From the NCBI GenBank assembly GCA_017452525.1, contig JAFTMG010000006.1:45790-109789 (forward strand): a stretch of DNA of 64,000 nucleotides. The letters are read 5' to 3'. Both the position numbers and the translations under genes were made by a program. Positions 1-64,000 of the stretch are shown here, one piece after another (within the stretch, counting starts at the first letter, position 1; each line of letters starts with the position of its first letter). The notes below the pieces were generated by a model. It saw only the letters and a program-made list of their open reading frames with translations, had not been told where the DNA came from and searched no databases. Source of the DNA: Clostridia bacterium (lineage in GTDB: Bacteria; Bacillota; Clostridia; Oscillospirales; CAG-272).

Positions 1-421
1 CAAAAAGAAGGTCGACGTCAATAAGGGAAAATGGATCGGTGTGGGCGGACATTGCGAGGAAAAAGAGTCGCCGGATGAATGCGTCGTTCGCGAGGTCAAA
101 GAGGAAACCGGATTGACCTTGAGAAATTGTCATGCACGCGGATTGGTAACCTTTATTTCCGATCTGTGGGAAATGGAATACATGCATCTTTTCACGGCAG
201 ATCGCTTTGAAGGAGAATTGATCGAGTGCAATGAGGGGACTCTTGCATGGATCCGCAAGGAGGATATTTTTTCTCTCCCTCTCTGGGAAGGCGATAAGAT
301 ATTTTTAGAACTGCTGGCAAGAGATGTTCCCTACTTCCATTTGAAATTGGAATATCGCGGAGATCTGCTGATCCGCGCGACATTGGACGGCAAGGTAATT
401 CGCGAAGAGGAGAAACAATGA
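1..421 (+). CDS. NUDIX hydrolase (MutT-like), 5'-truncated at window edge
   Basis: Nudix box GGHCEEKESPDECVVREVKEETG (GX5EX7REVXEEXG). The reading frame is open back to position 2. The listed ORF begins at a GTG at position 41, but the CDS clearly continues upstream. Confidence 0.8.
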   Translation, partial: KKKVDVNKGKWIGVGGHCEEKESPDECVVREVKEETGLTLRNCHARGLVTFISDLWEMEYMHLFTADRFEGELIECNEGTLAWIRKEDIFSLPLWEGDKIFLELLARDVPYFHLKLEYRGDLLIRATLDGKVIREEEKQ

Positions 422-948
422 GCATGCCGTATCGTTTGGAGCGATCGGACCGTAAAACCGTGCAATTGAAGGTCTGTCCCGACGGCTCTCTGGTGGTCCG
501 CGCTCCGCTTCGCTTCCCCATCCAAAGAATCGACCGATTTGTGGAACAGAATTCCACGTGGATCGAAAACCAGCGCAAAATTATGAAAAAACGGACACAG
601 CGGGAAATCACCTATGCGCAGACGCCCGAACAGATTGAATCCTTAAAGCAGACGGCGAGAGAGATCATCCCGGAAAAAGTTGCCTATTACAGCAACATCA
701 TGGGGGTCACGCCAAACAGTGTCAAAATCACTTCCGCCACAAAACGGTTCGGAAGCTGCAGCGGCAAAAACGGGCTTTGTTTTTCCTATCGCGTTATGAT
801 GTATCCCGATGAGGCGATCGACTATGTTGTCGTACATGAGTTGGCACACATACGCCATCACGATCACAGCAAGGCTTTTTACGATTTTATTGCCAAAACA
901 TTGCCGGACTATCGGGAGCGTGAAGCAATACTTCAAGAGCGTAGTTGA
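418..948 (+). CDS. YgjP/WLM-like zinc metallohydrolase (DUF45 family)
   Basis: HELAHIRHHDH motif (HExxH). GAGGAG RBS 5 nt upstream. ATGA overlap with the NUDIX stop. Confidence 0.75.
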   Translation: MSMPYRLERSDRKTVQLKVCPDGSLVVRAPLRFPIQRIDRFVEQNSTWIENQRKIMKKRTQREITYAQTPEQIESLKQTAREIIPEKVAYYSNIMGVTPNSVKITSATKRFGSCSGKNGLCFSYRVMMYPDEAIDYVVVHELAHIRHHDHSKAFYDFIAKTLPDYREREAILQERS

Positions 949-1035
949 TGTCATCACCGTATTTCTCTCACGGCCATCACAGAAAATCCCCTCAAAAGAG
1001 GTCAGAAAAAATTTATATTTTTTTCAAAAAAGGTA

Positions 1036-1063
1036 TTGACATTTGTGAAAAAAGTGGTATAAT
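1036..1063 (+). promoter_or_regulatory. sigma-A type promoter of the tRNA-Leu operon, with an AT-rich UP-like tract upstream
   Basis: TTGACA (1036-1041), 16-nt spacer, TGgTATAAT extended -10 (1055-1063), about 40 nt upstream of the first tRNA. Confidence 0.7.
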
Positions 1064-1101
1064 ATTTAACGTTGAGTGGTTACAACACCGCAAAACAAAA
1101 T

Positions 1102-1186
1102 GCGAGAGTGGCGGAACTGGCAGACGCGCACGTTTGAGGGGCGTGTGGTTCACACCGTACGGGTTCAAGTCCCGTTTCTCGCACCA
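1102..1186 (+). tRNA. tRNA-Leu(GAG)
   Basis: Hand-folded type II tRNA. Acceptor GCGAGAG/TTCTCGC. Anticodon stem CACGT/GCGTG with loop TTGAGGG (anticodon GAG). Long variable arm. T-arm ACGGG-TTCAAGT-CCCGT. Encoded CCA. Confidence 0.85.
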
Positions 1187-1188
1187 AC

Positions 1189-1275
1189 GCGGGTATGGCG
1201 GAATTGGCAGACGCGCTAGATTCAGGTTCTAGTGGGGGCAACTTCGTGGAGGTTCAAGTCCTCTTACCCGCACCA
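1189..1275 (+). tRNA. tRNA-Leu(CAG), copy 1
   Basis: Acceptor GCGGGTA/TACCCGC. Anticodon stem CTAGA/TCTAG with loop TTCAGGT (anticodon CAG). Long variable arm. TTCAAGT T-loop. Encoded CCA. Confidence 0.85.
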
Positions 1276-1279
1276 AGGT

Positions 1280-1313
1280 GCAAAGCACCGCACGGTGCTT
1301 TGCACTTTTCATT
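1280..1313 (+). terminator. intrinsic-terminator-like hairpin between the two tRNA-Leu(CAG) copies
   Basis: GCAAAGCACC-gcac-GGTGCTTTGC followed by ACTTTTCATT. Confidence 0.5.
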
Positions 1314-1332
1314 CCCTACTAATTTTATACCC

Positions 1333-1419
1333 GCGGGTATGGCGGAATTGGCAGACGCGCTAGATTCAGGTTCTAGTGGGGGCAACTTCGTGGAGGTTCA
1401 AGTCCTCTTACCCGCACCA
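1333..1419 (+). tRNA. tRNA-Leu(CAG), copy 2 (identical to copy 1)
   Basis: 87-nt sequence identical to 1189-1275. Confidence 0.85.
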
Positions 1420-1524
1420 GCCGACAGTGTCGGCACCCAAAGCTCGGGTGGCGACAGCAAAATTCCGAACCTTATCACACGATGATGGGGTTCGGATTTA
1501 TCTTTATTAACCGCACCAAAAAAT

Positions 1525-1552
1525 CGACAAGTTTTCGCTTGTCGGTTTTTTG
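1525..1552 (+). terminator. rho-independent terminator ending the tRNA operon
   Basis: CGACAAG-ttttcg-CTTGTCG followed by GTTTTTTG. A second weaker hairpin plus T-tract lies at 1467-1510. Confidence 0.7.
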
Positions 1553-1575
1553 CATTACAAAGAAGGAGTATTGTC

Positions 1576-2400
1576 ATGGATTACATCCAAGCGACTGCCG
1601 AACTCGAACGGCGCTACCGTCAAATATTTCGACAAAAAGGCGTCTCTCCCTCATGGGCATACCGAAAAACCGATCCTCCGCAAGAATTGATACACTGCCC
1701 TGTTCCTTTTGTCGGCAAGCACTATTTTGAACAGCCGATCAAAATACTCCTCTACGCAAGCGCAGAAAATCTGAATGGGTATCACCATTATCTGGACGAT
1801 GATGATTTTGCGATCCGACGGCACCGATATTATTTTGATCGATCTTTGGAAGATCCGGAAACCTTTTTTCCTTGGGTCCATATTGCCCCGATCAACAACG
1901 GCGCTTTGGTTTTATGCGCTTTTCATATTTTGTCTCGGTTAACAGATCCCGGGAACATGTCACCAAGCGAATTTTTGGAAACGATCTCCTTTGGAAATTA
2001 CGGAAAATACACCATATGTCCGCACGAAGGTAGCAGAAATGTCGATTATGCATCGCAACCGCAAAAGCTCAAGGAATCACAGGAATACGTTGCGGTAGAT
2101 ATTGAAGTTTTAAAGCCTGACTACATTATCATGGTCGGCACCATATATCACGGTGCCGGACAGCAAAAAGAATTCATCGACCGTATCAAGGGAGATGCCA
2201 AAATCATTCCGATATATCAGATCACACCTACCACCGTCAACAGTCCCAATCTTTTCCGAAAATTCGGTGTCTCCGATCTTCGGGATCTCCATCCAACCTT
2301 GACACGCTGGTATCCTCATTTTCGTGCCGGTGCCGTATCGGGAAAATATTTCATGTCGGTATTTTCATATTTGGACCACGTGCTGGAACAACTCACTTAA
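1576..2400 (+). CDS. hypothetical protein (274 aa, no recognisable motif)
   Basis: Long ORF with a stop followed by a terminator. Sits next to the tRNA cluster and is convergent with the downstream glycoside-hydrolase operon. Confidence 0.5.
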   Translation: MDYIQATAELERRYRQIFRQKGVSPSWAYRKTDPPQELIHCPVPFVGKHYFEQPIKILLYASAENLNGYHHYLDDDDFAIRRHRYYFDRSLEDPETFFPWVHIAPINNGALVLCAFHILSRLTDPGNMSPSEFLETISFGNYGKYTICPHEGSRNVDYASQPQKLKESQEYVAVDIEVLKPDYIIMVGTIYHGAGQQKEFIDRIKGDAKIIPIYQITPTTVNSPNLFRKFGVSDLRDLHPTLTRWYPHFRAGAVSGKYFMSVFSYLDHVLEQLT

Positions 2401-2406
2401 TATTCA

Positions 2407-2447
2407 AAACCGCCCGTCTTTCCCTTAGAAGGACGAGCGGTTTTTTC
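2407..2447 (+). terminator. bidirectional intrinsic terminator
   Basis: CCGCCCGTC ... GACGAGCGG stem followed by TTTTTTCG. An A-tract on the other side would serve the convergent minus-strand gene. Confidence 0.7.
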
Positions 2448-2452
2448 GTATT

Positions 2453-4147
2453 TTACAGTTCAACGGGTACGATCTCGATACCAATTCGCATGGAATCCGT
2501 TCCGACTGCAAGATAGGTCAGATAGTGTCCGTTTCGATTCGCTGCCATGCGGTCAAGATCTTCGATCTGCCCACCTTCTACCGTATAGCGGCACAGCCAT
2601 CCCTTGTACCGAACGGTCAAGGAATTTTCATCGGCATCTATTTGTGCCTCCGTCTCACCGTCAAAAGAAAACGCGGGAAGAAGATATCCTATCTTGCCTG
2701 TTCCGCTCAGTCCGATCGCCACGCCGGAACCGTTCACACAGTAATCAGAAGTAACGTCACGCCCCTTCGGAAAATAACACGTCACTGAAGCGCGGGCATC
2801 GCCGGCAGTCGTATCTGCTTGGACCACCTCGTGCTTAACATCCGACTCTGCTCCAAAACACCAAGCTTCCCCGTCATAGACGGCGGGACAAAGTGCAAGC
2901 GGCATCGGCTGATCTAGGTCTACGTGGTATTTGGGAGCGGCAGGACACGGAACAGACATACAAATGGCGGAGGGTGCCCCCACGCGGTGGACTCTGCCAA
3001 GCCCGCTCGCATCATATTGCGGGTCTGCATCCAGATCGATCTCCAAGCCGTATCCCCCGCTCTTGAGGAACAGTTTATGAAAATATTCCGTGGTTTGGAA
3101 AACCGTTGGCTGTATATCCGAAAGTGCCGGCGTAGGAATCGTATCGTCGCAAACCAGATACGCGGCGTACAAATTGGATGCGGCAGTGATCATATATTTA
3201 TCGAAATAGGCGTATTTTTCACAGCCGTAAAAGGATTCGGTAGGAAAACGGTTTTTGATATGAAGGATCGGTTCCATTTCCAACCAATATTCCGTAACGG
3301 AAATTGCCCGTTTGATCGCTGCCTTGAATTCACCTGCAAGCGCGATATTCCCTTCCCGCGCATAGCGACAAGCTTCAAACTCATATACGGTGATCATCCA
3401 CGCCTCATTGTGCAAAAACTGATTGCTTCTGCCTCCAAACGCCATTTCACCGTTGGGAGATTGCATTTTCAAGGTCAGCAACGCCGATTTTTTCAGAAAA
3501 GCATCAATTTTTTCATAATGGCACCCGCGATAACCGTCCTGCAACAGCAACACGAACAGACCGCGCGGTACCAGATCGTACATCATGGGCTGATGATTTA
3601 CGGCTTGCTTGTTATCCATATACATGCCGTTCTCATCCAACCATTGAAATTGAGAAGCGATCTGAGTATCAATGAATGTCATTGAATCACAAAGCCCCAT
3701 TTGTTGACGGAAAAACTCGCTCACACCGGTAAACAGCGCCCAATTTCTGACATTGTCCGCAGGCGTGACCGCGAACACGTTATAACACGTGGTCGGCTCG
3801 ATCGTAGCAAGATATCCTTTCCACCGTTCAACGGTCTCAGCGTCCACGATCCCGCTCCGCTCCACCTCACGGATACAGCACACGATCTCGCGGACCGAAA
3901 AATCATTTGCCGCCTTTACGCAAGGAATGGTCTTGCAGCAGAATTCCATCATCTCCAAAAATATCGGAAGCAGATCATGTCTCCGTCCGTGTGAGATCAG
4001 AATACCGATGTTGGCGGTCAATCTCGGAAACCCGTGTTCGGTCAAGCCGTTGGTCTTTACATCGTCAAAATATCTGAGAATGTGCTCAATCGAATATGCG
4101 GACAATACTTTATCCATCAACTCAATATACTTTTCCTTCATCGTCAT
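2453..4147 (-). CDS. putative glycoside hydrolase / polysaccharide-processing enzyme (family not assignable by eye)
   Basis: 564-aa cytoplasmic protein co-oriented with, and 12 nt downstream of, a beta-helix (pectate-lyase/GH28-like) gene. The true start may be the second ATG at 4141. Confidence 0.45.
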   Translation of the reverse strand: MTMKEKYIELMDKVLSAYSIEHILRYFDDVKTNGLTEHGFPRLTANIGILISHGRRHDLLPIFLEMMEFCCKTIPCVKAANDFSVREIVCCIREVERSGIVDAETVERWKGYLATIEPTTCYNVFAVTPADNVRNWALFTGVSEFFRQQMGLCDSMTFIDTQIASQFQWLDENGMYMDNKQAVNHQPMMYDLVPRGLFVLLLQDGYRGCHYEKIDAFLKKSALLTLKMQSPNGEMAFGGRSNQFLHNEAWMITVYEFEACRYAREGNIALAGEFKAAIKRAISVTEYWLEMEPILHIKNRFPTESFYGCEKYAYFDKYMITAASNLYAAYLVCDDTIPTPALSDIQPTVFQTTEYFHKLFLKSGGYGLEIDLDADPQYDASGLGRVHRVGAPSAICMSVPCPAAPKYHVDLDQPMPLALCPAVYDGEAWCFGAESDVKHEVVQADTTAGDARASVTCYFPKGRDVTSDYCVNGSGVAIGLSGTGKIGYLLPAFSFDGETEAQIDADENSLTVRYKGWLCRYTVEGGQIEDLDRMAANRNGHYLTYLAVGTDSMRIGIEIVPVEL

Positions 4148-4159
4148 TTCCTTTCCGTA

Positions 4160-5239
4160 TCAGGCCTGCTCTCGCTGGTCCAAGAGCATTTTGGTATCCT
4201 CCAATGCCTCAATGCCATACATGACAAGCTCCTCTATAGAGCCCGCAAGAGATATCACATATTTTCCCCTGCCCCGGACATTTCTTACCGTAATATGATG
4301 CGTCTCCTCACCCGTCGCATGGCGCGCGCCGTAGAGTCTCGTATCGCCGATCCGCACGGCGTATATACCGCGGTCCATATGCGGCGACGCCGCAGAAGTA
4401 TCATACACACCGTCGATCTGCACGTCATACAGTTTTACGCCGCCTTGATTCAGGAGTCTGACATTGGTGCAAAACGCCGACGTGGCAACATTTCTGATGC
4501 GGATACGGCAGATATCCGAGGACATTCCCGCCACCGCAAAGGCTTGCTCCAACCTACCGTTCAATCCGGTGACCGCAACCGAATCGTCCTCGGTAAAACC
4601 CGTAACGTCCGAGATCGTAATATCATGGCATCCTTGACGAAGATCGATTCCGTCCGCATTCTTTACCAAAACCTCGGCATATTTGTCACGCCGCAGACCG
4701 TGATAGAGAACGCCGTTTTCATCCACACCAAGATCGCTCGCACAAAAATCCACGTTTCTGATCTCACCGAAGGCACAATAGACAAAATTGAGTGCCCACC
4801 ATCGCTGATTCCGACAGGCGATCCCGGAAATTTGAAAGCCCTCCACATTGGTAAACAGCAACAGGTTGTTTTTCCAAATGGGCGGCAGTCCGTTCTGCAG
4901 CTGTGTCTTCTCGGACAAGCCATTATAGGTACCTCCATCCAGAATCGCCTTTCCACGCCCAAGCAGAGTAATGTTGTGGTCTCTACCTTCTGCGGTACGT
5001 CCCTTTTCGGTATCGTGATGTTCGTTTACGAACATATTGGAATAACATCCGTCTGCCATTCGCAAATGGCAATCATCCAATATCAGCGTAAAATTACTCG
5101 GAATACGAACAGCAGCATCGATCTCCCAATTGCCGTGAACGGTCGCAGTTCGGCTTTCGTTTTCTATCGCAGCGTGAATCAGCGCAGAAATATACGCGCT
5201 TCCTCCATTGGAAAACAAGCTTTGCTTCATATAATTCAC
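4160..5239 (-). CDS. right-handed parallel beta-helix protein (pectate lyase / GH28-like)
   Basis: Sequence character is consistent with the pectate-lyase superfamily. The codon at 5239 is GTG. The ATG at 5230 (MKQSLF) is an alternative start. Confidence 0.55.
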   Translation of the reverse strand: MNYMKQSLFSNGGSAYISALIHAAIENESRTATVHGNWEIDAAVRIPSNFTLILDDCHLRMADGCYSNMFVNEHHDTEKGRTAEGRDHNITLLGRGKAILDGGTYNGLSEKTQLQNGLPPIWKNNLLLFTNVEGFQISGIACRNQRWWALNFVYCAFGEIRNVDFCASDLGVDENGVLYHGLRRDKYAEVLVKNADGIDLRQGCHDITISDVTGFTEDDSVAVTGLNGRLEQAFAVAGMSSDICRIRIRNVATSAFCTNVRLLNQGGVKLYDVQIDGVYDTSAASPHMDRGIYAVRIGDTRLYGARHATGEETHHITVRNVRGRGKYVISLAGSIEELVMYGIEALEDTKMLLDQREQA

Positions 5240-5269
5240 CGATCCTTTCGGTCTTCCTCAGATACTTAC

Positions 5270-5297
5270 ATTATAGCAAATCGGTCCGAAAAGTCAA
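5270..5297 (-). promoter_or_regulatory. promoter of the beta-helix/GH operon
   Basis: Minus strand: TTGACT, 16-nt spacer, TATAAT (plus coordinates 5292-5297 and 5270-5275). Confidence 0.6.
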
Positions 5298-5328
5298 GGA
5301 CTTCTTCCGCAAATCAGCATCGCCGCTT

Positions 5329-7137
5329 TTACTCCTTGATATATTCAAATCGCACCTTCCGCATACGGCGTATCAGCGATAACAGCTCCTGTTTTCTCGG
5401 CAAGTCCAGAAAACGCTCGCAGGTGGTGAAATAGGAGGAGTACAGAAGATCCAGACCCTCCCGCTCAATACGCGCGTATAACTCATCGATCCTTGCTTCC
5501 AGATCGATCACCCGATCCCGATTGGATATTGTCAGATATCGCAACATAAAGCCAAGCGCATTCCACTGCCGCGGTGTGACCACATCTTGAAGTCCGCGCA
5601 CGTCGATCCGCTCGTTGCCGATTACGATCATGCCCATATCCCACACCTCCAAGCGCTCGCTTCCGCTTCCCGCAGGATACGAGGTGAAACCCTCGTGCGG
5701 GCTGACACGGCGTTGGCTCCATTGTGCTTCCATCGGCGGCTCAAATACCACACCGTTTGCATAACATATCGATCTGCTTCTCTCCGTCACGTCACCGATC
5801 AGATAATCCTCCATCATATAGACCCGATCGGCAACGGACAGGTATTCCCCACTCCCGCCAATCACCAGGATCGTAGAAACTCCCCGCTCACGGTAGAGCT
5901 CATTGACTCTGTCCGTAAATGGCATGATCGGCTCCCGTCGGATCAGGCTTTTCATCATACGGTCGCGGATCATGAAATTGGTGGCACTGCGGTCTTCATC
6001 GATCAGCAAAAGCGTACTGCCGCTATGGACTGCCTCCATAATGTTTGCCGCTTGAGAAGTGGAACCCGAGGCATGATCGGTGGAAAAATCCCGCGGATCG
6101 TCGTTGGGAAGCCATTGGATAAACGGTGAAATATTCAGATGTCTCACACTTCTGCCGTCCTCAGCGGCTATGGTTACCGCCGTACCGTCCGTAATACAAA
6201 GCTCCCTGCCGTCCCCCAATACGTGATCGTATATGCCTGCCGCGATCGCGTCCAGCAGGGTGGATTTGCCGGAATAGCCGCCTCCCGTGATCACCGTAAC
6301 GCCTTTGCGAATTCCCATCCCGCGAACGCCGCAGACCTCCACCTCATCCTTCGGTGTCGATAGAAACGGGACCGCGCCGCGCATCGGCAGATCACTCCCT
6401 TTGGACCGCGGCAAAATGCTTCCGTTGGCAATAAACGCACAAAATTCACTTGTGCTCAGCCATGTACGGATCGCATGCTGCTGCTTCGCAAGCACGATCA
6501 CCTCCGATATTTCGCTCCGATCCAATCCTACAATAAACCGATCCACCGCATCCGGCAGATCACGACATAGCATCTGGATCGCCTTGCGTAGCTTTCTGCG
6601 CGGCAATTGCACCTGCAGCCGAAGGCAAAGACAGCGCTGCGGTGGACGGTTTCGCCTGTCCGTCAGAATATACACGGTCGAGCCGGAACCGTTTTCGTAA
6701 TCCTTGGGTATGCACTCTGCAAAATAGGCGGCATTTCTCTGTAAGATCTCTCCGCCCGGTCGGCACAGTTCATATCTTCCGTTTTCTTCATCCGGTCGCC
6801 CGCGGTTATAAAGTGCTTGGTTTAACTCTTCCATGTAATTCCCGAAGACGCGCAGGCAAAAATCCGCAAGCGCGCATTCCGCCTCGGGTGGCGGTGGCTC
6901 TATACCCAAATCCTTACATGGAATGCTGATCGTCACGGTAGGCTTATCCTGTGCCAACTTGTGCGTGCAGGAGATATGAAACCCGATTTCACCGTAATAA
7001 TACGTCGGATCATATTCCGCCCACGGCTCTATGGTGGGGTGCGACGGATCGGCAACGAGCATCCCTCCTTCGTACATTTCTTTATATGTTACCGTATTCG
7101 GTTCCATTGCCAACAGCTTGTTTTTCAGTCTCTTCAT
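5329..7137 (-). CDS. ABC-ATPase domain protein (predicted ATPase of the ABC class, pfam09818-like), function unknown
   Basis: P-loop VITGGGYSGKSTLLDAI. Start reassigned to the ATG at 7137 (MKRLKNK...) because GGGAGG lies 6 nt upstream. The longer listed ORF (to 7446) runs through the leader and promoter. Confidence 0.75.
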   Translation of the reverse strand: MKRLKNKLLAMEPNTVTYKEMYEGGMLVADPSHPTIEPWAEYDPTYYYGEIGFHISCTHKLAQDKPTVTISIPCKDLGIEPPPPEAECALADFCLRVFGNYMEELNQALYNRGRPDEENGRYELCRPGGEILQRNAAYFAECIPKDYENGSGSTVYILTDRRNRPPQRCLCLRLQVQLPRRKLRKAIQMLCRDLPDAVDRFIVGLDRSEISEVIVLAKQQHAIRTWLSTSEFCAFIANGSILPRSKGSDLPMRGAVPFLSTPKDEVEVCGVRGMGIRKGVTVITGGGYSGKSTLLDAIAAGIYDHVLGDGRELCITDGTAVTIAAEDGRSVRHLNISPFIQWLPNDDPRDFSTDHASGSTSQAANIMEAVHSGSTLLLIDEDRSATNFMIRDRMMKSLIRREPIMPFTDRVNELYRERGVSTILVIGGSGEYLSVADRVYMMEDYLIGDVTERSRSICYANGVVFEPPMEAQWSQRRVSPHEGFTSYPAGSGSERLEVWDMGMIVIGNERIDVRGLQDVVTPRQWNALGFMLRYLTISNRDRVIDLEARIDELYARIEREGLDLLYSSYFTTCERFLDLPRKQELLSLIRRMRKVRFEYIKE

Positions 7138-7235
7138 GAGCATCCTCCCTTTCTGTATGTAAGCCAAAAAATCACGTATTTTTTCCTCCTTGTTCCATGA
7201 TTTTTCGTTTTCACTTATATTCCGCATGCCCTCCA

Positions 7236-7264
7236 CGAAAAACAAAAAGCACCCTCTCGGGTGC
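7236..7264 (-). terminator. intrinsic terminator/attenuator in the leader of the ABC-ATPase gene
   Basis: Minus strand: GCACCC-gaga-GGGTGC followed by TTTTTGTTTTTCG. An upstream CTCGGGTG (7285-7292) is perfectly complementary to CACCCGAG in the 5' arm, which would form an antiterminator. Confidence 0.55.
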
Positions 7265-7331
7265 AAAAGCATATAAAGAAAACACACCCGAGGTCGGATG
7301 TGTACCGCAGTTGTATTCCAATTGCCAATAC

Positions 7332-7385
7332 TCAGACAATTACAAATAATACGGAGTCGATCCGACGAATATAAGCTTTCATCAT
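7332..7385 (-). CDS. candidate leader peptide (17 aa, MMKAYIRRIDSVLFVIV)
   Basis: GAGGAGG lies 6 nt upstream of ATGATG. Sits between the promoter (7429-7457) and the terminator (7236-7264). Confidence 0.35.
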   Translation of the reverse strand: MMKAYIRRIDSVLFVIV

Positions 7386-7428
7386 TTATCGCCTCCTCAC
7401 AAGGTAATTTGCATCTCTTTGCGGATTC

Positions 7429-7457
7429 AGTATAGCATACTGCCATATTTTTGTCAA
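7429..7457 (-). promoter_or_regulatory. promoter driving the leader/ABC-ATPase transcript
   Basis: Minus strand: TTGACA, 17-nt spacer, TATACT. Confidence 0.6.
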
Positions 7458-7500
7458 GTTCTTTTTTTCTTATATTTATTCGTTTTTTGCATAAAAAGTC

Positions 7501-7529
7501 TTTACATTTTATTAGCGCTGTGCTATAAT
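7501..7529 (+). promoter_or_regulatory. putP promoter (divergent from the minus-strand promoter above)
   Basis: TTTACA, 17-nt spacer, TATAAT. GAAGGGAG RBS before the ATG at 7567. Confidence 0.6.
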
Positions 7530-7566
7530 AAAGCGTATATTACATTCATCGAAGGGAGTTATATCC

Positions 7567-9126
7567 ATGAATGGACAAACCATCCAAATTCTGATCGCAA
7601 TGGTCATTTATATGGCGATCGTTGTGTTCATTGGCATCGTTTTTGCCAAGCAAGCAAACAAAAATTCCGAAAACTATTTTCTCGGTGGCAGATCGCTCGG
7701 TCCTTGGGTCACCGCGATGAGCGCCGAGGCATCCGACATGAGCGGTTGGCTTCTCATGGGTCTGCCCGGAGTTGCATATTGGTGCGGTCTGGCTGACGCC
7801 GCATGGACAGCCATCGGTCTCGCGATCGGTACATATTTCAACTGGCTGATCGTATCCAAGCGTCTGCGCAGATACAGCGTCAGAGCCAATAACGCAATCA
7901 CGCTGCCCGAGTTCTTCTCCAACCGATTCCGCGAAAAGAACAAAGTGGTAATGACGCTTTCGGCCGGATTTATCTTGATCTTCTTCACCGTCTATGCGGC
8001 AAGCTGCTTTGTCACCTGCGGTAAGCTCTTCTCCACCCTGTTTGGCGCCCCCTATATTGCAATGATGCTGGTCGGCGCGGTCTTCGTTCTGATCTACACG
8101 CTGCTCGGCGGATTTCTCGCAGAAAGCGCTTCTGATTTTATGCAGGGTATCGTCATGATCGTTGCTCTGGCAGTAATTGTTATCATCAGTACCGTTCAGG
8201 CGGGTGGCATCGGTACCGTCATGGAAAATGCACGTGAGATCCCCGGATTTTTGGAGTTCTTCGGTCTTGCTACCCCCGCAGTCAATGAGGCAGGCGAGCA
8301 GATCGTCGCATTCGGAACGCCTGTTTTTGCTGAACCCTCCAAATACGGTCTTTTGAAGATCTGCTCCATGATGGCGTGGGGACTTGGTTACTTCGGCATG
8401 CCTCAGGTCCTGCTTCGCTTCATGGCGATCCGTCAGGAGGACGAGCTGAAGCGCTCTCGCCGCATTGCCATGATCTGGGTCGTGATCTCTCTTACCGTTG
8501 CCGTATTCATCGGCATCGTTGGCAGACAGCTCTATCCCACCGCACATCTGACCGCTTCTGCCGCAGAAAATATCTTCATCACGCTGGCAACCTCCTCCCT
8601 GCCCGCCATTCTCGCGGGATTTGTAATGGCAGGTATCCTTGCCGCCACCATCAGTTCCTCTGATTCTTATCTGCTGATCGCCGCGTCCGCTCTGGCAAAG
8701 AACGTATATCAAGGCGTGGTGAAGAAAAACGCCACCGATAAGCAGGTCATGCTCGTATCCCGCATCACGTTGCTTGTAATCGCGCTGATCGCCATTTTGA
8801 TCGCGCTGGATGAGCAAAGCATTATCTTTAAGGTAGTATCCTTCGCATGGGCAGGATTTGGCGCAACCTTCGGGCCCTTGATGATCTTCTCTCTCTTCTG
8901 GAAGCGTACCACCCGCGCAGGCGCCATTGCCGGCATGATCAGCGGTGCGGGTATGGTCTTCCTTTGGAAGCTGGTGATCAGCAAGCTGGGCGGCATTTTC
9001 GCCATCTACGAGCTGCTTCCCGCATTTATCGTCTCTGCCATCTTCATCGCAGTCGTATCTCTTCTCACAACACCTCCCTCCAAGGAGATCGAAGAGGATT
9101 TCGAAGCCGTCAAAAACGCGCAGTAA
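7567..9126 (+). CDS. putP: sodium:solute symporter, sodium/proline symporter-like
   Basis: SSF-family membrane protein of 519 aa. The N-terminal region (GGRSLGPWVTAMSAEASDMSGWLLMGLPG) resembles PutP. Confidence 0.8.
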   Translation: MNGQTIQILIAMVIYMAIVVFIGIVFAKQANKNSENYFLGGRSLGPWVTAMSAEASDMSGWLLMGLPGVAYWCGLADAAWTAIGLAIGTYFNWLIVSKRLRRYSVRANNAITLPEFFSNRFREKNKVVMTLSAGFILIFFTVYAASCFVTCGKLFSTLFGAPYIAMMLVGAVFVLIYTLLGGFLAESASDFMQGIVMIVALAVIVIISTVQAGGIGTVMENAREIPGFLEFFGLATPAVNEAGEQIVAFGTPVFAEPSKYGLLKICSMMAWGLGYFGMPQVLLRFMAIRQEDELKRSRRIAMIWVVISLTVAVFIGIVGRQLYPTAHLTASAAENIFITLATSSLPAILAGFVMAGILAATISSSDSYLLIAASALAKNVYQGVVKKNATDKQVMLVSRITLLVIALIAILIALDEQSIIFKVVSFAWAGFGATFGPLMIFSLFWKRTTRAGAIAGMISGAGMVFLWKLVISKLGGIFAIYELLPAFIVSAIFIAVVSLLTTPPSKEIEEDFEAVKNAQ

Positions 9127-9189
9127 CGGATTGACACCCGACGCCCCAATTCCTGTTACGTCCCAATTTCAATCAAGGGAGAATACGCT

Positions 9190-10329
9190 ATGAATTTCAA
9201 GCCGTTGGAAAATCATCTCAAGCAGTTTGCCGATCAGCATCCGGACATTCCGGGATTCGACGTTCTCATTCAGAAAAATCACCGCCCCGTGTTCCGTATG
9301 CAATACGGCTACGCTAATCCGGAAACGAAAGCACCGGTTGCAGGCAATGAGCTTTACTGCTTGTATTCCTGCTCCAAGCCGATCACCGTTACCGCCGCCA
9401 TGAGGCTGGTAGAATCCGGGAAATTAGACCTTGACGCACCTGCAAGCCGCTACTTACCTTTTCTTGATGATGTTTTTCTGCGGAAGGATGGAGACAACCA
9501 AACCTTACCGAAGGAACTCAAAATACGGCATCTGTTCACTATGTCGGCAGGCTTCACCTACAATATGAATACCGAACCGATCCGACAGTTGATGGCAAAC
9601 GGCGAGGGACGGATCCCGACCACGGAATTCGCGCGAGCCGTTGCCGCCTCTCCCCTTGCCTTTGCTCCCGGAGAACGCTACGAATACAGCCTTTGTCTGG
9701 ATGTTTTGGGCGGCGTTGTTGAAGCCGTTGCCGATATGCCGTTCGGTGAATACCTCACCAAAAACATTTTCGCACCACTCGGTATGTCCCGCACGGGATT
9801 TTTCACGACCCTTTCCTCTGCCGAAAAACCTGCCCCACTCTATATTTACGAGGCATCTACCGGCAAAACGAGACGAAAAAACAACATCTACGAATTCGGT
9901 TTGCATCCCCGTTTGGAAAGCGGTGGAGCGGGCTTGCTATCCACCGTAGATGATTATGCCAAGTTTGCCGCCACCATGGCGCACAACGGCCTTTCGGCAG
10001 ACGGATATCGCCTGCTGAAGGAGGAAACGATCCAAATGATGCAGACGGAGCAGTTGAGCCGACTGGTCTCAAATCCTACATTCAGCTGCGCCGCAGGTCC
10101 GGGATACGGTTACGGTCTCGGCGTCCGCACGCTGATCACGAAAGAAGGCGGTCAGCGCAGTCCGCTCGGTGAATTCGGTTGGGACGGTGCGGCAGGCTCC
10201 TACGTCATGATCGACAACCAAAACGATCTTTCCATTTTCTATGCCACCCATCTTCGCGGTTGGCATACCCGTTTCGGCGCACTCCACGCCCCCATTCGGG
10301 ATCTGACCTACCAATGTCTTGGAATCTGA
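9190..10329 (+). CDS. serine hydrolase, beta-lactamase/PBP-like family
   Basis: SxxK motif (SCSK). About 380 aa. AAGGGAG RBS. Confidence 0.7.
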   Translation: MNFKPLENHLKQFADQHPDIPGFDVLIQKNHRPVFRMQYGYANPETKAPVAGNELYCLYSCSKPITVTAAMRLVESGKLDLDAPASRYLPFLDDVFLRKDGDNQTLPKELKIRHLFTMSAGFTYNMNTEPIRQLMANGEGRIPTTEFARAVAASPLAFAPGERYEYSLCLDVLGGVVEAVADMPFGEYLTKNIFAPLGMSRTGFFTTLSSAEKPAPLYIYEASTGKTRRKNNIYEFGLHPRLESGGAGLLSTVDDYAKFAATMAHNGLSADGYRLLKEETIQMMQTEQLSRLVSNPTFSCAAGPGYGYGLGVRTLITKEGGQRSPLGEFGWDGAAGSYVMIDNQNDLSIFYATHLRGWHTRFGALHAPIRDLTYQCLGI

Positions 10330-10333
10330 AATC

Positions 10334-10370
10334 AAAAAACACGCCGATCGCATTCGGCGTGTTTTTTGAT
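10334..10370 (+). terminator. bidirectional intrinsic terminator
   Basis: AACACGCCG ... CGGCGTGTT flanked by an A-tract and a T-tract. Confidence 0.75.
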
Positions 10371-10382
10371 TTTTACAACATA

Positions 10383-11180
10383 TCATGCCTGTCCCATCAA
10401 GGACACGAAATGCGACAAGGCGAGCTCCATCTCGGGCAGCTCGGGATGCCACTTTTTCTCCCATTCCAAGGAAAAACAACCTTCAAAACCATCCTCCGCA
10501 AGTGCACGGACGATCGGCAGGATCGGCAGATCCCCTTCTCCGGGTAGAACCAGTGCTGTGCTTTCAAAGGAATAGTCCTTGATATGGATATGGCGGATAT
10601 ACTTACGGAAGGTCTGATAAAAAACATCCCAACCGTTGCCGTAGCTCTTGGTGTGAGCAATATCCCAGATCAGTCCGAAACGGTCGTGGTCAGCCAGCGC
10701 CTCTACTACGGGAAGCAAGGTCTCCACACGGTTATAGTCGCCGTGAACCTCCAACAGGACGGTTACCGAGGTGCCTGTGGCGGCATCACAGAGCGTGCGA
10801 ATACCTTCCGAAACGCGGGCGATACAGGCTTGGCGTTCATCCTCTCCCGATCCAATCAGCTTGTTACCAAAGACCCGAATATAGGGGATACCGAATTTCT
10901 TTGCAATCTCAATGCTCTCCCGTCCCTCCCGAAGCGCGTCTTCGTATTTGGCGGGATCGTGGAAAGCACAGGAGGTGCCAAGCACCCGAGGGACAACTCC
11001 GTATTTGAGGAACAGTGCATCGGTCTCTGCCTTCTTGGAAAATACTTCGATCTTTCCGAGGTCCATCTCTCCGCCGATACCACGAATCTCTAAAAAGGAG
11101 ATATTATATTGCTGAGCAAGACTCAGAATCTCTTCAAGTGAGCGGTCGGTACATCCTAAAGTAGAAAAACACAAATTCAT
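10383..11180 (-). CDS. sugar phosphate isomerase/epimerase (xylose-isomerase-like TIM barrel)
   Basis: 265 aa, family-typical N-terminus. AAAGGAG RBS. Confidence 0.75.
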   Translation of the reverse strand: MNLCFSTLGCTDRSLEEILSLAQQYNISFLEIRGIGGEMDLGKIEVFSKKAETDALFLKYGVVPRVLGTSCAFHDPAKYEDALREGRESIEIAKKFGIPYIRVFGNKLIGSGEDERQACIARVSEGIRTLCDAATGTSVTVLLEVHGDYNRVETLLPVVEALADHDRFGLIWDIAHTKSYGNGWDVFYQTFRKYIRHIHIKDYSFESTALVLPGEGDLPILPIVRALAEDGFEGCFSLEWEKKWHPELPEMELALSHFVSLMGQA

Positions 11181-11593
11181 ATAGGAACACTCCTTTGATG
11201 ATCGTTGTTTTTATCATATCACGCTACGGCGATTCTGTCAACAAAAAAACGCAGAAACCACATATCGGGCGTGATATTTTCCCTGACCTGAAGCTCCTTG
11301 CGTGTCATTGCCTTGCAGCACACACCTACACATTCCTCTGTCAACACTATTTCTTTCGTCTTCAGTACATTGTTCTCATCGATCTCAAATAAAGCCAAAA
11401 TGTTCTGTATCAAGCAATCCGGACTTTGAACTTGATCCGGAATATTTTGACCCCATTTACTTCCCCCAAATGCAGTTTCATAGCCTCCTCACCGGCATGA
11501 ATGATCACCAAGAGGGGGAGCCACTACTTTAGAAAGAGTTTTTACCGGAAGTCTATGCTGACAATGTTTTTGTCATAAAATTTTGCAAAAAAA

Positions 11594-11622
11594 CTTGCCA
11601 GAAGAGATCAAATCATGTATAA
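11594..11622 (+). promoter_or_regulatory. promoter of the deacetylase-ROK-SIS-phosphoesterase operon
   Basis: TTGCCA, 17-nt spacer, TATAAT. It lies inside the over-extended ORF 11583, so the CDS start was moved to 11664. Confidence 0.6.
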
Positions 11623-11663
11623 TAGAAAATACAAAATATCTATCCGAAAGGCAGCTATGTATT

Positions 11664-12518
11664 ATGAACAACAGTATCTTTATGCGCTTTCCCGGTGGTC
11701 TTTCCAAGGCTTTAACCCTCAGCTATGATGACGCGGTCGAGCAGGACTTCCGTCTGATCGACATCATGACAGCCCATGGATTGAAGGGCACCTTCAATAT
11801 CAGCACCGCCCAATATATTCCCGAAGGCTTTACCTACGAGCCCGAAAAAAAATGGGGGCAACGCATGACCAAAGAGCGTGCTACCGAGCTTTACTCCAGA
11901 GATGGCATTGAGGCCGCGCTACACGCCAATACCCATCCCCGTTTGCAAACAATGCCCCTACCTCAGATCGCTTACGAAATCATCAAAAACAGAGAAACAC
12001 TGGAAGAGCAGTTCGGTGGGATCGTTCGCGGCATGGCATATCCCTACGGTACCTATTCCGATGAAGTCGTGCGTATCCTGCGTGACTGCGGTATTGTCTA
12101 TGCCAGAACGACAAAGGCGACCCGTTCCTTCGACCTTCCCCAAGATTGGCTCCTCCTGCATCCTACCTGCCATCATTCTGATCCTCAGTTGGGTGAGTTG
12201 ACCCAAAGATTCATCGAGAAAGCCCCCCATGCCGACCAGCAGCCGTGGATGTTCTACGTTTGGGGACATGCTTATGAATTCGTTCGCGATGACAATTGGC
12301 ACATCATCGAGGACTTCGCAGAGCAGATCTGCGGTAAGGAAGACGTCTGGTATGCCACCAATATTGAGATCTGGGAATACACCGAAAACTTCAAGCGCCT
12401 CGTCTTCTCGTTGGATGAAAAATACGTATACAATCCCACCTCCCAGACCATGTACTTCCTGCTCAACAACAAGCTTCACGTTGTCAATCCGGGCGAAACC
12501 GTCCGCACCGCGGTATAA
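11664..12518 (+). CDS. polysaccharide deacetylase (CE4 family)
   Basis: Start MNNSIFMRFPGG. CE4-like LSYDD and HTHPR motifs. Confidence 0.75.
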   Translation: MNNSIFMRFPGGLSKALTLSYDDAVEQDFRLIDIMTAHGLKGTFNISTAQYIPEGFTYEPEKKWGQRMTKERATELYSRDGIEAALHANTHPRLQTMPLPQIAYEIIKNRETLEEQFGGIVRGMAYPYGTYSDEVVRILRDCGIVYARTTKATRSFDLPQDWLLLHPTCHHSDPQLGELTQRFIEKAPHADQQPWMFYVWGHAYEFVRDDNWHIIEDFAEQICGKEDVWYATNIEIWEYTENFKRLVFSLDEKYVYNPTSQTMYFLLNNKLHVVNPGETVRTAV

Positions 12519-12529
12519 AAGACCCGCAG

Positions 12530-13459
12530 ATGTATATCGGTATTGATATCGGCGGCACCAAATGTGCGGTCGTACGTGCAGATGATCACGGGAAAAAGCT
12601 TTCCCGAATAGAATTTCCAACGACAGACTGCGATTCTACGCTGGATAAGATTATGGAGGCGGTCGAAGTCTCGCTTCCATGCCGTGCCATCGGCATCAGC
12701 TGCGGAGGACCGTTGGATGAGGAAAACGGGATCATCCTTTCCCCGCCCAATCTCCCCGGATGGGATGAGGTCCACATCACCCAGATGATGGCGGCTCGTT
12801 TTGGCGTGCCTGCATATCTTTGCAACGATGCCAACGCCTGCGCGCTGGCGGAGTGGAAGTTTGGCGCGGGAAGAGGCACTCGGAATATGATCTTTCTCAC
12901 CTGCGGCACCGGCATGGGAGGCGGTCTGATCCTGAACGGAAAGCTCTATAGCGGTACAAACGGAAACGCTGGCGAGGTCGGACATATGAGGCTTGCCGAT
13001 TTCGGTCCCGTAGGCTACGGCAAAGTCGGCTCCTTTGAGGGCTTCTGCAGCGGAGGAGGCATCAGGCAGCTGGGACAAACGATGGCAAGAGAAGCCCTGC
13101 AGCGCGGTCAAGCCACCTCTTTCTGTCACTCGTATGAGGACATGGAAAAGATCACAGCCAAATCGCTTGCGTTTGCCGCAGATGAGGGCGATGAGGTTGC
13201 CCTGCGCGTCTGGGAGATCGTAGCCGAGCGGCTCGGCATGGGCATCTCTTTGCTGATAGACCTGCTCAACCCCGAGGCGGTTGTGATCGGCAGTATCTTC
13301 GAGCGTTCGGAGCATCTGCTTCGCGCGGGCGTCGAGCGGGTGATCTCACGCGAGGCGCTACCCCAATCCGCCCGTGTTTGCCGCATTCTTCCCGCGGCGT
13401 TGGGCGATGAGATCGGCGATTACGCCGCCATTGCCGTGGCAATGAAGGAGATAAATTGA
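12530..13459 (+). CDS. ROK family sugar kinase
   Basis: N-terminus MYIGIDIGGTK. Cys-rich zinc motif CSGGG of ROK kinases. Confidence 0.8.
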   Translation: MYIGIDIGGTKCAVVRADDHGKKLSRIEFPTTDCDSTLDKIMEAVEVSLPCRAIGISCGGPLDEENGIILSPPNLPGWDEVHITQMMAARFGVPAYLCNDANACALAEWKFGAGRGTRNMIFLTCGTGMGGGLILNGKLYSGTNGNAGEVGHMRLADFGPVGYGKVGSFEGFCSGGGIRQLGQTMAREALQRGQATSFCHSYEDMEKITAKSLAFAADEGDEVALRVWEIVAERLGMGISLLIDLLNPEAVVIGSIFERSEHLLRAGVERVISREALPQSARVCRILPAALGDEIGDYAAIAVAMKEIN

Positions 13460-13460
13460 C

Positions 13461-14075
13461 ATGAAACATGTAGATATTTTATTGGAGCATTATCCTCAGC
13501 TGCAATGCTGCGCAGAGGAGATCACACAGGCGATCGATGCCATCGTCGATATGGCGGCAAACGGTGCCAAATTGCTTCTCTGCGGAAACGGAGGAAGCGC
13601 CGCCGACTGCTCGCATATCGCGGGGGAACTGTTGAAGGGCTTTTTGCTGAAACGCCCCATCACGGATGCTGACCGCGCCCTTCTTTCGGAGCTTCCCCAC
13701 CGCGAGGCTCTTCAGCGCGGGATCTGCGCCATTTCCCTGCCCGATCAGGGCGCGGTACTGAGCGCCTACGCCAACGACGAGGTTCCCGATATGGTTTATG
13801 CTCAGCTGGTCTACGCTATGCAAGGAGAGGGCGACGTATTCCTCGGTCTTTCCACCTCCGGAAACTCCAAAAACGTTGTCCTTGCGGCACAGTGCGCCAA
13901 AGGTTTGGGGCTGAAGACCATCGCCATGACGGGCGAGAGCGGCGGCAAGCTTGCCGACATCTGCGACATCGTCATCCGTGTTCCGGCTACCGAGACCTAT
14001 ATGGTGCAAGAATACCACCTGCCCGTATACCACGCCATCTGCGCACAGGTGGAAGAAACCTTGTTTGGCGAATAA
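13461..14075 (+). CDS. SIS-domain phosphoheptose isomerase (GmhA/DiaA-like)
   Basis: LCGNGGSAADCSHIAGEL and LGLSTSGNS closely match GmhA motifs. Confidence 0.75.
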   Translation: MKHVDILLEHYPQLQCCAEEITQAIDAIVDMAANGAKLLLCGNGGSAADCSHIAGELLKGFLLKRPITDADRALLSELPHREALQRGICAISLPDQGAVLSAYANDEVPDMVYAQLVYAMQGEGDVFLGLSTSGNSKNVVLAAQCAKGLGLKTIAMTGESGGKLADICDIVIRVPATETYMVQEYHLPVYHAICAQVEETLFGE

Positions 14076-14110
14076 ATCAATTCACGACATTGATTCAAAT
14101 GGAGAGTTCT

Positions 14111-15079
14111 ATGAAACACACACTCAGATTCAACCGAGACGGGAAATTCCGTATCCTGATGATCTCGGATATTCAGGAAGCGTTGGAGATCGATCCACGC
14201 ACCGTTCCCGGCATACGCGCTATGATTGCCAAAACCACCCCGGATCTGATCATTTGGGGCGGTGACAACTGCGACGGCAGATACCTCAAGACCCGCGAGG
14301 AGCTGGACCGTTATCTGAAGATCATGACCGAGCCGATGGAGGAAAAGCAGATCCCTTGGATGCACGTTTACGGAAACCACGACTACGACGTGGATGTCCC
14401 CGCCTCCGAGCAGCACGACATGTATCAGTCGTATCCCCATTGCATATCGGGACGTTCCCCCGAGGGCGTGCCCGGTGTCTCTAACTATATGATCCCGATC
14501 CTGGCGCACGATTCCGACCGTGTCGCTTATTGCGTCTACGCTTTTGACACCATGCATAAAAATCCAGAGCTTCGCCCCGGTGTCACCACCGATGATCTGC
14601 TCATCCCCAATCGCCCCAAATGCTTCCGCAAATGGGATATTGTCCGCTTTGAGCAGCTGATGTGGTATTGGAACACCTCCAAGCAGCTGGAGGAGCAGGA
14701 GGGACATCTTGTCCACGCATTGGCGGTGATGCACGTGCCACCCCATGAAATGTATATGTGCATCGATAATCCCGAGATCACCAAATTCAAGGGCATTCAC
14801 GATGAGAGTTTTCAATGCGGCGTGCTGAATCCCGGTCTCTTTGCCACCGTGATGGAGCGCGGTGACGTAGACATCATTGCAGCGGGACATTTGCACAGAG
14901 ATACCTTTGAGGTCGAGTACGGTGGGATCCGCATGTGCCTTGATGGCTGCGGCGGCTTCAGTCCCAAGAGCCACGACGACAGGCGCGGCGGCAGAGTTTT
15001 TGATATCAACGAGGATGGCAGCTTCGATACCTATTTCCTCGCGGTCAAGGATCTGATGGATATTACCAAGCCGGAATAA
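14111..15079 (+). CDS. calcineurin-like metallophosphoesterase
   Basis: GGDNCDGRY and GNHDYD metal-binding motifs. Start at MKHTLRF with a GGAG RBS. The longer ORF 13892 overlaps gmhA and was rejected. Confidence 0.75.
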   Translation: MKHTLRFNRDGKFRILMISDIQEALEIDPRTVPGIRAMIAKTTPDLIIWGGDNCDGRYLKTREELDRYLKIMTEPMEEKQIPWMHVYGNHDYDVDVPASEQHDMYQSYPHCISGRSPEGVPGVSNYMIPILAHDSDRVAYCVYAFDTMHKNPELRPGVTTDDLLIPNRPKCFRKWDIVRFEQLMWYWNTSKQLEEQEGHLVHALAVMHVPPHEMYMCIDNPEITKFKGIHDESFQCGVLNPGLFATVMERGDVDIIAAGHLHRDTFEVEYGGIRMCLDGCGGFSPKSHDDRRGGRVFDINEDGSFDTYFLAVKDLMDITKPE

Positions 15080-15093
15080 ACTCACATTTTTCA

Positions 15094-15122
15094 AAAAGTG
15101 CTGTTTCAACAGCACTTTTTTG
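15094..15122 (+). terminator. intrinsic terminator
   Basis: AAAGTGCTGTT-tcaa-CAGCACTTT followed by TTTTGAATTTTT. Confidence 0.75.
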
Positions 15123-15216
15123 AATTTTTGCAGAAAACTTCCAACCTTTTTCCGCTTTTTCTTGTCTATAAGGCAGTAGCTACTGAACGAAACCCAAACG
15201 AAAACGGAGGATGAGA

Positions 15217-17757
15217 ATGCACTATTCCCAAACAAGCGATGAGACATTGGTCACGCTGACGTTGGCAGGTGATGCCGATGCCTATGAAGAATTGGTCAAG
15301 CGTCATCAAACACAGGTTCTGATCGCCGCCAATACCGTCATTCATAATACCTATCTGGCAGAAGACGCCGCACAGGATGCCTTTGTCTCGGCATGGATGA
15401 AGCTGAATGTTCTGCGTGAACCGTCCAAATACGGCACATGGGTATGCCGTATTGCCAAAAACTGTGCACGCAATATGTTGCTTCGCATGCGGGAATACAT
15501 CAGCTTCGACCTATTGGAAAACATGGAACACGAAGGGGATGAAAACACAGACGATACATGGACCTCCTCCGAAGAGCATCGGGAGCTGCATGACAGCATC
15601 GAGCGTCTTCCCCAAAAGATACGTACGGTGATCATATTGCATTATTTCGAGGGACTTAGCATCGCACAGATCGCTTCACGGATGAAGAGCTCGGAAGGAA
15701 CCGTCAAATGGCAGCTCCATGATGGCAGACAAAAGCTGAGAAAGGAGCTTGGAGCTATGGATGAAAAAAAGAACGATACATTGGTAAGAAAAGTCATGAA
15801 AAAGGTGGATGAACTAAAGCTGTGGCGTTTGAAGCAAAACAAAACAGGATTCGAGGCCGTTTACCGTGATGTCCTTCAAAGCGTAGAGGCATTGCCCGAA
15901 TCGGCGGACAGGTCTCACGCTTTGGCAGACGTTCTGATGCACGGCTGGTGGTGGATTCCGGACAAAAAGAATGATGCCCTGCTCGACCGCATCAAGCAGG
16001 CCGCAATTGAGGGGCACAACGAGGAGGTCATGAAGACTATCATTGATCTGGAGGATGTCAAGGTATCCGGGGATGCGGACCGCATTGAGTTTATCCGCGA
16101 CACCCAGATCCCCTATCTGGAAGAGCAAGGCTTTGTTCATGCATTGGGGTGCGAATGGAACAGTCTCGCATTCTGTTATAACCGCGCAGACGAGAAAGAA
16201 AAAGCCTGCGAGGCATATCGGAAAGCCCGCGAGATTCTGAAGCCGAACAATCTCTATTATGCCTATTCGCTCAGCTGCGAGCAGATTGAAAGCTTGCCGT
16301 TGCCATGGGAAAACTTCCATCGCCATCATATGGAAGCCGCCGCATACCACCTCCGACGCATCAACGGTTCGTTGCGTTTATGGCGAAAAGACGGTTATAC
16401 AAGAGGAAAATTATACGATATCGACCACACGCCCAATGATATCATTCCGAATGCGAGCCGCTGTGACGGTTTTTTCACCATTCCGGACGGCAAGGTTGGC
16501 GACAGCATCACGGGATCGGATGGGCAAATCCTGACCTTCGAAGCCGATGATCTTCGTGTAGAAACGCCCTGCGGCACCTTTACGAATTGCCAATGCTATC
16601 GATTTGAGACCGCAACGATGCTTTACCGTTCTTATTACAAGGACGGGATTGGAATCGTCAAGCAGGAGAAGTATCGCAGTGACGGTATTGAAACACGCTG
16701 GCTCAAGACCTACACCATTGTCGGCGGAGAAGGCTTACTTCCCTGTCATGCGGGAAATCATTGGGAATACGCTGCCGCATTCAACGAACAGTACGTTGGT
16801 TACGAATCACATCTGGATGTCATATATGCGGATGAGACGGACGTCACCCTTTCCTTCCGATACCACACCGAGCGCCGTGCATTTGATGAGAACGATTGGT
16901 GCGATATGCATGCGCAGATGCGCAATGAATATTTCATCGCGCAAAGTGAAAAAAGGAGAAATATACTGAATGATGTTTCCTTCGCTATGGAGCGCGCCGA
17001 AACACTTGCCGATACCCCCTACCGTAAAGCATATACTCGCGCGGCTTGCGGCACGATGCGACGTATTTTTGACACGCATCCCTCCAACGAAAACCGTACG
17101 CAATCCAATCATTGGAATTTCTTTTCGGCCCGGACGGTACGAGAACGAGACGGCGACCTTCACTTCTTCGGTGAGTATTTTACCCACAGCTTTGAATGTA
17201 AACATACCGGCAAAGAGGTACTCAGGGGCCCGGGTTACGGCGTTTTGTTCAACGACATTTACGGCATCCTGAATCAGATGGCACAAGCTCTCTGGTCTGA
17301 TAAATGGGTTCCCGGCGCGGAATATACCGTGACGCAAAAATACTTTGAAAATCTGATCACCACGAAGATTATCTGTACCGAAGCAGAGGAGGCGGTAAGC
17401 ACCCAAGCAGGACACTTTGAAAACTGTTTCAAGCTTACCATCCATGTAAGCGGGTGCGGCTCCGGTGTCGAATATCGTGGCGGTACAAAAGAATATTTCT
17501 TCGCGCCTGAGGTTGGCTTGGTACGTGTCATCAACTATTATCGGGATAACGAGAAAAAAACCACCTACGATCTGACAGCGTACCGCGGGGTAGGAAAAGG
17601 CTATATGCCGATGAGCGCGGGCATGGTGCGCCGCTACGAGGCTACAGATCTTACCGATGGATTTATTGCCTGGACGGAGTACGCCTACGAAGAAAATGAT
17701 TTCGGAATACTGATTGTCATTACCAACCGATGCGGGGTACGCGATCTTACAGTCTAA
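15217..17757 (+). CDS. ECF (sigma-70 family) RNA polymerase sigma factor fused to a roughly 650-aa C-terminal domain of unknown function
   Basis: Sigma regions 2 and 4 lie in the first 190 aa or so (YLAEDAAQDAFVSAWMKL, LSIAQIASRMKSSEGTVKWQL). The frame is continuous to 17757. There is no TM segment. The preferred start is the second ATG at 15217, with GGAGG 6 nt upstream. Confidence 0.7.
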   Translation: MHYSQTSDETLVTLTLAGDADAYEELVKRHQTQVLIAANTVIHNTYLAEDAAQDAFVSAWMKLNVLREPSKYGTWVCRIAKNCARNMLLRMREYISFDLLENMEHEGDENTDDTWTSSEEHRELHDSIERLPQKIRTVIILHYFEGLSIAQIASRMKSSEGTVKWQLHDGRQKLRKELGAMDEKKNDTLVRKVMKKVDELKLWRLKQNKTGFEAVYRDVLQSVEALPESADRSHALADVLMHGWWWIPDKKNDALLDRIKQAAIEGHNEEVMKTIIDLEDVKVSGDADRIEFIRDTQIPYLEEQGFVHALGCEWNSLAFCYNRADEKEKACEAYRKAREILKPNNLYYAYSLSCEQIESLPLPWENFHRHHMEAAAYHLRRINGSLRLWRKDGYTRGKLYDIDHTPNDIIPNASRCDGFFTIPDGKVGDSITGSDGQILTFEADDLRVETPCGTFTNCQCYRFETATMLYRSYYKDGIGIVKQEKYRSDGIETRWLKTYTIVGGEGLLPCHAGNHWEYAAAFNEQYVGYESHLDVIYADETDVTLSFRYHTERRAFDENDWCDMHAQMRNEYFIAQSEKRRNILNDVSFAMERAETLADTPYRKAYTRAACGTMRRIFDTHPSNENRTQSNHWNFFSARTVRERDGDLHFFGEYFTHSFECKHTGKEVLRGPGYGVLFNDIYGILNQMAQALWSDKWVPGAEYTVTQKYFENLITTKIICTEAEEAVSTQAGHFENCFKLTIHVSGCGSGVEYRGGTKEYFFAPEVGLVRVINYYRDNEKKTTYDLTAYRGVGKGYMPMSAGMVRRYEATDLTDGFIAWTEYAYEENDFGILIVITNRCGVRDLTV

Positions 17758-17763
17758 GCATGA

Positions 17764-17800
17764 AAAAACTCCCATGCGCCGCGGCGCATGGGAGTTTTTT
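17764..17800 (+). terminator. bidirectional intrinsic terminator between the convergent sigma-fusion and pcrA genes
   Basis: AAACTCCCATGCGCC ... GGCGCATGGGAGTTTTTT. Confidence 0.8.
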
Positions 17801-17805
17801 CGGGA

Positions 17806-20196
17806 TCAATTCAATTTTTTTAATTTGGCAAAGGATGCCATCAGCTTTTTTGTGCCTGCCTTATCGAAGACGATCTCATACATCTTATCTGCGCCCATCT
17901 GCTTGACGGAGAGGATCTCTCCGATACCGAAGGTAAGGTGAGATACACGGTCACCCACTTCAAAGAGCGTCTTTCCCGCTCCCTGTTCAGCTGTCTTGAA
18001 CAGATTCTTGTTTACCGTTACATTCTGCTGGTATTGCGGTTTGGCGGAATAATACGTTTTCACTTGTCCGCCGGCGGCAGGTGCCTTCGGAGGAGGCGTC
18101 ATGTTATCGATCAACTCCTCGGGAATCTCCTTCAGGAATCTGGAGGGCGGATTATACTGCGTCCGACCGTAAAGCATGCGGCTGTTGGCGTGCAGGATAT
18201 ACAGCTCCCGCTTGGCGCGGGTGATAGCAACGTATGCGAGACGGCGTTCCTCTTCCATTTCGGCGTCGCCGCCCATAATGGTCTGCATACCGGGGAAAAG
18301 TCCATCCTCCATACCGGGCAGGAATACGATGGGAAATTCCAGCCCCTTTGCCGAGTGAATGGTCATCAGGACCACCGCGTCGGCAGTCTCATCATAGCGG
18401 TCCACGTCGGCAACCAGCGCGGTCTCCTCCAAAAATCCGGCAAGCGAGGACTCCTCGTTGTTCTCCTCGTACTCCACGGCTCCGGAGATAAACTCGCCGA
18501 TGTTATCCAAGCGCTCCGCTTCTTCCTCGCCCATATCCTTGATCATCTGGCGATATCCCGAGCGATCCAAGGTCTCGTTGATCAGCGTTTCCAAAGAAAC
18601 GGTCTTGGAAAGCTCGGTCAGCTCCTCGATCAGCGCGGCGAAGGACATCAGCGCATTGGCGGCACGTGAAAGCGCCACATAGCGATTCGCCTGCTGAAGC
18701 ACGTCAAAAATACCGCACTGCTGCTCGATTGCGATGGCTTCCACCGCCTCCAGCGTCTTGTCGCCGATCTTGCGGCGGGGCTCGTTGATGATACGCATCA
18801 TGCGCTCACGGTCGTTATGATTGTTGATCAATTGCAGATATGCCACCAAGTCGCGGATCTCCTTACGGTCTGTAAACCGAACACCGCCTAACATGCGGTA
18901 CGGTATACCACTCTTGGCAAAGGTCCGCTCAATATTCGCCGACTGAGCATTGGTACGGTACAGCACGGCGAAATCGCGGAAGTGGCAATCGCCGCTCTCC
19001 ACCTTCTTGTTGATCACGTCGATCATAAACCGCGCCTCGGCAATGCCGTCATCCGTCTTCTTGAGATGGATCTTTTCACCGCATCCGTTGGCAGTCCAGA
19101 GCGTTTTTCCCTTTCTGCCGCTGTTGTTGCTGATCACGGCGTTGGCACCGTCCAGAATATTTTGTGTCGAGCGGTAATTCTGCTCCAGCTTGATGACCTT
19201 GGCATCCGAGAACACACGGTCAAAGTTCAGAATGTTTTCAATGGTAGCACCGCGGAAACGGTAAATACTCTGGTCATCGTCACCAACGACCATCAGATTA
19301 CGACTGCCGGCTGCAAGAATGGCGGTCAGCGTAAACTGCGCCTCGTTGGTATCCTGATACTCGTCCACGCATATGTAACGGAAGCGCTTCTGATATTGGG
19401 TACGCACCTCCTCGTCCTGCTGCAACAGAAGGACAGTCTGCATAATGATATCGTCAAAATCCAACGCATTGGAGGATTTCAGCTGTCGCTGGTATTCCTC
19501 ATACACCCGCGCGATCTGCTTCATGCGGAAATCCGTTCCCGCCTCTGCCGCCATATCCGAGGGCGTCATCAATTTATCCTTCGCACGGCTGATGGCATTT
19601 TGCACGGAACGAATGGGGAGCGTTTTATCGTCGATACGGCACGCCTTCATTGCCGTGGTGATCGCCTTCTTGCTATCCTCGGTATCGTAAACGGAAAACC
19701 CGGGAGCATAGCCAACACGGTCTCCAAATTTGCGCAGGATGCGCATACAGATCGAGTGGAAGGTGCCCGCCCAGATCTCATTGGCAATGGTGGGATCGTC
19801 AAAGGACGAGGCGAGACGCGCCTTGATCTCATTTGCCGCCTTATTGGTAAAGGTAATGGCGAGCACGCGCCACGGCGGACACGGATCGCAAATAAATTCC
19901 GATAAGATCGGCAAAATGCTTTCGGTCGGCAGCTGCACCGCCTGCTCCAGCGCGGTAACGTACGACTCGCTCAACACGGTATTGACCGACTCACCGTAGT
20001 ACGCGTTTCCATAGCGGATCAAAAAAGCGACGCGCTGTACCAGCACGGTCGTCTTGCCGCTGCCAGCCCCCGCAAGCACCAGGAGCGGGTGATTGACGGT
20101 AAAGACCGCATCACGCTGCTTTTCGTTGAGATTGCCATACGCCTTTTCGAACAACGCGCGCTTGGCGCGCAAAAATCTTTGATTCAGATCTGACAT
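17806..20196 (-). CDS. pcrA: ATP-dependent DNA helicase, UvrD/PcrA family
   Basis: Walker A AGAGSGKTT. UvrD helicase motifs. 796 aa with a C-terminal extension. Confidence 0.85.
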   Translation of the reverse strand: MSDLNQRFLRAKRALFEKAYGNLNEKQRDAVFTVNHPLLVLAGAGSGKTTVLVQRVAFLIRYGNAYYGESVNTVLSESYVTALEQAVQLPTESILPILSEFICDPCPPWRVLAITFTNKAANEIKARLASSFDDPTIANEIWAGTFHSICMRILRKFGDRVGYAPGFSVYDTEDSKKAITTAMKACRIDDKTLPIRSVQNAISRAKDKLMTPSDMAAEAGTDFRMKQIARVYEEYQRQLKSSNALDFDDIIMQTVLLLQQDEEVRTQYQKRFRYICVDEYQDTNEAQFTLTAILAAGSRNLMVVGDDDQSIYRFRGATIENILNFDRVFSDAKVIKLEQNYRSTQNILDGANAVISNNSGRKGKTLWTANGCGEKIHLKKTDDGIAEARFMIDVINKKVESGDCHFRDFAVLYRTNAQSANIERTFAKSGIPYRMLGGVRFTDRKEIRDLVAYLQLINNHNDRERMMRIINEPRRKIGDKTLEAVEAIAIEQQCGIFDVLQQANRYVALSRAANALMSFAALIEELTELSKTVSLETLINETLDRSGYRQMIKDMGEEEAERLDNIGEFISGAVEYEENNEESSLAGFLEETALVADVDRYDETADAVVLMTIHSAKGLEFPIVFLPGMEDGLFPGMQTIMGGDAEMEEERRLAYVAITRAKRELYILHANSRMLYGRTQYNPPSRFLKEIPEELIDNMTPPPKAPAAGGQVKTYYSAKPQYQQNVTVNKNLFKTAEQGAGKTLFEVGDRVSHLTFGIGEILSVKQMGADKMYEIVFDKAGTKKLMASFAKLKKLN

Positions 20197-20218
20197 GTAT
20201 TTCCCTTTTCTTTCCTTG

Positions 20219-20704
20219 TTACTCAGTATAATTGCCCTTCATGTGGCGCTCGATCTTGCGGTCTGCTTCACGCTCTGCGGCACTGTCGCGCTTGTCGTAA
20301 AGCTTTTTACCGCGGCAAAGACCGATCTCCATCTTCACATGCGCACCCGAAAAATAAAGCGACAGGGGAATCAGCGTGTATCCCTTCTGTGCCACAAGCC
20401 CGTGCAGCTTCATGATCTCTCTTTTGTGCATCAGCAGCTTTTTCTTGCGTAGCGGTTCGCGGTTAAAAATATTTCCCTTCTCATAAGGACTGATATGAAA
20501 TCCGATAGCAAACAGCTCGCCGCCGTCGATCTCACAGTAGGAGTCCTTCAAATTGACCGCCCCGGCACGAACGCTTTTCACCTCGGTGCCGTACAGGGCG
20601 ATCCCCGCCTCATATTTTTCGTCTACAAAATAGTCGTGATACGCTTTTTTATTCTGGGCGATAATCTTGGAGCCGCCCTTACCCGCTTTTTTGGAGTCTG
20701 CCAT
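20219..20704 (-). CDS. smpB: SsrA-binding protein
   Basis: 161 aa. The SmpB signature GTEVKS is present near the N-terminus. Confidence 0.9.
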
Positions 20705-20846
20705 ATTCCGAGACCTCCTTTTTATGGTTTATCTTATATATTATATACCAGAATCGGAAATAATTCAAGAGATTTCCGCCCTTTTCATAATCATTTTCAA
20801 ATATTGAAAAAAATTGACCCCTCAACAACTTTTTGTCTTTTCATAC

Positions 20847-20875
20847 TTGACAAATGGAGGAAAATACGCTATAAT
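20847..20875 (+). promoter_or_regulatory. acpP promoter
   Basis: TTGACA, 17-nt spacer, TATAAT consensus. Confidence 0.65.
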
Positions 20876-20925
20876 ATTCACCGTATGCAGAAAACCAACC
20901 AAATTTTTGATAGGAGGCACATACC

Positions 20926-21147
20926 GTGTTTGAGAAACTGAAGGAGCTTCTCGTAGAGGAGCTGCAGATTGACGAAGCAGATATCACTTTGGATGCAAAG
21001 CTCTCTACCGATCTGGGTATCAATTCCATCGAGCTGGCAGACCTCGTTATGCTCTGCGAGGAAAAGTTCGGTATTGAGATCGAGGATGCTGACATTCACG
21101 ATTTCGTTACCGTCGGCGACGTGGTAAAGTATCTGGAAACTCTCTGA
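20926..21147 (+). CDS. acpP: acyl carrier protein
   Basis: 73 aa. Phosphopantetheine-site region DLGINSIE. GTG start with AGGAGG 8 nt upstream. Confidence 0.85.
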   Translation: MFEKLKELLVEELQIDEADITLDAKLSTDLGINSIELADLVMLCEEKFGIEIEDADIHDFVTVGDVVKYLETL

Positions 21148-21159
21148 TCCAAGCAAATA

Positions 21160-21197
21160 AGGACATGGGCGATCGGGCTCATGTCCTTTTTGTTTTC
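21160..21197 (+). terminator. intrinsic terminator after acpP
   Basis: AGGACATG ... CATGTCCT followed by TTTTTGTTTT. Confidence 0.7.
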
Positions 21198-21263
21198 TTC
21201 CGTGTCTTTTTCCGACGGCACCTTCATATATTGGCAACAAAAAGACAAGCGGAGGAACGAACC

Positions 21264-22022
21264 ATGTTTAAAAAGAATCCCTCTTTTTCCCTGCACGCCG
21301 TTGCAGGCTTTGTGCTTTTGTGCGGTGCCTTTGCCGCGATCCTCGGCGGCATCGCAGGAGAGCTCTCAAGCACTGCCATCCCCACGGACGGCGGATCCGG
21401 TCTGGATGCGGGCAAAGAGCCGCTGCCCTACACGGTCGTCATCGATGCAGGACACGGCGGCGAGGACGGCGGCACACAAAGCGCCGCAGGATTGGAGGAA
21501 AAGACCGTCAATCTGGAGATCGCCCGTATGCTGGATACCATGCTGCGCACCGCCGGGATCCCCACCGTCATGACACGCACGGAGGATATACTTCTCTACG
21601 ACCGCAATGCCAATTACAAGGGGCACAAAAAAATGCTCGATCTTGCGGCACGCCGTCAGATTGCGGAAAAGACAGAGGGGGCTATCTTCATCAGCATCCA
21701 CATGAATGCCTTTCCTGAGGAGAAATACCGCGGTCTGCAGGTCTTTTATTCTCCGCACGATACACAGTCACAGGCATTGGCGCAGACGGTCCAGGCGGAA
21801 ACCAAACGGCTTTTGCAACCGGACAATCAGCGGAAAATCAAGAAGGCCACCTCATCCATTTATCTGTTGGACCGCCTTCACTGCCCCGCGATCCTGATCG
21901 AGTGTGGGTTTCTGTCAAATTCTAAGGAGGCGGCACTCCTTGAGACCGAGGAATACCGCCAACAGCTTGCTTTCGTTCTTTTTTGCGCCGTAATGTCTCA
22001 TATTTCCGAATACAACGCTTGA
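21264..22022 (+). CDS. N-acetylmuramoyl-L-alanine amidase (CwlD-like, signal-anchored)
   Basis: VVIDAGHGGEDGG and SIHMNAF amidase_3 motifs. GGAGG RBS. The earlier ATG at 21165 was rejected. Confidence 0.75.
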   Translation: MFKKNPSFSLHAVAGFVLLCGAFAAILGGIAGELSSTAIPTDGGSGLDAGKEPLPYTVVIDAGHGGEDGGTQSAAGLEEKTVNLEIARMLDTMLRTAGIPTVMTRTEDILLYDRNANYKGHKKMLDLAARRQIAEKTEGAIFISIHMNAFPEEKYRGLQVFYSPHDTQSQALAQTVQAETKRLLQPDNQRKIKKATSSIYLLDRLHCPAILIECGFLSNSKEAALLETEEYRQQLAFVLFCAVMSHISEYNA

Positions 22023-22047
22023 TTTTTTTCGCGGGATTCGCTATAAT
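22019..22047 (+). promoter_or_regulatory. radA promoter
   Basis: TTGATT, 17-nt spacer, TATAAT. Confidence 0.5.
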
Positions 22048-22093
22048 ATAAAGCAGAACAGAACACAGACGCCAAAAGAAAGGACGCAAGCAT

Positions 22094-23503
22094 ATGAAAG
22101 GGACAAAAACCGTATATATCTGCTCCGAATGCGAATATCAAAGTCCGAAATGGATGGGCAAATGTCCGCAATGCGGTGCGTGGAATTCGATGACGGAGGA
22201 CGTGGTTGCCGTCAAGGAACCCTCCAAAGCCGCCGCTTCCCTCTCCCGGCTTTCTGCGGCAAACGAAAAGGAAAGCCGCGCCGTGGCATTCGACGAGGTG
22301 GAGCTCCCCTCCTATATGCGCTTTGACACCGGTATGGAGGAGCTGGATCGGGTACTGGGCGGCGGTCTGGTACACGGCTCGGTGGTCCTGCTTTCGGGTG
22401 AACCCGGAATCGGTAAATCCACCCTTCTCATGCAGATCTCCGATGCGCTCGGTGCCGCAAAAAAAGTGCTTTACGTTTCGGGCGAGGAATCGAGCGGTCA
22501 GCTGAAGCTACGCGCCAAGCGCTTGGGCGTGCAGGGTAAAAATCTGATGATCCTCACCGAGACCAATATGGAAAACGTGCTGAGTCAAGTCAACGGCGTC
22601 AAGCCCGACATACTGATCGTGGATTCGATCCAGACCATGTTCAGCGATATGGCATCCTCTGCCCCCGGAAGCATTTCACAGGTCAAGGAATGCGCGCTCG
22701 CCTTGATCGGCAAGGCAAAGCACGAGGGGATCTCCGTCATCCTGGTAGGACACGTCAACAAAGAGGGCGGCATTGCGGGCCCCAAGGTGCTGGAGCATAT
22801 GGTCGACGCGGTGCTTTATTTTGAAGGGGAACGGCATCAGTCCTACCGCATCATTCGTGCCATCAAAAACCGTTTCGGATCCACCAACGAGATCGGTGTA
22901 TTTGAAATGACCGACCTTGGGCTTTGCGAGGTCCGCAACCCTTCGGAGGTCCTCTTGGCGGGACGCCCCAAAAACGTTCCCGGCAACTGTGCCGTCTGCA
23001 CCATGGAGGGCACGCGTCCCTTGATTGCGGAGATCCAGGCACTGGTCACCCCGACCGCTTTTCCTGCGCCTCGCCGCACCTCCAACGGCTTGGATTACAA
23101 CCGCATGTGTCTGATCCTGGCGGTACTTGAAAAGCGGCTGGGCTTGAAGTTTTACCTCAACGACGTTTATTCCAACGTCATCGGCGGTCTGCGGGTGGAC
23201 GAGCCCGCATCCGACCTTGCTACGGCGCTATCGCTGATCTCTTCCCTTACGGATAAATACGTTCCCGACACCACCATCGCCATCGGCGAGCTGGGGCTTT
23301 CCGGCGAATGTCGCGCGGTGGGCAATTTGGAGCAGCGTGTCAAAGAGGCGGCGCGACTGGGCTTTACGCGCGTCATCGTTCCCCTCCGCAATCTGGAAAT
23401 GCGGAGTCTGCAGATAGAAGGGATCGAGATCGTCCCTATCCGCGGCATCTATGAAGCACTTAAGGAGTTGAAGTCCGCCGAGCATTTGCCGGGCGAAGGA
23501 TAA
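22094..23503 (+). CDS. radA: DNA repair protein RadA/Sms
   Basis: N-terminal C4 zinc finger CSECEYQSPKWMGKCPQCGAWNS. RecA-like Walker A GEPGIGKST. Lon-like C-terminus. Confidence 0.9.
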   Translation: MKGTKTVYICSECEYQSPKWMGKCPQCGAWNSMTEDVVAVKEPSKAAASLSRLSAANEKESRAVAFDEVELPSYMRFDTGMEELDRVLGGGLVHGSVVLLSGEPGIGKSTLLMQISDALGAAKKVLYVSGEESSGQLKLRAKRLGVQGKNLMILTETNMENVLSQVNGVKPDILIVDSIQTMFSDMASSAPGSISQVKECALALIGKAKHEGISVILVGHVNKEGGIAGPKVLEHMVDAVLYFEGERHQSYRIIRAIKNRFGSTNEIGVFEMTDLGLCEVRNPSEVLLAGRPKNVPGNCAVCTMEGTRPLIAEIQALVTPTAFPAPRRTSNGLDYNRMCLILAVLEKRLGLKFYLNDVYSNVIGGLRVDEPASDLATALSLISSLTDKYVPDTTIAIGELGLSGECRAVGNLEQRVKEAARLGFTRVIVPLRNLEMRSLQIEGIEIVPIRGIYEALKELKSAEHLPGEG

Positions 23504-23513
23504 AAAGAAAGAT

Positions 23514-23546
23514 GGAGCTGCGAAGTCCGCGGCTCCGTCTTTTCCG
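23514..23546 (+). terminator. intrinsic terminator after radA
   Basis: GGAGCTGCG-aagtc-CGCGGCTCC followed by GTCTTTTCC. Confidence 0.65.
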
Positions 23547-23547
23547 T

Positions 23548-24507
23548 TTAGTAGCTAAGCATGGAGATGATCGGTAAGGTCGCCATTGCCTCTCCCTTGA
23601 TGCGATACATCCCATCTTGCTCCTCAAGATACGGGAATTGCAATGACTCAATACATTGCCCAACGGTATCCTCGGAAAGCCGGCTGTGCTCAGCGATCTT
23701 CTCGGGCGAGGCATACGCCTTTTCGTTTTGAACAGTCAACTCATACAGCGAAGCGAGCACTGTCAGATTTTTCCGATCCGACAGCGTCTTCAACAGACTG
23801 CAGATCCGACCGATCCGTTCTCCGCCGAGATCCAACGAAGTATTCTTGGAATAAAACACCGACTGCCCGCGCATCACGGTCGTGATATCCGGTTCGCTGA
23901 TAGCAGAATAGCCCCACTGACCGCCCGTCACGGCATCCACCGCACTATCTACAGCAGACTCTTCCTGCCTTTGCGTTTGAAAGAACCACGCGGCGTGCAT
24001 GGCGAGCGCGGTATCAAGCATGTTCTCGCGTCCGTTTTTCACTATCACTTTTACGTGCGACCTCAGCACGTCCTGCTGTGACCTGGTCCGCTGATAGAAG
24101 CCGGGCTTTGCCTCGGTAACGTATCCCTCTGCCTGCATAAGCTCTGTCAGCTCCTTGGCTTTACCATAGCCGATCCCCAGCTTTCGCTGAAGCAGAGAGG
24201 TTGTGATCACCATATGTTCTCCCAAAATATCGATCGCACGGCAAAGCAACGGATCGTTGTGTTTTTGAGCAGCTTCAACCGTATTCCCCTCTTCATTGCG
24301 CTTTTCTGCTGCTTCCTCCCCCATCAATTCTCCGATTGAGATGCCAAAATATTTTGCGATCTCGGGGAGCAGTTGGATGTCGGGGCAGCACTGTCCCGAC
24401 TCCCATTTGGACACCGCCTGATTGGTCACGCCGAGTGCCTGCGCCAATTCACCTTGTGTAATTTCCTTCTCTTTGCGGAGCGCCGCGATCTGTTCATTGA
24501 TCTTCAT
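23548..24507 (-). CDS. XRE-family HTH regulator fused to an FtsK-gamma-like winged helix and a roughly 170-aa C-terminal domain
   Basis: N-terminal HTH LRKEKEITQGELAQALGVTNQAVSKWESG. Central DPLLCRAIDILGEHMVITTSLLQRKLGIGYGKAKELTELMQAEGYV resembles the FtsK gamma consensus (...SxLQRRLxIGYNRAARxIExME). Confidence 0.7.
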   Translation of the reverse strand: MKINEQIAALRKEKEITQGELAQALGVTNQAVSKWESGQCCPDIQLLPEIAKYFGISIGELMGEEAAEKRNEEGNTVEAAQKHNDPLLCRAIDILGEHMVITTSLLQRKLGIGYGKAKELTELMQAEGYVTEAKPGFYQRTRSQQDVLRSHVKVIVKNGRENMLDTALAMHAAWFFQTQRQEESAVDSAVDAVTGGQWGYSAISEPDITTVMRGQSVFYSKNTSLDLGGERIGRICSLLKTLSDRKNLTVLASLYELTVQNEKAYASPEKIAEHSRLSEDTVGQCIESLQFPYLEEQDGMYRIKGEAMATLPIISMLSY

Positions 24508-24677
24508 TCTCTTCTCCTTCCCTGCCGCGTGGCAGATATCCTGATTTGGTACGTCTGCATTATATCATACCGGGCACCATACAAGCAAGCACGCGTTGGT
24601 TTGATGATACGTTTTTGCGTCCAACCGACGGTTGGAAATGGGCTGAGTCACCGATTCGGTAGCTCAGCCCGTTTATA

Positions 24678-27212
24678 TTATTTTGCGTCAAACCAATTGT
24701 CTCCCATGGCGGTTCCCACATCCAGCGGAACGGACAGCGCAACGGCGTGCTCCATCTCCTCACGAAGCAATGCCAGAGCCTCTTCCGCCTGATCGCGGCG
24801 GACCTCTACCAAAAGCTCGTCATGCACCTGCAGGATCAAACGCGCATCCAAGCCGGACTCGCTCAGCCTGCGGTGAACGTGGATCATTGCCAGCTTGATG
24901 ATATCCGCGGCAGTTCCCTGGATCGGGCTGTTCATGGCGATACGTTCCCCTGCCGCCTTTTGCATCTTATTTGCCACGGCAAGTTCGGGGATATAGCGAC
25001 GGCGACCGAAAATGGTGGTCACGTAGCCTTTCTCATGCGCCAGCTTCACGATATCCTTCAGATAACGATCCACGTTGGGATAGCTGTGCAGATAGTTGGC
25101 AATATACTCCTTCGCCTCCGCACGGGAAATATGCAGATCCTGAGAAAGCGAGAAATCGCCCATGCCGTAAAGGATGCCGAAATTGACCGCTTTGGCGCGC
25201 TTGCGCATTTCGATCGTCACATCGTCGGGTGCCACACCAAACACGGTGGCAGCCGTGGAGGTATGGATATCCGCCCCGCTGACAAAGGCATGCCGCATCG
25301 CTTCATCGTCGGAAATGTGCGCCAGCAGACGCAGCTCGATCTGCGAATAGTCGGCGTCGATCAGCATATAATTTTCGTCCTTCGGAATAAAGAAGCGGCG
25401 CAGCTCTCTGCCCATTTCGGTTCGGATCGGAATATTCTGCAAATTTGGCTCCGCAGAGGACAGTCTGCCCGTAGCGGTACCCGTCTGGCGGAATTCGGTA
25501 TGGATCCTGCCGTCCTCTCCCGCTACCTTCAGAAGCCCTTCCACGTAGGTGCTCTTCAGCTTAGTCACCTGACGGTAGTCCAGAATGTCATCGATGATCG
25601 GGTGATAGGGGCGCAGTCGGTCCAGCACCTCCGCATTGGTGGAGTATCCGCTCTTGGTCTTCTTGGCGGCGGGCAGTCCGAGGCGCTCAAACAGGATCTC
25701 GGCAAGCTGCTTGGGAGACTTGATATTGAACTCGGTTCCCGCGGCAAAATAGATGCGGCTCTCCAGCTCCTTCGCCAGCACATCCAATGCCTCTCCGTAT
25801 TTGGCAATGCCTTGGCAGTCGATCTTAAAGCCGATCATTTCCATATCCGCCAAAACCGCCGCAAGAGGCATCTCGATCTCACGGAGCAGGCGCATCTGGT
25901 CGGTCTGCTCCAGCTTCTCACAGATCGGTGCACGAAGCGCCCACACATACTGTACCAAGGGCACCTCTTCTCGGTAGACCTCACCCAAATAGCCTAAAAC
26001 CAAGGCAGGCAAATCGAATTTGGAGGTGGCATCCACCGCATAGGCACCAAGCATCACGTCAAGGTCACAGCGGAAGAAGGTGATCCCTCGCGCCGCCAGA
26101 CGCTGATAGAGCGTTTTACAGTCATAGCAGATAAAACATACTGACGGATCGTTCAAAAAGGCTTGCAGCGCCTCTTTGCCGTCACGGCAGGCATAGATAC
26201 ACTCACCGTTGCAAAGCAACAAGCCATCCTCACAAAGCGCCAAGGACCACGTATCCGCAACCGGAAGCTCGGCGACGCCGCACAAGACCGTAGGCAATGC
26301 GGCACGGCTCTGAGAGGAAGTGCCATCCTCCTGAGCGATCTCCTCGTCCCGATCCAGCTCATATCGCTTCAAAAAGCCCGAAAATTCCAATTCGGTGAAC
26401 AGTGCCCGCGCGAGGGGGCGATCCATGCCGCCGTAGGCAATATCCTCCAAGGATTTTTCCAGCGGCACGGTACGGCAGATGCGCGCCAACTCACGGGAAA
26501 GCATGGCGCTCTCCCGCCCGTTTTCCAGCTTGGTTCTGACACCGCGGGTGATATCGGCGCTTTCCAGCTGCTCGTATACCGCATCCAAAGAGCCGAAGCG
26601 GGCAATCAACGAAAAGCCCGTTTTCTCTCCAATACCCGGCACACCGGGAATATGGTCAGAGCTATCTCCCATCAACGCCTTAACGTCCACGTATTGATCT
26701 GCCCGCACACCGTATTTCTCCAAAAAAGCAGCCCCGTCAAAAAGCACGGTGTCGGCATTTCCCGCCAGCAGGACCTTTACACGGTCACCGATCAACTGCA
26801 AGGAATCCCGGTCGCCCGTCAGGATATACGCCTCCAGATTCTCATCGGTCGCGGTCATTTCGGCAAGCGTACCCAGAATATCGTCCGCCTCGTAGCCTTC
26901 CATCTCCAGCACAGTCAATCCCATTGCCTCTGCCATCCGCTTGGCATAGGGCATCTGCATCCGAAGCTCCTCCGGCATCGGCTTTCGTCCCGCCTTGTAT
27001 TCATCGTACATTTTATGGCGGAAGGTCGGCGCATGAAGATCAAACGCGATCGCCGCATAATCGGGAGAAAGCGCGTCAAGCTGCTTCTGAATAATATTCA
27101 CCATACCAAACAAAGCATTGGTACAAAGACCCTGCTTGTTCGTCAGGATCCGAATTCCGTAAAAAGCGCGGTTGAGTATACTGTTGCCGTCAATGACCAA
27201 CATTTTTTTCAT
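24678..27212 (-). CDS. polA: DNA polymerase I
   Basis: 5'-3' exonuclease N-terminus plus a family A polymerase domain. 844 aa. Confidence 0.9.
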   Translation of the reverse strand: MKKMLVIDGNSILNRAFYGIRILTNKQGLCTNALFGMVNIIQKQLDALSPDYAAIAFDLHAPTFRHKMYDEYKAGRKPMPEELRMQMPYAKRMAEAMGLTVLEMEGYEADDILGTLAEMTATDENLEAYILTGDRDSLQLIGDRVKVLLAGNADTVLFDGAAFLEKYGVRADQYVDVKALMGDSSDHIPGVPGIGEKTGFSLIARFGSLDAVYEQLESADITRGVRTKLENGRESAMLSRELARICRTVPLEKSLEDIAYGGMDRPLARALFTELEFSGFLKRYELDRDEEIAQEDGTSSQSRAALPTVLCGVAELPVADTWSLALCEDGLLLCNGECIYACRDGKEALQAFLNDPSVCFICYDCKTLYQRLAARGITFFRCDLDVMLGAYAVDATSKFDLPALVLGYLGEVYREEVPLVQYVWALRAPICEKLEQTDQMRLLREIEMPLAAVLADMEMIGFKIDCQGIAKYGEALDVLAKELESRIYFAAGTEFNIKSPKQLAEILFERLGLPAAKKTKSGYSTNAEVLDRLRPYHPIIDDILDYRQVTKLKSTYVEGLLKVAGEDGRIHTEFRQTGTATGRLSSAEPNLQNIPIRTEMGRELRRFFIPKDENYMLIDADYSQIELRLLAHISDDEAMRHAFVSGADIHTSTAATVFGVAPDDVTIEMRKRAKAVNFGILYGMGDFSLSQDLHISRAEAKEYIANYLHSYPNVDRYLKDIVKLAHEKGYVTTIFGRRRYIPELAVANKMQKAAGERIAMNSPIQGTAADIIKLAMIHVHRRLSESGLDARLILQVHDELLVEVRRDQAEEALALLREEMEHAVALSVPLDVGTAMGDNWFDAK

Positions 27213-27253
27213 AAGGGCGATCCGCCTTTCTCACATGAAGTTTCACTTGAATT

Positions 27254-27282
27254 ATTTTATCATACCCACACACGGTTGTCAA
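27254..27282 (-). promoter_or_regulatory. polA promoter
   Basis: Minus strand: TTGACA, 17-nt spacer, TAAAAT. GAAAGG RBS before the ATG. Confidence 0.55.
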
Positions 27283-27295
27283 TAATACGGCACGA

Positions 27296-27335
27296 TAAAA
27301 AATGCCGACCCGCATGTGGCAGATCGGCATTTTTA
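27296..27335 (-). terminator. bidirectional intrinsic terminator downstream of rubredoxin
   Basis: ATGCCGACC ... GATCGGCAT flanked by an A-tract and a T-tract. Confidence 0.65.
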
Positions 27336-27353
27336 TATGGATTACAGCTCCAC

Positions 27354-27530
27354 TTAATCGTAGGACTTATCTTTTTTGACCACTTCGAAGTTCTCTTTGG
27401 TCGCGCCGCACAGCGGGCATACCCAATCCTCAGGCAGATCTTCAAAATCTGTTCTGGGAGCGATGCCGTTATCCGGATCACCCTGCTTCGAATTGTACTC
27501 ATATCCGCAAAGTTCGCATGCAAAAATCAT
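27354..27530 (-). CDS. rubredoxin
   Basis: CxxCG ... CPxCG iron-binding pairs (CELCGY, CPLCGA). 58 aa. Start at the internal ATG with GGGAGGG 8 nt upstream. Confidence 0.8.
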
Positions 27531-27716
27531 TCTTTTGTCCCTCCCTTGCAAGGTATTTTGCAAATATATCATAATCCATATCAAGGAAAAAGTCAAGAAG
27601 AATTTTATCTGTATTTTGCATAATTTCTCACAGAGGATACACGGCTTTATTTATTCGTATATAACAAAGCAATCGTCAGGAATGACAATACGCCGTCATA
27701 TCCCTGCACATTTTGG

Positions 27717-28841
27717 TCATTCACGGTAGATCAGCCACGGATCCGTGCTTTGGCGGAAAGCGGATAGATCGTCCCGATTTCTTCGCAGAAACGCCTCGAT
27801 ATCCATCTCACCCAGCAAAAAATCACTGCCGAACCGAAGCCCAAGACCGTCCGGACGCGCCTCAAATCCGGGATACGTGCGCATATGCCGATAGAGATAC
27901 AACATCGTTTCGATGGGGCGGTAGCTGTTTCGATCCGTAATATGCAACTCCACACCCTCACACACGGTCCCCGCATGCTTTTGGAACATGGGCGTAAACC
28001 ATGCTCTGCGGAAGACCACACCCGGCAGACGGTAGGACTGCATCTCATCGCAAAGGCGCTTGGAATCCACAAAGGGAGCCCCGACCAGATCAAAGGGACG
28101 TGTCGTTCCCCGCCCTTCGGAAATATTGGTTGCCTCAAAGATACAGGTACCAATATAGTTGATGGCGGCATTCACAGACGGAATGTTGGGAGAGGGATTC
28201 ACAAAAAGCAGGTCGGTCTCATCTCCGTAAAGCGCACGCTTCCAGCCCTCGCAAGGAACGACCTGCAGAGGGCAAGACATACGGTAGGTGGCGTTGATAT
28301 AGGAGGCAAACTCTCCAACGGTCAACCCGTACCTTGTCGGTATCGCGTATTCGCCGATTCCTGAGCGGTAACGTGTTTCATCCAATATTTCGCCCTCGAT
28401 CAGCGCACCGCCGATGGGATTGATGCGATCCAGAACGATCAAAGGAACTGCCGCGTCGGCACACGCCTGCATCATATGCGTCAGATTGTAAAGATAGGTA
28501 TAAAAGCGGGCACCAACGTCCTGAATGTCATATACCACAACGTCCAATTCTGCCAAAACCTCGGGCAGGCGACCGTAGGTCCGTCCGTTCAGCGTCATCA
28601 GCCGCGCACCGGTTTCTTCATCCCGTGCGTCCTCCGCCCACAATCCGTCCTGCATATTGGAGCGGATCCCGTGCTCGGGAGCAAAAAGGACCTCAAGACG
28701 ACCGTATCGGGCGACTCGCGCGTAGGTGGGTATGCCCGCCCGATCTACGCCGGAGGCGGCGGTCATCAGACCGACCCGCTTCCCCTTGAACAAATGCGCA
28801 AAGGAGTCCAGGCGGTCAACGCCGTTGAGCACACGTACCAT
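27717..28841 (-). CDS. DUF1343 family protein, exo-beta-N-acetylmuramidase NamZ-like
   Basis: 374 aa. Sequence character is typical of YbbC/NamZ (DUF1343). Confidence 0.7.
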   Translation of the reverse strand: MVRVLNGVDRLDSFAHLFKGKRVGLMTAASGVDRAGIPTYARVARYGRLEVLFAPEHGIRSNMQDGLWAEDARDEETGARLMTLNGRTYGRLPEVLAELDVVVYDIQDVGARFYTYLYNLTHMMQACADAAVPLIVLDRINPIGGALIEGEILDETRYRSGIGEYAIPTRYGLTVGEFASYINATYRMSCPLQVVPCEGWKRALYGDETDLLFVNPSPNIPSVNAAINYIGTCIFEATNISEGRGTTRPFDLVGAPFVDSKRLCDEMQSYRLPGVVFRRAWFTPMFQKHAGTVCEGVELHITDRNSYRPIETMLYLYRHMRTYPGFEARPDGLGLRFGSDFLLGEMDIEAFLRRNRDDLSAFRQSTDPWLIYRE

Positions 28842-28847
28842 ATCCCG

Positions 28848-29489
28848 TTATTTGTTTCCCTCCATGGCGATTTTTGCCATGGCGGCGATCATCTGTGCCG
28901 TCTTTTCCACACCGAGCACGCTGCTGTTAAAGGAGGCGTGATAGTTCTCAAAGGCACCCCACTTGCGTCCCGTATAGAAATTGTAATAATTAATGCGGCG
29001 CTTATCCGTCTTTTTGATCATATCCCGCGCCTCGTGTTCGGACACCTGATTCAGCTCCGAAATACGGCGAACACGGCAATCCAGATCCGCATAAATAAAA
29101 ATACTCAGGCGGTTGTCATAATTGCGGAGAACATAGTCGCCGCAACGGCCGATCACCACGCAGTCATTTTCCTCCACCAGGCCCTTGATCACGTCGGATT
29201 GGGTGATGAACAGCTTGTCGTTGATGGGCATATCCGTGCTGAAATTTGCCGTGGTGAAGGCGCCGCTTCCCATTGCCAGCGTATACAGCAAGCTGTTGGT
29301 CACCTGCTCGTCGGCATGATGTGCTACATTGGCGTTCAAGCCGCTCTTTTGCGCTGCCATCGTGATCAGCTCTTTATCGTAGGATTTGATACCCAGGATC
29401 TCCGCAACACGCTGACCGATCTCGCGTCCGCCGCTGCCGTACTGTCTCGCAATTGTGATAACAAACTTTTCACTCATATTCTGTTCCAT
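28848..29489 (-). CDS. cytidylate-kinase-like family P-loop protein (Cytidylate_kin2)
   Basis: N-terminal ITIARQYGSGGREIG P-loop typical of this family. 6 nt upstream of NamZ. Confidence 0.65.
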   Translation of the reverse strand: MEQNMSEKFVITIARQYGSGGREIGQRVAEILGIKSYDKELITMAAQKSGLNANVAHHADEQVTNSLLYTLAMGSGAFTTANFSTDMPINDKLFITQSDVIKGLVEENDCVVIGRCGDYVLRNYDNRLSIFIYADLDCRVRRISELNQVSEHEARDMIKKTDKRRINYYNFYTGRKWGAFENYHASFNSSVLGVEKTAQMIAAMAKIAMEGNK

Positions 29490-29681
29490 CCTTTCCTTTT
29501 GAGGATCGTCTTGAAATTTGTCATTATTATATCACAACCCCTTTGGTTTGTAAAGTGTTTTTGTGAATTCAGCCATATTTTTTCTTTCGGTCTATCCCGC
29601 TTTTTTTCAACATAGGATAAACAAAACGGACATGAAGCGAATATATGTGCGGAGATTCGGAGAGGAGTGCGATAGAGGAAT

Positions 29682-31250
29682 ATGAAAAAGCTACATCAAT
29701 TTTTGATCAACGCCATCCTGCTCAGCGGCGTGGCATTGCTGATGAGATCGGTAGGTGTGATCTTTCAGGTGTATATCGCCAATCGTGTCGGAGCGGAGGC
29801 TCTCGGTCTGTACGGCCTTTTCTCGGGCGTATACGGCTTTTCGATCACCTTCGCTACCTCGGGCATCCATCTCGCCGCCACAAGATTGACCGCCGAGGCG
29901 CTGGATAACTCCCAAGCACCCTACGGTATTCGCAAGGGCATGCAAAAATGCTTTCTTTACAGTCTGTGCTTCGGCTCCTGTGCCGCCATCGGTCTATATT
30001 CTCTCGCGCCGATCTTATCGCTCCGTCTTCTGGATGAGATCCGCGTGCTTCGACCTTTGAGGATCCTTGCCTTTGCGCTTCTTCCAATCTCTCTTTCCTC
30101 CGCCATGAACGGCTATTTCACCGCCTGCCGCCGTGTCTATAAAAACGCGGTCGCGCAGGTCTTTGAGCAAGCGGTACGCATCGGTGCCACGGTTGCCGTG
30201 CTTGGTCTGCTCTGCCGTGATCCCGATCCGGAAAAGGCGTGCATCTCGCTGGTGATCGGAAGTACGGTGGCGGAAATATCCTCCTTCCTGCTCTCGTTGG
30301 TTCTGTACTGCGTCGATATACACCGCCAAGCCAAGATACCGACACACAGTAACTTTTCTGTCACACGAAAATTATGCGGCATTGCCATGCCGGTGGCATT
30401 CAGCTCCTACATTCGCTCGGGACTTTTGACGCTGGAGCATGCGCTGATCCCGCAGGGGCTTCGAAAAAGCGGCGCCTCCCGAGAGGACGCGCTGAAATCC
30501 TACGGAATATTGAACAGCATGGTCTTTCCCGTCATCCTCTTCCCCACCGCGCTGATCGGCTCTTTTTCCGGCTTACTCGTGCCCGAGCTCGCCGAATGCC
30601 GCGCCAAAAACAATCGCCGCGAGATCTCCTATATCGCAGAACGCGTATACTCGCTGGCACTATGGTTTTCCATTGGCACCGCCGCAGTCCTTTGCTGCTT
30701 CGCGGAGGAATTCGGCGCCGTCATTTACAACAACGCGCAGGCGGCACGTTACATACGTCTGCTCTCTCCGTTGATTCCGGTAATGTATCTCGATACCACC
30801 ACCGACGCCATGCTCAAGGGGCTGGGACAGCAGGTCTACTCCATGGCGATCAATATTGCCGACTCTCTCATTTCTGTCATTCTGGTCCTGCTCCTGCTGC
30901 CGAACATGGGGATAGACGGATATGTGCTGACCGTCTATATTGCCGAGCTATTCAACACCACCTGCAGTGTGGTACGGCTTTGGAACGTCAGCGACATGCG
31001 TCCGCATGCTGTCAAATGGGTATTCAAGCCTTTGCTTTGCGCGGTGGGCGCCACTGCCCTTACCTTTTTGACATGCAAGCTCCTACCGGATGCCTCCTTG
31101 ACGGCGGTATCGCGGCTCTGTCTGCACGTTTTGATGACCGTGTGTCTGTATTTTTTGCTTCTGTGCGGGATCCACGCGGTGGAGCGGGAGGAATTCCAAT
31201 GGATCCGAAAGGTCCTGCTTGGCGTATCCAAAAAGGATCCCGCACCGTGA
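29682..31250 (+). CDS. spoVB: stage V sporulation protein B-like MOP-family flippase
   Basis: Polytopic 522-aa protein of the polysaccharide biosynthesis/MviN type. Confidence 0.7.
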   Translation: MKKLHQFLINAILLSGVALLMRSVGVIFQVYIANRVGAEALGLYGLFSGVYGFSITFATSGIHLAATRLTAEALDNSQAPYGIRKGMQKCFLYSLCFGSCAAIGLYSLAPILSLRLLDEIRVLRPLRILAFALLPISLSSAMNGYFTACRRVYKNAVAQVFEQAVRIGATVAVLGLLCRDPDPEKACISLVIGSTVAEISSFLLSLVLYCVDIHRQAKIPTHSNFSVTRKLCGIAMPVAFSSYIRSGLLTLEHALIPQGLRKSGASREDALKSYGILNSMVFPVILFPTALIGSFSGLLVPELAECRAKNNRREISYIAERVYSLALWFSIGTAAVLCCFAEEFGAVIYNNAQAARYIRLLSPLIPVMYLDTTTDAMLKGLGQQVYSMAINIADSLISVILVLLLLPNMGIDGYVLTVYIAELFNTTCSVVRLWNVSDMRPHAVKWVFKPLLCAVGATALTFLTCKLLPDASLTAVSRLCLHVLMTVCLYFLLLCGIHAVEREEFQWIRKVLLGVSKKDPAP

Positions 31251-31273
31251 AAACAGTGCGGGATCCTCATGAT

Positions 31274-32734
31274 TTATTTTGCCTCGGAATCCGAAGCATC
31301 GCCGGACTCGGGCAATGCCTTCTCGGTACCGAGATACTCGGGCAGCTTCATGCCTGCCATATCGAAGATCTCCTGCATGGGAGGAACGGACTTCATCAGA
31401 CCGGATACGAAATTCGCGGTGGCGTTCTTTCCGTCGGGGGAGGAGGAGCCGTTGTCCCAAACCGTGATCTTGTCGATCTTCAGGTTGGCAATGGCGTCCA
31501 CCTGAATGCGGGTCAGCTCTTCCAGCTTGTCGGCGATCATAAGACGGATCGCATCGTTGGACTCGCCGCCTGCCGCCTGTACGATCTGCGCAAAACCGTC
31601 TGCCTGCTTGGTCAGCATCTCACGCATACCTTCTGCGTTCGCCTGCATCTTCATCAAGATCGCGTCTGCCTCACCCTTTGCCTCGCGGCGGATCTGCTCT
31701 GCCTTCGCCTCTGCCTGGATCTCCTGCTCCTTCTTCTGGATCTCAGCCTTTACGATGATATCGGCCTCCAGCTTTGCCTTTTCCAGATTGGCTCTTGCCT
31801 GCTCTGCCGCTTGCTGAGCCGCGTAGGATGCCTCCAGCGCGCGAGCTGCCTGGATCTTCTCTGCCGCGGTCGCACGGCGCTGTGCGTCCGCCTCATGCTC
31901 ACGCAGGGTTGCCTCGGACTCAGCGATCTGGATCTTGGATTCATTCTCACCCTTGATCGCCTCGGAATTGGTCTGAGACACACGTACACGCTGTGCCATC
32001 TCTGCCTCGGAAGCACCGATCGCACCGTCGCGGTCAGCCTGTGCTACGCTGATCTTTGCATCGTTGATCGCCTTAGCGGCTGCTTCTTTACCAAGCGCGG
32101 CGATATATCCGCTCTCGTCATTGATATCGGTTACGTTTACGTTCAGCAAGCGAAGACCGATCTTTTTCAATTCGGTCTCCACGTTACGGGAAACAGCTTC
32201 CAGGAACTTATCGCGGTCGGTGTTGATCTCCTCAATTTCCATGGTCGCGATAACCAGACGCAACTGACCGAAGATGATATCCTTCGCCAGATCCTGGATC
32301 TCTACCATCTTCAGACCGAGCAGACGCTCTGCCGCGTTCTGCATAACACCCGGCTCGGTGGAGATACCTACCGTAAAGCTGGAAGGAACGTCCACACGGA
32401 TGTGCTGACGGGAAAGCGCGTTGGTCAGGTTGACGCTGATGGACATCGGCGTCAGATCCATATATTCGTAGGACTGGAACACCGGTACTACAAATGCCGC
32501 GCCGCCGTGGATACACTTAGCGGTTCGCATGGTGCCGTCATGATTACTGCCAACCTTACCGTAGATAACCATGATCTTATCGGAGGGACACTTCTTATAG
32601 CGGGATACGATCAGGATCAGAGTGCTGAACAGGAGCAGCGCCACCACACAGACCAGGACCACGATCACAGGAGAAAGGGCTCCTGCAACCTCTTGTGTCA
32701 ACGCAGTTGTCACATTCAAGTTTTTCATACGCAA
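31274..32734 (-). CDS. flotillin-like SPFH (band 7) protein
   Basis: N-terminal TM, SPFH core and a long Ala/Glu-rich coiled coil (EA repeats) typical of FloT/YuaG. Confidence 0.8.
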   Translation of the reverse strand: MRMKNLNVTTALTQEVAGALSPVIVVLVCVVALLLFSTLILIVSRYKKCPSDKIMVIYGKVGSNHDGTMRTAKCIHGGAAFVVPVFQSYEYMDLTPMSISVNLTNALSRQHIRVDVPSSFTVGISTEPGVMQNAAERLLGLKMVEIQDLAKDIIFGQLRLVIATMEIEEINTDRDKFLEAVSRNVETELKKIGLRLLNVNVTDINDESGYIAALGKEAAAKAINDAKISVAQADRDGAIGASEAEMAQRVRVSQTNSEAIKGENESKIQIAESEATLREHEADAQRRATAAEKIQAARALEASYAAQQAAEQARANLEKAKLEADIIVKAEIQKKEQEIQAEAKAEQIRREAKGEADAILMKMQANAEGMREMLTKQADGFAQIVQAAGGESNDAIRLMIADKLEELTRIQVDAIANLKIDKITVWDNGSSSPDGKNATANFVSGLMKSVPPMQEIFDMAGMKLPEYLGTEKALPESGDASDSEAK

Positions 32735-32767
32735 ATTCCTTTCTTAGGTATAAATTATATCACAGGC

Positions 32768-33478
32768 TCACGCATCGTGAACCTTTTTGATCTTCGCATT
32801 GATGTCAGCAACCAACTCGTCAGTCTGCGCATCGGCGCGCATCTGTACGTTCAGAATACAGTTGCCGTCAATGTCATATACCCCCATCGTGGTCAGATGC
32901 CACTGCGCAACAGCCTCGCCCAGCGCAACATGAGACAGCTCGTCATAGGATAGCTTCAACAAGGTAGCGTCGGGGCTCTCGTCGCCGATCAGCGAAAAAT
33001 TCTGAACACCGAAACCGATGTAGTCTTCTTCCTTCAGAATACCAACGCACTGATACATGGAAGAACGGAACTTACCGTCGCCGCCACGGCGGGTCAACAG
33101 TCCCTCCCCGCTCATCAGATAGCTGGATTCATATACCGGCTCCTTCGGACGGAAACCGCGCAGCTCTGCCTGATGCAGCTTACGGGTATCACGGTAGATA
33201 AACTCCTCCTCAAAAGTCTCCTTGAATTTCGCCTGGACCTCCTTGGCGGCTTCACTCAGCTCGCTATCCTTGATCTGCAGACTGAGCACCAGAAACAGGA
33301 TCGCACCGACAAACATCAGCGCCAATCCAAACGGCGTGAAATGTCCCGGCAAAAGGATAATGATGGCAAAACCGATACATGCCAATGCCACCGCAATGAT
33401 CGTGCTCACGGTATGGGGCTTTTGTGAGAAATATTTTTTAATTCTGTTTGCATCCATAACAATTTTTCCGCATTTCAT
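32768..33478 (-). CDS. hypothetical membrane protein (two N-terminal TM helices)
   Basis: ORF in the nfeD-flotillin operon. Start uncertain. Confidence 0.45.
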   Translation of the reverse strand: MKCGKIVMDANRIKKYFSQKPHTVSTIIAVALACIGFAIIILLPGHFTPFGLALMFVGAILFLVLSLQIKDSELSEAAKEVQAKFKETFEEEFIYRDTRKLHQAELRGFRPKEPVYESSYLMSGEGLLTRRGGDGKFRSSMYQCVGILKEEDYIGFGVQNFSLIGDESPDATLLKLSYDELSHVALGEAVAQWHLTTMGVYDIDGNCILNVQMRADAQTDELVADINAKIKKVHDA

Positions 33479-33520
33479 TCATTTTACGCGGAATTATACC
33501 TTCTTTCAAGAAAATGATTT

Positions 33521-34141
33521 TCAGAAGAAACGTTCTTCTGTTTTTGTGTAGCGGCTTTGCGGGGGCTTGATCAGTGAGGCACCGCAGCCATGGCAATGAT
33601 CGGTATCCGTCAACTCCACACCGCCGCACAGCGAGCACACATAAAGATATCGGTCAGCTCCGTCATTGGATTCGGGATACGGAAGACCGCTGTGGTGAAC
33701 GATCTGATCTCCGACGTGATAATAGCGATCAAAATTTTTCTTTCGCGCGATCACGATCTTATGTCGGTGACCGTTTGTTTCCTCGACCCACAACAGCATC
33801 TGCTCTGCCAAAACGGATTTTCCTCCGCGGTTTCCGAGCAGATCGGTATTCATTACACGGCGAAAAACGATCTGACGGATCACGCCGACGTAACTCCGAT
33901 CCACCATCATACGTATCCAGCCGAAGAGAAACAGTCCGGCAACCAACAGCGCGCTCAATACCAGAGAAAAACGGTAGTCAAAGGTCATATCCGTTCTGCT
34001 GTGATAATAGAAGAATACAGCCAACCAGAAAACTTCCCAGCCGAGGGTCTGCAACCATATTCTGATCCGCTTTTTGCGTACAAATGTCCGAAGATCCGCA
34101 TTCTCCCGCGGGATCGTTAACGGCTCTTCCCGACGGCTCAT
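33521..34141 (-). CDS. hypothetical membrane protein with a C-terminal zinc-ribbon (CxxC...CxxC)
   Basis: Two TM helices, a soluble middle domain and CSLCGG...CHGCG. Its ATG overlaps the NfeD stop (ATGA). Confidence 0.5.
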   Translation of the reverse strand: MSRREEPLTIPRENADLRTFVRKKRIRIWLQTLGWEVFWLAVFFYYHSRTDMTFDYRFSLVLSALLVAGLFLFGWIRMMVDRSYVGVIRQIVFRRVMNTDLLGNRGGKSVLAEQMLLWVEETNGHRHKIVIARKKNFDRYYHVGDQIVHHSGLPYPESNDGADRYLYVCSLCGGVELTDTDHCHGCGASLIKPPQSRYTKTEERFF

Positions 34142-34728
34142 GTCCGATTCAGCGGCTCGACCACAAGCACGCCGCCTTCGCCCACCGCCGTTACGCGGAC
34201 ATAGGTTCCGGTCGCAAGCACGGTATCGCTCAATGCAATCGCATCACATTCGGTCAGCCTTTCCTGCACGGTAATGGTGACCTTACCGCCTGCCTTACCG
34301 TCGGCGGGAATGGGAATATACACCTGACCTACCTTGCCGATGGCATTTCCCAGATCGATATTGCCGGAGGATTGCAGTCGGTATATCGCCTTCATCAAGT
34401 ATGCCATCCCGAACAGTGTGGCAACACCGAGCAAGAACGCGATCAGAATAGAAACTCCCTTGGGGAGTGCGGTCTCAAGCAGCGCCACACCGCTCCAGCC
34501 CATGATACAGAGCATGGCAACGATGCCGCGGATTGAGAACAGCCCCAGCCCGCCGTCATCGGTGTCGCCATCCATGTTATCGTCGGCATCCACGTCGGCA
34601 CCGTCTCCGCCGTCACCAAATCCGATCAGGACCATAATGGTCTGTATCAGAAGTATCAAGGTAGACGGGATGGCGATCAATGCCAGGACCTGCTGTGCGG
34701 GAACCATGGAATTCCACCAGTTTATCAT
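34138..34728 (-). CDS. NfeD-family membrane protein (flotillin-associated, OB-fold C-terminus)
   Basis: Four TM segments, an acidic loop and a C-terminal GKVTITVQERLTECDAIALS...GTYVRV OB-like domain. Confidence 0.7.
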   Translation of the reverse strand: MINWWNSMVPAQQVLALIAIPSTLILLIQTIMVLIGFGDGGDGADVDADDNMDGDTDDGGLGLFSIRGIVAMLCIMGWSGVALLETALPKGVSILIAFLLGVATLFGMAYLMKAIYRLQSSGNIDLGNAIGKVGQVYIPIPADGKAGGKVTITVQERLTECDAIALSDTVLATGTYVRVTAVGEGGVLVVEPLNRT

Positions 34729-34749
34729 AACTTATTACCTGTCCTTTCC

Positions 34750-35391
34750 TTACTGCTTCACCATCAGCGTCTCGACCAAACGGTCGGAATACCGCTTGAC
34801 CACCGCCGCGTAATAGGCGGCAATGATGATCTCCAGCGCCTGATTCAACCGCTTTCGTGCTCCGCTCACCGGCTCTTCGTAATCGGAGGTCACCTCGGCA
34901 ATACAATTGCGAAGTGAGCCCATATCATAAGTCTCATCATCGGGAAGCAAACGGTCAAGAATACGGCATATATAGTCATACAGCATCGAATCGCTGATGA
35001 TATCGTCCGCGTGATCGTCCACGTTGCCGTTGATGTAACGTATCACAAAAGTGATACGATCCAGTTGCATGCAATCGCGAAGCATGTTGATGATCAGAAT
35101 GTGCGCCACCTGATCCATGTCGTACCGCTTCAGTTTGGAGTTGGCTACCCACCCTCGTTTCGTCCAGTTCTGCAGTGTTGAGCCGTCAATACCGGAGATC
35201 TCTCGGATCTGTGACAGCATCACGCCGCTGGAGATAAAGAATATCTTCTTCAAAAACTCCAGTCCTGTAACATCGCCCATTTCCTTGCGTTTGAGAATGG
35301 TTCCCGGAATCAAGGGATCCTTGATTTGCAGATTCAAAACAAATTCCTCCTTTCCGTATATTCCAACGGTCTTGCTCACCGTGGCTTTCAA
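34750..35391 (-). CDS. DUF1836-like HTH-containing protein
   Basis: Putative MerR-like HTH (VMLSQIREISGIDGSTLQNWTKRGWV). First gene of the operon. Confidence 0.45.
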   Translation of the reverse strand: MKATVSKTVGIYGKEEFVLNLQIKDPLIPGTILKRKEMGDVTGLEFLKKIFFISSGVMLSQIREISGIDGSTLQNWTKRGWVANSKLKRYDMDQVAHILIINMLRDCMQLDRITFVIRYINGNVDDHADDIISDSMLYDYICRILDRLLPDDETYDMGSLRNCIAEVTSDYEEPVSGARKRLNQALEIIIAAYYAAVVKRYSDRLVETLMVKQ

Positions 35392-35417
35392 CTGTAATCA
35401 GTATATCACACGTTCAC

Positions 35418-36059
35418 GTGACTGTCAATACCTTTCATCAAAAAAATTTTCAAGGAGTGGATGAAATATTGCGCCGACCTCGCATCGTATTCGATCGGAT
35501 CTCACTTCTGGTCCCTCTGATGCTCGTATTGGAAGGTAAATTTTCTTATACAGCATCCCTGCTGCTTGCCGCTGTGTTGCATGAATGCGGGCATCTGCTT
35601 GCGGCACACCTCATGAATATTCCGATCCGCTCTCTGCGCGTCAGCATGCTGGGTGCCCAATTGACGTTGGAGGATTCCCTGCTCTCCTATGAGCGGGAAT
35701 GGATCCTTTGCGCCGCTGGACCGTTGTTCAGTCTCCTTGGCGCGGGGGGCGGCGGTCTTCTTGCCGCGCTGTGCCGCTCTGAACGGAACAGCAATTTTGC
35801 CATGATCTCCCTTGCCCTGGCACTGGTCAATCTCCTTCCCGTCGGGTGGCTCGACGGCGGGCGGATGTTCCGCGCCGCCTGCCGTCGGTACCTTTCCCCA
35901 AAGATTGCGGACAGGAGCTTGAGGGCTGTTTCTTTTCTCTTTTTTCTGCTTCTCTGGATGACCTCCGTATACCTGCTGTTGCGCGCGGGAAACAGCCTCT
36001 CTCTTTTCACCTTCTCTCTGTCCCTTTTTGTGCGTTTTTTTCTTTCCGACAACCCATAA
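35418..36059 (+). CDS. site-2 protease family (M50) intramembrane metalloprotease
   Basis: HECGH (HExxH) plus NLLPVGWLDGG (LDG motif). No CBS domain. Start codon uncertain. Confidence 0.65.
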   Translation: MTVNTFHQKNFQGVDEILRRPRIVFDRISLLVPLMLVLEGKFSYTASLLLAAVLHECGHLLAAHLMNIPIRSLRVSMLGAQLTLEDSLLSYEREWILCAAGPLFSLLGAGGGGLLAALCRSERNSNFAMISLALALVNLLPVGWLDGGRMFRAACRRYLSPKIADRSLRAVSFLFFLLLWMTSVYLLLRAGNSLSLFTFSLSLFVRFFLSDNP

Positions 36060-36195
36060 AAAACGGAGCATTTTGGCGCATTTCAAGAGAAAAAAAGAGA
36101 TTTTCAGAGAAAAGCAGAGTTATTCGGGAGCGGTTTCAAGTAAACACGTTTTATCACGTTTTTTTGCGATTTATGAAGAAATTTTCAAAAACATA

Positions 36196-36224
36196 TTGCA
36201 TTTACTGAAGATATCTGCTACAAT
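36196..36224 (+). promoter_or_regulatory. potABCD promoter
   Basis: TTGCAT, 17-nt spacer, TACAAT. A second TGgTACAAT lies at 36228-36236. Confidence 0.5.
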
Positions 36225-36256
36225 ATGTGGTACAATCGGATTTCAGAATGTCAGGT

Positions 36257-36280
36257 GCCGGATTTTTTCCGGCGTTTTCC
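36257..36280 (+). promoter_or_regulatory. leader hairpin plus U-tract (possible attenuator) upstream of potA
   Basis: GCCGGA-tttttt-TCCGGC followed by GTTTTCC. A downstream TCCGGC (36290-36295) could pair alternatively. Confidence 0.4.
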
Positions 36281-36332
36281 ATTCCATACTCCGGCTGTCT
36301 GTTCTATATTGTACGAGAGGTATTTATGTGGA

Positions 36333-37457
36333 ATGAAACAGGAAAAGGTTATTCAACTTCAAAACATCAGTAAATCGTTTGACGGAGAAAAGATTCTCAA
36401 CAACATTAATCTTTACATTCGCGATAAGGAATTCATCACCCTGCTCGGTCCCTCCGGCTGCGGAAAAACGACCATGCTTCGTTTGATCGCCGGCTTTGAG
36501 ACGCCCGATGAAGGTACCATCCTTTTTGAGGGTAAACCCATCAACGATGTACCGCCTTATCAGCGTTCCGTCAACACGGTCTTTCAGAAATACGCACTGT
36601 TCCCCCATTTGAATGTGTTTGAAAATATTGCCTTCGGTCTCCGATTGAAAAAGCTTCCCGAGGAGCAGATCCGCAAGCAGGTCAAGGATATGCTGGCTCT
36701 GGTCAACCTGAAGGGCTTTGAGCGCCGCAACGTAGAGCGTCTCTCCGGCGGTCAGCAGCAGCGTGTTGCCATCGCCCGCGCGCTGATCAACCACCCCAAG
36801 GTACTGCTTTTGGACGAACCCTTAGCGGCACTTGATCTGAAGCTTCGCAAGGACATGCAGGTAGAGCTGAAGAACATGCAGAAGCGCACCGGCATCACCT
36901 TTATCTACGTCACCCACGATCAGGAGGAAGCACTCTCCATGTCCGATACCGTGATGGTCATCGCCGAGGGTGAGATCCAGCAGATCGGCACGCCTACCGA
37001 TATCTACAACGAGCCTGTGAACGCCTTTGTTGCCGACTTCATCGGTGAATCCAATATTCTCGACGGTGTAATGACCGCCGATTACAAGGCAACCTTCTCC
37101 GGTCACACCTTTGACTGTGTGGACAGCGGCTTTGAGAAAAACGAAAAGGTCGACATCGTTGTCCGCCCCGAGGACGTGGACGTTGTTCCCTGCGAACGCG
37201 GCATGCTGGTCGGCGATGTGACCGGCGTCACCTTCAAGGGTGTTCACTATGAGATCATCGTGGATATTCGCGGCTTCAAGTGGATGATCCAGTCTACCGA
37301 CTACGTTGCCCCCGGCGACCATATTGGTCTCTCCATCGATCCCGATGCCATTCACGTCATGAAGAAATCACGCTTTTCCAACATGTTTGGCGACTACTCC
37401 AGCTTTTCGGATGAGCTTGAAAAGCTGTCGGATCTCTCCGAGGAGGAAAACGAATGA
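36333..37457 (+). CDS. potA: spermidine/putrescine ABC transporter ATP-binding protein
   Basis: Walker [18 protein letters not shown] signature. Start [14 protein letters not shown]. Confidence 0.85.
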
Positions 37458-38278
37458 AAAAAAGAACCTTACTGGAGCGCATGGCTTCCGCGCCGCATCT
37501 GGTCTGGATGGTTCTTTTCATTGTCGCTCCGCTTCTCTTCGTAGCATATTATGCATTTACCACGCCGGATGGTTCGTTTACATTTGAAAACATTGCAGCA
37601 CTGAGCAACCATGCCGAAACGTTTCTTTTCTCGGTTTGTATGGCGCTGATCTCCACGGTCATTTGCCTTTTGATCGGTTATCCCCTCGCCTACTGCATCT
37701 CCCGCGCCAGCGCAAGAGCGCAGAAGATCCTGATCATGCTGATCATGCTCCCGATGTGGATGAATCTTCTGATCCGCACCTATTCCATGATGGCGATTTT
37801 GGACGACGGCGGCTTTCTTAACAATCTTCTGATGCGGCTCGGCTTTGCGCCAGTCCACATCGTCGGCACCGCGGGTGCGGTCATCTTCGGCATGGTCTAC
37901 AATTTCCTGCCTTATATGGTCCTCCCCATCCACTCGGTCATCAGCAAGCTGGACTGGCGGCTGATCGAGGCAGCCAACGATCTTGGCTGTAACAACTTCC
38001 GCGTGCTGACCCGCGTCATTCTCCCCTTGTCCGTGCCCGGTATCATTTCCGGTCTGACCATGGTATTCGTCCCCTCCATCAGCACCTTCTATATCTCGCA
38101 GAAGCTGGGCGGCGGTACCTTCGAGCTGATCGGTGACACCATTGAGCGACAGTTCCAAAACCCCGTCACCTACCATGTCGGCGCGTCGATCTCCTTGGTA
38201 ATGATGATTTTGATCCTCATCTCGCTCGCCATCATGAACCGATTCTCAGACAGTGAAACGGGAGGTATGATCGCATGA
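37454..38278 (+). CDS. potB: spermidine/putrescine ABC transporter permease
   Basis: Six-TM ABC permease with an EAA-like loop. Overlaps potA by 4 nt. Confidence 0.85.
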
Positions 38279-39120
38279 AAACAATCAACAAGATCTATAC
38301 CGTCCTCATTCTCTTTATGTTGTACGCGCCTATTCTCGTGTTGATGCTGTTCTCATTTAACAGCACCAGCAATACCGGTGTGTTCACGGGCTTCTCCTTT
38401 TACTGGTACCGCGAGCTTTTCCGCAGTGCGGCTGCCTTCGCAGCGTTGAAAAACACGCTCGTCCTCGCAATATCCTCCGCGGTTCTGTCCACTCTGATCG
38501 GAACCATGGCGGCGATCGGTCTGCGCAAAATGAGAAACAAATACGTCAAGGGACTGATCACCTCCGTGACCAATATCCCCATGATGAACCCTGATATCGT
38601 CACCGGTATCTCCATGATGCTTCTCTTTGTCTTTGTCGGAACCATGCTGGGCCAGCAGGACAAGCTGAATTTCTGGACCCTTCTGATCGCGCACACCACC
38701 TTCAATATTCCTTACGTTTATCTGAACGTTTCCCCGAAATTCCAACAAATGGACAAGCATCTGCCCGAAGCGGCGTTGGATCTGGGCTGTACCCCCTTGC
38801 AGGCATTCTTCAAGGTGGAACTTCCCTGCATCTTCTCCGGTATCGTCACCGGCTTCATCATCGCCTTCACCATGTCCCTTGACGACTTCGTCATCAGTTA
38901 TTTCTGCAGCGGCAGCGATTTCCAGACGCTTCCTATCCTGATCTATTCCATGACCAAGAAGGAAGTCACCCCCGATATCTACGCCCTTTCCACACTGATG
39001 ATCGTCGCCATTCTGACGCTGCTCATCCTCTCCAATCTCTCCGGAAGCAAAGAGGAACGGGCAAAGATCCGCGCCCTTCGTAAAAAGAGAGCCGCGGCAC
39101 GTAAGGAGGCGAAGGCATGA
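38275..39120 (+). CDS. potC: spermidine/putrescine ABC transporter permease
   Basis: ABC permease. Overlaps potB by 4 nt. Confidence 0.85.
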   Translation: MKTINKIYTVLILFMLYAPILVLMLFSFNSTSNTGVFTGFSFYWYRELFRSAAAFAALKNTLVLAISSAVLSTLIGTMAAIGLRKMRNKYVKGLITSVTNIPMMNPDIVTGISMMLLFVFVGTMLGQQDKLNFWTLLIAHTTFNIPYVYLNVSPKFQQMDKHLPEAALDLGCTPLQAFFKVELPCIFSGIVTGFIIAFTMSLDDFVISYFCSGSDFQTLPILIYSMTKKEVTPDIYALSTLMIVAILTLLILSNLSGSKEERAKIRALRKKRAAARKEAKA

Positions 39121-40325
39121 AAAAGATCGTCTCTTCCCTACTCCTGCTCTCCTCCCTCGTTCTCCTGCTCCTTTCCGCCACCGCCTGCGGCGGCGAGGAT
39201 ACAGTCACGCTGAACGTATACAACGGGGGTGAATACATCTCGGACGGCTCCGAGGGCTCACTGGACGTCAACGAGGAATTTGAACAGTATTATTATGAGA
39301 CCTACGGTATCAAGCTGAAGGTCAACTACACCACGTACGCAAGCAACGAGGATATGTACGCCAAACTGAAAAGCGGCGCCACCTCCTACGACGTGATCAT
39401 CCCCTCCGATTACATGATTGAAAGAATGATCTCGGAAAACATGCTGGCGGAGCTGGATTTCACCAACATTCCCAACTATCAGTACATCATGGAGGACTAC
39501 CGAAACCAGTATTACGATCCTGACAACCGCTTTTCCGTTCCCTACACCTACGGCATGGTCGGTGTGATCTACAACACCGCCATGGTCGACGAGACGGATA
39601 CCGGAACGTGGGATCTGCTCTGGAATGAAAAATATACGGGAAAGATCCTCCAATTCAACAATTCCCGCGATGCTTTCGGCACCTCCATGTATCGCCTCGG
39701 CATTGACGTCAATACGACCGACGAGGCACAGTGGCGGGCAGCCACCGAGGCTCTCAAGGTACAGAAGCCTCTGGTGCAAAGCTACGTCATGGACGAGATC
39801 TTCAACAAAATGAAGGGTGAGTCCGGTGCCATTGCTCCCTATTACGCAGGAGACTTTCTCTCGATGTACGATGCCAACAACAATCTCGCCTTCTTCTACC
39901 CCGAGGAAGGAACCAACGTTTTTGTGGACGCCATGTGTGTGCCCGTTGACAGCCGTCAGAAAGAGATTGCGGAATGCTACATCAACTTTATGCTGGAGCA
40001 TGAGATCGCAGTAGCCAACGCAGAATACATCTGCTACGCCTCTCCGCACCGCGGAGTCATTGAGGATCCTGAGTACATCGAATACATGAATTCGATGCAC
40101 GAAAACGCCATGGAGATCCTTTACCCAACCACCGAGGTCAAGGCAACCTACTATCAGAACCTCTCACCCGACACGTTGAGTCTTTTGAACGGTCTGTGGG
40201 AGGAGCTGAAGATCGAAAGCTCGGGTGGCGAGGGTGTGTATATTTGCTCCCTTGTTATCGTGGTTTTGCTGACCGTGTGGTTCGGCTACCTCTTTATCCG
40301 CAAAAAATATCGCGATAATTATTAA
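39117..40325 (+). CDS. potD: spermidine/putrescine-binding protein (lipoprotein) with an extra C-terminal TM helix
   Basis: Lipobox LSATAC-GG. PotD-like SBP body. C-terminal VYICSLVIVVLLTVWFGYLFIRKKYR. Confidence 0.8.
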   Translation: MKKIVSSLLLLSSLVLLLLSATACGGEDTVTLNVYNGGEYISDGSEGSLDVNEEFEQYYYETYGIKLKVNYTTYASNEDMYAKLKSGATSYDVIIPSDYMIERMISENMLAELDFTNIPNYQYIMEDYRNQYYDPDNRFSVPYTYGMVGVIYNTAMVDETDTGTWDLLWNEKYTGKILQFNNSRDAFGTSMYRLGIDVNTTDEAQWRAATEALKVQKPLVQSYVMDEIFNKMKGESGAIAPYYAGDFLSMYDANNNLAFFYPEEGTNVFVDAMCVPVDSRQKEIAECYINFMLEHEIAVANAEYICYASPHRGVIEDPEYIEYMNSMHENAMEILYPTTEVKATYYQNLSPDTLSLLNGLWEELKIESSGGEGVYICSLVIVVLLTVWFGYLFIRKKYRDNY

Positions 40326-40329
40326 AGTC

Positions 40330-40366
40330 AAAGCAGGAGCTGCACCGAGGTGCGGCTCCTGCTTTG
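40330..40366 (+). terminator. bidirectional intrinsic terminator (potD and dxs, convergent)
   Basis: AAAGCAGGAGCTGCACC-gag-GTGCGGCTCCTGCTTT. Confidence 0.8.
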
Positions 40367-40367
40367 A

Positions 40368-42254
40368 TCATTCAGACAGAGCACGTAATATATCGTCGGA
40401 AGAAACACCTGCCGTGGTATAGATCGATTCCGCTCGCTCACGGACAACGAAGTTATCCTCCGGCGCCAACAGATGTACTGTTTTATTCGCCATCCGTTCC
40501 GGGTAGCGACGCGTCAGCTGATCACACAGCAACATACCCATTCCGCCCGCGCGAATATCCTCCTCCAGAAGAATCAGGCGGATCGGCTTTTGAGGAAGCC
40601 TCTCAGCCACGAAGTCAGCAGCCTGCTCATAGGGCTTAATGTGTTCCAGCAGTATGATACCTGCCCGCTTTCCACTCTGCTCCTCCCAAAGCTCTGCCGC
40701 CGTCATCGCCTCGCTGACCACGCGACCGTCGGTCACGATCAGCGCGTCCGGTTGTTCGTCATCCGCAAAATCCACTCTTCCGGGACGGTCATAGGTCGAC
40801 TGATCCTCAGCATAAAAACGCTCCAACACCGTGTCCTGCTCGCAACCGCTGCAATAACGGATCGCGGTAGGGGTAGGACGCGCCAAAGCGTCCGCGAGGG
40901 ATCTGCGCAGCATCGCTTCCGTCACCGGGGTTTCGATGGTCAGTCCCGGAACCTGAGAAAGATATGCCACGTCAAAAATACCGTGATGCGTGGCACCGTC
41001 CGCCGCATTCAGACCTGCACGGTCTACGCAGAATACAACGGGAAGACCCTGCAATGCCACATCGTGGAGTATCTGGTCGTAGGCACGTTGCAAGAAGGTA
41101 GAATAGATGGCAACCACGGGACGCATGCCGTTGGCGGCAAGCCCTGCGGCAAAGGTGACCGCATGCTCCTCCGCAATACCGACGTCAAAGAAGCGGTCCG
41201 GGAATTGCTGACGGAACTGCTCAAGCCCCGTGCCGTCACTCATGGCAGCGGTGATCGCGCAAATGCGCTCATCCTGCGCGGCAAGCTTGCAAAGCTCGTC
41301 GCCGAAGATCTTGGAAAACGTCGGCTTTTCGTTCCGATGAGAATCGGAGGGTGGCAGACCGTGATAAATATTCGGGTTTTCCTCGGCAGGCAGATAGCCC
41401 TTTCCCTTCTTGGTCTTCAGATGTACCACGCAGCTTTGCTTGGCGCGCTTTGCCTCGCGAAGCAGATTCTCAACGGCACGCTCGTCGTTGCCGTCTACGG
41501 GACCGAGGTAGTAAAGTCCCAGATCCTCAAAATAATTACTGCCGTAAAGCATATTCTTGATCGTTTTTTTGGTATCGCGGATCAGCCTGAACAATCCGTT
41601 TCCGATCAGCGGGATCTTTTTGATAATCCGGCCGGTGGTTGCCTTCGTTTGCAGGTATCCCGGCTTGGAGCGCATTTTGGTCAGATGCCGCGCGAAACGA
41701 CCGATGTTTTTGGAAATGGACATCTCGTTTTCATTGATCACGATGATCAGTTTCAAATCTTTTCGGCAATTATTCAACGCTTCGTGGATCATACCACCCG
41801 TAAAAGCGCCATCCCCCAAAACGGCAACGGTATATGCTTCATTCCCCTGCAGCTGATCGGACATGGCGAAGCCCAGCGCGGCGGAAACGGAGGTCGAGCT
41901 GTGCCCCGCCCCGAAGCAATCGTGAACGCTCTCACTTCTCTTGGTAAAGCCGCTCAGCCCTCCCGGACGGCGCAGGGTTTCAAACCGATCGCGGCGGTCG
42001 GTCAGTATTTTATGAACGTAACATTGATGGCTGACATCAAAAATAAAATGATCCTTCGGTGTTTCAAACACACGGTGCATCGCGATCGTCAGTTCAACCA
42101 CGCCGAGATTGGATGCCAGATGACCGCCGTTTTTGGTGACGACCTCTACAAGCACCGTGCGGATCTCAGCCGCCAGCTGATCCAATTGCTCCTGCGAAAG
42201 CGAGCAAAGATCACCGCGAGACGAAAGCCGATCTAAAATCGGATATTCCGACAT
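40368..42254 (-). CDS. dxs: 1-deoxy-D-xylulose-5-phosphate synthase
   Basis: TPP motif GDGAFTGGM. 628 aa. Confidence 0.9.
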   Translation of the reverse strand: MSEYPILDRLSSRGDLCSLSQEQLDQLAAEIRTVLVEVVTKNGGHLASNLGVVELTIAMHRVFETPKDHFIFDVSHQCYVHKILTDRRDRFETLRRPGGLSGFTKRSESVHDCFGAGHSSTSVSAALGFAMSDQLQGNEAYTVAVLGDGAFTGGMIHEALNNCRKDLKLIIVINENEMSISKNIGRFARHLTKMRSKPGYLQTKATTGRIIKKIPLIGNGLFRLIRDTKKTIKNMLYGSNYFEDLGLYYLGPVDGNDERAVENLLREAKRAKQSCVVHLKTKKGKGYLPAEENPNIYHGLPPSDSHRNEKPTFSKIFGDELCKLAAQDERICAITAAMSDGTGLEQFRQQFPDRFFDVGIAEEHAVTFAAGLAANGMRPVVAIYSTFLQRAYDQILHDVALQGLPVVFCVDRAGLNAADGATHHGIFDVAYLSQVPGLTIETPVTEAMLRRSLADALARPTPTAIRYCSGCEQDTVLERFYAEDQSTYDRPGRVDFADDEQPDALIVTDGRVVSEAMTAAELWEEQSGKRAGIILLEHIKPYEQAADFVAERLPQKPIRLILLEEDIRAGGMGMLLCDQLTRRYPERMANKTVHLLAPEDNFVVRERAESIYTTAGVSSDDILRALSE

Positions 42255-42289
42255 AGCTTTTCTCCTTTGTTGAGAATATTCCTACATTC

Positions 42290-42325
42290 ATTATACCACA
42301 TCTTTCGTCAAAAAGAAACCCTTTG
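42290..42325 (-). promoter_or_regulatory. dxs promoter (extended -10)
   Basis: Minus strand: TGgTATAAT with a weak -35. Confidence 0.4.
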
Positions 42326-42339
42326 TTGTAAATTCTCAA

Positions 42340-42388
42340 AAAAAGGCTATGATACCGAAAAATCCGGTATCATAGCCTTTTGAAAAGC
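42340..42388 (-). terminator. intrinsic terminator of the P-type ATPase gene
   Basis: Minus strand: AAAGGCTATGATACCG ... CGGTATCATAGCCTTT followed by TTTTTTTGAG. Confidence 0.75.
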
Positions 42389-42390
42389 GA

Positions 42391-45066
42391 TTACGCGTGA
42401 TGCTTTGCGATGATTCTCTGCACCAGCTTGACGATCTCGGTGATCGGGATCACCAAAATAGCCAGACCCATTGCAATCGCATACTCCTCGAGGTCAATCA
42501 TGGTAAAGCCGAACAGATTTGCCAGGAAAGGAACCTCGATGACCAGAGCGGTCAGGATGACAGCGGCGACCATCGCGCCATACAGCCAGAAGTTGTGCTT
42601 CTTCAGTGCGAAGATAGAACCGCGCTGAGAACGCATATTGAGCGAGTGGAAGATCTCAGCCATGGACATGGTCAGGAACGCCATGGTGATGCCGTGATTG
42701 GATGCCCAGGATCCGGCAACCACGTCGGGATCCATCGAATGACCGATCATAAAGGCGGTCAGCGTCAGAATGGATACCATGATGCCCTGGTAAACCAGAT
42801 CCACACCTACACCGCCGGAGAAGATACCCGCCTTGCTGGAACGGGGAGGCTGTCTCATGATATCCTCCTCACCGGGCTCCATACCGAGCGCAAGTGCCGG
42901 GAAGGTATCGGTGATCAGGTTGATCCAAAGCAGGTGAGGTGCTTCCAGAATGGTGAAACCAATGCAGGTCGCGGTAAAGATGGTAATGACCTCGGAAAGG
43001 TTGGAGGACAGCAGGAACTGGATCGCTTTGCGGATGTTGCTGTAGATCTTACGGCCTTCCTCAACCGCATACACGATGGTAGCGAAGTTATCGTCGCCAA
43101 GGATCATGTCGGCAACGTTCTTGGTAACGTCAGTACCTGTGATACCCATGCCGATACCGATATCGGCAGATTTGATGGAGGGAGCGTCATTGACACCGTC
43201 ACCGGTCATTGCGGTGATCTTGCCCAGCTTCTTCCAAGCCTTGACGATACGGACCTTATGCTCGGGCTGAACGCGGGCATAAACGGAATACACGTCGATG
43301 ACCTTCTCCAGCTCGTCGTCGGAAAGTTCGTTGAGCTCGGCACCGGTGATTGCCTGAGAAGCATCGGTAATGATCCCCAGCTCCTTCGCGATGGCAACGG
43401 CGGTATCCTTATGGTCACCGGTGATCATGATGGGGCGAACGCCTGCGGTAGCGCATGCCTTGATCGCATCGACCACCTCGGGACGAACAGGGTCGATCAT
43501 GCCGCACAGACCAACGAAAATCAGCTCCTGCTCCATGGCATCGGAGGAGTAATCGGTGGGTTCAGCGGACAGATCCTTATATGCGGCGGCAAGCACACGC
43601 AGTGCACGGTCCGCCATGCCCTTATTGGCGGTCAGAATATCGTTACGCGCTTCGGCGGTCAGCTCCTTGACACCGTCTGCGGTCAGGATGCGGGTACAGC
43701 GGCGAAGCAATTCGTCGGGGGCACCCTTGGTATACTGAACCAGAGAACCGTCAGCCTTGCGGTGAACGGTGGACATCATCTTACGGGAGGAATCGAAGGG
43801 GATCTCACCGATACGGGGCTCAGCGGCAGACAGCTCGCTCTTGGGCATGCCGTTCTTGTTGGCATAGTTGACCAGTGCGCACTCGGTCGGTTCGCCGACA
43901 GCCTCGGTGTGACCTGCCTCCACGTCGATCTCAGCATCGCTGCACAGTGCCATAGCACGGCAAAGCAGCGCCTGATTGAAGGAGGAATACTCAACAACCG
44001 TCATCTTGTTCTGGGTCAGCGTACCGGTCTTATCCGAGCAGATGACCTGAGTACAACCCAGTGTCTCCACCGCAGTCAGACGGCGGATCACCGCGCTGCG
44101 CTTGGACATTTTGGTAACGCCAATGGACAGAACGATGGTAACAACGGTCGCCAGACCCTCGGGGATGGCGGCAACAGCCAAGCTGACTGCCACGATAAAG
44201 GACGGGAGGGCAACGTCCTTCAGATACTCTGCGGTCAGGGCAAAATGACCTTGACGGATGATGTTTACGGCAAACACGATCACGCAGATGATGAGGACCA
44301 GCTTTGTCAGCGTGGAGGACAGCTGGGAGAGCTTCTGCTGCAGAGGCGTCTTCTCTTCCTCGACTTCACTCAGAGCGCCAGCGATCTTACCCATTTCGGT
44401 ATCCATACCGGTGCCGGTGATGACAGCCTTACCGCGTCCGTAAACAACAGTACTGCCCATATAAACCATATTCACACGGTCGCCCAGAGGGACTTCCTTC
44501 TGCTCACCCTTGAGCACCAGCGTGTCAGCAGACTTTTCAGAGGGAACGGATTCACCCGTCATAGCCGCCTCTTCGCACTTCATGGAGTTGGACTCCAGCA
44601 GGCGCGCGTCGGCAGGAACGGCGTCACCGGCTTCGAGAACGATGATATCGCCCACAACAAGCTCTTCACTCTTGACGGTGATCATGTGACCGCCGCGAAT
44701 GACCTTGGACGTTGCCGCCGTCATCGCCTTCAGCGCATCAATGGCTTTCTCAGCCTTGGACTCCTGGATCACACCGAGAACGGAGTTGAGGACAACAACA
44801 AACAGGATAATGAATACGTCCGTCGGCGCTTCACCCTCAATATACGCGATCACACCGGAGATGGCGGCGGCGACGATCAGAATGATGACCATCGGGTCAG
44901 CCAACTGCTTGAGGAAACGCTGCAGAAGGGTTACCTTCTTGCCCTCGGCAAGCTTATTGGGACCGTTTTTGGCAAGGCGGTCAGCCGCCTCGGCGGCAGA
45001 CAAACCGTTTTCGGAGCTTTTCAGCTCTTCAACGACCTCTTGTGAGGATTTCAGATACTCTTTCAA
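42391..45066 (-). CDS. cation (Ca2+-type) translocating P-type ATPase
   Basis: DKTGTLT phosphorylation motif, TGDHKDTA and GDGVNDAP. 891 aa with ten TM helices. Confidence 0.85.
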   Translation of the reverse strand: MKEYLKSSQEVVEELKSSENGLSAAEAADRLAKNGPNKLAEGKKVTLLQRFLKQLADPMVIILIVAAAISGVIAYIEGEAPTDVFIILFVVVLNSVLGVIQESKAEKAIDALKAMTAATSKVIRGGHMITVKSEELVVGDIIVLEAGDAVPADARLLESNSMKCEEAAMTGESVPSEKSADTLVLKGEQKEVPLGDRVNMVYMGSTVVYGRGKAVITGTGMDTEMGKIAGALSEVEEEKTPLQQKLSQLSSTLTKLVLIICVIVFAVNIIRQGHFALTAEYLKDVALPSFIVAVSLAVAAIPEGLATVVTIVLSIGVTKMSKRSAVIRRLTAVETLGCTQVICSDKTGTLTQNKMTVVEYSSFNQALLCRAMALCSDAEIDVEAGHTEAVGEPTECALVNYANKNGMPKSELSAAEPRIGEIPFDSSRKMMSTVHRKADGSLVQYTKGAPDELLRRCTRILTADGVKELTAEARNDILTANKGMADRALRVLAAAYKDLSAEPTDYSSDAMEQELIFVGLCGMIDPVRPEVVDAIKACATAGVRPIMITGDHKDTAVAIAKELGIITDASQAITGAELNELSDDELEKVIDVYSVYARVQPEHKVRIVKAWKKLGKITAMTGDGVNDAPSIKSADIGIGMGITGTDVTKNVADMILGDDNFATIVYAVEEGRKIYSNIRKAIQFLLSSNLSEVITIFTATCIGFTILEAPHLLWINLITDTFPALALGMEPGEEDIMRQPPRSSKAGIFSGGVGVDLVYQGIMVSILTLTAFMIGHSMDPDVVAGSWASNHGITMAFLTMSMAEIFHSLNMRSQRGSIFALKKHNFWLYGAMVAAVILTALVIEVPFLANLFGFTMIDLEEYAIAMGLAILVIPITEIVKLVQRIIAKHHA

Positions 45067-45382
45067 TGTTTTTCTCCTTCCTGATAAGAGTTTCTTTGGT
45101 TACAGACTTCGGTTTCGGAACCGTGCGCGAAAAACGCTATTTTTCTCAGATACAAGAAAAGACTTCTGCAACCGTTTCGTTGCAAAAGTCTTGCTTTACC
45201 ATCCTTTTGGCATCAGACAACCGGAGCGAGAAACGCTGTCATGACCGACTGTCTGAATGTTTCGCAACATCAGCTACTCCCTTTTACAAGGAATAGTTTA
45301 CCACAGTTTCGAAAATTTGTCAAGCGTTTACACAAATAAATTTGCATCATCGCTCACAATACCGCCCTGATGCCGTGCGGAA

Positions 45383-46099
45383 TCAAACGGCAAAGCCGCC
45401 GTCCACACCAAGGATCTGCCCCGTAATAAAGGATGCGGCGTCGCTTGCCAGAAACTCAACGGCATGGGCAACCTCCCGCGGCGTGCCGATGCGGCAAAGA
45501 GGCGTCTCATCCGCCAGCGAGCGGCGCGTCTCCTCATCCAGTGCGGCATTCATCTCCGTTTCGATCACGCCCGGTTCCACGCAATTGACACGGATATGTG
45601 AGGGCCCCAATTCCTTTGCCATGGACTGTGTCAATCCTCGGATCCCCGCCTTGGCGGCAGAATATGCTACCTCGCAGGATGCACCGGTCTTACCCCACAT
45701 GGAGCCGATATGAACAATGGCTCCCCCGCCCTGCTTCAGCATCTGCGGCAGGACGGCACGGCTGACATAAAACGCAGCGGAAAGATTGGTATCGACCATA
45801 CGACGCCAATCGGCATCGCTCACGTCCTGCATCAGCGAGATCTGCGCAATACCTGCGTTATTGACCAACACGTCGATTCCGCCAAGCGCGGAAATTGCCC
45901 GATCGACAGCACGGCGGACATCATCAGGATCTGACAGGTCCGCGGCGCACGCCACAGCGCCCGTTCGCTCAATCACTTGCTTTGCCGCCTCATGATTTTG
46001 ATGATATATAAAGAAAACCCGGTCGCCCAGTGCAGCAAACGCCTCAACGCATGCCGCACCGATCCCGCGACTGCCTCCGGTAATCAGAATTTTTCGCAT
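45383..46099 (-). CDS. SDR family oxidoreductase (FabG-like)
   Basis: TGGSRGIGAA Rossmann motif and the YSAAK catalytic motif. Confidence 0.8.
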   Translation of the reverse strand: MRKILITGGSRGIGAACVEAFAALGDRVFFIYHQNHEAAKQVIERTGAVACAADLSDPDDVRRAVDRAISALGGIDVLVNNAGIAQISLMQDVSDADWRRMVDTNLSAAFYVSRAVLPQMLKQGGGAIVHIGSMWGKTGASCEVAYSAAKAGIRGLTQSMAKELGPSHIRVNCVEPGVIETEMNAALDEETRRSLADETPLCRIGTPREVAHAVEFLASDAASFITGQILGVDGGFAV

Positions 46100-46199
46100 G
46101 ATACTGCCCCTTCATTCTTTTTTCAAATATTATACCACAATACCGTACCGTTGTCAAACAGAAACGCAAGAACAAGTGCCCAATATGTGACTCACATAA

Positions 46200-46242
46200 A
46201 AAAGAAGATCCGGAGATGCCCGCATCTTCTTTTGTTTGGATC
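46200..46242 (-). terminator. intrinsic terminator
   Basis: GAAGATCCGGAGATGCCCGCATCTTC followed by TTTTGTTTGG. Confidence 0.55.
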
Positions 46243-46246
46243 GCCG

Positions 46247-47494
46247 TCAATGTGCCTTTTTCCTTCGCTTCACCAACCCGGCAACGCGCTCCACATAAGC
46301 TTTGTACCTCGGCGTTTCGCGGATCGGATCAAACCATTCCCATCCTTCCCGCTCCGACAGCGCGCGATGGAACCATGACGGGAACAGCATATAGCAGGTA
46401 CCTTCGCGGTGAATATATCGAATACGTTCCTGAATGTCCTCCGATGCCTCGCCGCCCTGCGTCCATTGGATCGTATTTCCTTCATCACAAGTCAGCCAGC
46501 ATTCCTCTGAGATCCATACTGTTTGATCCAATGCGGGGGAGGCACAGCGAAGAGCGATTCCGCTTGGCTGTGCCATTGCCTTTTCCAACAAAGAAACGGT
46601 GTCCTCCAGAATCAGAAATGCCTGCTCGAACCGACCGAGCGACGTCATATAACAGGCTCTTCGAAAGCCCATCCACAAACGTGGCTCCACCCAAAAATCG
46701 ACCTCACCGTTTCCGGAAATGGGATAAGCCGGCGAAGGATCGCAATTGCAGACGTGATGAAGCAGATCCAGCAGTACGTCATTGACGTACAACAGATGAT
46801 GCACATCGGCGGGTTTACTCATATCCTGCCAGCTCTGCCAACTGCTATCCAGCAATTGATCCAAACGAGAACATAGATTGGATTGCCTCACCTGCTCCAG
46901 CTTGTCGTATTCCTTGCGCGTTTCGTAGCGCTGCTGTAGCAGAACGTCACGGGAAAGATCGGAGGAGGAGGCATATTTGCGCAAATATTCCTCAATATGC
47001 CCTTCGTCTTCCATACGCGCCATATATTGAATGATCTGATCGTAAAGCCACGTGTCATCGGTATGCACGGTCAGCTCGTCCGCCGTCAACCGTAACTCCG
47101 CCAAAATGGCGGCATCACGGTAAAGCTCCTTTTGGACAGCCAGCTCAAACAGCTGTATGATTGCGGGACAATCCAGATAGTTACGGCGCAACGCCACGAT
47201 TACAGAAAGAACTGTTTCACGATCGCACGGTTCATTGGAGGCTTTGGAGATACGCTTCAGCATTTCGATGACTTTATCGTTCTTATCCTCCTCCGAAACA
47301 CCGAGCAATTGATCGATGGAAACGGAAAAAATGCGTGACATAGCGGGAAGAAGCTCCATATCCGGATAGCAGGTATCGTTTTCCCAACGGCTGACCGATT
47401 GGTAGGAAACGCCCAGCTTTTCCGCCAGCTGTTCTTGGGTGATATGATGCTTGCGGCGCAGTGCGCGAATGTTCGTGCCGATCGTCAGTTTCAT
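46247..47494 (-). CDS. XRE-family transcriptional regulator with a C-terminal helical (TPR-like) domain
   Basis: HTH LRRKHHITQEQLAEKLGVSYQSVSRWENDT. Confidence 0.7.
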   Translation of the reverse strand: MKLTIGTNIRALRRKHHITQEQLAEKLGVSYQSVSRWENDTCYPDMELLPAMSRIFSVSIDQLLGVSEEDKNDKVIEMLKRISKASNEPCDRETVLSVIVALRRNYLDCPAIIQLFELAVQKELYRDAAILAELRLTADELTVHTDDTWLYDQIIQYMARMEDEGHIEEYLRKYASSSDLSRDVLLQQRYETRKEYDKLEQVRQSNLCSRLDQLLDSSWQSWQDMSKPADVHHLLYVNDVLLDLLHHVCNCDPSPAYPISGNGEVDFWVEPRLWMGFRRACYMTSLGRFEQAFLILEDTVSLLEKAMAQPSGIALRCASPALDQTVWISEECWLTCDEGNTIQWTQGGEASEDIQERIRYIHREGTCYMLFPSWFHRALSEREGWEWFDPIRETPRYKAYVERVAGLVKRRKKAH

Positions 47495-47615
47495 TTTGAT
47501 ACCTCACCTGTTCTTTTTGGGCGTATATGCATGCTATTATAGTATACTGTAGAACTGCAAAAAAATCAATAACGAATTTTGAGAATCCCTTTCACGAAAA
47601 TGGTGAGCGGATTTC

Positions 47616-47644
47616 TTGACTTTTCTTTGGTAATGTGATACACT
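47616..47644 (+). promoter_or_regulatory. promoter of the beta-helix/M13 peptidase genes
   Basis: TTGACT, 17-nt spacer, TACACT. Confidence 0.5.
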
Positions 47645-47695
47645 TTATTTATAGTTCGTACTGCTTTACTTCTTCATCAAGGGGGACATACCGCT

Positions 47696-49201
47696 ATGAT
47701 CCGCGCAACCGAAAAGTTTTTAAAAGAGCTCGACGTACTGAGTGAAAAACGGAGGGAGGAAATACGCAATGCCGAGGATCAAACAGAGATCCGCGGCACC
47801 GTTTACTACGTCAGCAATGCAGGCAATGACAAAAATGACGGCAAAACGCCCGAGACGGCATGGCAAACCCTTACCAAGGTTTCCGAAACAGACTTTGCCG
47901 CAGGTGACGGCGTTCTCTTCCGCAGAGGCGATCTGTTCCGCGGCTTTATCAAAACACGTCCCGGCGTGACCTATGCTGCTTACGGCAAGGGGGACAAGCC
48001 GAAATTCTACGGTTGGGACCATAGCCTTGCTGATCCCACCCTTTGGGAGCTCTGCGACACCGAGCATCACATTTGGAAGCTGAAGGAGCTGATCCTTGAC
48101 TGCGGCACCCTTGTGTTTAACGACGGCGAGGCGCATTGCCGTAAGCTGATCCCCTCCTACATTCACGGTCGCTTCGTCTGCCGCAACGATGAGGACCGCG
48201 TTTTCGACATGTCACGGGAAATGGACCGCGACCTGGACCTTGTCTGCTTCTATGAAGGAAACATGACCGATCGGCCCACCAAGGGCGAATGCTTCCCCGT
48301 CCCGGTCATGGATTCCCAAAGCTACGGAACGCTCTTCCTCCGCTGTGACCGCGGAAATCCCGCCGAGGTATTCCAAAGCATCGAGGCACTTCCGCGCCGC
48401 TCCATGATCCAGGTCGGCAGCAATGCCAACGTCACCGTGGACAATCTCTGCCTCAAATATATCGGCATCCACGCTATTGCGGCAGGTGGTTCCTGTGTCA
48501 AGGGACTTCACGTCTCCAACTGTGAGATCGGCTGGGTCGGCGGTACCGTCCAAAGCTATCTTGGGCTGGATCCAAACTATCCGCAAGGCAGACGCGGTTC
48601 CGTTACCCGATACGGTAACGGCGTTGAGATCTACGGCGGTTGCGACGACTACGTTGTATCGAACTGCTATCTGTACCAGATCTATGACGCGGGCATCACA
48701 CATCAGGTCACAACAAACGGCAAGCTGTTTGAAATGAAAAACATTCGTTATCTGAACAATCTTGTCGAATACTGCGTATATTCCATCGAATATTTTCTGG
48801 AGAAAAACGGCGGCGACACCGAAAGCTATATTGACGGATGCGAGATGAGCGGCAATATTCTGCGTTTCTCCGGCTACGGCTGGGGACAGCAGCGCCACAA
48901 CACCTATACCCCCGCTCACATCAAGGGCTGGAGCTATGAAAATACTGCCCGCAATTATTCCATCCACGACAATATTTTTGACCGCGCCGCATACCGCATG
49001 GTCCACCTCGTTGCCAAAGAGGCGGAAAGCTGCCCTGTGATGCATCACAACACCTACGTTCAGAAATTCGGACAGACGCTGGGACAGTACGGTGCCAACG
49101 CAACCGCCGAGCCTTATAATTTCTCCTTTGATGAACGTGTCAACGAGCGCATTGAGGGTGTTTTGCACGACAGCGGTGCCGAGATTTATTATCTGGATTA
49201 A
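47696..49201 (+). CDS. right-handed parallel beta-helix repeat protein (pectate-lyase-like)
   Basis: 501 aa. Repeated GxxN/NC motifs typical of beta-helix proteins. No signal peptide. Confidence 0.5.
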   Translation: MIRATEKFLKELDVLSEKRREEIRNAEDQTEIRGTVYYVSNAGNDKNDGKTPETAWQTLTKVSETDFAAGDGVLFRRGDLFRGFIKTRPGVTYAAYGKGDKPKFYGWDHSLADPTLWELCDTEHHIWKLKELILDCGTLVFNDGEAHCRKLIPSYIHGRFVCRNDEDRVFDMSREMDRDLDLVCFYEGNMTDRPTKGECFPVPVMDSQSYGTLFLRCDRGNPAEVFQSIEALPRRSMIQVGSNANVTVDNLCLKYIGIHAIAAGGSCVKGLHVSNCEIGWVGGTVQSYLGLDPNYPQGRRGSVTRYGNGVEIYGGCDDYVVSNCYLYQIYDAGITHQVTTNGKLFEMKNIRYLNNLVEYCVYSIEYFLEKNGGDTESYIDGCEMSGNILRFSGYGWGQQRHNTYTPAHIKGWSYENTARNYSIHDNIFDRAAYRMVHLVAKEAESCPVMHHNTYVQKFGQTLGQYGANATAEPYNFSFDERVNERIEGVLHDSGAEIYYLD

Positions 49202-49344
49202 CAAAATCAGCTCCTATAAACCGCAGGTCTATGGGAGCTTTTTCATTTTCTTGTTGCTTTTCCGAAATTTTATGATATAATTAGATCATAATGAAGAGTA
49301 ATTTTTCAAAATTCAGCAACAACACAAAGCAAAGGAGATATTTC

Positions 49345-51243
49345 ATGGAAAATATCAGAATTCAGGACGATCTTTACCTGCACGTCAACGGTGAGACACT
49401 TGATCAGCTGGTCATTCCCGACGATAAGCCCGTAGCGGGCGGTTTTTCGGAGCTTGCCGACGGCGTGGAAAAGATCATGATGGAAGAGTTTGAAACGATG
49501 TCTGCCAACCAATCCTACCCGAACGATTATCTCAAGAGAGCCTGCGAGCTTTACGCGATTGCCAAGAATGCCGACAGAAAGGCGCAGCACGGCATTGCCC
49601 CTGCGCTCAAAAAATTGGCGATCCTCAACGAGATCAAGGACCTTGGCGACTTCAGCCGCCTTTACAAGACCTTGTCTCTCGGAGGTATTCCCACGCCGCT
49701 TAACATCAGCGTGGACACCGATATGAAGAACACCAGGCAACACCTGGTCTACATTCAGGGTGCGGGCGTCATTCTCCCCGATGCCTCCTACTACAAGCCC
49801 GAAATGGCAGCACAGAAGGAGCAGATCCTCGGCATCTGGACCAACGTGGCAAAGGCCGTGATGGCAAACACGGATCTCTCTCCCGAGGAGCAGGAAAAAT
49901 TTGTAGCCGACGCACTCGCATTCGACGAGATCCTGGGCGGACTCGTCAAAACGAGCGAGGAATGGTCCAGATATATTGAGATGTACAATCCGATGGACGA
50001 GGAGAAGGTTGCCGAAATGCTCTCCACTCTTGATTTCAACGGCATTCTCAACGACCTCTTCGGTCACGTACCCGCAACCGTCGTTGTGACCGAGCCCAGA
50101 TTCTTCGGTGACTTCGCCAAGGTGCTGAACGCGGACACCCTCGAACTCTACAAGCACTGGGCATACGTGACCGGACTGATCAGAGCCTGCAACTTCCTCT
50201 CGGAGGAGCTTCGTGATATGGGCGGCATGTATATGCGCGCGCTGACGGGTGTTGCAAAAATGCAATCCATTGAGAAGTTTGCATATAACCTTGCATCCGG
50301 CATGTATTCCGAGCCCGTGGGCATCTATTACGGTGACAAATACTTCGGCGAGGCAGCCAAGAAGGACATCACCGAGATCGTCTACCAGATCATCGACACC
50401 TACAAGGAGCGCATCAAGACCAATGAGATTCTTGGCGAGCAGACCAAGGAAAAAGCGATCCTCAAGCTCTCCACCATGGGCGTAAAGATGGGTTACCCCG
50501 ATAAGGTGAGAGCGATTTATGACAAGCTCACCTTCTGTGCGGACGATTCGCTTCTCGACATCATGCTTTCGCTGAGCGCGATCCGCGAGCAGGAAGCATG
50601 GGCAAAGCTTGACCGTCCCACCGAGCCCGAAAACTGGCAGATGCCCGGACACATGGTCAACGCTTGCTACGATCCCTTCGTCAATGACATCACCTTCCCC
50701 GCTGCGATCCTGCAGGCGCCCTTCTATTCCTTCTCCCAGACCAGAAGCCAGAATCTCGGCGGTATCGGCGGCGTGATCGGTCATGAGATCTCTCACGCCT
50801 TTGACAGCAACGGCGCCAAGTGCGATGAAAACGGCAACATCAATGATTGGTGGACCGAGGACGACTTCAAGAGATTTGACACGAAGGTAAAGGAAATGAT
50901 CGCGCAGTTTGACGGCATTGAGCTTCCCCAGGGTAAGGTCAACGGCGCGTTTATCGTCAGCGAAAACATGGCGGACAACGGCGGCATGTCGGTCACCCTC
51001 GATATCATGTCCAAGACGGAGGGCGTTTCCTACGAGGAATACTTCACCAACTGGGCAAAAGTATGGTGCCAGAAGGCAAGACCTGAATACGCCCAGATGC
51101 TTCTCTCCGTGGACGTACACGGTCCCTGCATGCTCCGCGCCAACATGCCTCCCAGAAACTTCAAGGAGTGGTATGAGACCTTCGATGTCAAGGACACCGA
51201 TCAGATGTATCTCGCCCCCGAGAAGCGTATCGTGATCTGGTAA
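49345..51243 (+). CDS. M13 family metallopeptidase (neprilysin/PepO-like)
   Basis: HEISHAFD (HExxH) and ENMADNGG motifs. AAGGAG RBS 7 nt upstream. The longer ORF 49291 was rejected. Confidence 0.85.
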   Translation: MENIRIQDDLYLHVNGETLDQLVIPDDKPVAGGFSELADGVEKIMMEEFETMSANQSYPNDYLKRACELYAIAKNADRKAQHGIAPALKKLAILNEIKDLGDFSRLYKTLSLGGIPTPLNISVDTDMKNTRQHLVYIQGAGVILPDASYYKPEMAAQKEQILGIWTNVAKAVMANTDLSPEEQEKFVADALAFDEILGGLVKTSEEWSRYIEMYNPMDEEKVAEMLSTLDFNGILNDLFGHVPATVVVTEPRFFGDFAKVLNADTLELYKHWAYVTGLIRACNFLSEELRDMGGMYMRALTGVAKMQSIEKFAYNLASGMYSEPVGIYYGDKYFGEAAKKDITEIVYQIIDTYKERIKTNEILGEQTKEKAILKLSTMGVKMGYPDKVRAIYDKLTFCADDSLLDIMLSLSAIREQEAWAKLDRPTEPENWQMPGHMVNACYDPFVNDITFPAAILQAPFYSFSQTRSQNLGGIGGVIGHEISHAFDSNGAKCDENGNINDWWTEDDFKRFDTKVKEMIAQFDGIELPQGKVNGAFIVSENMADNGGMSVTLDIMSKTEGVSYEEYFTNWAKVWCQKARPEYAQMLLSVDVHGPCMLRANMPPRNFKEWYETFDVKDTDQMYLAPEKRIVIW

Positions 51244-51296
51244 TTCCCTAAAAAGCAGTGTCTGCCGCAAGAAGACAGACATCTCTTACAACCCAA

Positions 51297-51332
51297 AAAG
51301 ACAGAGAAATTTCACTTTCTCTGTCTTTTTCT
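51297..51332 (+). terminator. bidirectional intrinsic terminator (M13 peptidase and his operon, convergent)
   Basis: AAAGACAGAGAAA-tttcac-TTTCTCTGTCTTTTTCTTG. Confidence 0.75.
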
Positions 51333-51384
51333 TGTCCCGATCTGCGCGGCGGCAGATTACGGGAGAGGGATATTCTCATCCGGT

Positions 51385-52041
51385 TTATTGGGTCATTTTT
51401 TCTTGCTTGACCTTATGATCGATCACGTGGCGAGAAGCGAGCTCGTTGTGAATATCCTCCAGCGTGATACCCATCTGGATCATCATGACCATGACGTGAT
51501 AGGTCAGATCGGAGATCTCGTAGATCGTTTCCTTTTTATCGTCTGCCTTGCCCGCGATGATGACCTCAGTACACTCCTCGCCCACCTTTTTAAGGATCTT
51601 ATCGATTCCCTTTTCAAACAGATAGGTGGTGTACGAGCCTTCCTTCTTCTCGGTCTTTCTGCCCTCGATCAGTTTCATCAAGCCCTCCAGCGAGAAGATG
51701 CCTGCCGCTTCCTCGGCATTTTCGTAGATCACTTCGTTGAAGCAGGAGTCGGTACCCGTGTGGCAAGCGGGACCGTCCTTGCGCACCTCTACGGTCAGCG
51801 CGTCGCGGTCGCAATCGGCAGTGATGCGCACGATATGCTGGTAGTTCCCGCTGGTTTCTCCTTTGAGCCACAATTCCTGACGGGAACGGCTCCAGAAGCA
51901 GGTCAAGCCCTTCTCCAAGGAGATCTTCAGGCTTTCACGGTTCATATAGGCAACGGTCAACACCTTCTTGCTCTCAGCATCCACCACAACGGCGGGGATC
52001 AGACCGTTTTCGTCAAATTTCAAAGTTTCAATATCAAACAT
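51385..52041 (-). CDS. hisIE: bifunctional phosphoribosyl-AMP cyclohydrolase / phosphoribosyl-ATP diphosphatase
   Basis: HisI region CFWSRSRQELWLKGETSGN. HisE C-terminus. Confidence 0.9.
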   Translation of the reverse strand: MFDIETLKFDENGLIPAVVVDAESKKVLTVAYMNRESLKISLEKGLTCFWSRSRQELWLKGETSGNYQHIVRITADCDRDALTVEVRKDGPACHTGTDSCFNEVIYENAEEAAGIFSLEGLMKLIEGRKTEKKEGSYTTYLFEKGIDKILKKVGEECTEVIIAGKADDKKETIYEISDLTYHVMVMMIQMGITLEDIHNELASRHVIDHKVKQEKMTQ

Positions 52042-52071
52042 AGTATGCGGTAACCTTTCTTGGTTGAAATC

Positions 52072-53097
52072 TTATTGAGGAAGATCCAGTTGGATTTTAT
52101 GATTTTCGATCAGCGGCACCATGCCGGATTGTGTCCAGTCGGGCTCGACGTCATATACCCACGAGGTGCTCGATCCTTCGATCGCGATCTCGCCCTTCTC
52201 GGTGACCGTGACAATGGCAGAGAGCGGATCGGTGAAAAACCACGTATTCTTTGCCTGCTTCATGGTATTCAGAGGCAAATTCCGGGGCGCCCCCGCGGGC
52301 TTGCCGTCGGCATCATAATCTTGAAAACCGTACGTCATATCTTCCGTGTAATGGAAATCGGGATGGGGCTTCCAACCGCCATTGTGAACAACGTTGACGT
52401 CCCAATAAGCAATATGATCTATTACTGCGAAATGATCCGTATGAAGATGGCCGTTTGCCACAAGCAGGACCGTGCCGTGATATGCGTTGAAAATGGCTCT
52501 CGCCTCTGCCGCGTCGGGAATGGGAGACCATTGCGGGGACAGTGAAGCATGGGTGAACACAAGCACCTTTTTGCCCTGCTTTGCCGCATCCGCCACAGTT
52601 GTATTCAGCCACGCCAATTGATCCGGACCGAGGCTGTTCCACTTTCCATTCTCACGGGCAGGACAGTGGCTGCCGTCGAGATTGCGCTCCCACGCGCCAT
52701 CGGAGCGGAGGGAGTAATTGGTATCCAGACCGATCAAACGGAAATTTCCGATATCCGTCGACCAATAACCGATGCGGTCGCCCTCCGGTCTGGATACGGG
52801 GCGGTTGCAGAGATGGGCATTAACGAAAGCCATCTTGTTTCCCGTCTCCAGCTCATGGTTTCCGTATACACCGTAAACAGGCAAGCCGTAGGGATTGTTC
52901 ACGTAAAGATCGACCACTTCGGGAGAGCCGGCGTAATCGTTGCTGAAGTCTCCCATATGGATCACAAAGTCAGCGTCTGCGTCTGCAGCTCGTTTGAGAA
53001 TGGCTTCCAGCGAGGAAACCGGTGGTATATACATCCCCTTTTTATAGTGATAATCGGCTAACACTGCAAATTTCAGCACAGTTTTCCCTCCAATCAC
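52072..53097 (-). CDS. calcineurin-like metallophosphoesterase embedded in the his operon (candidate histidinol-phosphate phosphatase)
   Basis: DxH (LADYHY), GDFSND, GNHE and GHLH metal-binding motifs. Cytoplasmic. The GTG at 53097 overlaps the hisF stop (GTGA). An alternative GTG at 53079 has GGAGGG 6 nt upstream. Confidence 0.75.
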   Translation of the reverse strand: MIGGKTVLKFAVLADYHYKKGMYIPPVSSLEAILKRAADADADFVIHMGDFSNDYAGSPEVVDLYVNNPYGLPVYGVYGNHELETGNKMAFVNAHLCNRPVSRPEGDRIGYWSTDIGNFRLIGLDTNYSLRSDGAWERNLDGSHCPARENGKWNSLGPDQLAWLNTTVADAAKQGKKVLVFTHASLSPQWSPIPDAAEARAIFNAYHGTVLLVANGHLHTDHFAVIDHIAYWDVNVVHNGGWKPHPDFHYTEDMTYGFQDYDADGKPAGAPRNLPLNTMKQAKNTWFFTDPLSAIVTVTEKGEIAIEGSSTSWVYDVEPDWTQSGMVPLIENHKIQLDLPQ

Positions 53098-53852
53098 AAC
53101 CGAACGTTGATCCCGTTGTTTCTGAGCTCTTGCTTCAGATCCTTAATGGCAACCTCGCCAAAATGGAAGATCGAAGCGGCAAGCCCCGCATCCACACCGG
53201 GAAGCGTTTTGAACAGCTTGGTAAAATCATCGATGCATCCCGCACCGCCCGAGGCGATCACGGGAACCTTCACCACGCGACAGACGGCATCCAGCATTTC
53301 CAGATCAAAGCCCTGCTTCACGCCGTCCGTATCCATCGAATTGAGCACGACCTCTCCCGCACCCATGCCGACGCAACGGCGGATCCACTCGATCGCCTCC
53401 ATGCCCGTATTCTCCCTGCCCCCTTTGGCGAAGACACGGAAAACACCGTCCACACGGCGCACGTCAGCAGAAATGACCACACATTGGTCGCCGTATTTCT
53501 TTGCCGCCTCTTCGATCAGCTTAGGATTGCGGATCGCGCCCGAATTGACGCTGACCTTATCGGCACCGCATTTCAGCACGCGGTCAAAATCCTCAACGGT
53601 GTTGATGCCGCCGCCAACGGTGAGCGGGATGAATATGGTACTTGCGACCTCGCGAAGCACGTCGGTAAAAAGCGCACGTCCTTCGGCGGACGCGGTGATA
53701 TCATAAAACACCAGCTCATCCGCACCGTTTTCGCTGTAGTATTTCGCCAGCGAAACGGGTGAGGAAACGTCGGCAAGATTCAAAAAATTAACACCCTTGA
53801 CAACACGCCCGTTCTTAACGTCGAGACAAGGAATGATTCTCTTGGTGATCAT
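53094..53852 (-). CDS. hisF: imidazole glycerol phosphate synthase, cyclase subunit
   Basis: HisF (beta/alpha)8 barrel. N-terminus KRIIPCLDVKNGRVVKG. Confidence 0.9.
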   Translation of the reverse strand: MITKRIIPCLDVKNGRVVKGVNFLNLADVSSPVSLAKYYSENGADELVFYDITASAEGRALFTDVLREVASTIFIPLTVGGGINTVEDFDRVLKCGADKVSVNSGAIRNPKLIEEAAKKYGDQCVVISADVRRVDGVFRVFAKGGRENTGMEAIEWIRRCVGMGAGEVVLNSMDTDGVKQGFDLEMLDAVCRVVKVPVIASGGAGCIDDFTKLFKTLPGVDAGLAASIFHFGEVAIKDLKQELRNNGINVRL

Positions 53853-54565
53853 ACGCTTGCCTCCTTGATTGCCTGTGCGAGATCGATCGCGCCGGTATAG
53901 TAAGCCTTGCCGATGATGGCACCGTAAAGCTTTTGTGCGCGCAACGCGCGAATATCCTCCATACTCGACACGCCGCCCGAGGCAATAAAATGAATGGAAT
54001 ACCGAGCCGAAAGAGACGCATACAGCGCGCGATTCGTTCCCTGCATTGCCCCGTCACGGGAGATATCGGTCACGATCATCGTCTTGACGCCGATCTCCTG
54101 CATGCGAGCGCAAAAGTCATCGCAGGTCAGTGCGGATTTTTCGGTCCAGCCTTTGATGGCAACCATACCATCCTTGATATCGGCACCGACGGCAATGGCA
54201 TCGCCAAACTCGGCAACAGCCTGCTCCACAAAGCCCTTCTCCGTTACCGCCGCCGTGCCGAGAATGACACGGTTAACACCAATGGTCCGGTATGCCCGAA
54301 TGGTCTCCATCGAACGGATGCCTCCACCTAACTCCACAAACAAATTTGTGTTTTGAACGATCTTTTCAATGGTCTTCAGATTGGGTGTCGTGCCGTACCG
54401 TGCACCCTCCAGGTCGACCATATGCAGATATTTTGCGCCTGCCGCCTCGAATTTCCGTGCGACATTCAGCGGATCTTGATCGTAGACGGTCATTTGTGCG
54501 TAATCGCCCTTATAGAGGCGCACCGCCTGACCTTCATACAAATCGATAGCGGGAAAAATATTCAT
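53849..54565 (-). CDS. hisA: ProFAR isomerase
   Basis: N-terminus IFPAIDL. Barrel homologous to HisF. Confidence 0.9.
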   Translation of the reverse strand: MNIFPAIDLYEGQAVRLYKGDYAQMTVYDQDPLNVARKFEAAGAKYLHMVDLEGARYGTTPNLKTIEKIVQNTNLFVELGGGIRSMETIRAYRTIGVNRVILGTAAVTEKGFVEQAVAEFGDAIAVGADIKDGMVAIKGWTEKSALTCDDFCARMQEIGVKTMIVTDISRDGAMQGTNRALYASLSARYSIHFIASGGVSSMEDIRALRAQKLYGAIIGKAYYTGAIDLAQAIKEASV

Positions 54566-54566
54566 C

Positions 54567-55184
54567 TCAGAAACCTCCTTCGCAAAACGCGCGCAGGATG
54601 TTCAAGCCCACGTCTCCGCTCTTTTCGGGATGAAATTGGCAACCGCATACGTTGCCGTTTGCCACCGCGGCAGTCAACTCTGCACCGTATTCGGCGGTAG
54701 CGATCACGCTCTCCTCACAGTCGGCGGCATAATAGGAGTGGACGAAATAAACGCAGTCCCCCTCCTGCAGATAGCGGAACAGTCCGTGCTTTTCCGCACC
54801 GAAATGAAGCGCGTTCCAGCCGATATGGGGGATCTTCAGATCCCCGGGGATCACGTCGGCGATCGGACGGACCGTGCCGCGGATCAGTCCCAGTCCCTTA
54901 TGCTCACCGTACTCCAGACTTTTCTCAAACAGCATCTGCATGCCGAGGCAAATCCCCATGATCGGCTTTCCCGCGGCGGCCTCCGCCCGCAGAACTTCAT
55001 CCAATCCGCTCTCGCGCAACTTGGCTGCGGCATCCTCAAACGCGCCGACACCGGGCAGAATGATCTTGTCGGCACGGCGGAGCTCATCGGCATCCCCCGT
55101 CACGATCACGTCGGCACCGATGGTCTCAAGGGAAGAACGGAGGGAAAAGAGATTGCCGACACCGTAATCAACAACAGCGATCAT
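54567..55184 (-). CDS. hisH: imidazole glycerol phosphate synthase, glutamine amidotransferase subunit
   Basis: GATase class I: GICLGMQ catalytic cysteine motif and a HPEKS histidine motif. Confidence 0.9.
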   Translation of the reverse strand: MIAVVDYGVGNLFSLRSSLETIGADVIVTGDADELRRADKIILPGVGAFEDAAAKLRESGLDEVLRAEAAAGKPIMGICLGMQMLFEKSLEYGEHKGLGLIRGTVRPIADVIPGDLKIPHIGWNALHFGAEKHGLFRYLQEGDCVYFVHSYYAADCEESVIATAEYGAELTAAVANGNVCGCQFHPEKSGDVGLNILRAFCEGGF

Positions 55185-55771
55185 TACAGCACTCCTTTGG
55201 TGGAGGGGATCTCATCAGCATAGGCGGCATCGATCGCCACCGCGGCGCGCAAAGCGCGGGCAACCGCCTTGAAGGTACCCTCAATGATATGATGGGAATT
55301 GGTGCCTGCCAATTGGCGGATATGGAGCGTCAGCCCCGCACGGCGCGTCAGTCCCTGATAGAATTCCTCTGTCAGCTCGGTATCAAAGGTACCGACCTTT
55401 TCGGTTGGGATCTCCAACCCGTAGCAAAGGCAAGGTCTGCCGGAAATATCCACCGCGGCAAGGATCAACGCCTCATCCATGGGAAGCGTGATATCTCCGT
55501 AACGGACGATACCTCTCTTTTCACCCAATGCCTGCGCAAAGGCATCGCCCAGCGCGATTCCGATATCTTCCACTGTGTGATGGTCGTCCACGTCGGTATC
55601 TCCATGGCAGGTGACATCCAGATCAAATCTGCCATGCTTGGCAAAGAGCGTCAGCATATGATTCAGAAAACCGCAGCCGGTATCGACGTGAGATACACCG
55701 CTGCCATCCAGATCGATGGTGAGGCAAATATCCGTTTCTGCCGTCTTTCTCTTGATTTCAGCCTTTCTCAT
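55184..55771 (-). CDS. hisB: imidazoleglycerol-phosphate dehydratase (monofunctional)
   Basis: 195 aa. The IGPD histidine-rich motifs are present. No HAD phosphatase domain. Confidence 0.9.
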   Translation of the reverse strand: MRKAEIKRKTAETDICLTIDLDGSGVSHVDTGCGFLNHMLTLFAKHGRFDLDVTCHGDTDVDDHHTVEDIGIALGDAFAQALGEKRGIVRYGDITLPMDEALILAAVDISGRPCLCYGLEIPTEKVGTFDTELTEEFYQGLTRRAGLTLHIRQLAGTNSHHIIEGTFKAVARALRAAVAIDAAYADEIPSTKGVL

Positions 55772-55789
55772 ATCAAAAAGCTCCTTTTC

Positions 55790-56851
55790 TTATTCTCCGA
55801 GAATTTCTTTCACGGCGCACAACAGCGCATCCATGTCAGAACGGGTACCGATGGTGATTCGGTTAAAGTTCGAGATGCGGGGCTTGTCAAAGTGGCGGAC
55901 CAATACGCCGCGCGCCTTCAGCTGACGGTACAGCTCCCCACCCTCGATCCGATCACTCTCGGCAAAAATGAAGTTGGCGCTGGAAGGAAGCACGCGGAAG
56001 CCCAGCTTTTTCAGCTCCGTCACCGTATATTCTCTGGTCGCCATAATCTCGCGGCAGCATGCGCGGGTATATTCCTCGGCGTCTACCGTTGCCGCGCCCG
56101 CGATCTGCGTCAGGCGGTTGATATTATAGGGGTTGGTAGAGTATTTGATCAGTTCCAGATCGGCGATCAGTGCGGCATCGGCAATGGCAAAGCCGAGGCG
56201 CGCGCCCGCCATGGAACGGGACTTGGAAAAGGTCTGCACCACCAGCAGATTCGGGTAACGGTGGATCAGCGGCACGCAACTCTGCCCGCCGAAATCCACG
56301 TATGCTTCATCGATCAACACCACCTGATCGGGGTTGGTCTGCAGGATCTCTTCGATCTGAGACAAAGAGAGCGTCATGCCCGTGGGGGCGTTGGGGTTGG
56401 CGATCACGATCATCCCATCCCGATGGCAGTACTCTCGGTGATCGATCGAAAAATCCTCGCAAAGCGGCACGCGGGTGGCGGGAATGCCGTAAAGATCGGC
56501 GAAGACCTGATAAAAACCGTAGCTGATCTCCGGGAAGATCGCACCGTGCTCGCGGTCACAGAGCGCCATAAAAGCAAAATTCAGAATGTCATCCGAGCCG
56601 TTGGCAAGATAAACGTTTTCCTTTTTCACGCCGTAAAGGGCGGCAAGCTTTTCCCTCAGGACGGTACATTCGGGGTCGGAATAAAGGCGGAGCTTTTCCA
56701 CCTCAGCGCGATTCACCGCGTCCACCACCGAAGGCGCGGGCGGATAGGGGGATTCGTTGGTATTCAGCTTGATATATTGCATGTCCCGCGGCTGTTCGCC
56801 CGGTACGTATGCCTCGAGATCCCGGTAGGCAGCATTGAGGAAACGGCTCAT
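55790..56851 (-). CDS. hisC: histidinol-phosphate aminotransferase
   Basis: Class II aminotransferase. PLP lysine region SKSRSMAGARLG. Confidence 0.9.
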   Translation of the reverse strand: MSRFLNAAYRDLEAYVPGEQPRDMQYIKLNTNESPYPPAPSVVDAVNRAEVEKLRLYSDPECTVLREKLAALYGVKKENVYLANGSDDILNFAFMALCDREHGAIFPEISYGFYQVFADLYGIPATRVPLCEDFSIDHREYCHRDGMIVIANPNAPTGMTLSLSQIEEILQTNPDQVVLIDEAYVDFGGQSCVPLIHRYPNLLVVQTFSKSRSMAGARLGFAIADAALIADLELIKYSTNPYNINRLTQIAGAATVDAEEYTRACCREIMATREYTVTELKKLGFRVLPSSANFIFAESDRIEGGELYRQLKARGVLVRHFDKPRISNFNRITIGTRSDMDALLCAVKEILGE

Positions 56852-58134
56852 TGGTCACGGTCCTCCTCAAGTCTTGCGGTAGCGCTTCTCGCGTGGGCAC
56901 CAAGTCCCTCTTTTTCGGCAAAGTAGGCAACCTTTTCTGCCACCTTAGCAAGCGCATCCCGCGTGTAATAGGTGTATTGCGTCTTCTTAACGAAATCATC
57001 CACCGACAGGGGGCTGGAAAAACGCGCGGTGCCGCTGGTGGGCAAGGTATGATTAGGGCCTGCAAAATAGTCGCCCAGCGCCTCGGGACAGTTGCGCCCC
57101 ATGAAGATCGACCCCGCATGGCGGATGGCGTCCAGATAATCGAAGGGATTGTCCACGCAAAGCTCGAGATGCTCGGGCGCGATCTCGTTGGCGATCTCGA
57201 TGGCACGCATCAGATCGTCTGCTACGATGATCTTGCCGTTGTTGTCGATCGACGCGCGGGCGATCTCGGCGCGCGGAAGCAGAGGGATCTGTCGCTCCAG
57301 CTCTGCTGAAACGGCATCTGCCAGAGCCTCGCTGTCCGTCACCAGCACGGCGCTTGCCAGCTTATCGTGCTCTGCCTGAGAAAGCAGATCCGCCGCAACC
57401 ACACGCGCGTTGCTCTTCCCGTCTGCCACCACCAGAATCTCGGAGGGACCCGCGATCATATCGATGGAAACGGTGCCGTATACCTGCTTTTTTGCCTCGG
57501 CAACAAATGCGTTTCCGGGGCCAACGATCTTATCCACCTTAGGTACGGATGCCGTGCCGTATGCCAGCGCGGCGATCGCCTGTGCGCCGCCGACCTTGAA
57601 AATGCGGTCGACGCCCGCCACATATGCGGCTGCAAGAATTACGGGATTGACCTTACCCTCGGCATTGGGAGGAGTGGTGATCACCAATTCTCCGCAACCG
57701 GCGATCTTGGCGGGAATGCTGTCCATCAGTACCGTAGAGGGGTACGCTGCCGTGCCGCCCGGCACGTAAAGACCTGCCCTTTCCATAGGGATGATCTTCT
57801 GTCCGATGACGATGCCGTCCTTTTCGTTGATGATAAAGCTGTTGCGCACCTGCTTCTCGTGAAACGCGCGGATATTTGCCGCCGCCTCACGCAGGATCTC
57901 CAAAAACTCCGGCTCCACCAAGGTAAGCGCTTCTTCGATCTCGGCGGGGGTGACCTCAAGAGAGGTCAGCTTGGCATGATCGAACTTTTCACAATAGTAG
58001 TACAGTGCCTCGTCTCCCCGTGCGCGAACATCGGCAATGATATCCGCCGCGATCTGCTCCACATTGACTGCGGGCTCCACACGGGCGAAGATCTGATCAT
58101 GAGAGACCTCGCCGTATTTGTATATAGAAATCAT
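56848..58134 (-). CDS. hisD: histidinol dehydrogenase
   Basis: 428 aa. The family signature is present. Confidence 0.9.
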   Translation of the reverse strand: MISIYKYGEVSHDQIFARVEPAVNVEQIAADIIADVRARGDEALYYYCEKFDHAKLTSLEVTPAEIEEALTLVEPEFLEILREAAANIRAFHEKQVRNSFIINEKDGIVIGQKIIPMERAGLYVPGGTAAYPSTVLMDSIPAKIAGCGELVITTPPNAEGKVNPVILAAAYVAGVDRIFKVGGAQAIAALAYGTASVPKVDKIVGPGNAFVAEAKKQVYGTVSIDMIAGPSEILVVADGKSNARVVAADLLSQAEHDKLASAVLVTDSEALADAVSAELERQIPLLPRAEIARASIDNNGKIIVADDLMRAIEIANEIAPEHLELCVDNPFDYLDAIRHAGSIFMGRNCPEALGDYFAGPNHTLPTSGTARFSSPLSVDDFVKKTQYTYYTRDALAKVAEKVAYFAEKEGLGAHARSATARLEEDRDQ

Positions 58135-58148
58135 ATCATTATCCTTCC

Positions 58149-58808
58149 TTATTTTGCGGCTTGCTTTTCCGCCACCTCAGCGGCGATCCCGGCGGCGATC
58201 CCGGCGGTGATCGCTTCGATCGCCTCGGTCTTGAACTTAAAGCTGGATTTATTGGCGATCAGACGGGCGCTGATGGGCACCACCGTCTCGAACGGGACCA
58301 GATCATTCTCCAAGAGCGTCGTTCCCGTCTCGACAATATCCACGATCACGTCGGAGAGCCCCAGGATCGGCGCGATCTCAATGGAGCCGTTCAGATGAAT
58401 AATGTCGATATCACGTCCGAGTCCGTGATAATAGTTCCGCGCAATGTTGGAAAACTTGGTTGCCACACGCAACGTCGTCTCCGGGTCATCACGGAAATCC
58501 TTTTTGGCGGCTACCGCCATGCGGCATTTTCCGATATCCAGATCCAGCAGTTCATACACGTCCGGCTCATATTCCAGCAAAATGTCTTTTCCGGCAACGC
58601 CGATATCCGCCGCGCCACGTTCTACATAAATGGATACGTCGCTCGGTTTGACCCAAAAATAGCGAATACCCACCTCTTCATTCTCGAAAATCAACTTTCT
58701 GTTGTTTTCATGGATAGACGGACATTCATATCCTGCCTTTTCAAACATGGCAAGAACCTTCTCGCCAAGTCTCCCCTTGGGAAGTGCGACATTGATCATC
58801 GTCTTCAT
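58149..58808 (-). CDS. hisG: ATP phosphoribosyltransferase, short form
   Basis: 219 aa. HisG catalytic core. HisZ is encoded upstream. The C-terminal AGIAAGIAAE is encoded by a 12-nt tandem repeat. Confidence 0.9.
   Translation of the reverse strand: MKTMINVALPKGRLGEKVLAMFEKAGYECPSIHENNRKLIFENEEVGIRYFWVKPSDVSIYVERGAADIGVAGKDILLEYEPDVYELLDLDIGKCRMAVAAKKDFRDDPETTLRVATKFSNIARNYYHGLGRDIDIIHLNGSIEIAPILGLSDVIVDIVETGTTLLENDLVPFETVVPISARLIANKSSFKFKTEAIEAITAGIAAGIAAEVAEKQAAK
58182..58214 (-). repeat. 12-nt tandem repeat (GGCGATCCCGGC, about 2.7 copies) at the 3' end of hisG
   Basis: Direct reading of the sequence. In frame, encoding AGIA repeats. Confidence 0.8.
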
Positions 58809-59917
58809 TTTTCTTCACCTCCCGCGGAAAAGCGAACGATCTCGCCAAAACGCATCTGTGTCGGGATCTCGCGCTGCAGAAGAACGCTTTTTCCCTGTTT
58901 GTTCCACTCGCTCACCGCGGCACTCAGTGCCGTGGGATCGTCCTCATCACGATACAAACAAAGCACGTCGGCATCGTAGTCTCTCTTTTCACGATGCAGT
59001 CGCTCCAAAAGATCCAGATAGACGGCGAAGCCAACGGCACCGCCCTGCTTACCCATTTTCCGAAGCAATCTGTCGTACCTGCCGCCGATCAGTACAGCGG
59101 AAGGAATGCCGTCCACAAAGCCTTGGAACACGATACCGCTGTAATAGTGAATATCGTGAACCACGGAAAAGTCCAGACGGATCTGCGAGGAAAAGCCGTT
59201 ACTTGCCAGCACCTCGGCGATCATGGTCAGCTCGCAGAGCGCAGACTCTACCGGCAGATCGGCACACAGCGCCTGCAACGCGGGCAGGATCTCACCGATC
59301 GGACCGTAGGTTCGGATCAGCTGCAACAGGCGATCGCATGCCACGTCGTCTACACCGTTGGAAAGGCAGATCGCGCGGGCGCCGTGGGTATTTTTCTCGC
59401 CGAGTGCCGCCAGCAGATCGTTTTGTGCGTCGGCAGGCAAATGCATCTCCTCCATCATAGCACCGACGATTCCCATATGAGAAACGTCCAGCACAAAATC
59501 CGCGCTGATCTTTTGAAGGCTCTGCGCCGCCAAAAGCATCACATCACAGAGCTGCATCACATCCAGATCACCGATGCATTCCAGACCTGCCTGCATCAAC
59601 TCCTCAAACGCGTGGGTGCTGCGTGAGATGCGGTAAACGTTTTCGTTGTAATAAACCTTCTGCACACACCCTTTTTGCCATTTCGCGTTCTTCACGATGG
59701 AAAGTGTCACGTCAGGCTTCAACGCCATCAGCTTACCGTTGGTATCGGTAAAGGTGATCACGCTGTCGGACACCAGAAAATCCTTATTTTTGCTGTAAAG
59801 ATCGTATTCCTCGAATTTGCCCATCTTAAAACGAGTGTATCCGTGAAGCCGATACAGCTCGCGCAAATCGTAGATCATACGCTCATCGTATTTCAATACC
59901 TGCTCATTGAGCGTCAT
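58805..59917 (-). CDS. hisZ: ATP phosphoribosyltransferase regulatory subunit
   Basis: HisRS-like catalytic-domain paralog without an anticodon-binding domain. Overlaps hisG by 4 nt. Confidence 0.85.
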   Translation of the reverse strand: MTLNEQVLKYDERMIYDLRELYRLHGYTRFKMGKFEEYDLYSKNKDFLVSDSVITFTDTNGKLMALKPDVTLSIVKNAKWQKGCVQKVYYNENVYRISRSTHAFEELMQAGLECIGDLDVMQLCDVMLLAAQSLQKISADFVLDVSHMGIVGAMMEEMHLPADAQNDLLAALGEKNTHGARAICLSNGVDDVACDRLLQLIRTYGPIGEILPALQALCADLPVESALCELTMIAEVLASNGFSSQIRLDFSVVHDIHYYSGIVFQGFVDGIPSAVLIGGRYDRLLRKMGKQGGAVGFAVYLDLLERLHREKRDYDADVLCLYRDEDDPTALSAAVSEWNKQGKSVLLQREIPTQMRFGEIVRFSAGGEEK

Positions 59918-60207
59918 GACTGTTCCTCCTTCAGGCGCTTCATCACCAATTGATAGCCGTCACTGCCATATTGCAGGCACTTGTTGACACGGCTGATCGT
60001 TGCCGTGCTGGCACCGGTCTCCTTAGAAATCTCGGTATAGATCTTCCCTTCCGTCAGCATACAAGCCACGTCAAAGCGCTGTGCCAGATCAAGGATCTCA
60101 TTGACGGTACAAACGTCCTCGAAAAACTGAAAACATTCCTCGCGGGTCTTTAAGGTCAAAATGGCATCAAACAGCCGCTCGACCGATTTCACATGCAATT
60201 TATCCAT
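59914..60207 (-). CDS. YerC/YecD-family TrpR-like DNA-binding protein (candidate his operon regulator)
   Basis: 97 aa. TrpR-like HTH TEISKETGASTATISRVNKCLQYG. First gene of the operon, overlapping hisZ by 4 nt. Confidence 0.75.
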   Translation of the reverse strand: MDKLHVKSVERLFDAILTLKTREECFQFFEDVCTVNEILDLAQRFDVACMLTEGKIYTEISKETGASTATISRVNKCLQYGSDGYQLVMKRLKEEQS

Positions 60208-60256
60208 GGTCGTCCTTTCCTTGCGGTAACGTATATTTTTTACAATATAATGATAT

Positions 60257-60285
60257 ATTTTACCACTTTAGCGAGATAAAGTCAA
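60257..60285 (-). promoter_or_regulatory. his operon promoter, with a TATATT-N6-AATATA palindrome at 60232-60249 in the short leader
   Basis: Minus strand: TTGACT, 17-nt spacer, TAAAAT. The inverted repeat lies at about +1 to +20. AAGGAAAGG RBS. Confidence 0.55.
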
Positions 60286-60423
60286 TAGCAAAAATGCAGT
60301 TATTTCATCTTTTTTTACAAATTGAGAAACACTTGGAACTCCGTGCTCTTCATAGGAATATCCGCCCTCTTTTTTGTCCATCCTACTATATGAAAAAATG
60401 AAAAAGAAAGTGATATTTTCCTT

Positions 60424-60879
60424 ATGCTTCCATCCTTCAACCCACCGGATATTCTTCCGCTTCCGCCTCACTGGACCGTTCGCCTCTCCCGCTCGCTTTT
60501 TGTTTTCTCATCCGGCGGTGCGCTCTACTTTTTTATCGAGATCCTATGGCGCGGATACTCTCATTTCAGTATGTTTTTGTGCGGCGGTCTGTGTTTCTCG
60601 GGTATATATCTGATCCACCGTATATGCTGTGCGGTACCGCGCCCGCTCCGTTGGCTTTACGGAGCAGTATTGATCACCGTGGTCGAATTTTGGTGCGGTG
60701 TGATCGTCAACCTCCTGTTGGGCTGGAACGTCTGGAATTATACTGCGCTCCCTCTCAATCTTCTCGGTCAGGTCTGTCTTCCCTTCACGCTCATATGGTT
60801 TCTGCTCTGCATCCCCGCAGATATGATATGCGGTCTCTTTTGCCGCCTGTTTCGTATAGAATTGCCGCAAAAATACTAA
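60424..60879 (+). CDS. small polytopic membrane protein (possibly DUF1113 / putative ABC-transporter type IV-like)
   Basis: Four predicted TM helices. No clear RBS, so the start is uncertain. Confidence 0.4.
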   Translation: MLPSFNPPDILPLPPHWTVRLSRSLFVFSSGGALYFFIEILWRGYSHFSMFLCGGLCFSGIYLIHRICCAVPRPLRWLYGAVLITVVEFWCGVIVNLLLGWNVWNYTALPLNLLGQVCLPFTLIWFLLCIPADMICGLFCRLFRIELPQKY

Positions 60880-60885
60880 AAACCG

Positions 60886-60923
60886 TGGGGCTGAGGCACC
60901 GATTCAGTGCCTCAGCCCCTTAT
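60886..60923 (+). terminator. bidirectional intrinsic terminator
   Basis: GGGGCTGAGGCAC-cgattca-GTGCCTCAGCCCC followed by TTATTT. Confidence 0.75.
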
Positions 60924-60934
60924 TTCACGATAAC

Positions 60935-63900
60935 TTACTGTTTTTTGCGGGCGATCATCTTGAGAGCGGCGGCAGCCAGCGCGGCGGTAGCAACCGCGCC
61001 TGCCACACGCTTGCCTGTGCGAATGGTCTTGCCATGCTTTTGCACAAACTCGTGTCTTGCGGCGGCCTTCTTCTCTTCCTTGCGCACCTCGCCATCCAGA
61101 GTCAGCGGGCGCTGATCACCAAGCAGCTCACCCGGTGTCGGTACGGATTGAGCGGTCAGCTTAACGGAGGTACCCGTAATGGTGGGACGGTATACGTAAA
61201 CGATCGAACGGTCCTCATGCACGTCTGCGCCTTTGGCAAACAGACCGAAATTATACTGCGCACGGGAAATGATCTCATTACCACACAAAAGTTCCAAACG
61301 GCGCGCGCTCTTCGATCCGTCCACCACTTCCTTCTCAATGCGGAAAAGGTTTACGCCCTCGGTCAGCGCCGTACCGAAACGGAGATTGAAATCCTCTGCC
61401 GTCATAGGCGAATCGGGCGGGCAGATCCACAGTACCGCGCAGGATCTGGGCGGAATCACAATACCGCTCAGAGACTGTGTGCGGCTCTCGGTGGGTGCTT
61501 TACCCGTTGCGGACCAAAGACGCAGGGTGTATCCGTTCAGATCCTGCACTCTGTTGGAGGCATTGTACAGCTCCACAAAACGGTAAGCATTGGAAATACT
61601 CTCTCCATCGTCCGAAACATACGCGGCGGTGGCAGGAAGGATCTCCGAGATCATCACCGGCGTCAGCACACTGAAATCGGTGTCACAATAGGTCTTGCCG
61701 TCGATCTTTGCCGTAACGATCACCGTCACACGGCGCATGCCTGCCAGATCGGGCAAAGTGCGAACGACCGTTTTCTCCGCGCCGGCCATCATGTTCTTCA
61801 GATGTACCGTCTCATAGGGCTTGCATCTGGTCAGATCAGGACCGCCCACGCCGGTCAGATAATAGCGGAGGCATACGTCAGTCATGATCGACTCGGAACG
61901 GTTGGTGAAGCGAACAGACAGACTGTTGGAGCGATAGTCCTGATCGTTGGTTCCCAGCATCATCTCCGAAATTGCCAGCTTGCCGTTCTCTGCCCCATCG
62001 ATCCAGACGGGTGCCGAAACGGTGTACGTCTTATTGTTCAGGATCTTTACATAGTAATAATCATAATGCGGCGGCAGGGTCAGCTTCCATTCATAGGACT
62101 GGCGCGCACCCACATCCACGCAGGCGACGACCATATTGTCCTCGGCGATCAGCTGGATCATGCCGATACCGGTCTCATTTTCGGTCTCCAGACGGATGTG
62201 GAACTCCAGCTTTTCGGGATCCTGCAGATGAGAGCCGAGCCACTCACCGTTCACGGTGTAATACAGCTTCAGCGTCGGGTCTCCTGTGGTATACGCCCGC
62301 CGCGCGTGGAATGCCTCCAGCACGTTATCACGGGTCAGTGCGGGAGCAAGCACAACACCGGTAGACGCGGTTGCGGTTGTCCAGTTAATGCCGTGATTGT
62401 CCTCGTTGAAAACAGGTGCCGTATGCCAGCCGACGTGAAGCGAATTGCTGTATTCGCGGTCAAAGCCGGCACCCTTGATCTCATTGAGCATCATTCGCGC
62501 GTCGATCTCCTCATCCCAATGGGCAAATTCATCGAAATTGCCCCAGGAAAGCATGGGATGATTGAACATACCGATCGACTTGGGATCCGCCTTCAGCTTA
62601 TCGTACATCTCGGGAAGGCTGACGTTACTGATATCGTGCTCGATCCAATCGGTATTCAGAACGTTCATATGTCCCCAAAGACCGTTCTCGCCGTTATAGG
62701 TCATCTCCCACCCGTAGATGGAAGCAAAGCGCCCCGGCTCATCGTAACGGTCGGAGATCTCGATCTGCTTTTCGTAGACCTCTTTACCAATGTGGTGGGA
62801 ATGGTCGGTCACCGCGAAATAATCGACACCGCCGATATCACGCGCATACTCGATGGCGGAGGCGGGATCAAGCGCACCGTCGGAATCGCCCGTATGGGAA
62901 TGGACCTCGCCGCGGTAGCAATACATTTCCATCGGATCTGCCACCGTAAAGGCGATCTTGCGGTAGGTCTTGTTCCCCAGACAGTCGCGAATGAAAATCT
63001 CATAATGATGAGCACCGACCTTCAGCGCCTTTTGCGGCGTATACGTCACGCTCTTGGTGGTCCACTTTGCCTTAGCCGTTACCTCCTTGCCGTCCACGCA
63101 AAGGATACCCGATTCCGGCTCGACACCGGAAATATCCTCATAGCAGATGCGGAAGGTGGGCGTGGTGTTCAAAGAACCGTAGCCCTCGGAGGGGTATACG
63201 GACGAGAGGCAGGGTCCTTCATTATCCATAACGTGAGTGGTAAGGCAGGAGTCCGAATTACCGAACAGACCTTCGCGGAAACTGCCATCCACCGTGATAT
63301 AATACTGAAGATTGGGCGTTTTTCTCAAGAAAGCATGAGGAACGGTGGCACTCCAAACGTTTTCCTCTTCCGTAGGATACGCGAGGATCTCTTCAAAGCG
63401 CTCATCGGGAAGCAACACGTGGAGCTTCGCGCCGCACGCAGCCGCGCCCGAAACGGCAAAGCGGACCGTCAGATCGCCGTCTGCCAGATAGCAGGTCTCG
63501 GTATTCCCCAGCGGAATGACCGAAGGAACGTCCGTTTCATTCAGGTCAGGGATACTCTGCCCGTAGTCCAGCTTACCGGGCGACATGCGGACGTGGTGTG
63601 CCAGATTCACACCCACCTCGGGACGGCGAACGTCGATCTTCCAGGCGGAAGAGAAGCGAACGGGCGTATCCAGATGATACGGAACCCCGTTATATACCAA
63701 ACGGTAAACAGCGCTGTCATACGAGCCGCCGCGCGGCGCGATCAGCAGGGTGATGGCGCTGTATTTGATAGACAGCTCAAAGGAATTGACTCTCGGCTCC
63801 CACACACCGCTCTCCTCATTGAGACGCCCCAGCTCCAGCGGGATGATCTTCATATTTTCGGGAGAGTACGTCTCATTCGGTGCGTAAACGATCTCGCTGA

Positions 63901-64000
63901 GTGCCTCACAAAACGCCTCATTTGTCAGATAAGGCTCATTTTCAGCCTCGTGAAGCGTGTGGGGAATAAAGCGAAGGACCGCCACCTCACCGGGAGAAAG
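60935..64000 (-). CDS. large surface-anchored PHP-domain metallohydrolase (CehA/McbA-like) with a lamin-tail domain and a C-terminal TM anchor; 5' end probably beyond the window
   Basis: PHP motifs HSHTGDSDG and DYFAVTDHSHH. LTD-like ISEILPATAAY...RFVELYN. C-terminal AGAVATAALAAAAL-KMIARKKQ. The frame is open to the window end, and the codon at 63985 is GTG with no signal peptide after it. Confidence 0.65.
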   Translation of the reverse strand, partial: LSPGEVAVLRFIPHTLHEAENEPYLTNEAFCEALSEIVYAPNETYSPENMKIIPLELGRLNEESGVWEPRVNSFELSIKYSAITLLIAPRGGSYDSAVYRLVYNGVPYHLDTPVRFSSAWKIDVRRPEVGVNLAHHVRMSPGKLDYGQSIPDLNETDVPSVIPLGNTETCYLADGDLTVRFAVSGAAACGAKLHVLLPDERFEEILAYPTEEENVWSATVPHAFLRKTPNLQYYITVDGSFREGLFGNSDSCLTTHVMDNEGPCLSSVYPSEGYGSLNTTPTFRICYEDISGVEPESGILCVDGKEVTAKAKWTTKSVTYTPQKALKVGAHHYEIFIRDCLGNKTYRKIAFTVADPMEMYCYRGEVHSHTGDSDGALDPASAIEYARDIGGVDYFAVTDHSHHIGKEVYEKQIEISDRYDEPGRFASIYGWEMTYNGENGLWGHMNVLNTDWIEHDISNVSLPEMYDKLKADPKSIGMFNHPMLSWGNFDEFAHWDEEIDARMMLNEIKGAGFDREYSNSLHVGWHTAPVFNEDNHGINWTTATASTGVVLAPALTRDNVLEAFHARRAYTTGDPTLKLYYTVNGEWLGSHLQDPEKLEFHIRLETENETGIGMIQLIAEDNMVVACVDVGARQSYEWKLTLPPHYDYYYVKILNNKTYTVSAPVWIDGAENGKLAISEMMLGTNDQDYRSNSLSVRFTNRSESIMTDVCLRYYLTGVGGPDLTRCKPYETVHLKNMMAGAEKTVVRTLPDLAGMRRVTVIVTAKIDGKTYCDTDFSVLTPVMISEILPATAAYVSDDGESISNAYRFVELYNASNRVQDLNGYTLRLWSATGKAPTESRTQSLSGIVIPPRSCAVLWICPPDSPMTAEDFNLRFGTALTEGVNLFRIEKEVVDGSKSARRLELLCGNEIISRAQYNFGLFAKGADVHEDRSIVYVYRPTITGTSVKLTAQSVPTPGELLGDQRPLTLDGEVRKEEKKAAARHEFVQKHGKTIRTGKRVAGAVATAALAAAALKMIARKKQ

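Follow-up and report, generated by a model that had tools for sequence, protein, structure and literature searches.

Histidinol-phosphate phosphatase (HolPase, EC 3.1.3.15) catalyses the one phosphatase step of histidine biosynthesis, a step that has been replaced repeatedly and for which three superfamilies are known, namely HAD, PHP and IMPase (PMC9798254, PMC10804674, PMC12220765). The PHP enzymes HisJ and HisK (TIGR01856), exemplified by B. subtilis HisJ and L. lactis HisK, are metal-dependent, monofunctional cytoplasmic proteins whose (beta/alpha)7 barrel holds three metals. In Nitrosopumilus maritimus, Nmar_1556 (nmHisN), an uncharacterised hydrolase encoded inside a his cluster of an organism that had no annotated HolPase, was found to represent a new type of HolPase; it is an HAD protein, from a superfamily that already had HolPases, and its activity was established in vitro (PMC10804674). 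HolPase is at the same time where automated reconstruction of amino-acid pathways still has its largest gap, which leads to false auxotrophy predictions for gut and environmental microbes; in the GapMind 2026 preprint it is missing from 42 of the 208 prototroph genomes (bioRxiv 10.1101/2024.10.14.618325).

The 64-kb stretch of DNA analysed here as a whole (the window) carries on its minus strand a histidine operon with the order yerC-hisZGDCBHAF-MPP-hisIE, where MPP denotes a calcineurin-like metallophosphoesterase that is a candidate HolPase. The logic is that of the Nmar_1556 case, an uncharacterised hydrolase lying between his genes with no annotated HolPase, except that the superfamily would be new to the reaction and the activity of MPP is a predicted one. 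Our search of the literature on histidinol-phosphate phosphatase in combination with metallophosphoesterase or calcineurin-like found no earlier claim of this kind. The reaction proposed for MPP is the one catalysed by HisJ/HisK, which MPP also resembles in belonging to the same operon and, its phosphatase role being predicted, in being metal-dependent, monofunctional and cytoplasmic; it differs in having a beta-sandwich with two metals, in the location of its gene between hisF and hisIE, where hisJ would come after hisIE, and in matching no HisJ model. The features of the locus are as follows.

60257..60285, minus strand: best sigma-70-like promoter match, TTGACT-17-TAAAAT with extended TG, by consensus only, about 50 nt 5' of yerC
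59914..60207, minus strand: TrpR/YerC-like small regulator gene, first gene of the operon; ORF, L004 orthologue with PF01371 Trp_repressor
58805..59917, minus strand: hisZ, ATP phosphoribosyltransferase regulatory subunit; TIGR00443 top match, E=1.5e-61, 208 bits, below the cutoff of 271.65
58149..58808, minus strand: hisG, short form; TIGR00070, 195.6 bits, cutoff 75.75
56848..58134, minus strand: hisD, histidinol dehydrogenase; TIGR00069, 558.8 bits
55790..56851, minus strand: hisC, histidinol-phosphate aminotransferase; TIGR01141, 303.9 bits, cutoff 276.55
55184..55771, minus strand: hisB, monofunctional imidazoleglycerol-phosphate dehydratase, 195 aa; NF002109, 286.8 bits
54567..55184, minus strand: hisH; TIGR01855, 226.5 bits
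53849..54565, minus strand: hisA; TIGR00007, 268.7 bits
53094..53852, minus strand: hisF, TGA stop at 53096-53094; TIGR00735, 332.3 bits
53086..53091, minus strand: Shine-Dalgarno GGAGGG, 6 nt 5' of GTG 53079
52072..53079, minus strand: calcineurin-like metallophosphoesterase (MPP), candidate HolPase, 335 aa from the probable GTG; the longest ORF, to 53097, has 341 aa
51385..52041, minus strand: hisIE, bifunctional, last gene of the operon, with no hisJ after it; NF002747, 260.4 bits
51259..51281, minus strand: terminator-like hairpin followed by a T-run, by consensus only, about 100 nt past the hisIE stop
49291-51243, plus strand: M13-peptidase gene, convergent, beyond the hairpin; ORF

Otherwise complete, the operon encodes all his steps except HolPase, as the first-pass annotation of this DNA had described and as a search with NCBIfam profiles now bears out, the equivalog cutoffs being reached or exceeded by HisIE, HisF, HisA, HisH, HisB, HisC, HisD and HisG, with HisZ remaining below its own. 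The alignment of HisB to NF003937, the bifunctional HisB model, is confined to positions 167-355, and the protein thus lacks the HAD phosphatase domain, in agreement with its earlier description as a monofunctional dehydratase. HisC produces histidinol phosphate, the proposed substrate of MPP, and HisD consumes histidinol. A yerC-like gene also lies 5' of hisZ in many relatives among the HisIE matches listed.

The site at 60257..60285 is the probable promoter of the operon and the hairpin at 51259..51281 its probable end, although such sites only suggest the operon ends, promoter- and terminator-like matches being no more numerous than expected from shuffled sequence. No riboswitch, T-box or leader was found by an Rfam scan of 50800-61000, and neither the hisF/MPP nor the MPP/hisIE junction has a promoter- or terminator-like site. 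The hisIE gene starts exactly 30 nt past the MPP stop, the distance noted previously, behind a AAGAAAGG ribosome-binding site that is kept in relatives. Co-transcription of MPP with the his genes thus remains the natural reading of the DNA, one part of an earlier proposal whose other part, translational coupling by overlap of the MPP start with the hisF stop (GTGA), is left unsupported by the relocation of the start. The hisF stop is TAA in five of six related contigs, which leaves no GTG at the overlap position, so that the overlap probably arises only from the choice of the longest ORF; MPP begins in those contigs at an ATG 18-21 nt downstream, after a GGAGG-type ribosome-binding site, whose location agrees with that in the window in L002, L004, L094 and L096, four of the six contigs. 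The equivalent start in the window is GTG 53079, 18 nt past hisF and preceded by its own GGAGGG at 53091-53086, and this is almost certainly the true start of MPP.

MPP matches the Pfam Metallophos family PF00149 (E=8.9e-13, 49.5 bits, cutoff 21.5) through residues 8-220, which cover model positions 1-190 of 191. It has no signal peptide and opens directly with strand beta-1, consistent with its previous assignment as a cytoplasmic calcineurin-like phosphoesterase. The AF2 model (pLDDT 97) has a typical MPP fold, a four-layer alpha/beta-beta/alpha sandwich, with an N-terminal dimetal core (approximately residues 1-235) followed by a C-terminal beta-rich extension (approximately 240-335). The motifs read D9-x-H11, G43-D44-x-x-N47-D48, G73-N74-H75-E76, H177 and G210-H211-x-H213; the DxH, GNHE and GHxH signatures recognised earlier therefore stand, whereas motif II is GDxxND and not a strict GDxxD. 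All 68 family members compared share D9, H11, G43, D44, N47, G73, N74, H75, H177, G210, H211 and H213, and at least 90% of them also conserve the E76 present in the window protein. Y12, R114, D119, W236 and Y244 are further invariant residues. Judged by these residues, MPP is catalytically intact.

Among solved structures, those closest to MPP belong for the most part to phosphodiesterases or pyrophosphatases, including ADPRibase-Mn (zebrafish 2nxf), Lmo2642, GpdQ, SMPDL3 and Rv0805, and at 12-19% identity the likeness is at the level of the superfamily and says little about substrate. ADPRibase-Mn, GpdQ, Rv0805 and Lmo2642 act on diesters or pyrophosphate bonds; judging from alignment lengths, the C-terminal extension of MPP (about 95 residues) does not occur in this form in ADPRibase-Mn or the class III phosphodiesterases, whose genomic context is also unlike that of MPP. 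At curated NCBIfam cutoffs MPP belongs to none of the ADPRibase-Mn, CpdA-Icc or GpdQ phosphodiesterase families, and its best NCBIfam scores are far under threshold (acc_ester, 20.8 against 148; YaeI, 14 against 188; YfcE, 12 against 56). Neither Pfam nor NCBIfam assigns it to a PHP or HisJ family, to HAD or to Inositol_P and, its fold being that of an MPP, it is neither an HAD-type HolPase nor an IMPase-type HisN.

As to a conventional enzyme encoded nearby, scanning the called ORFs of the window with Pfam detected no PHP-HisJ, HAD or IMPase protein, and tblastn with 14 HisJ sequences of relatives gave no match in the same 64 kb, which extends to the whole window the earlier remark that the operon has no PHP-type HisJ/HisK or IMPase-type HisN.

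For comparison with related his operons, we considered 80 species among the listed HisIE matches, 77-85% identical to the HisIE of the window, and counted hisJ in 75 of them within 10 kb, or less where the contig stops sooner. A PHP-type hisJ directly follows hisIE as the terminal gene in 40 of these 75 listed relatives, starting no more than about 70 nt from the end of hisIE and mostly at its stop codon; six representative terminal genes that were scanned all match TIGR01856 (112-126 bits, cutoff 90.2). HolPase is thus normally part of the operon in this clade, and MPP is a reasonable candidate for it in an operon that lacks the usual gene for the only phosphatase step of the pathway. Absence of hisJ from the operon is shared by the window, L002, L003 and L005, and the 3-7 kb downstream of hisIE in the latter three contain no hisJ-like sequence. 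The remaining 35 of the 75 listed relatives have neither hisJ nor MPP in the operon within the same distance (10 kb at most), so that a stand-alone HolPase elsewhere is common and may hold here too. By neighbour joining (NJ), the window clade has as its sister, in a weakly resolved position, a group without hisJ and without MPP.

The hisF-hisIE gap of the 80 listed relatives is usually 10-30 nt, and MPP is found in the his operon of none of them. The first-pass annotation had held that a sporadic insertion absent from the his operons of close relatives would count against the proposal, and this objection applies in part, given these 80 species without the gene. No synteny with the window was found outside the operon in the listed relatives, and no close relative without MPP came to light. 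Other same-strand insertions occur in the his operons of some relatives: L063 and L064 have small membrane proteins at the hisF/hisIE junction, L025 has an MFS transporter and L009 has a membrane protein. Since unrelated genes do enter his operons, membership alone is no proof of function.

Within its own clade the arrangement is constant. The order hisF-MPP-hisIE is kept in 8 of 8 contigs of the clade and in one deeper branch, with adjacency to hisF or hisIE being counted where a contig reaches one flank only. All MPP homologues of at least 75% identity with readable context lie between hisF and hisIE (L002-L005 and L094-L096), and the 62% identical MPP of the deeper branch, P0017, is flanked by the HisF C-terminus and the HisIE N-terminus. 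An NJ tree of the MPPs places P0017 as sister to the core clade with 66% bootstrap, the core clade itself having 100%. Because dS between the his-linked contigs is saturated (0.65 to >2) while the dN/dS of MPP is 0.07-0.08, the protein has been kept functional across species and is under purifying selection; its base composition by codon position matches that of the neighbouring his genes, so that it is not a recent foreign insertion. MPP is stably built into the his operon of one uncultured gut Clostridia group.

Beyond this group, MPP belongs to an uncharacterised subfamily with 165 clusters at E<=1e-30 among 1.84 billion representatives, whose members resemble it in full-length identity (46-62%), invariant residues and C-terminal extension and differ from it in their surroundings. 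Association with his genes is confined to the nine contexts at 62% identity or above; at more than 50 loci, all homologues of 60% identity or less have his-free flanks, as far as these are readable (some are very short). Annotated neighbours of homologues at 52-60% identity are AraC regulators, GH4, GH13, GH51, GDPD and a Gfo/Idh/MocA oxidoreductase, P0019 being linked to GH13 and P0020 to AraC and GH51. The family is in part extracellular; some members have lipoprotein signal peptides, and others form the C-terminal domain of large surface proteins or of proteins of 750-2000 aa that carry GH16 or dockerin modules. The core his-linked clade differs from the rest at four positions only (F7L, H132R, G139C and L273M), none of which is exclusive to both his-linked lineages, so that a shift in specificity is not clearly indicated. 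H132R was rejected as a specificity marker, since Arg is also present in the non-his P0019, and P0017, which is his-linked, has His at this position.

On this evidence MPP most likely supplies the HolPase activity (EC 3.1.3.15) of the window lineage, a candidate assignment to which we give a probability of roughly 0.45. The idea of an MPP-fold HolPase, put forward in the first-pass annotation, gains from the intact active site, the place in the operon, the selection on the gene and the missing hisJ, and loses from the 80 listed relatives without MPP, the 35 of 75 with neither gene in the operon, the homologues away from his genes, the few residues that set the his-linked clade apart, the mostly diester- or pyrophosphate-cleaving enzymes nearest in structure and the insertions seen at the same junction. 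More tentatively, MPP could be the only HolPase of the lineage, having displaced hisJ: the first calcineurin-like HolPase and a fourth independent invention, recruited from a carbohydrate-associated family with its conserved residues hardly changed. For the HolPase assignment in general, the proposed history is that the operon originally had a PHP-type hisJ at its end in this group of clostridia, that hisJ then left it in the window lineage, and that an MPP from a small family associated with carbohydrate genes, whose members probably hydrolyse small phospho-alcohols with little specificity, became fixed between hisF and hisIE, a position from which MPP would be made in step with HisC and HisD. 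By analogy with the superfamily, two metal ions would be held by D9, H11, D44, N74, H177, H211 and H213 and would activate a water molecule for attack on the phosphomonoester, with H75 of the GNHE motif protonating the leaving histidinol.

It is also possible, and only somewhat less likely, that MPP arrived at the hisF-hisIE junction by chance in an ancestor of the lineage and is carried on the his transcript as a passenger that keeps its family function, probably hydrolysis of sugar phosphates or phosphodiesters tied to carbohydrate use, with HolPase supplied from elsewhere in the genome by a stand-alone hisJ or a different phosphatase, as must be so in the 35 listed relatives that have none in the operon. 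Its absence from the 80 listed operons, the 35 of 75 listed relatives that manage with no HolPase in the operon, the glycosidase, GDPD, AraC and oxidoreductase neighbours of the 52-60% identical homologues, the presence in the wider family of lipoproteins that are secreted and of multidomain proteins with GH16 or dockerin, the near-identity of conserved positions in his-linked and other members, and the same-strand insertions in four other operons all fit that account. A phosphoesterase, however, is exactly the missing chemistry and would be rare as a random insert; the arrangement has outlasted synonymous saturation, reaching down to 62% protein identity at the low dN/dS given above; the lineage lacks the hisJ that 40 of 75 listed relatives have in this operon; and a carbohydrate enzyme would hardly be expected to be controlled by the supply of histidine. 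Stable operon membership, which argues for a functional tie to histidine synthesis, would equally suit a different role in the pathway, in which MPP hydrolyses another phosphorylated or pyrophosphate-linked compound or a nucleotide signal, for example PRPP- or AICAR/ZMP-derived nucleotides, ADP-ribose-like compounds or imidazole-acetol phosphate, as clean-up of side-products or excess. We regard this as unlikely: the pathway has no known need for such a step, its pyrophosphatase step is already provided by HisIE, the 80 listed related operons work with no such gene, and the structural likeness to diester- and pyrophosphate-cleaving enzymes is too distant to say much about substrate.

If MPP is indeed a HolPase, its fold would add a fourth superfamily to those known for this reaction, together with a search model for some of the gaps in pathway reconstruction, and the operon would be a natural case of non-orthologous displacement in place, a clean one because sister lineages still carry hisJ. 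Were MPP a passenger instead, the locus would serve as a warning against reading function from operon membership. Another protein of the window, the 1016-aa LTD protein encoded at 60935-63985, was considered as a HolPase and rejected on the grounds of its size, its lamin-tail domain, its hydrophobic C-terminal anchor and a DUF3604 match that is only weak.

Eleven minus-strand genes of the window, from a YerC-like regulator through hisIE, form a his operon whose intergenic gaps are short throughout:

59914-60207, minus strand: TrpR/YerC-like regulator
between the regulator and hisF, minus strand: hisZ, hisG, hisD, hisC, hisB, hisH and hisA, in this order
53094-53852, minus strand: hisF
52072-53097, minus strand: extra ORF (longest ORF), Pfam Metallophos; the calcineurin-like metallophosphoesterase (MPP) gene
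51385-52041, minus strand: hisIE
60285-60257: top promoter-like site, upstream of yerC; a consensus match, of a class no more frequent than in shuffled sequence
51281-51259: hairpin and T-run after hisIE; likewise of a class no more frequent than in shuffled sequence

Eight of the nine his genes reach NCBIfam equivalog cutoffs, and the ninth, hisZ, is the top match for its gene yet scores below cutoff; no leader RNA was found at the operon by Rfam. ORFs, Pfam and NCBIfam agree with the first-pass annotation in placing the MPP gene inside the operon between hisF and hisIE, and its description of hisB as a monofunctional 195-aa dehydratase also stands, since the alignment is limited to positions 167-355 of the bifunctional HisB model and hence excludes the HAD phosphatase domain. 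The further claim that the operon has no PHP- or IMPase-type histidinol-phosphate phosphatase (HolPase, EC 3.1.3.15) extends to the whole window, where tblastn detected no hisJ-like sequence and a Pfam sweep of the called ORFs returned no PHP-HisJ, HAD or IMPase protein.

The MPP start had been placed at an overlap with the hisF stop (GTGA), but GTG 53097 is simply the start of the longest ORF, and related contigs argue otherwise. In five of six, hisF ends in TAA, so that no GTG is possible at the overlap, and MPP begins instead with an ATG that lies 18-21 nt further downstream and follows a GGAGG-type ribosome-binding site; the equivalent in the window is GGAGGG at 53091-53086 followed by GTG 53079. 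From this comparison MPP is most likely a 335-aa protein whose translation most likely begins at a ribosome-binding site of its own and does not depend on a stop/start overlap. Both the 30-nt spacer between MPP and hisIE and the hisIE site AAGAAAGG are conserved among the related contigs.

Pfam assigns the extra ORF to Metallophos (E=8.9e-13, 49.5 bits, cutoff 21.5), and no curated NCBIfam family matches it. Counting from the start at 53079, D9, H11, D44, N74, H75, H177, H211 and H213 are invariant in a 68-member family alignment, a set that comprises every metal ligand and the catalytic histidine as assigned from the MPP motifs; motif II reads GDFSND. A very confident AlphaFold2 model (pLDDT 97.1, pTM 0.94) consists of an MPP core with a beta-rich C-terminal extension, and this predicted fold puts the protein firmly in the metallophosphoesterase superfamily, within which monoesterases and diesterases are indistinguishable by fold. 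The protein of the window carries no signal peptide, and its gene resembles the adjacent his genes in GC content per codon position.

A protein search yielded 296 homologues at E≤1e-5, and the family is small, as an exhaustive profile search recovered just 165 clusters at E≤1e-30 among 1.84 billion representatives. Its genomic contexts split cleanly by identity level. All homologues of at least 75% identity with readable surroundings adjoin hisF, hisIE or both: the complete hisF-MPP-hisIE order occurs in five contigs (L002-L005 and L094), and two others (L095 and L096) extend to one flank of MPP only. At 62% identity, P0017, a homologue on a 1.3-kb contig, still lies between the C-terminal end of HisF and the N-terminal end of HisIE; a neighbour-joining tree makes P0017 the sister of the core clade with 66% bootstrap support, the core clade itself having 100%. 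Among the homologues that are at most 60% identical (more than 50 loci), none showed a his gene in the available flanks. In this group, P0019 is preceded by a GH13 gene and P0021 by a Gfo/Idh/MocA oxidoreductase, and the neighbours are AraC, an arabinofuranosidase and GDPD for P0020, AraC and GH4 for P0036, and an AMP-binding enzyme and a kinase-like protein for P0062. Some members of 380-400 aa bear lipoprotein signal peptides (P0025, P0031, P0044 and P0117 among them), and numerous others (P0121-P0208, for example P0138 and P0139) are C-terminal modules of 750-2000-aa proteins, of which one also carries a GH16 module and another a dockerin. Contexts, signal peptides and fusions therefore tie the family at large to carbohydrate use, in part outside the cell; the branch found with his genes is cytoplasmic and derived within it. 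We know of no characterised member in the family as a whole.

Comparison of the window with the related contigs shows saturation at synonymous sites (dS 0.65 to >2), and they come from distinct species. MPP has a dN/dS of 0.07-0.08 where computable, against 0.01-0.06 for the his genes, and its dN of 0.13-0.18 is close to that of hisZ; the gene is functional and long retained, but under weaker constraint than the core pathway enzymes.

A HisIE scan of species-representative genomes recovered at least 80 gut and rumen clostridial MAGs at 77-85% identity. Among the matches listed, nearly all 80 share the same gene order, the spacer between hisF and hisIE is usually 10-30 nt, and none has MPP; the expectation that the gene would recur in relatives' his operons thus fails for these MAGs and holds for its own clade and P0017. 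Seventy-five of the listed loci reach far enough past hisIE for comparison, and in 40 of them the operon's final gene encodes a protein of ~250-270 aa and starts no more than ~70 nt from the hisIE end, mostly at the stop codon (among L006-L081, for example L015:10648-11463, L022:10648-11394 and L034:10648-11430). All six representatives scanned match TIGR01856, the HisJ family of PHP histidinol-phosphatases, at 112-126 bits (cutoff 90.2); the usual operon of the group therefore terminates with the canonical HolPase gene. In the other 35 listed loci, hisJ and MPP are both absent within 10 kb, or within the flank of shorter contigs. On a poorly resolved neighbour-joining tree of concatenated His proteins hisJ is patchily distributed, which fits repeated loss or relocation. 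In the window, L002, L003 and L005, a convergent gene follows hisIE in place of hisJ. None of the listed MAGs is syntenic with the window outside the operon, so the pre-insertion state cannot be reconstructed.

Unrelated same-strand genes also occur in four relatives' his operons:

L025:6035-7300, same strand: MFS transporter between hisC and hisB
L063:8652-10001 and L064:7437-8089, same strand: predicted small membrane proteins at the hisF/hisIE junction
L009:8697-9198, same strand: predicted small membrane protein between hisA and hisF

The small membrane proteins match no Pfam family.

What favours a HolPase is that phosphatase chemistry is the very step missing from the operon, that MPP lies within it, that the arrangement is kept down to 62% identity under purifying selection, and that the lineage lacks the hisJ which about half of the listed relatives have in the operon. 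HolPase is moreover an easily replaced step (PMC9798254, PMC10804674, PMC12220765) that is still missing in 20% of prototrophs (10.1101/2024.10.14.618325), and a hydrolase gene in a his cluster, Nmar_1556, proved to encode a HolPase of a new type (PMC10804674). Against it count the restriction of MPP to one lineage, the carbohydrate contexts of homologues at 52-60% identity, and the fact that only four conserved positions, none of them diagnostic, separate the core his clade from the rest. Nearly half of the listed relatives, too, lack an in-operon HolPase, which makes a stand-alone gene elsewhere the obvious alternative.

The unrelated same-strand genes in relatives' operons, two of them at hisF-hisIE, likewise count against a HolPase; that MPP is a pure passenger on the operon is a serious if somewhat less probable account, and a different histidine-related hydrolytic role is improbable. 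We judge a middle position most plausible (probability roughly 0.45): a fairly unspecific small-molecule phosphatase of the MPP family would have been captured by the his operon and would act there as a HolPase, whether or not another one is encoded elsewhere. A literature search returned no paper linking HolPase to the metallophosphoesterase superfamily. MPP as a HolPase is thus a well-founded, cheaply testable candidate and not a finding; if confirmed, it would add a fourth superfamily for a known reaction and another case of non-orthologous displacement, a known type of event, and no new kind of system.

Several other elements were observed in the window and in relatives. Just upstream of the window's operon region, a 1016-aa protein (60935-63985, minus strand) has a lamin-tail domain, a hydrophobic C-terminal anchor and a weak DUF3604 match across a PHP-like HSHT stretch, with a 77%-identical homologue at the same place in L004. 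A 501-aa protein (47696-49201, plus strand) without a Pfam family has 75-76%-identical counterparts downstream of the operon in L002, L003 and L005. The sizeable window ORFs 1576-2400, 2453-4147, 13997-15247 and 32768-34728 gave no Pfam match at the threshold of the scan used, E≤1e-5 or E≤0.01. Two Christensenellaceae MAGs that lack hisJ have a same-strand gene for a PAP2-type membrane phosphatase 5-11 nt after hisIE (L044:10659-11312, L060:10653-11294), which joins another phosphatase family to such an operon; the top NCBIfam matches of this protein, below cutoff, are undecaprenyl-diphosphatases. Another MAG without hisJ encodes, 17 nt after hisIE, a 264-aa protein (L068:10665-11459) with faint RNase Z-like matches only, whose HxHxDH motif suggests a metallo-beta-lactamase fold. 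Between hisD and hisC of L081 (2717-6236), two opposite-strand genes of 373 aa, AAA-type ATPase-like as judged by eye, and 266 aa interrupt the operon and may form a small defence or abortive-infection pair. Finally, a ~330-nt noncoding element without an Rfam match occurs twice in one his operon (L042:7216-7553 and L042:9513-9847), in the hisH-hisA and hisF-hisIE spacers; its copies are 85-90% identical with an internal 44-nt palindrome, and it resembles a small repeat of the mobile or REP-like kind.
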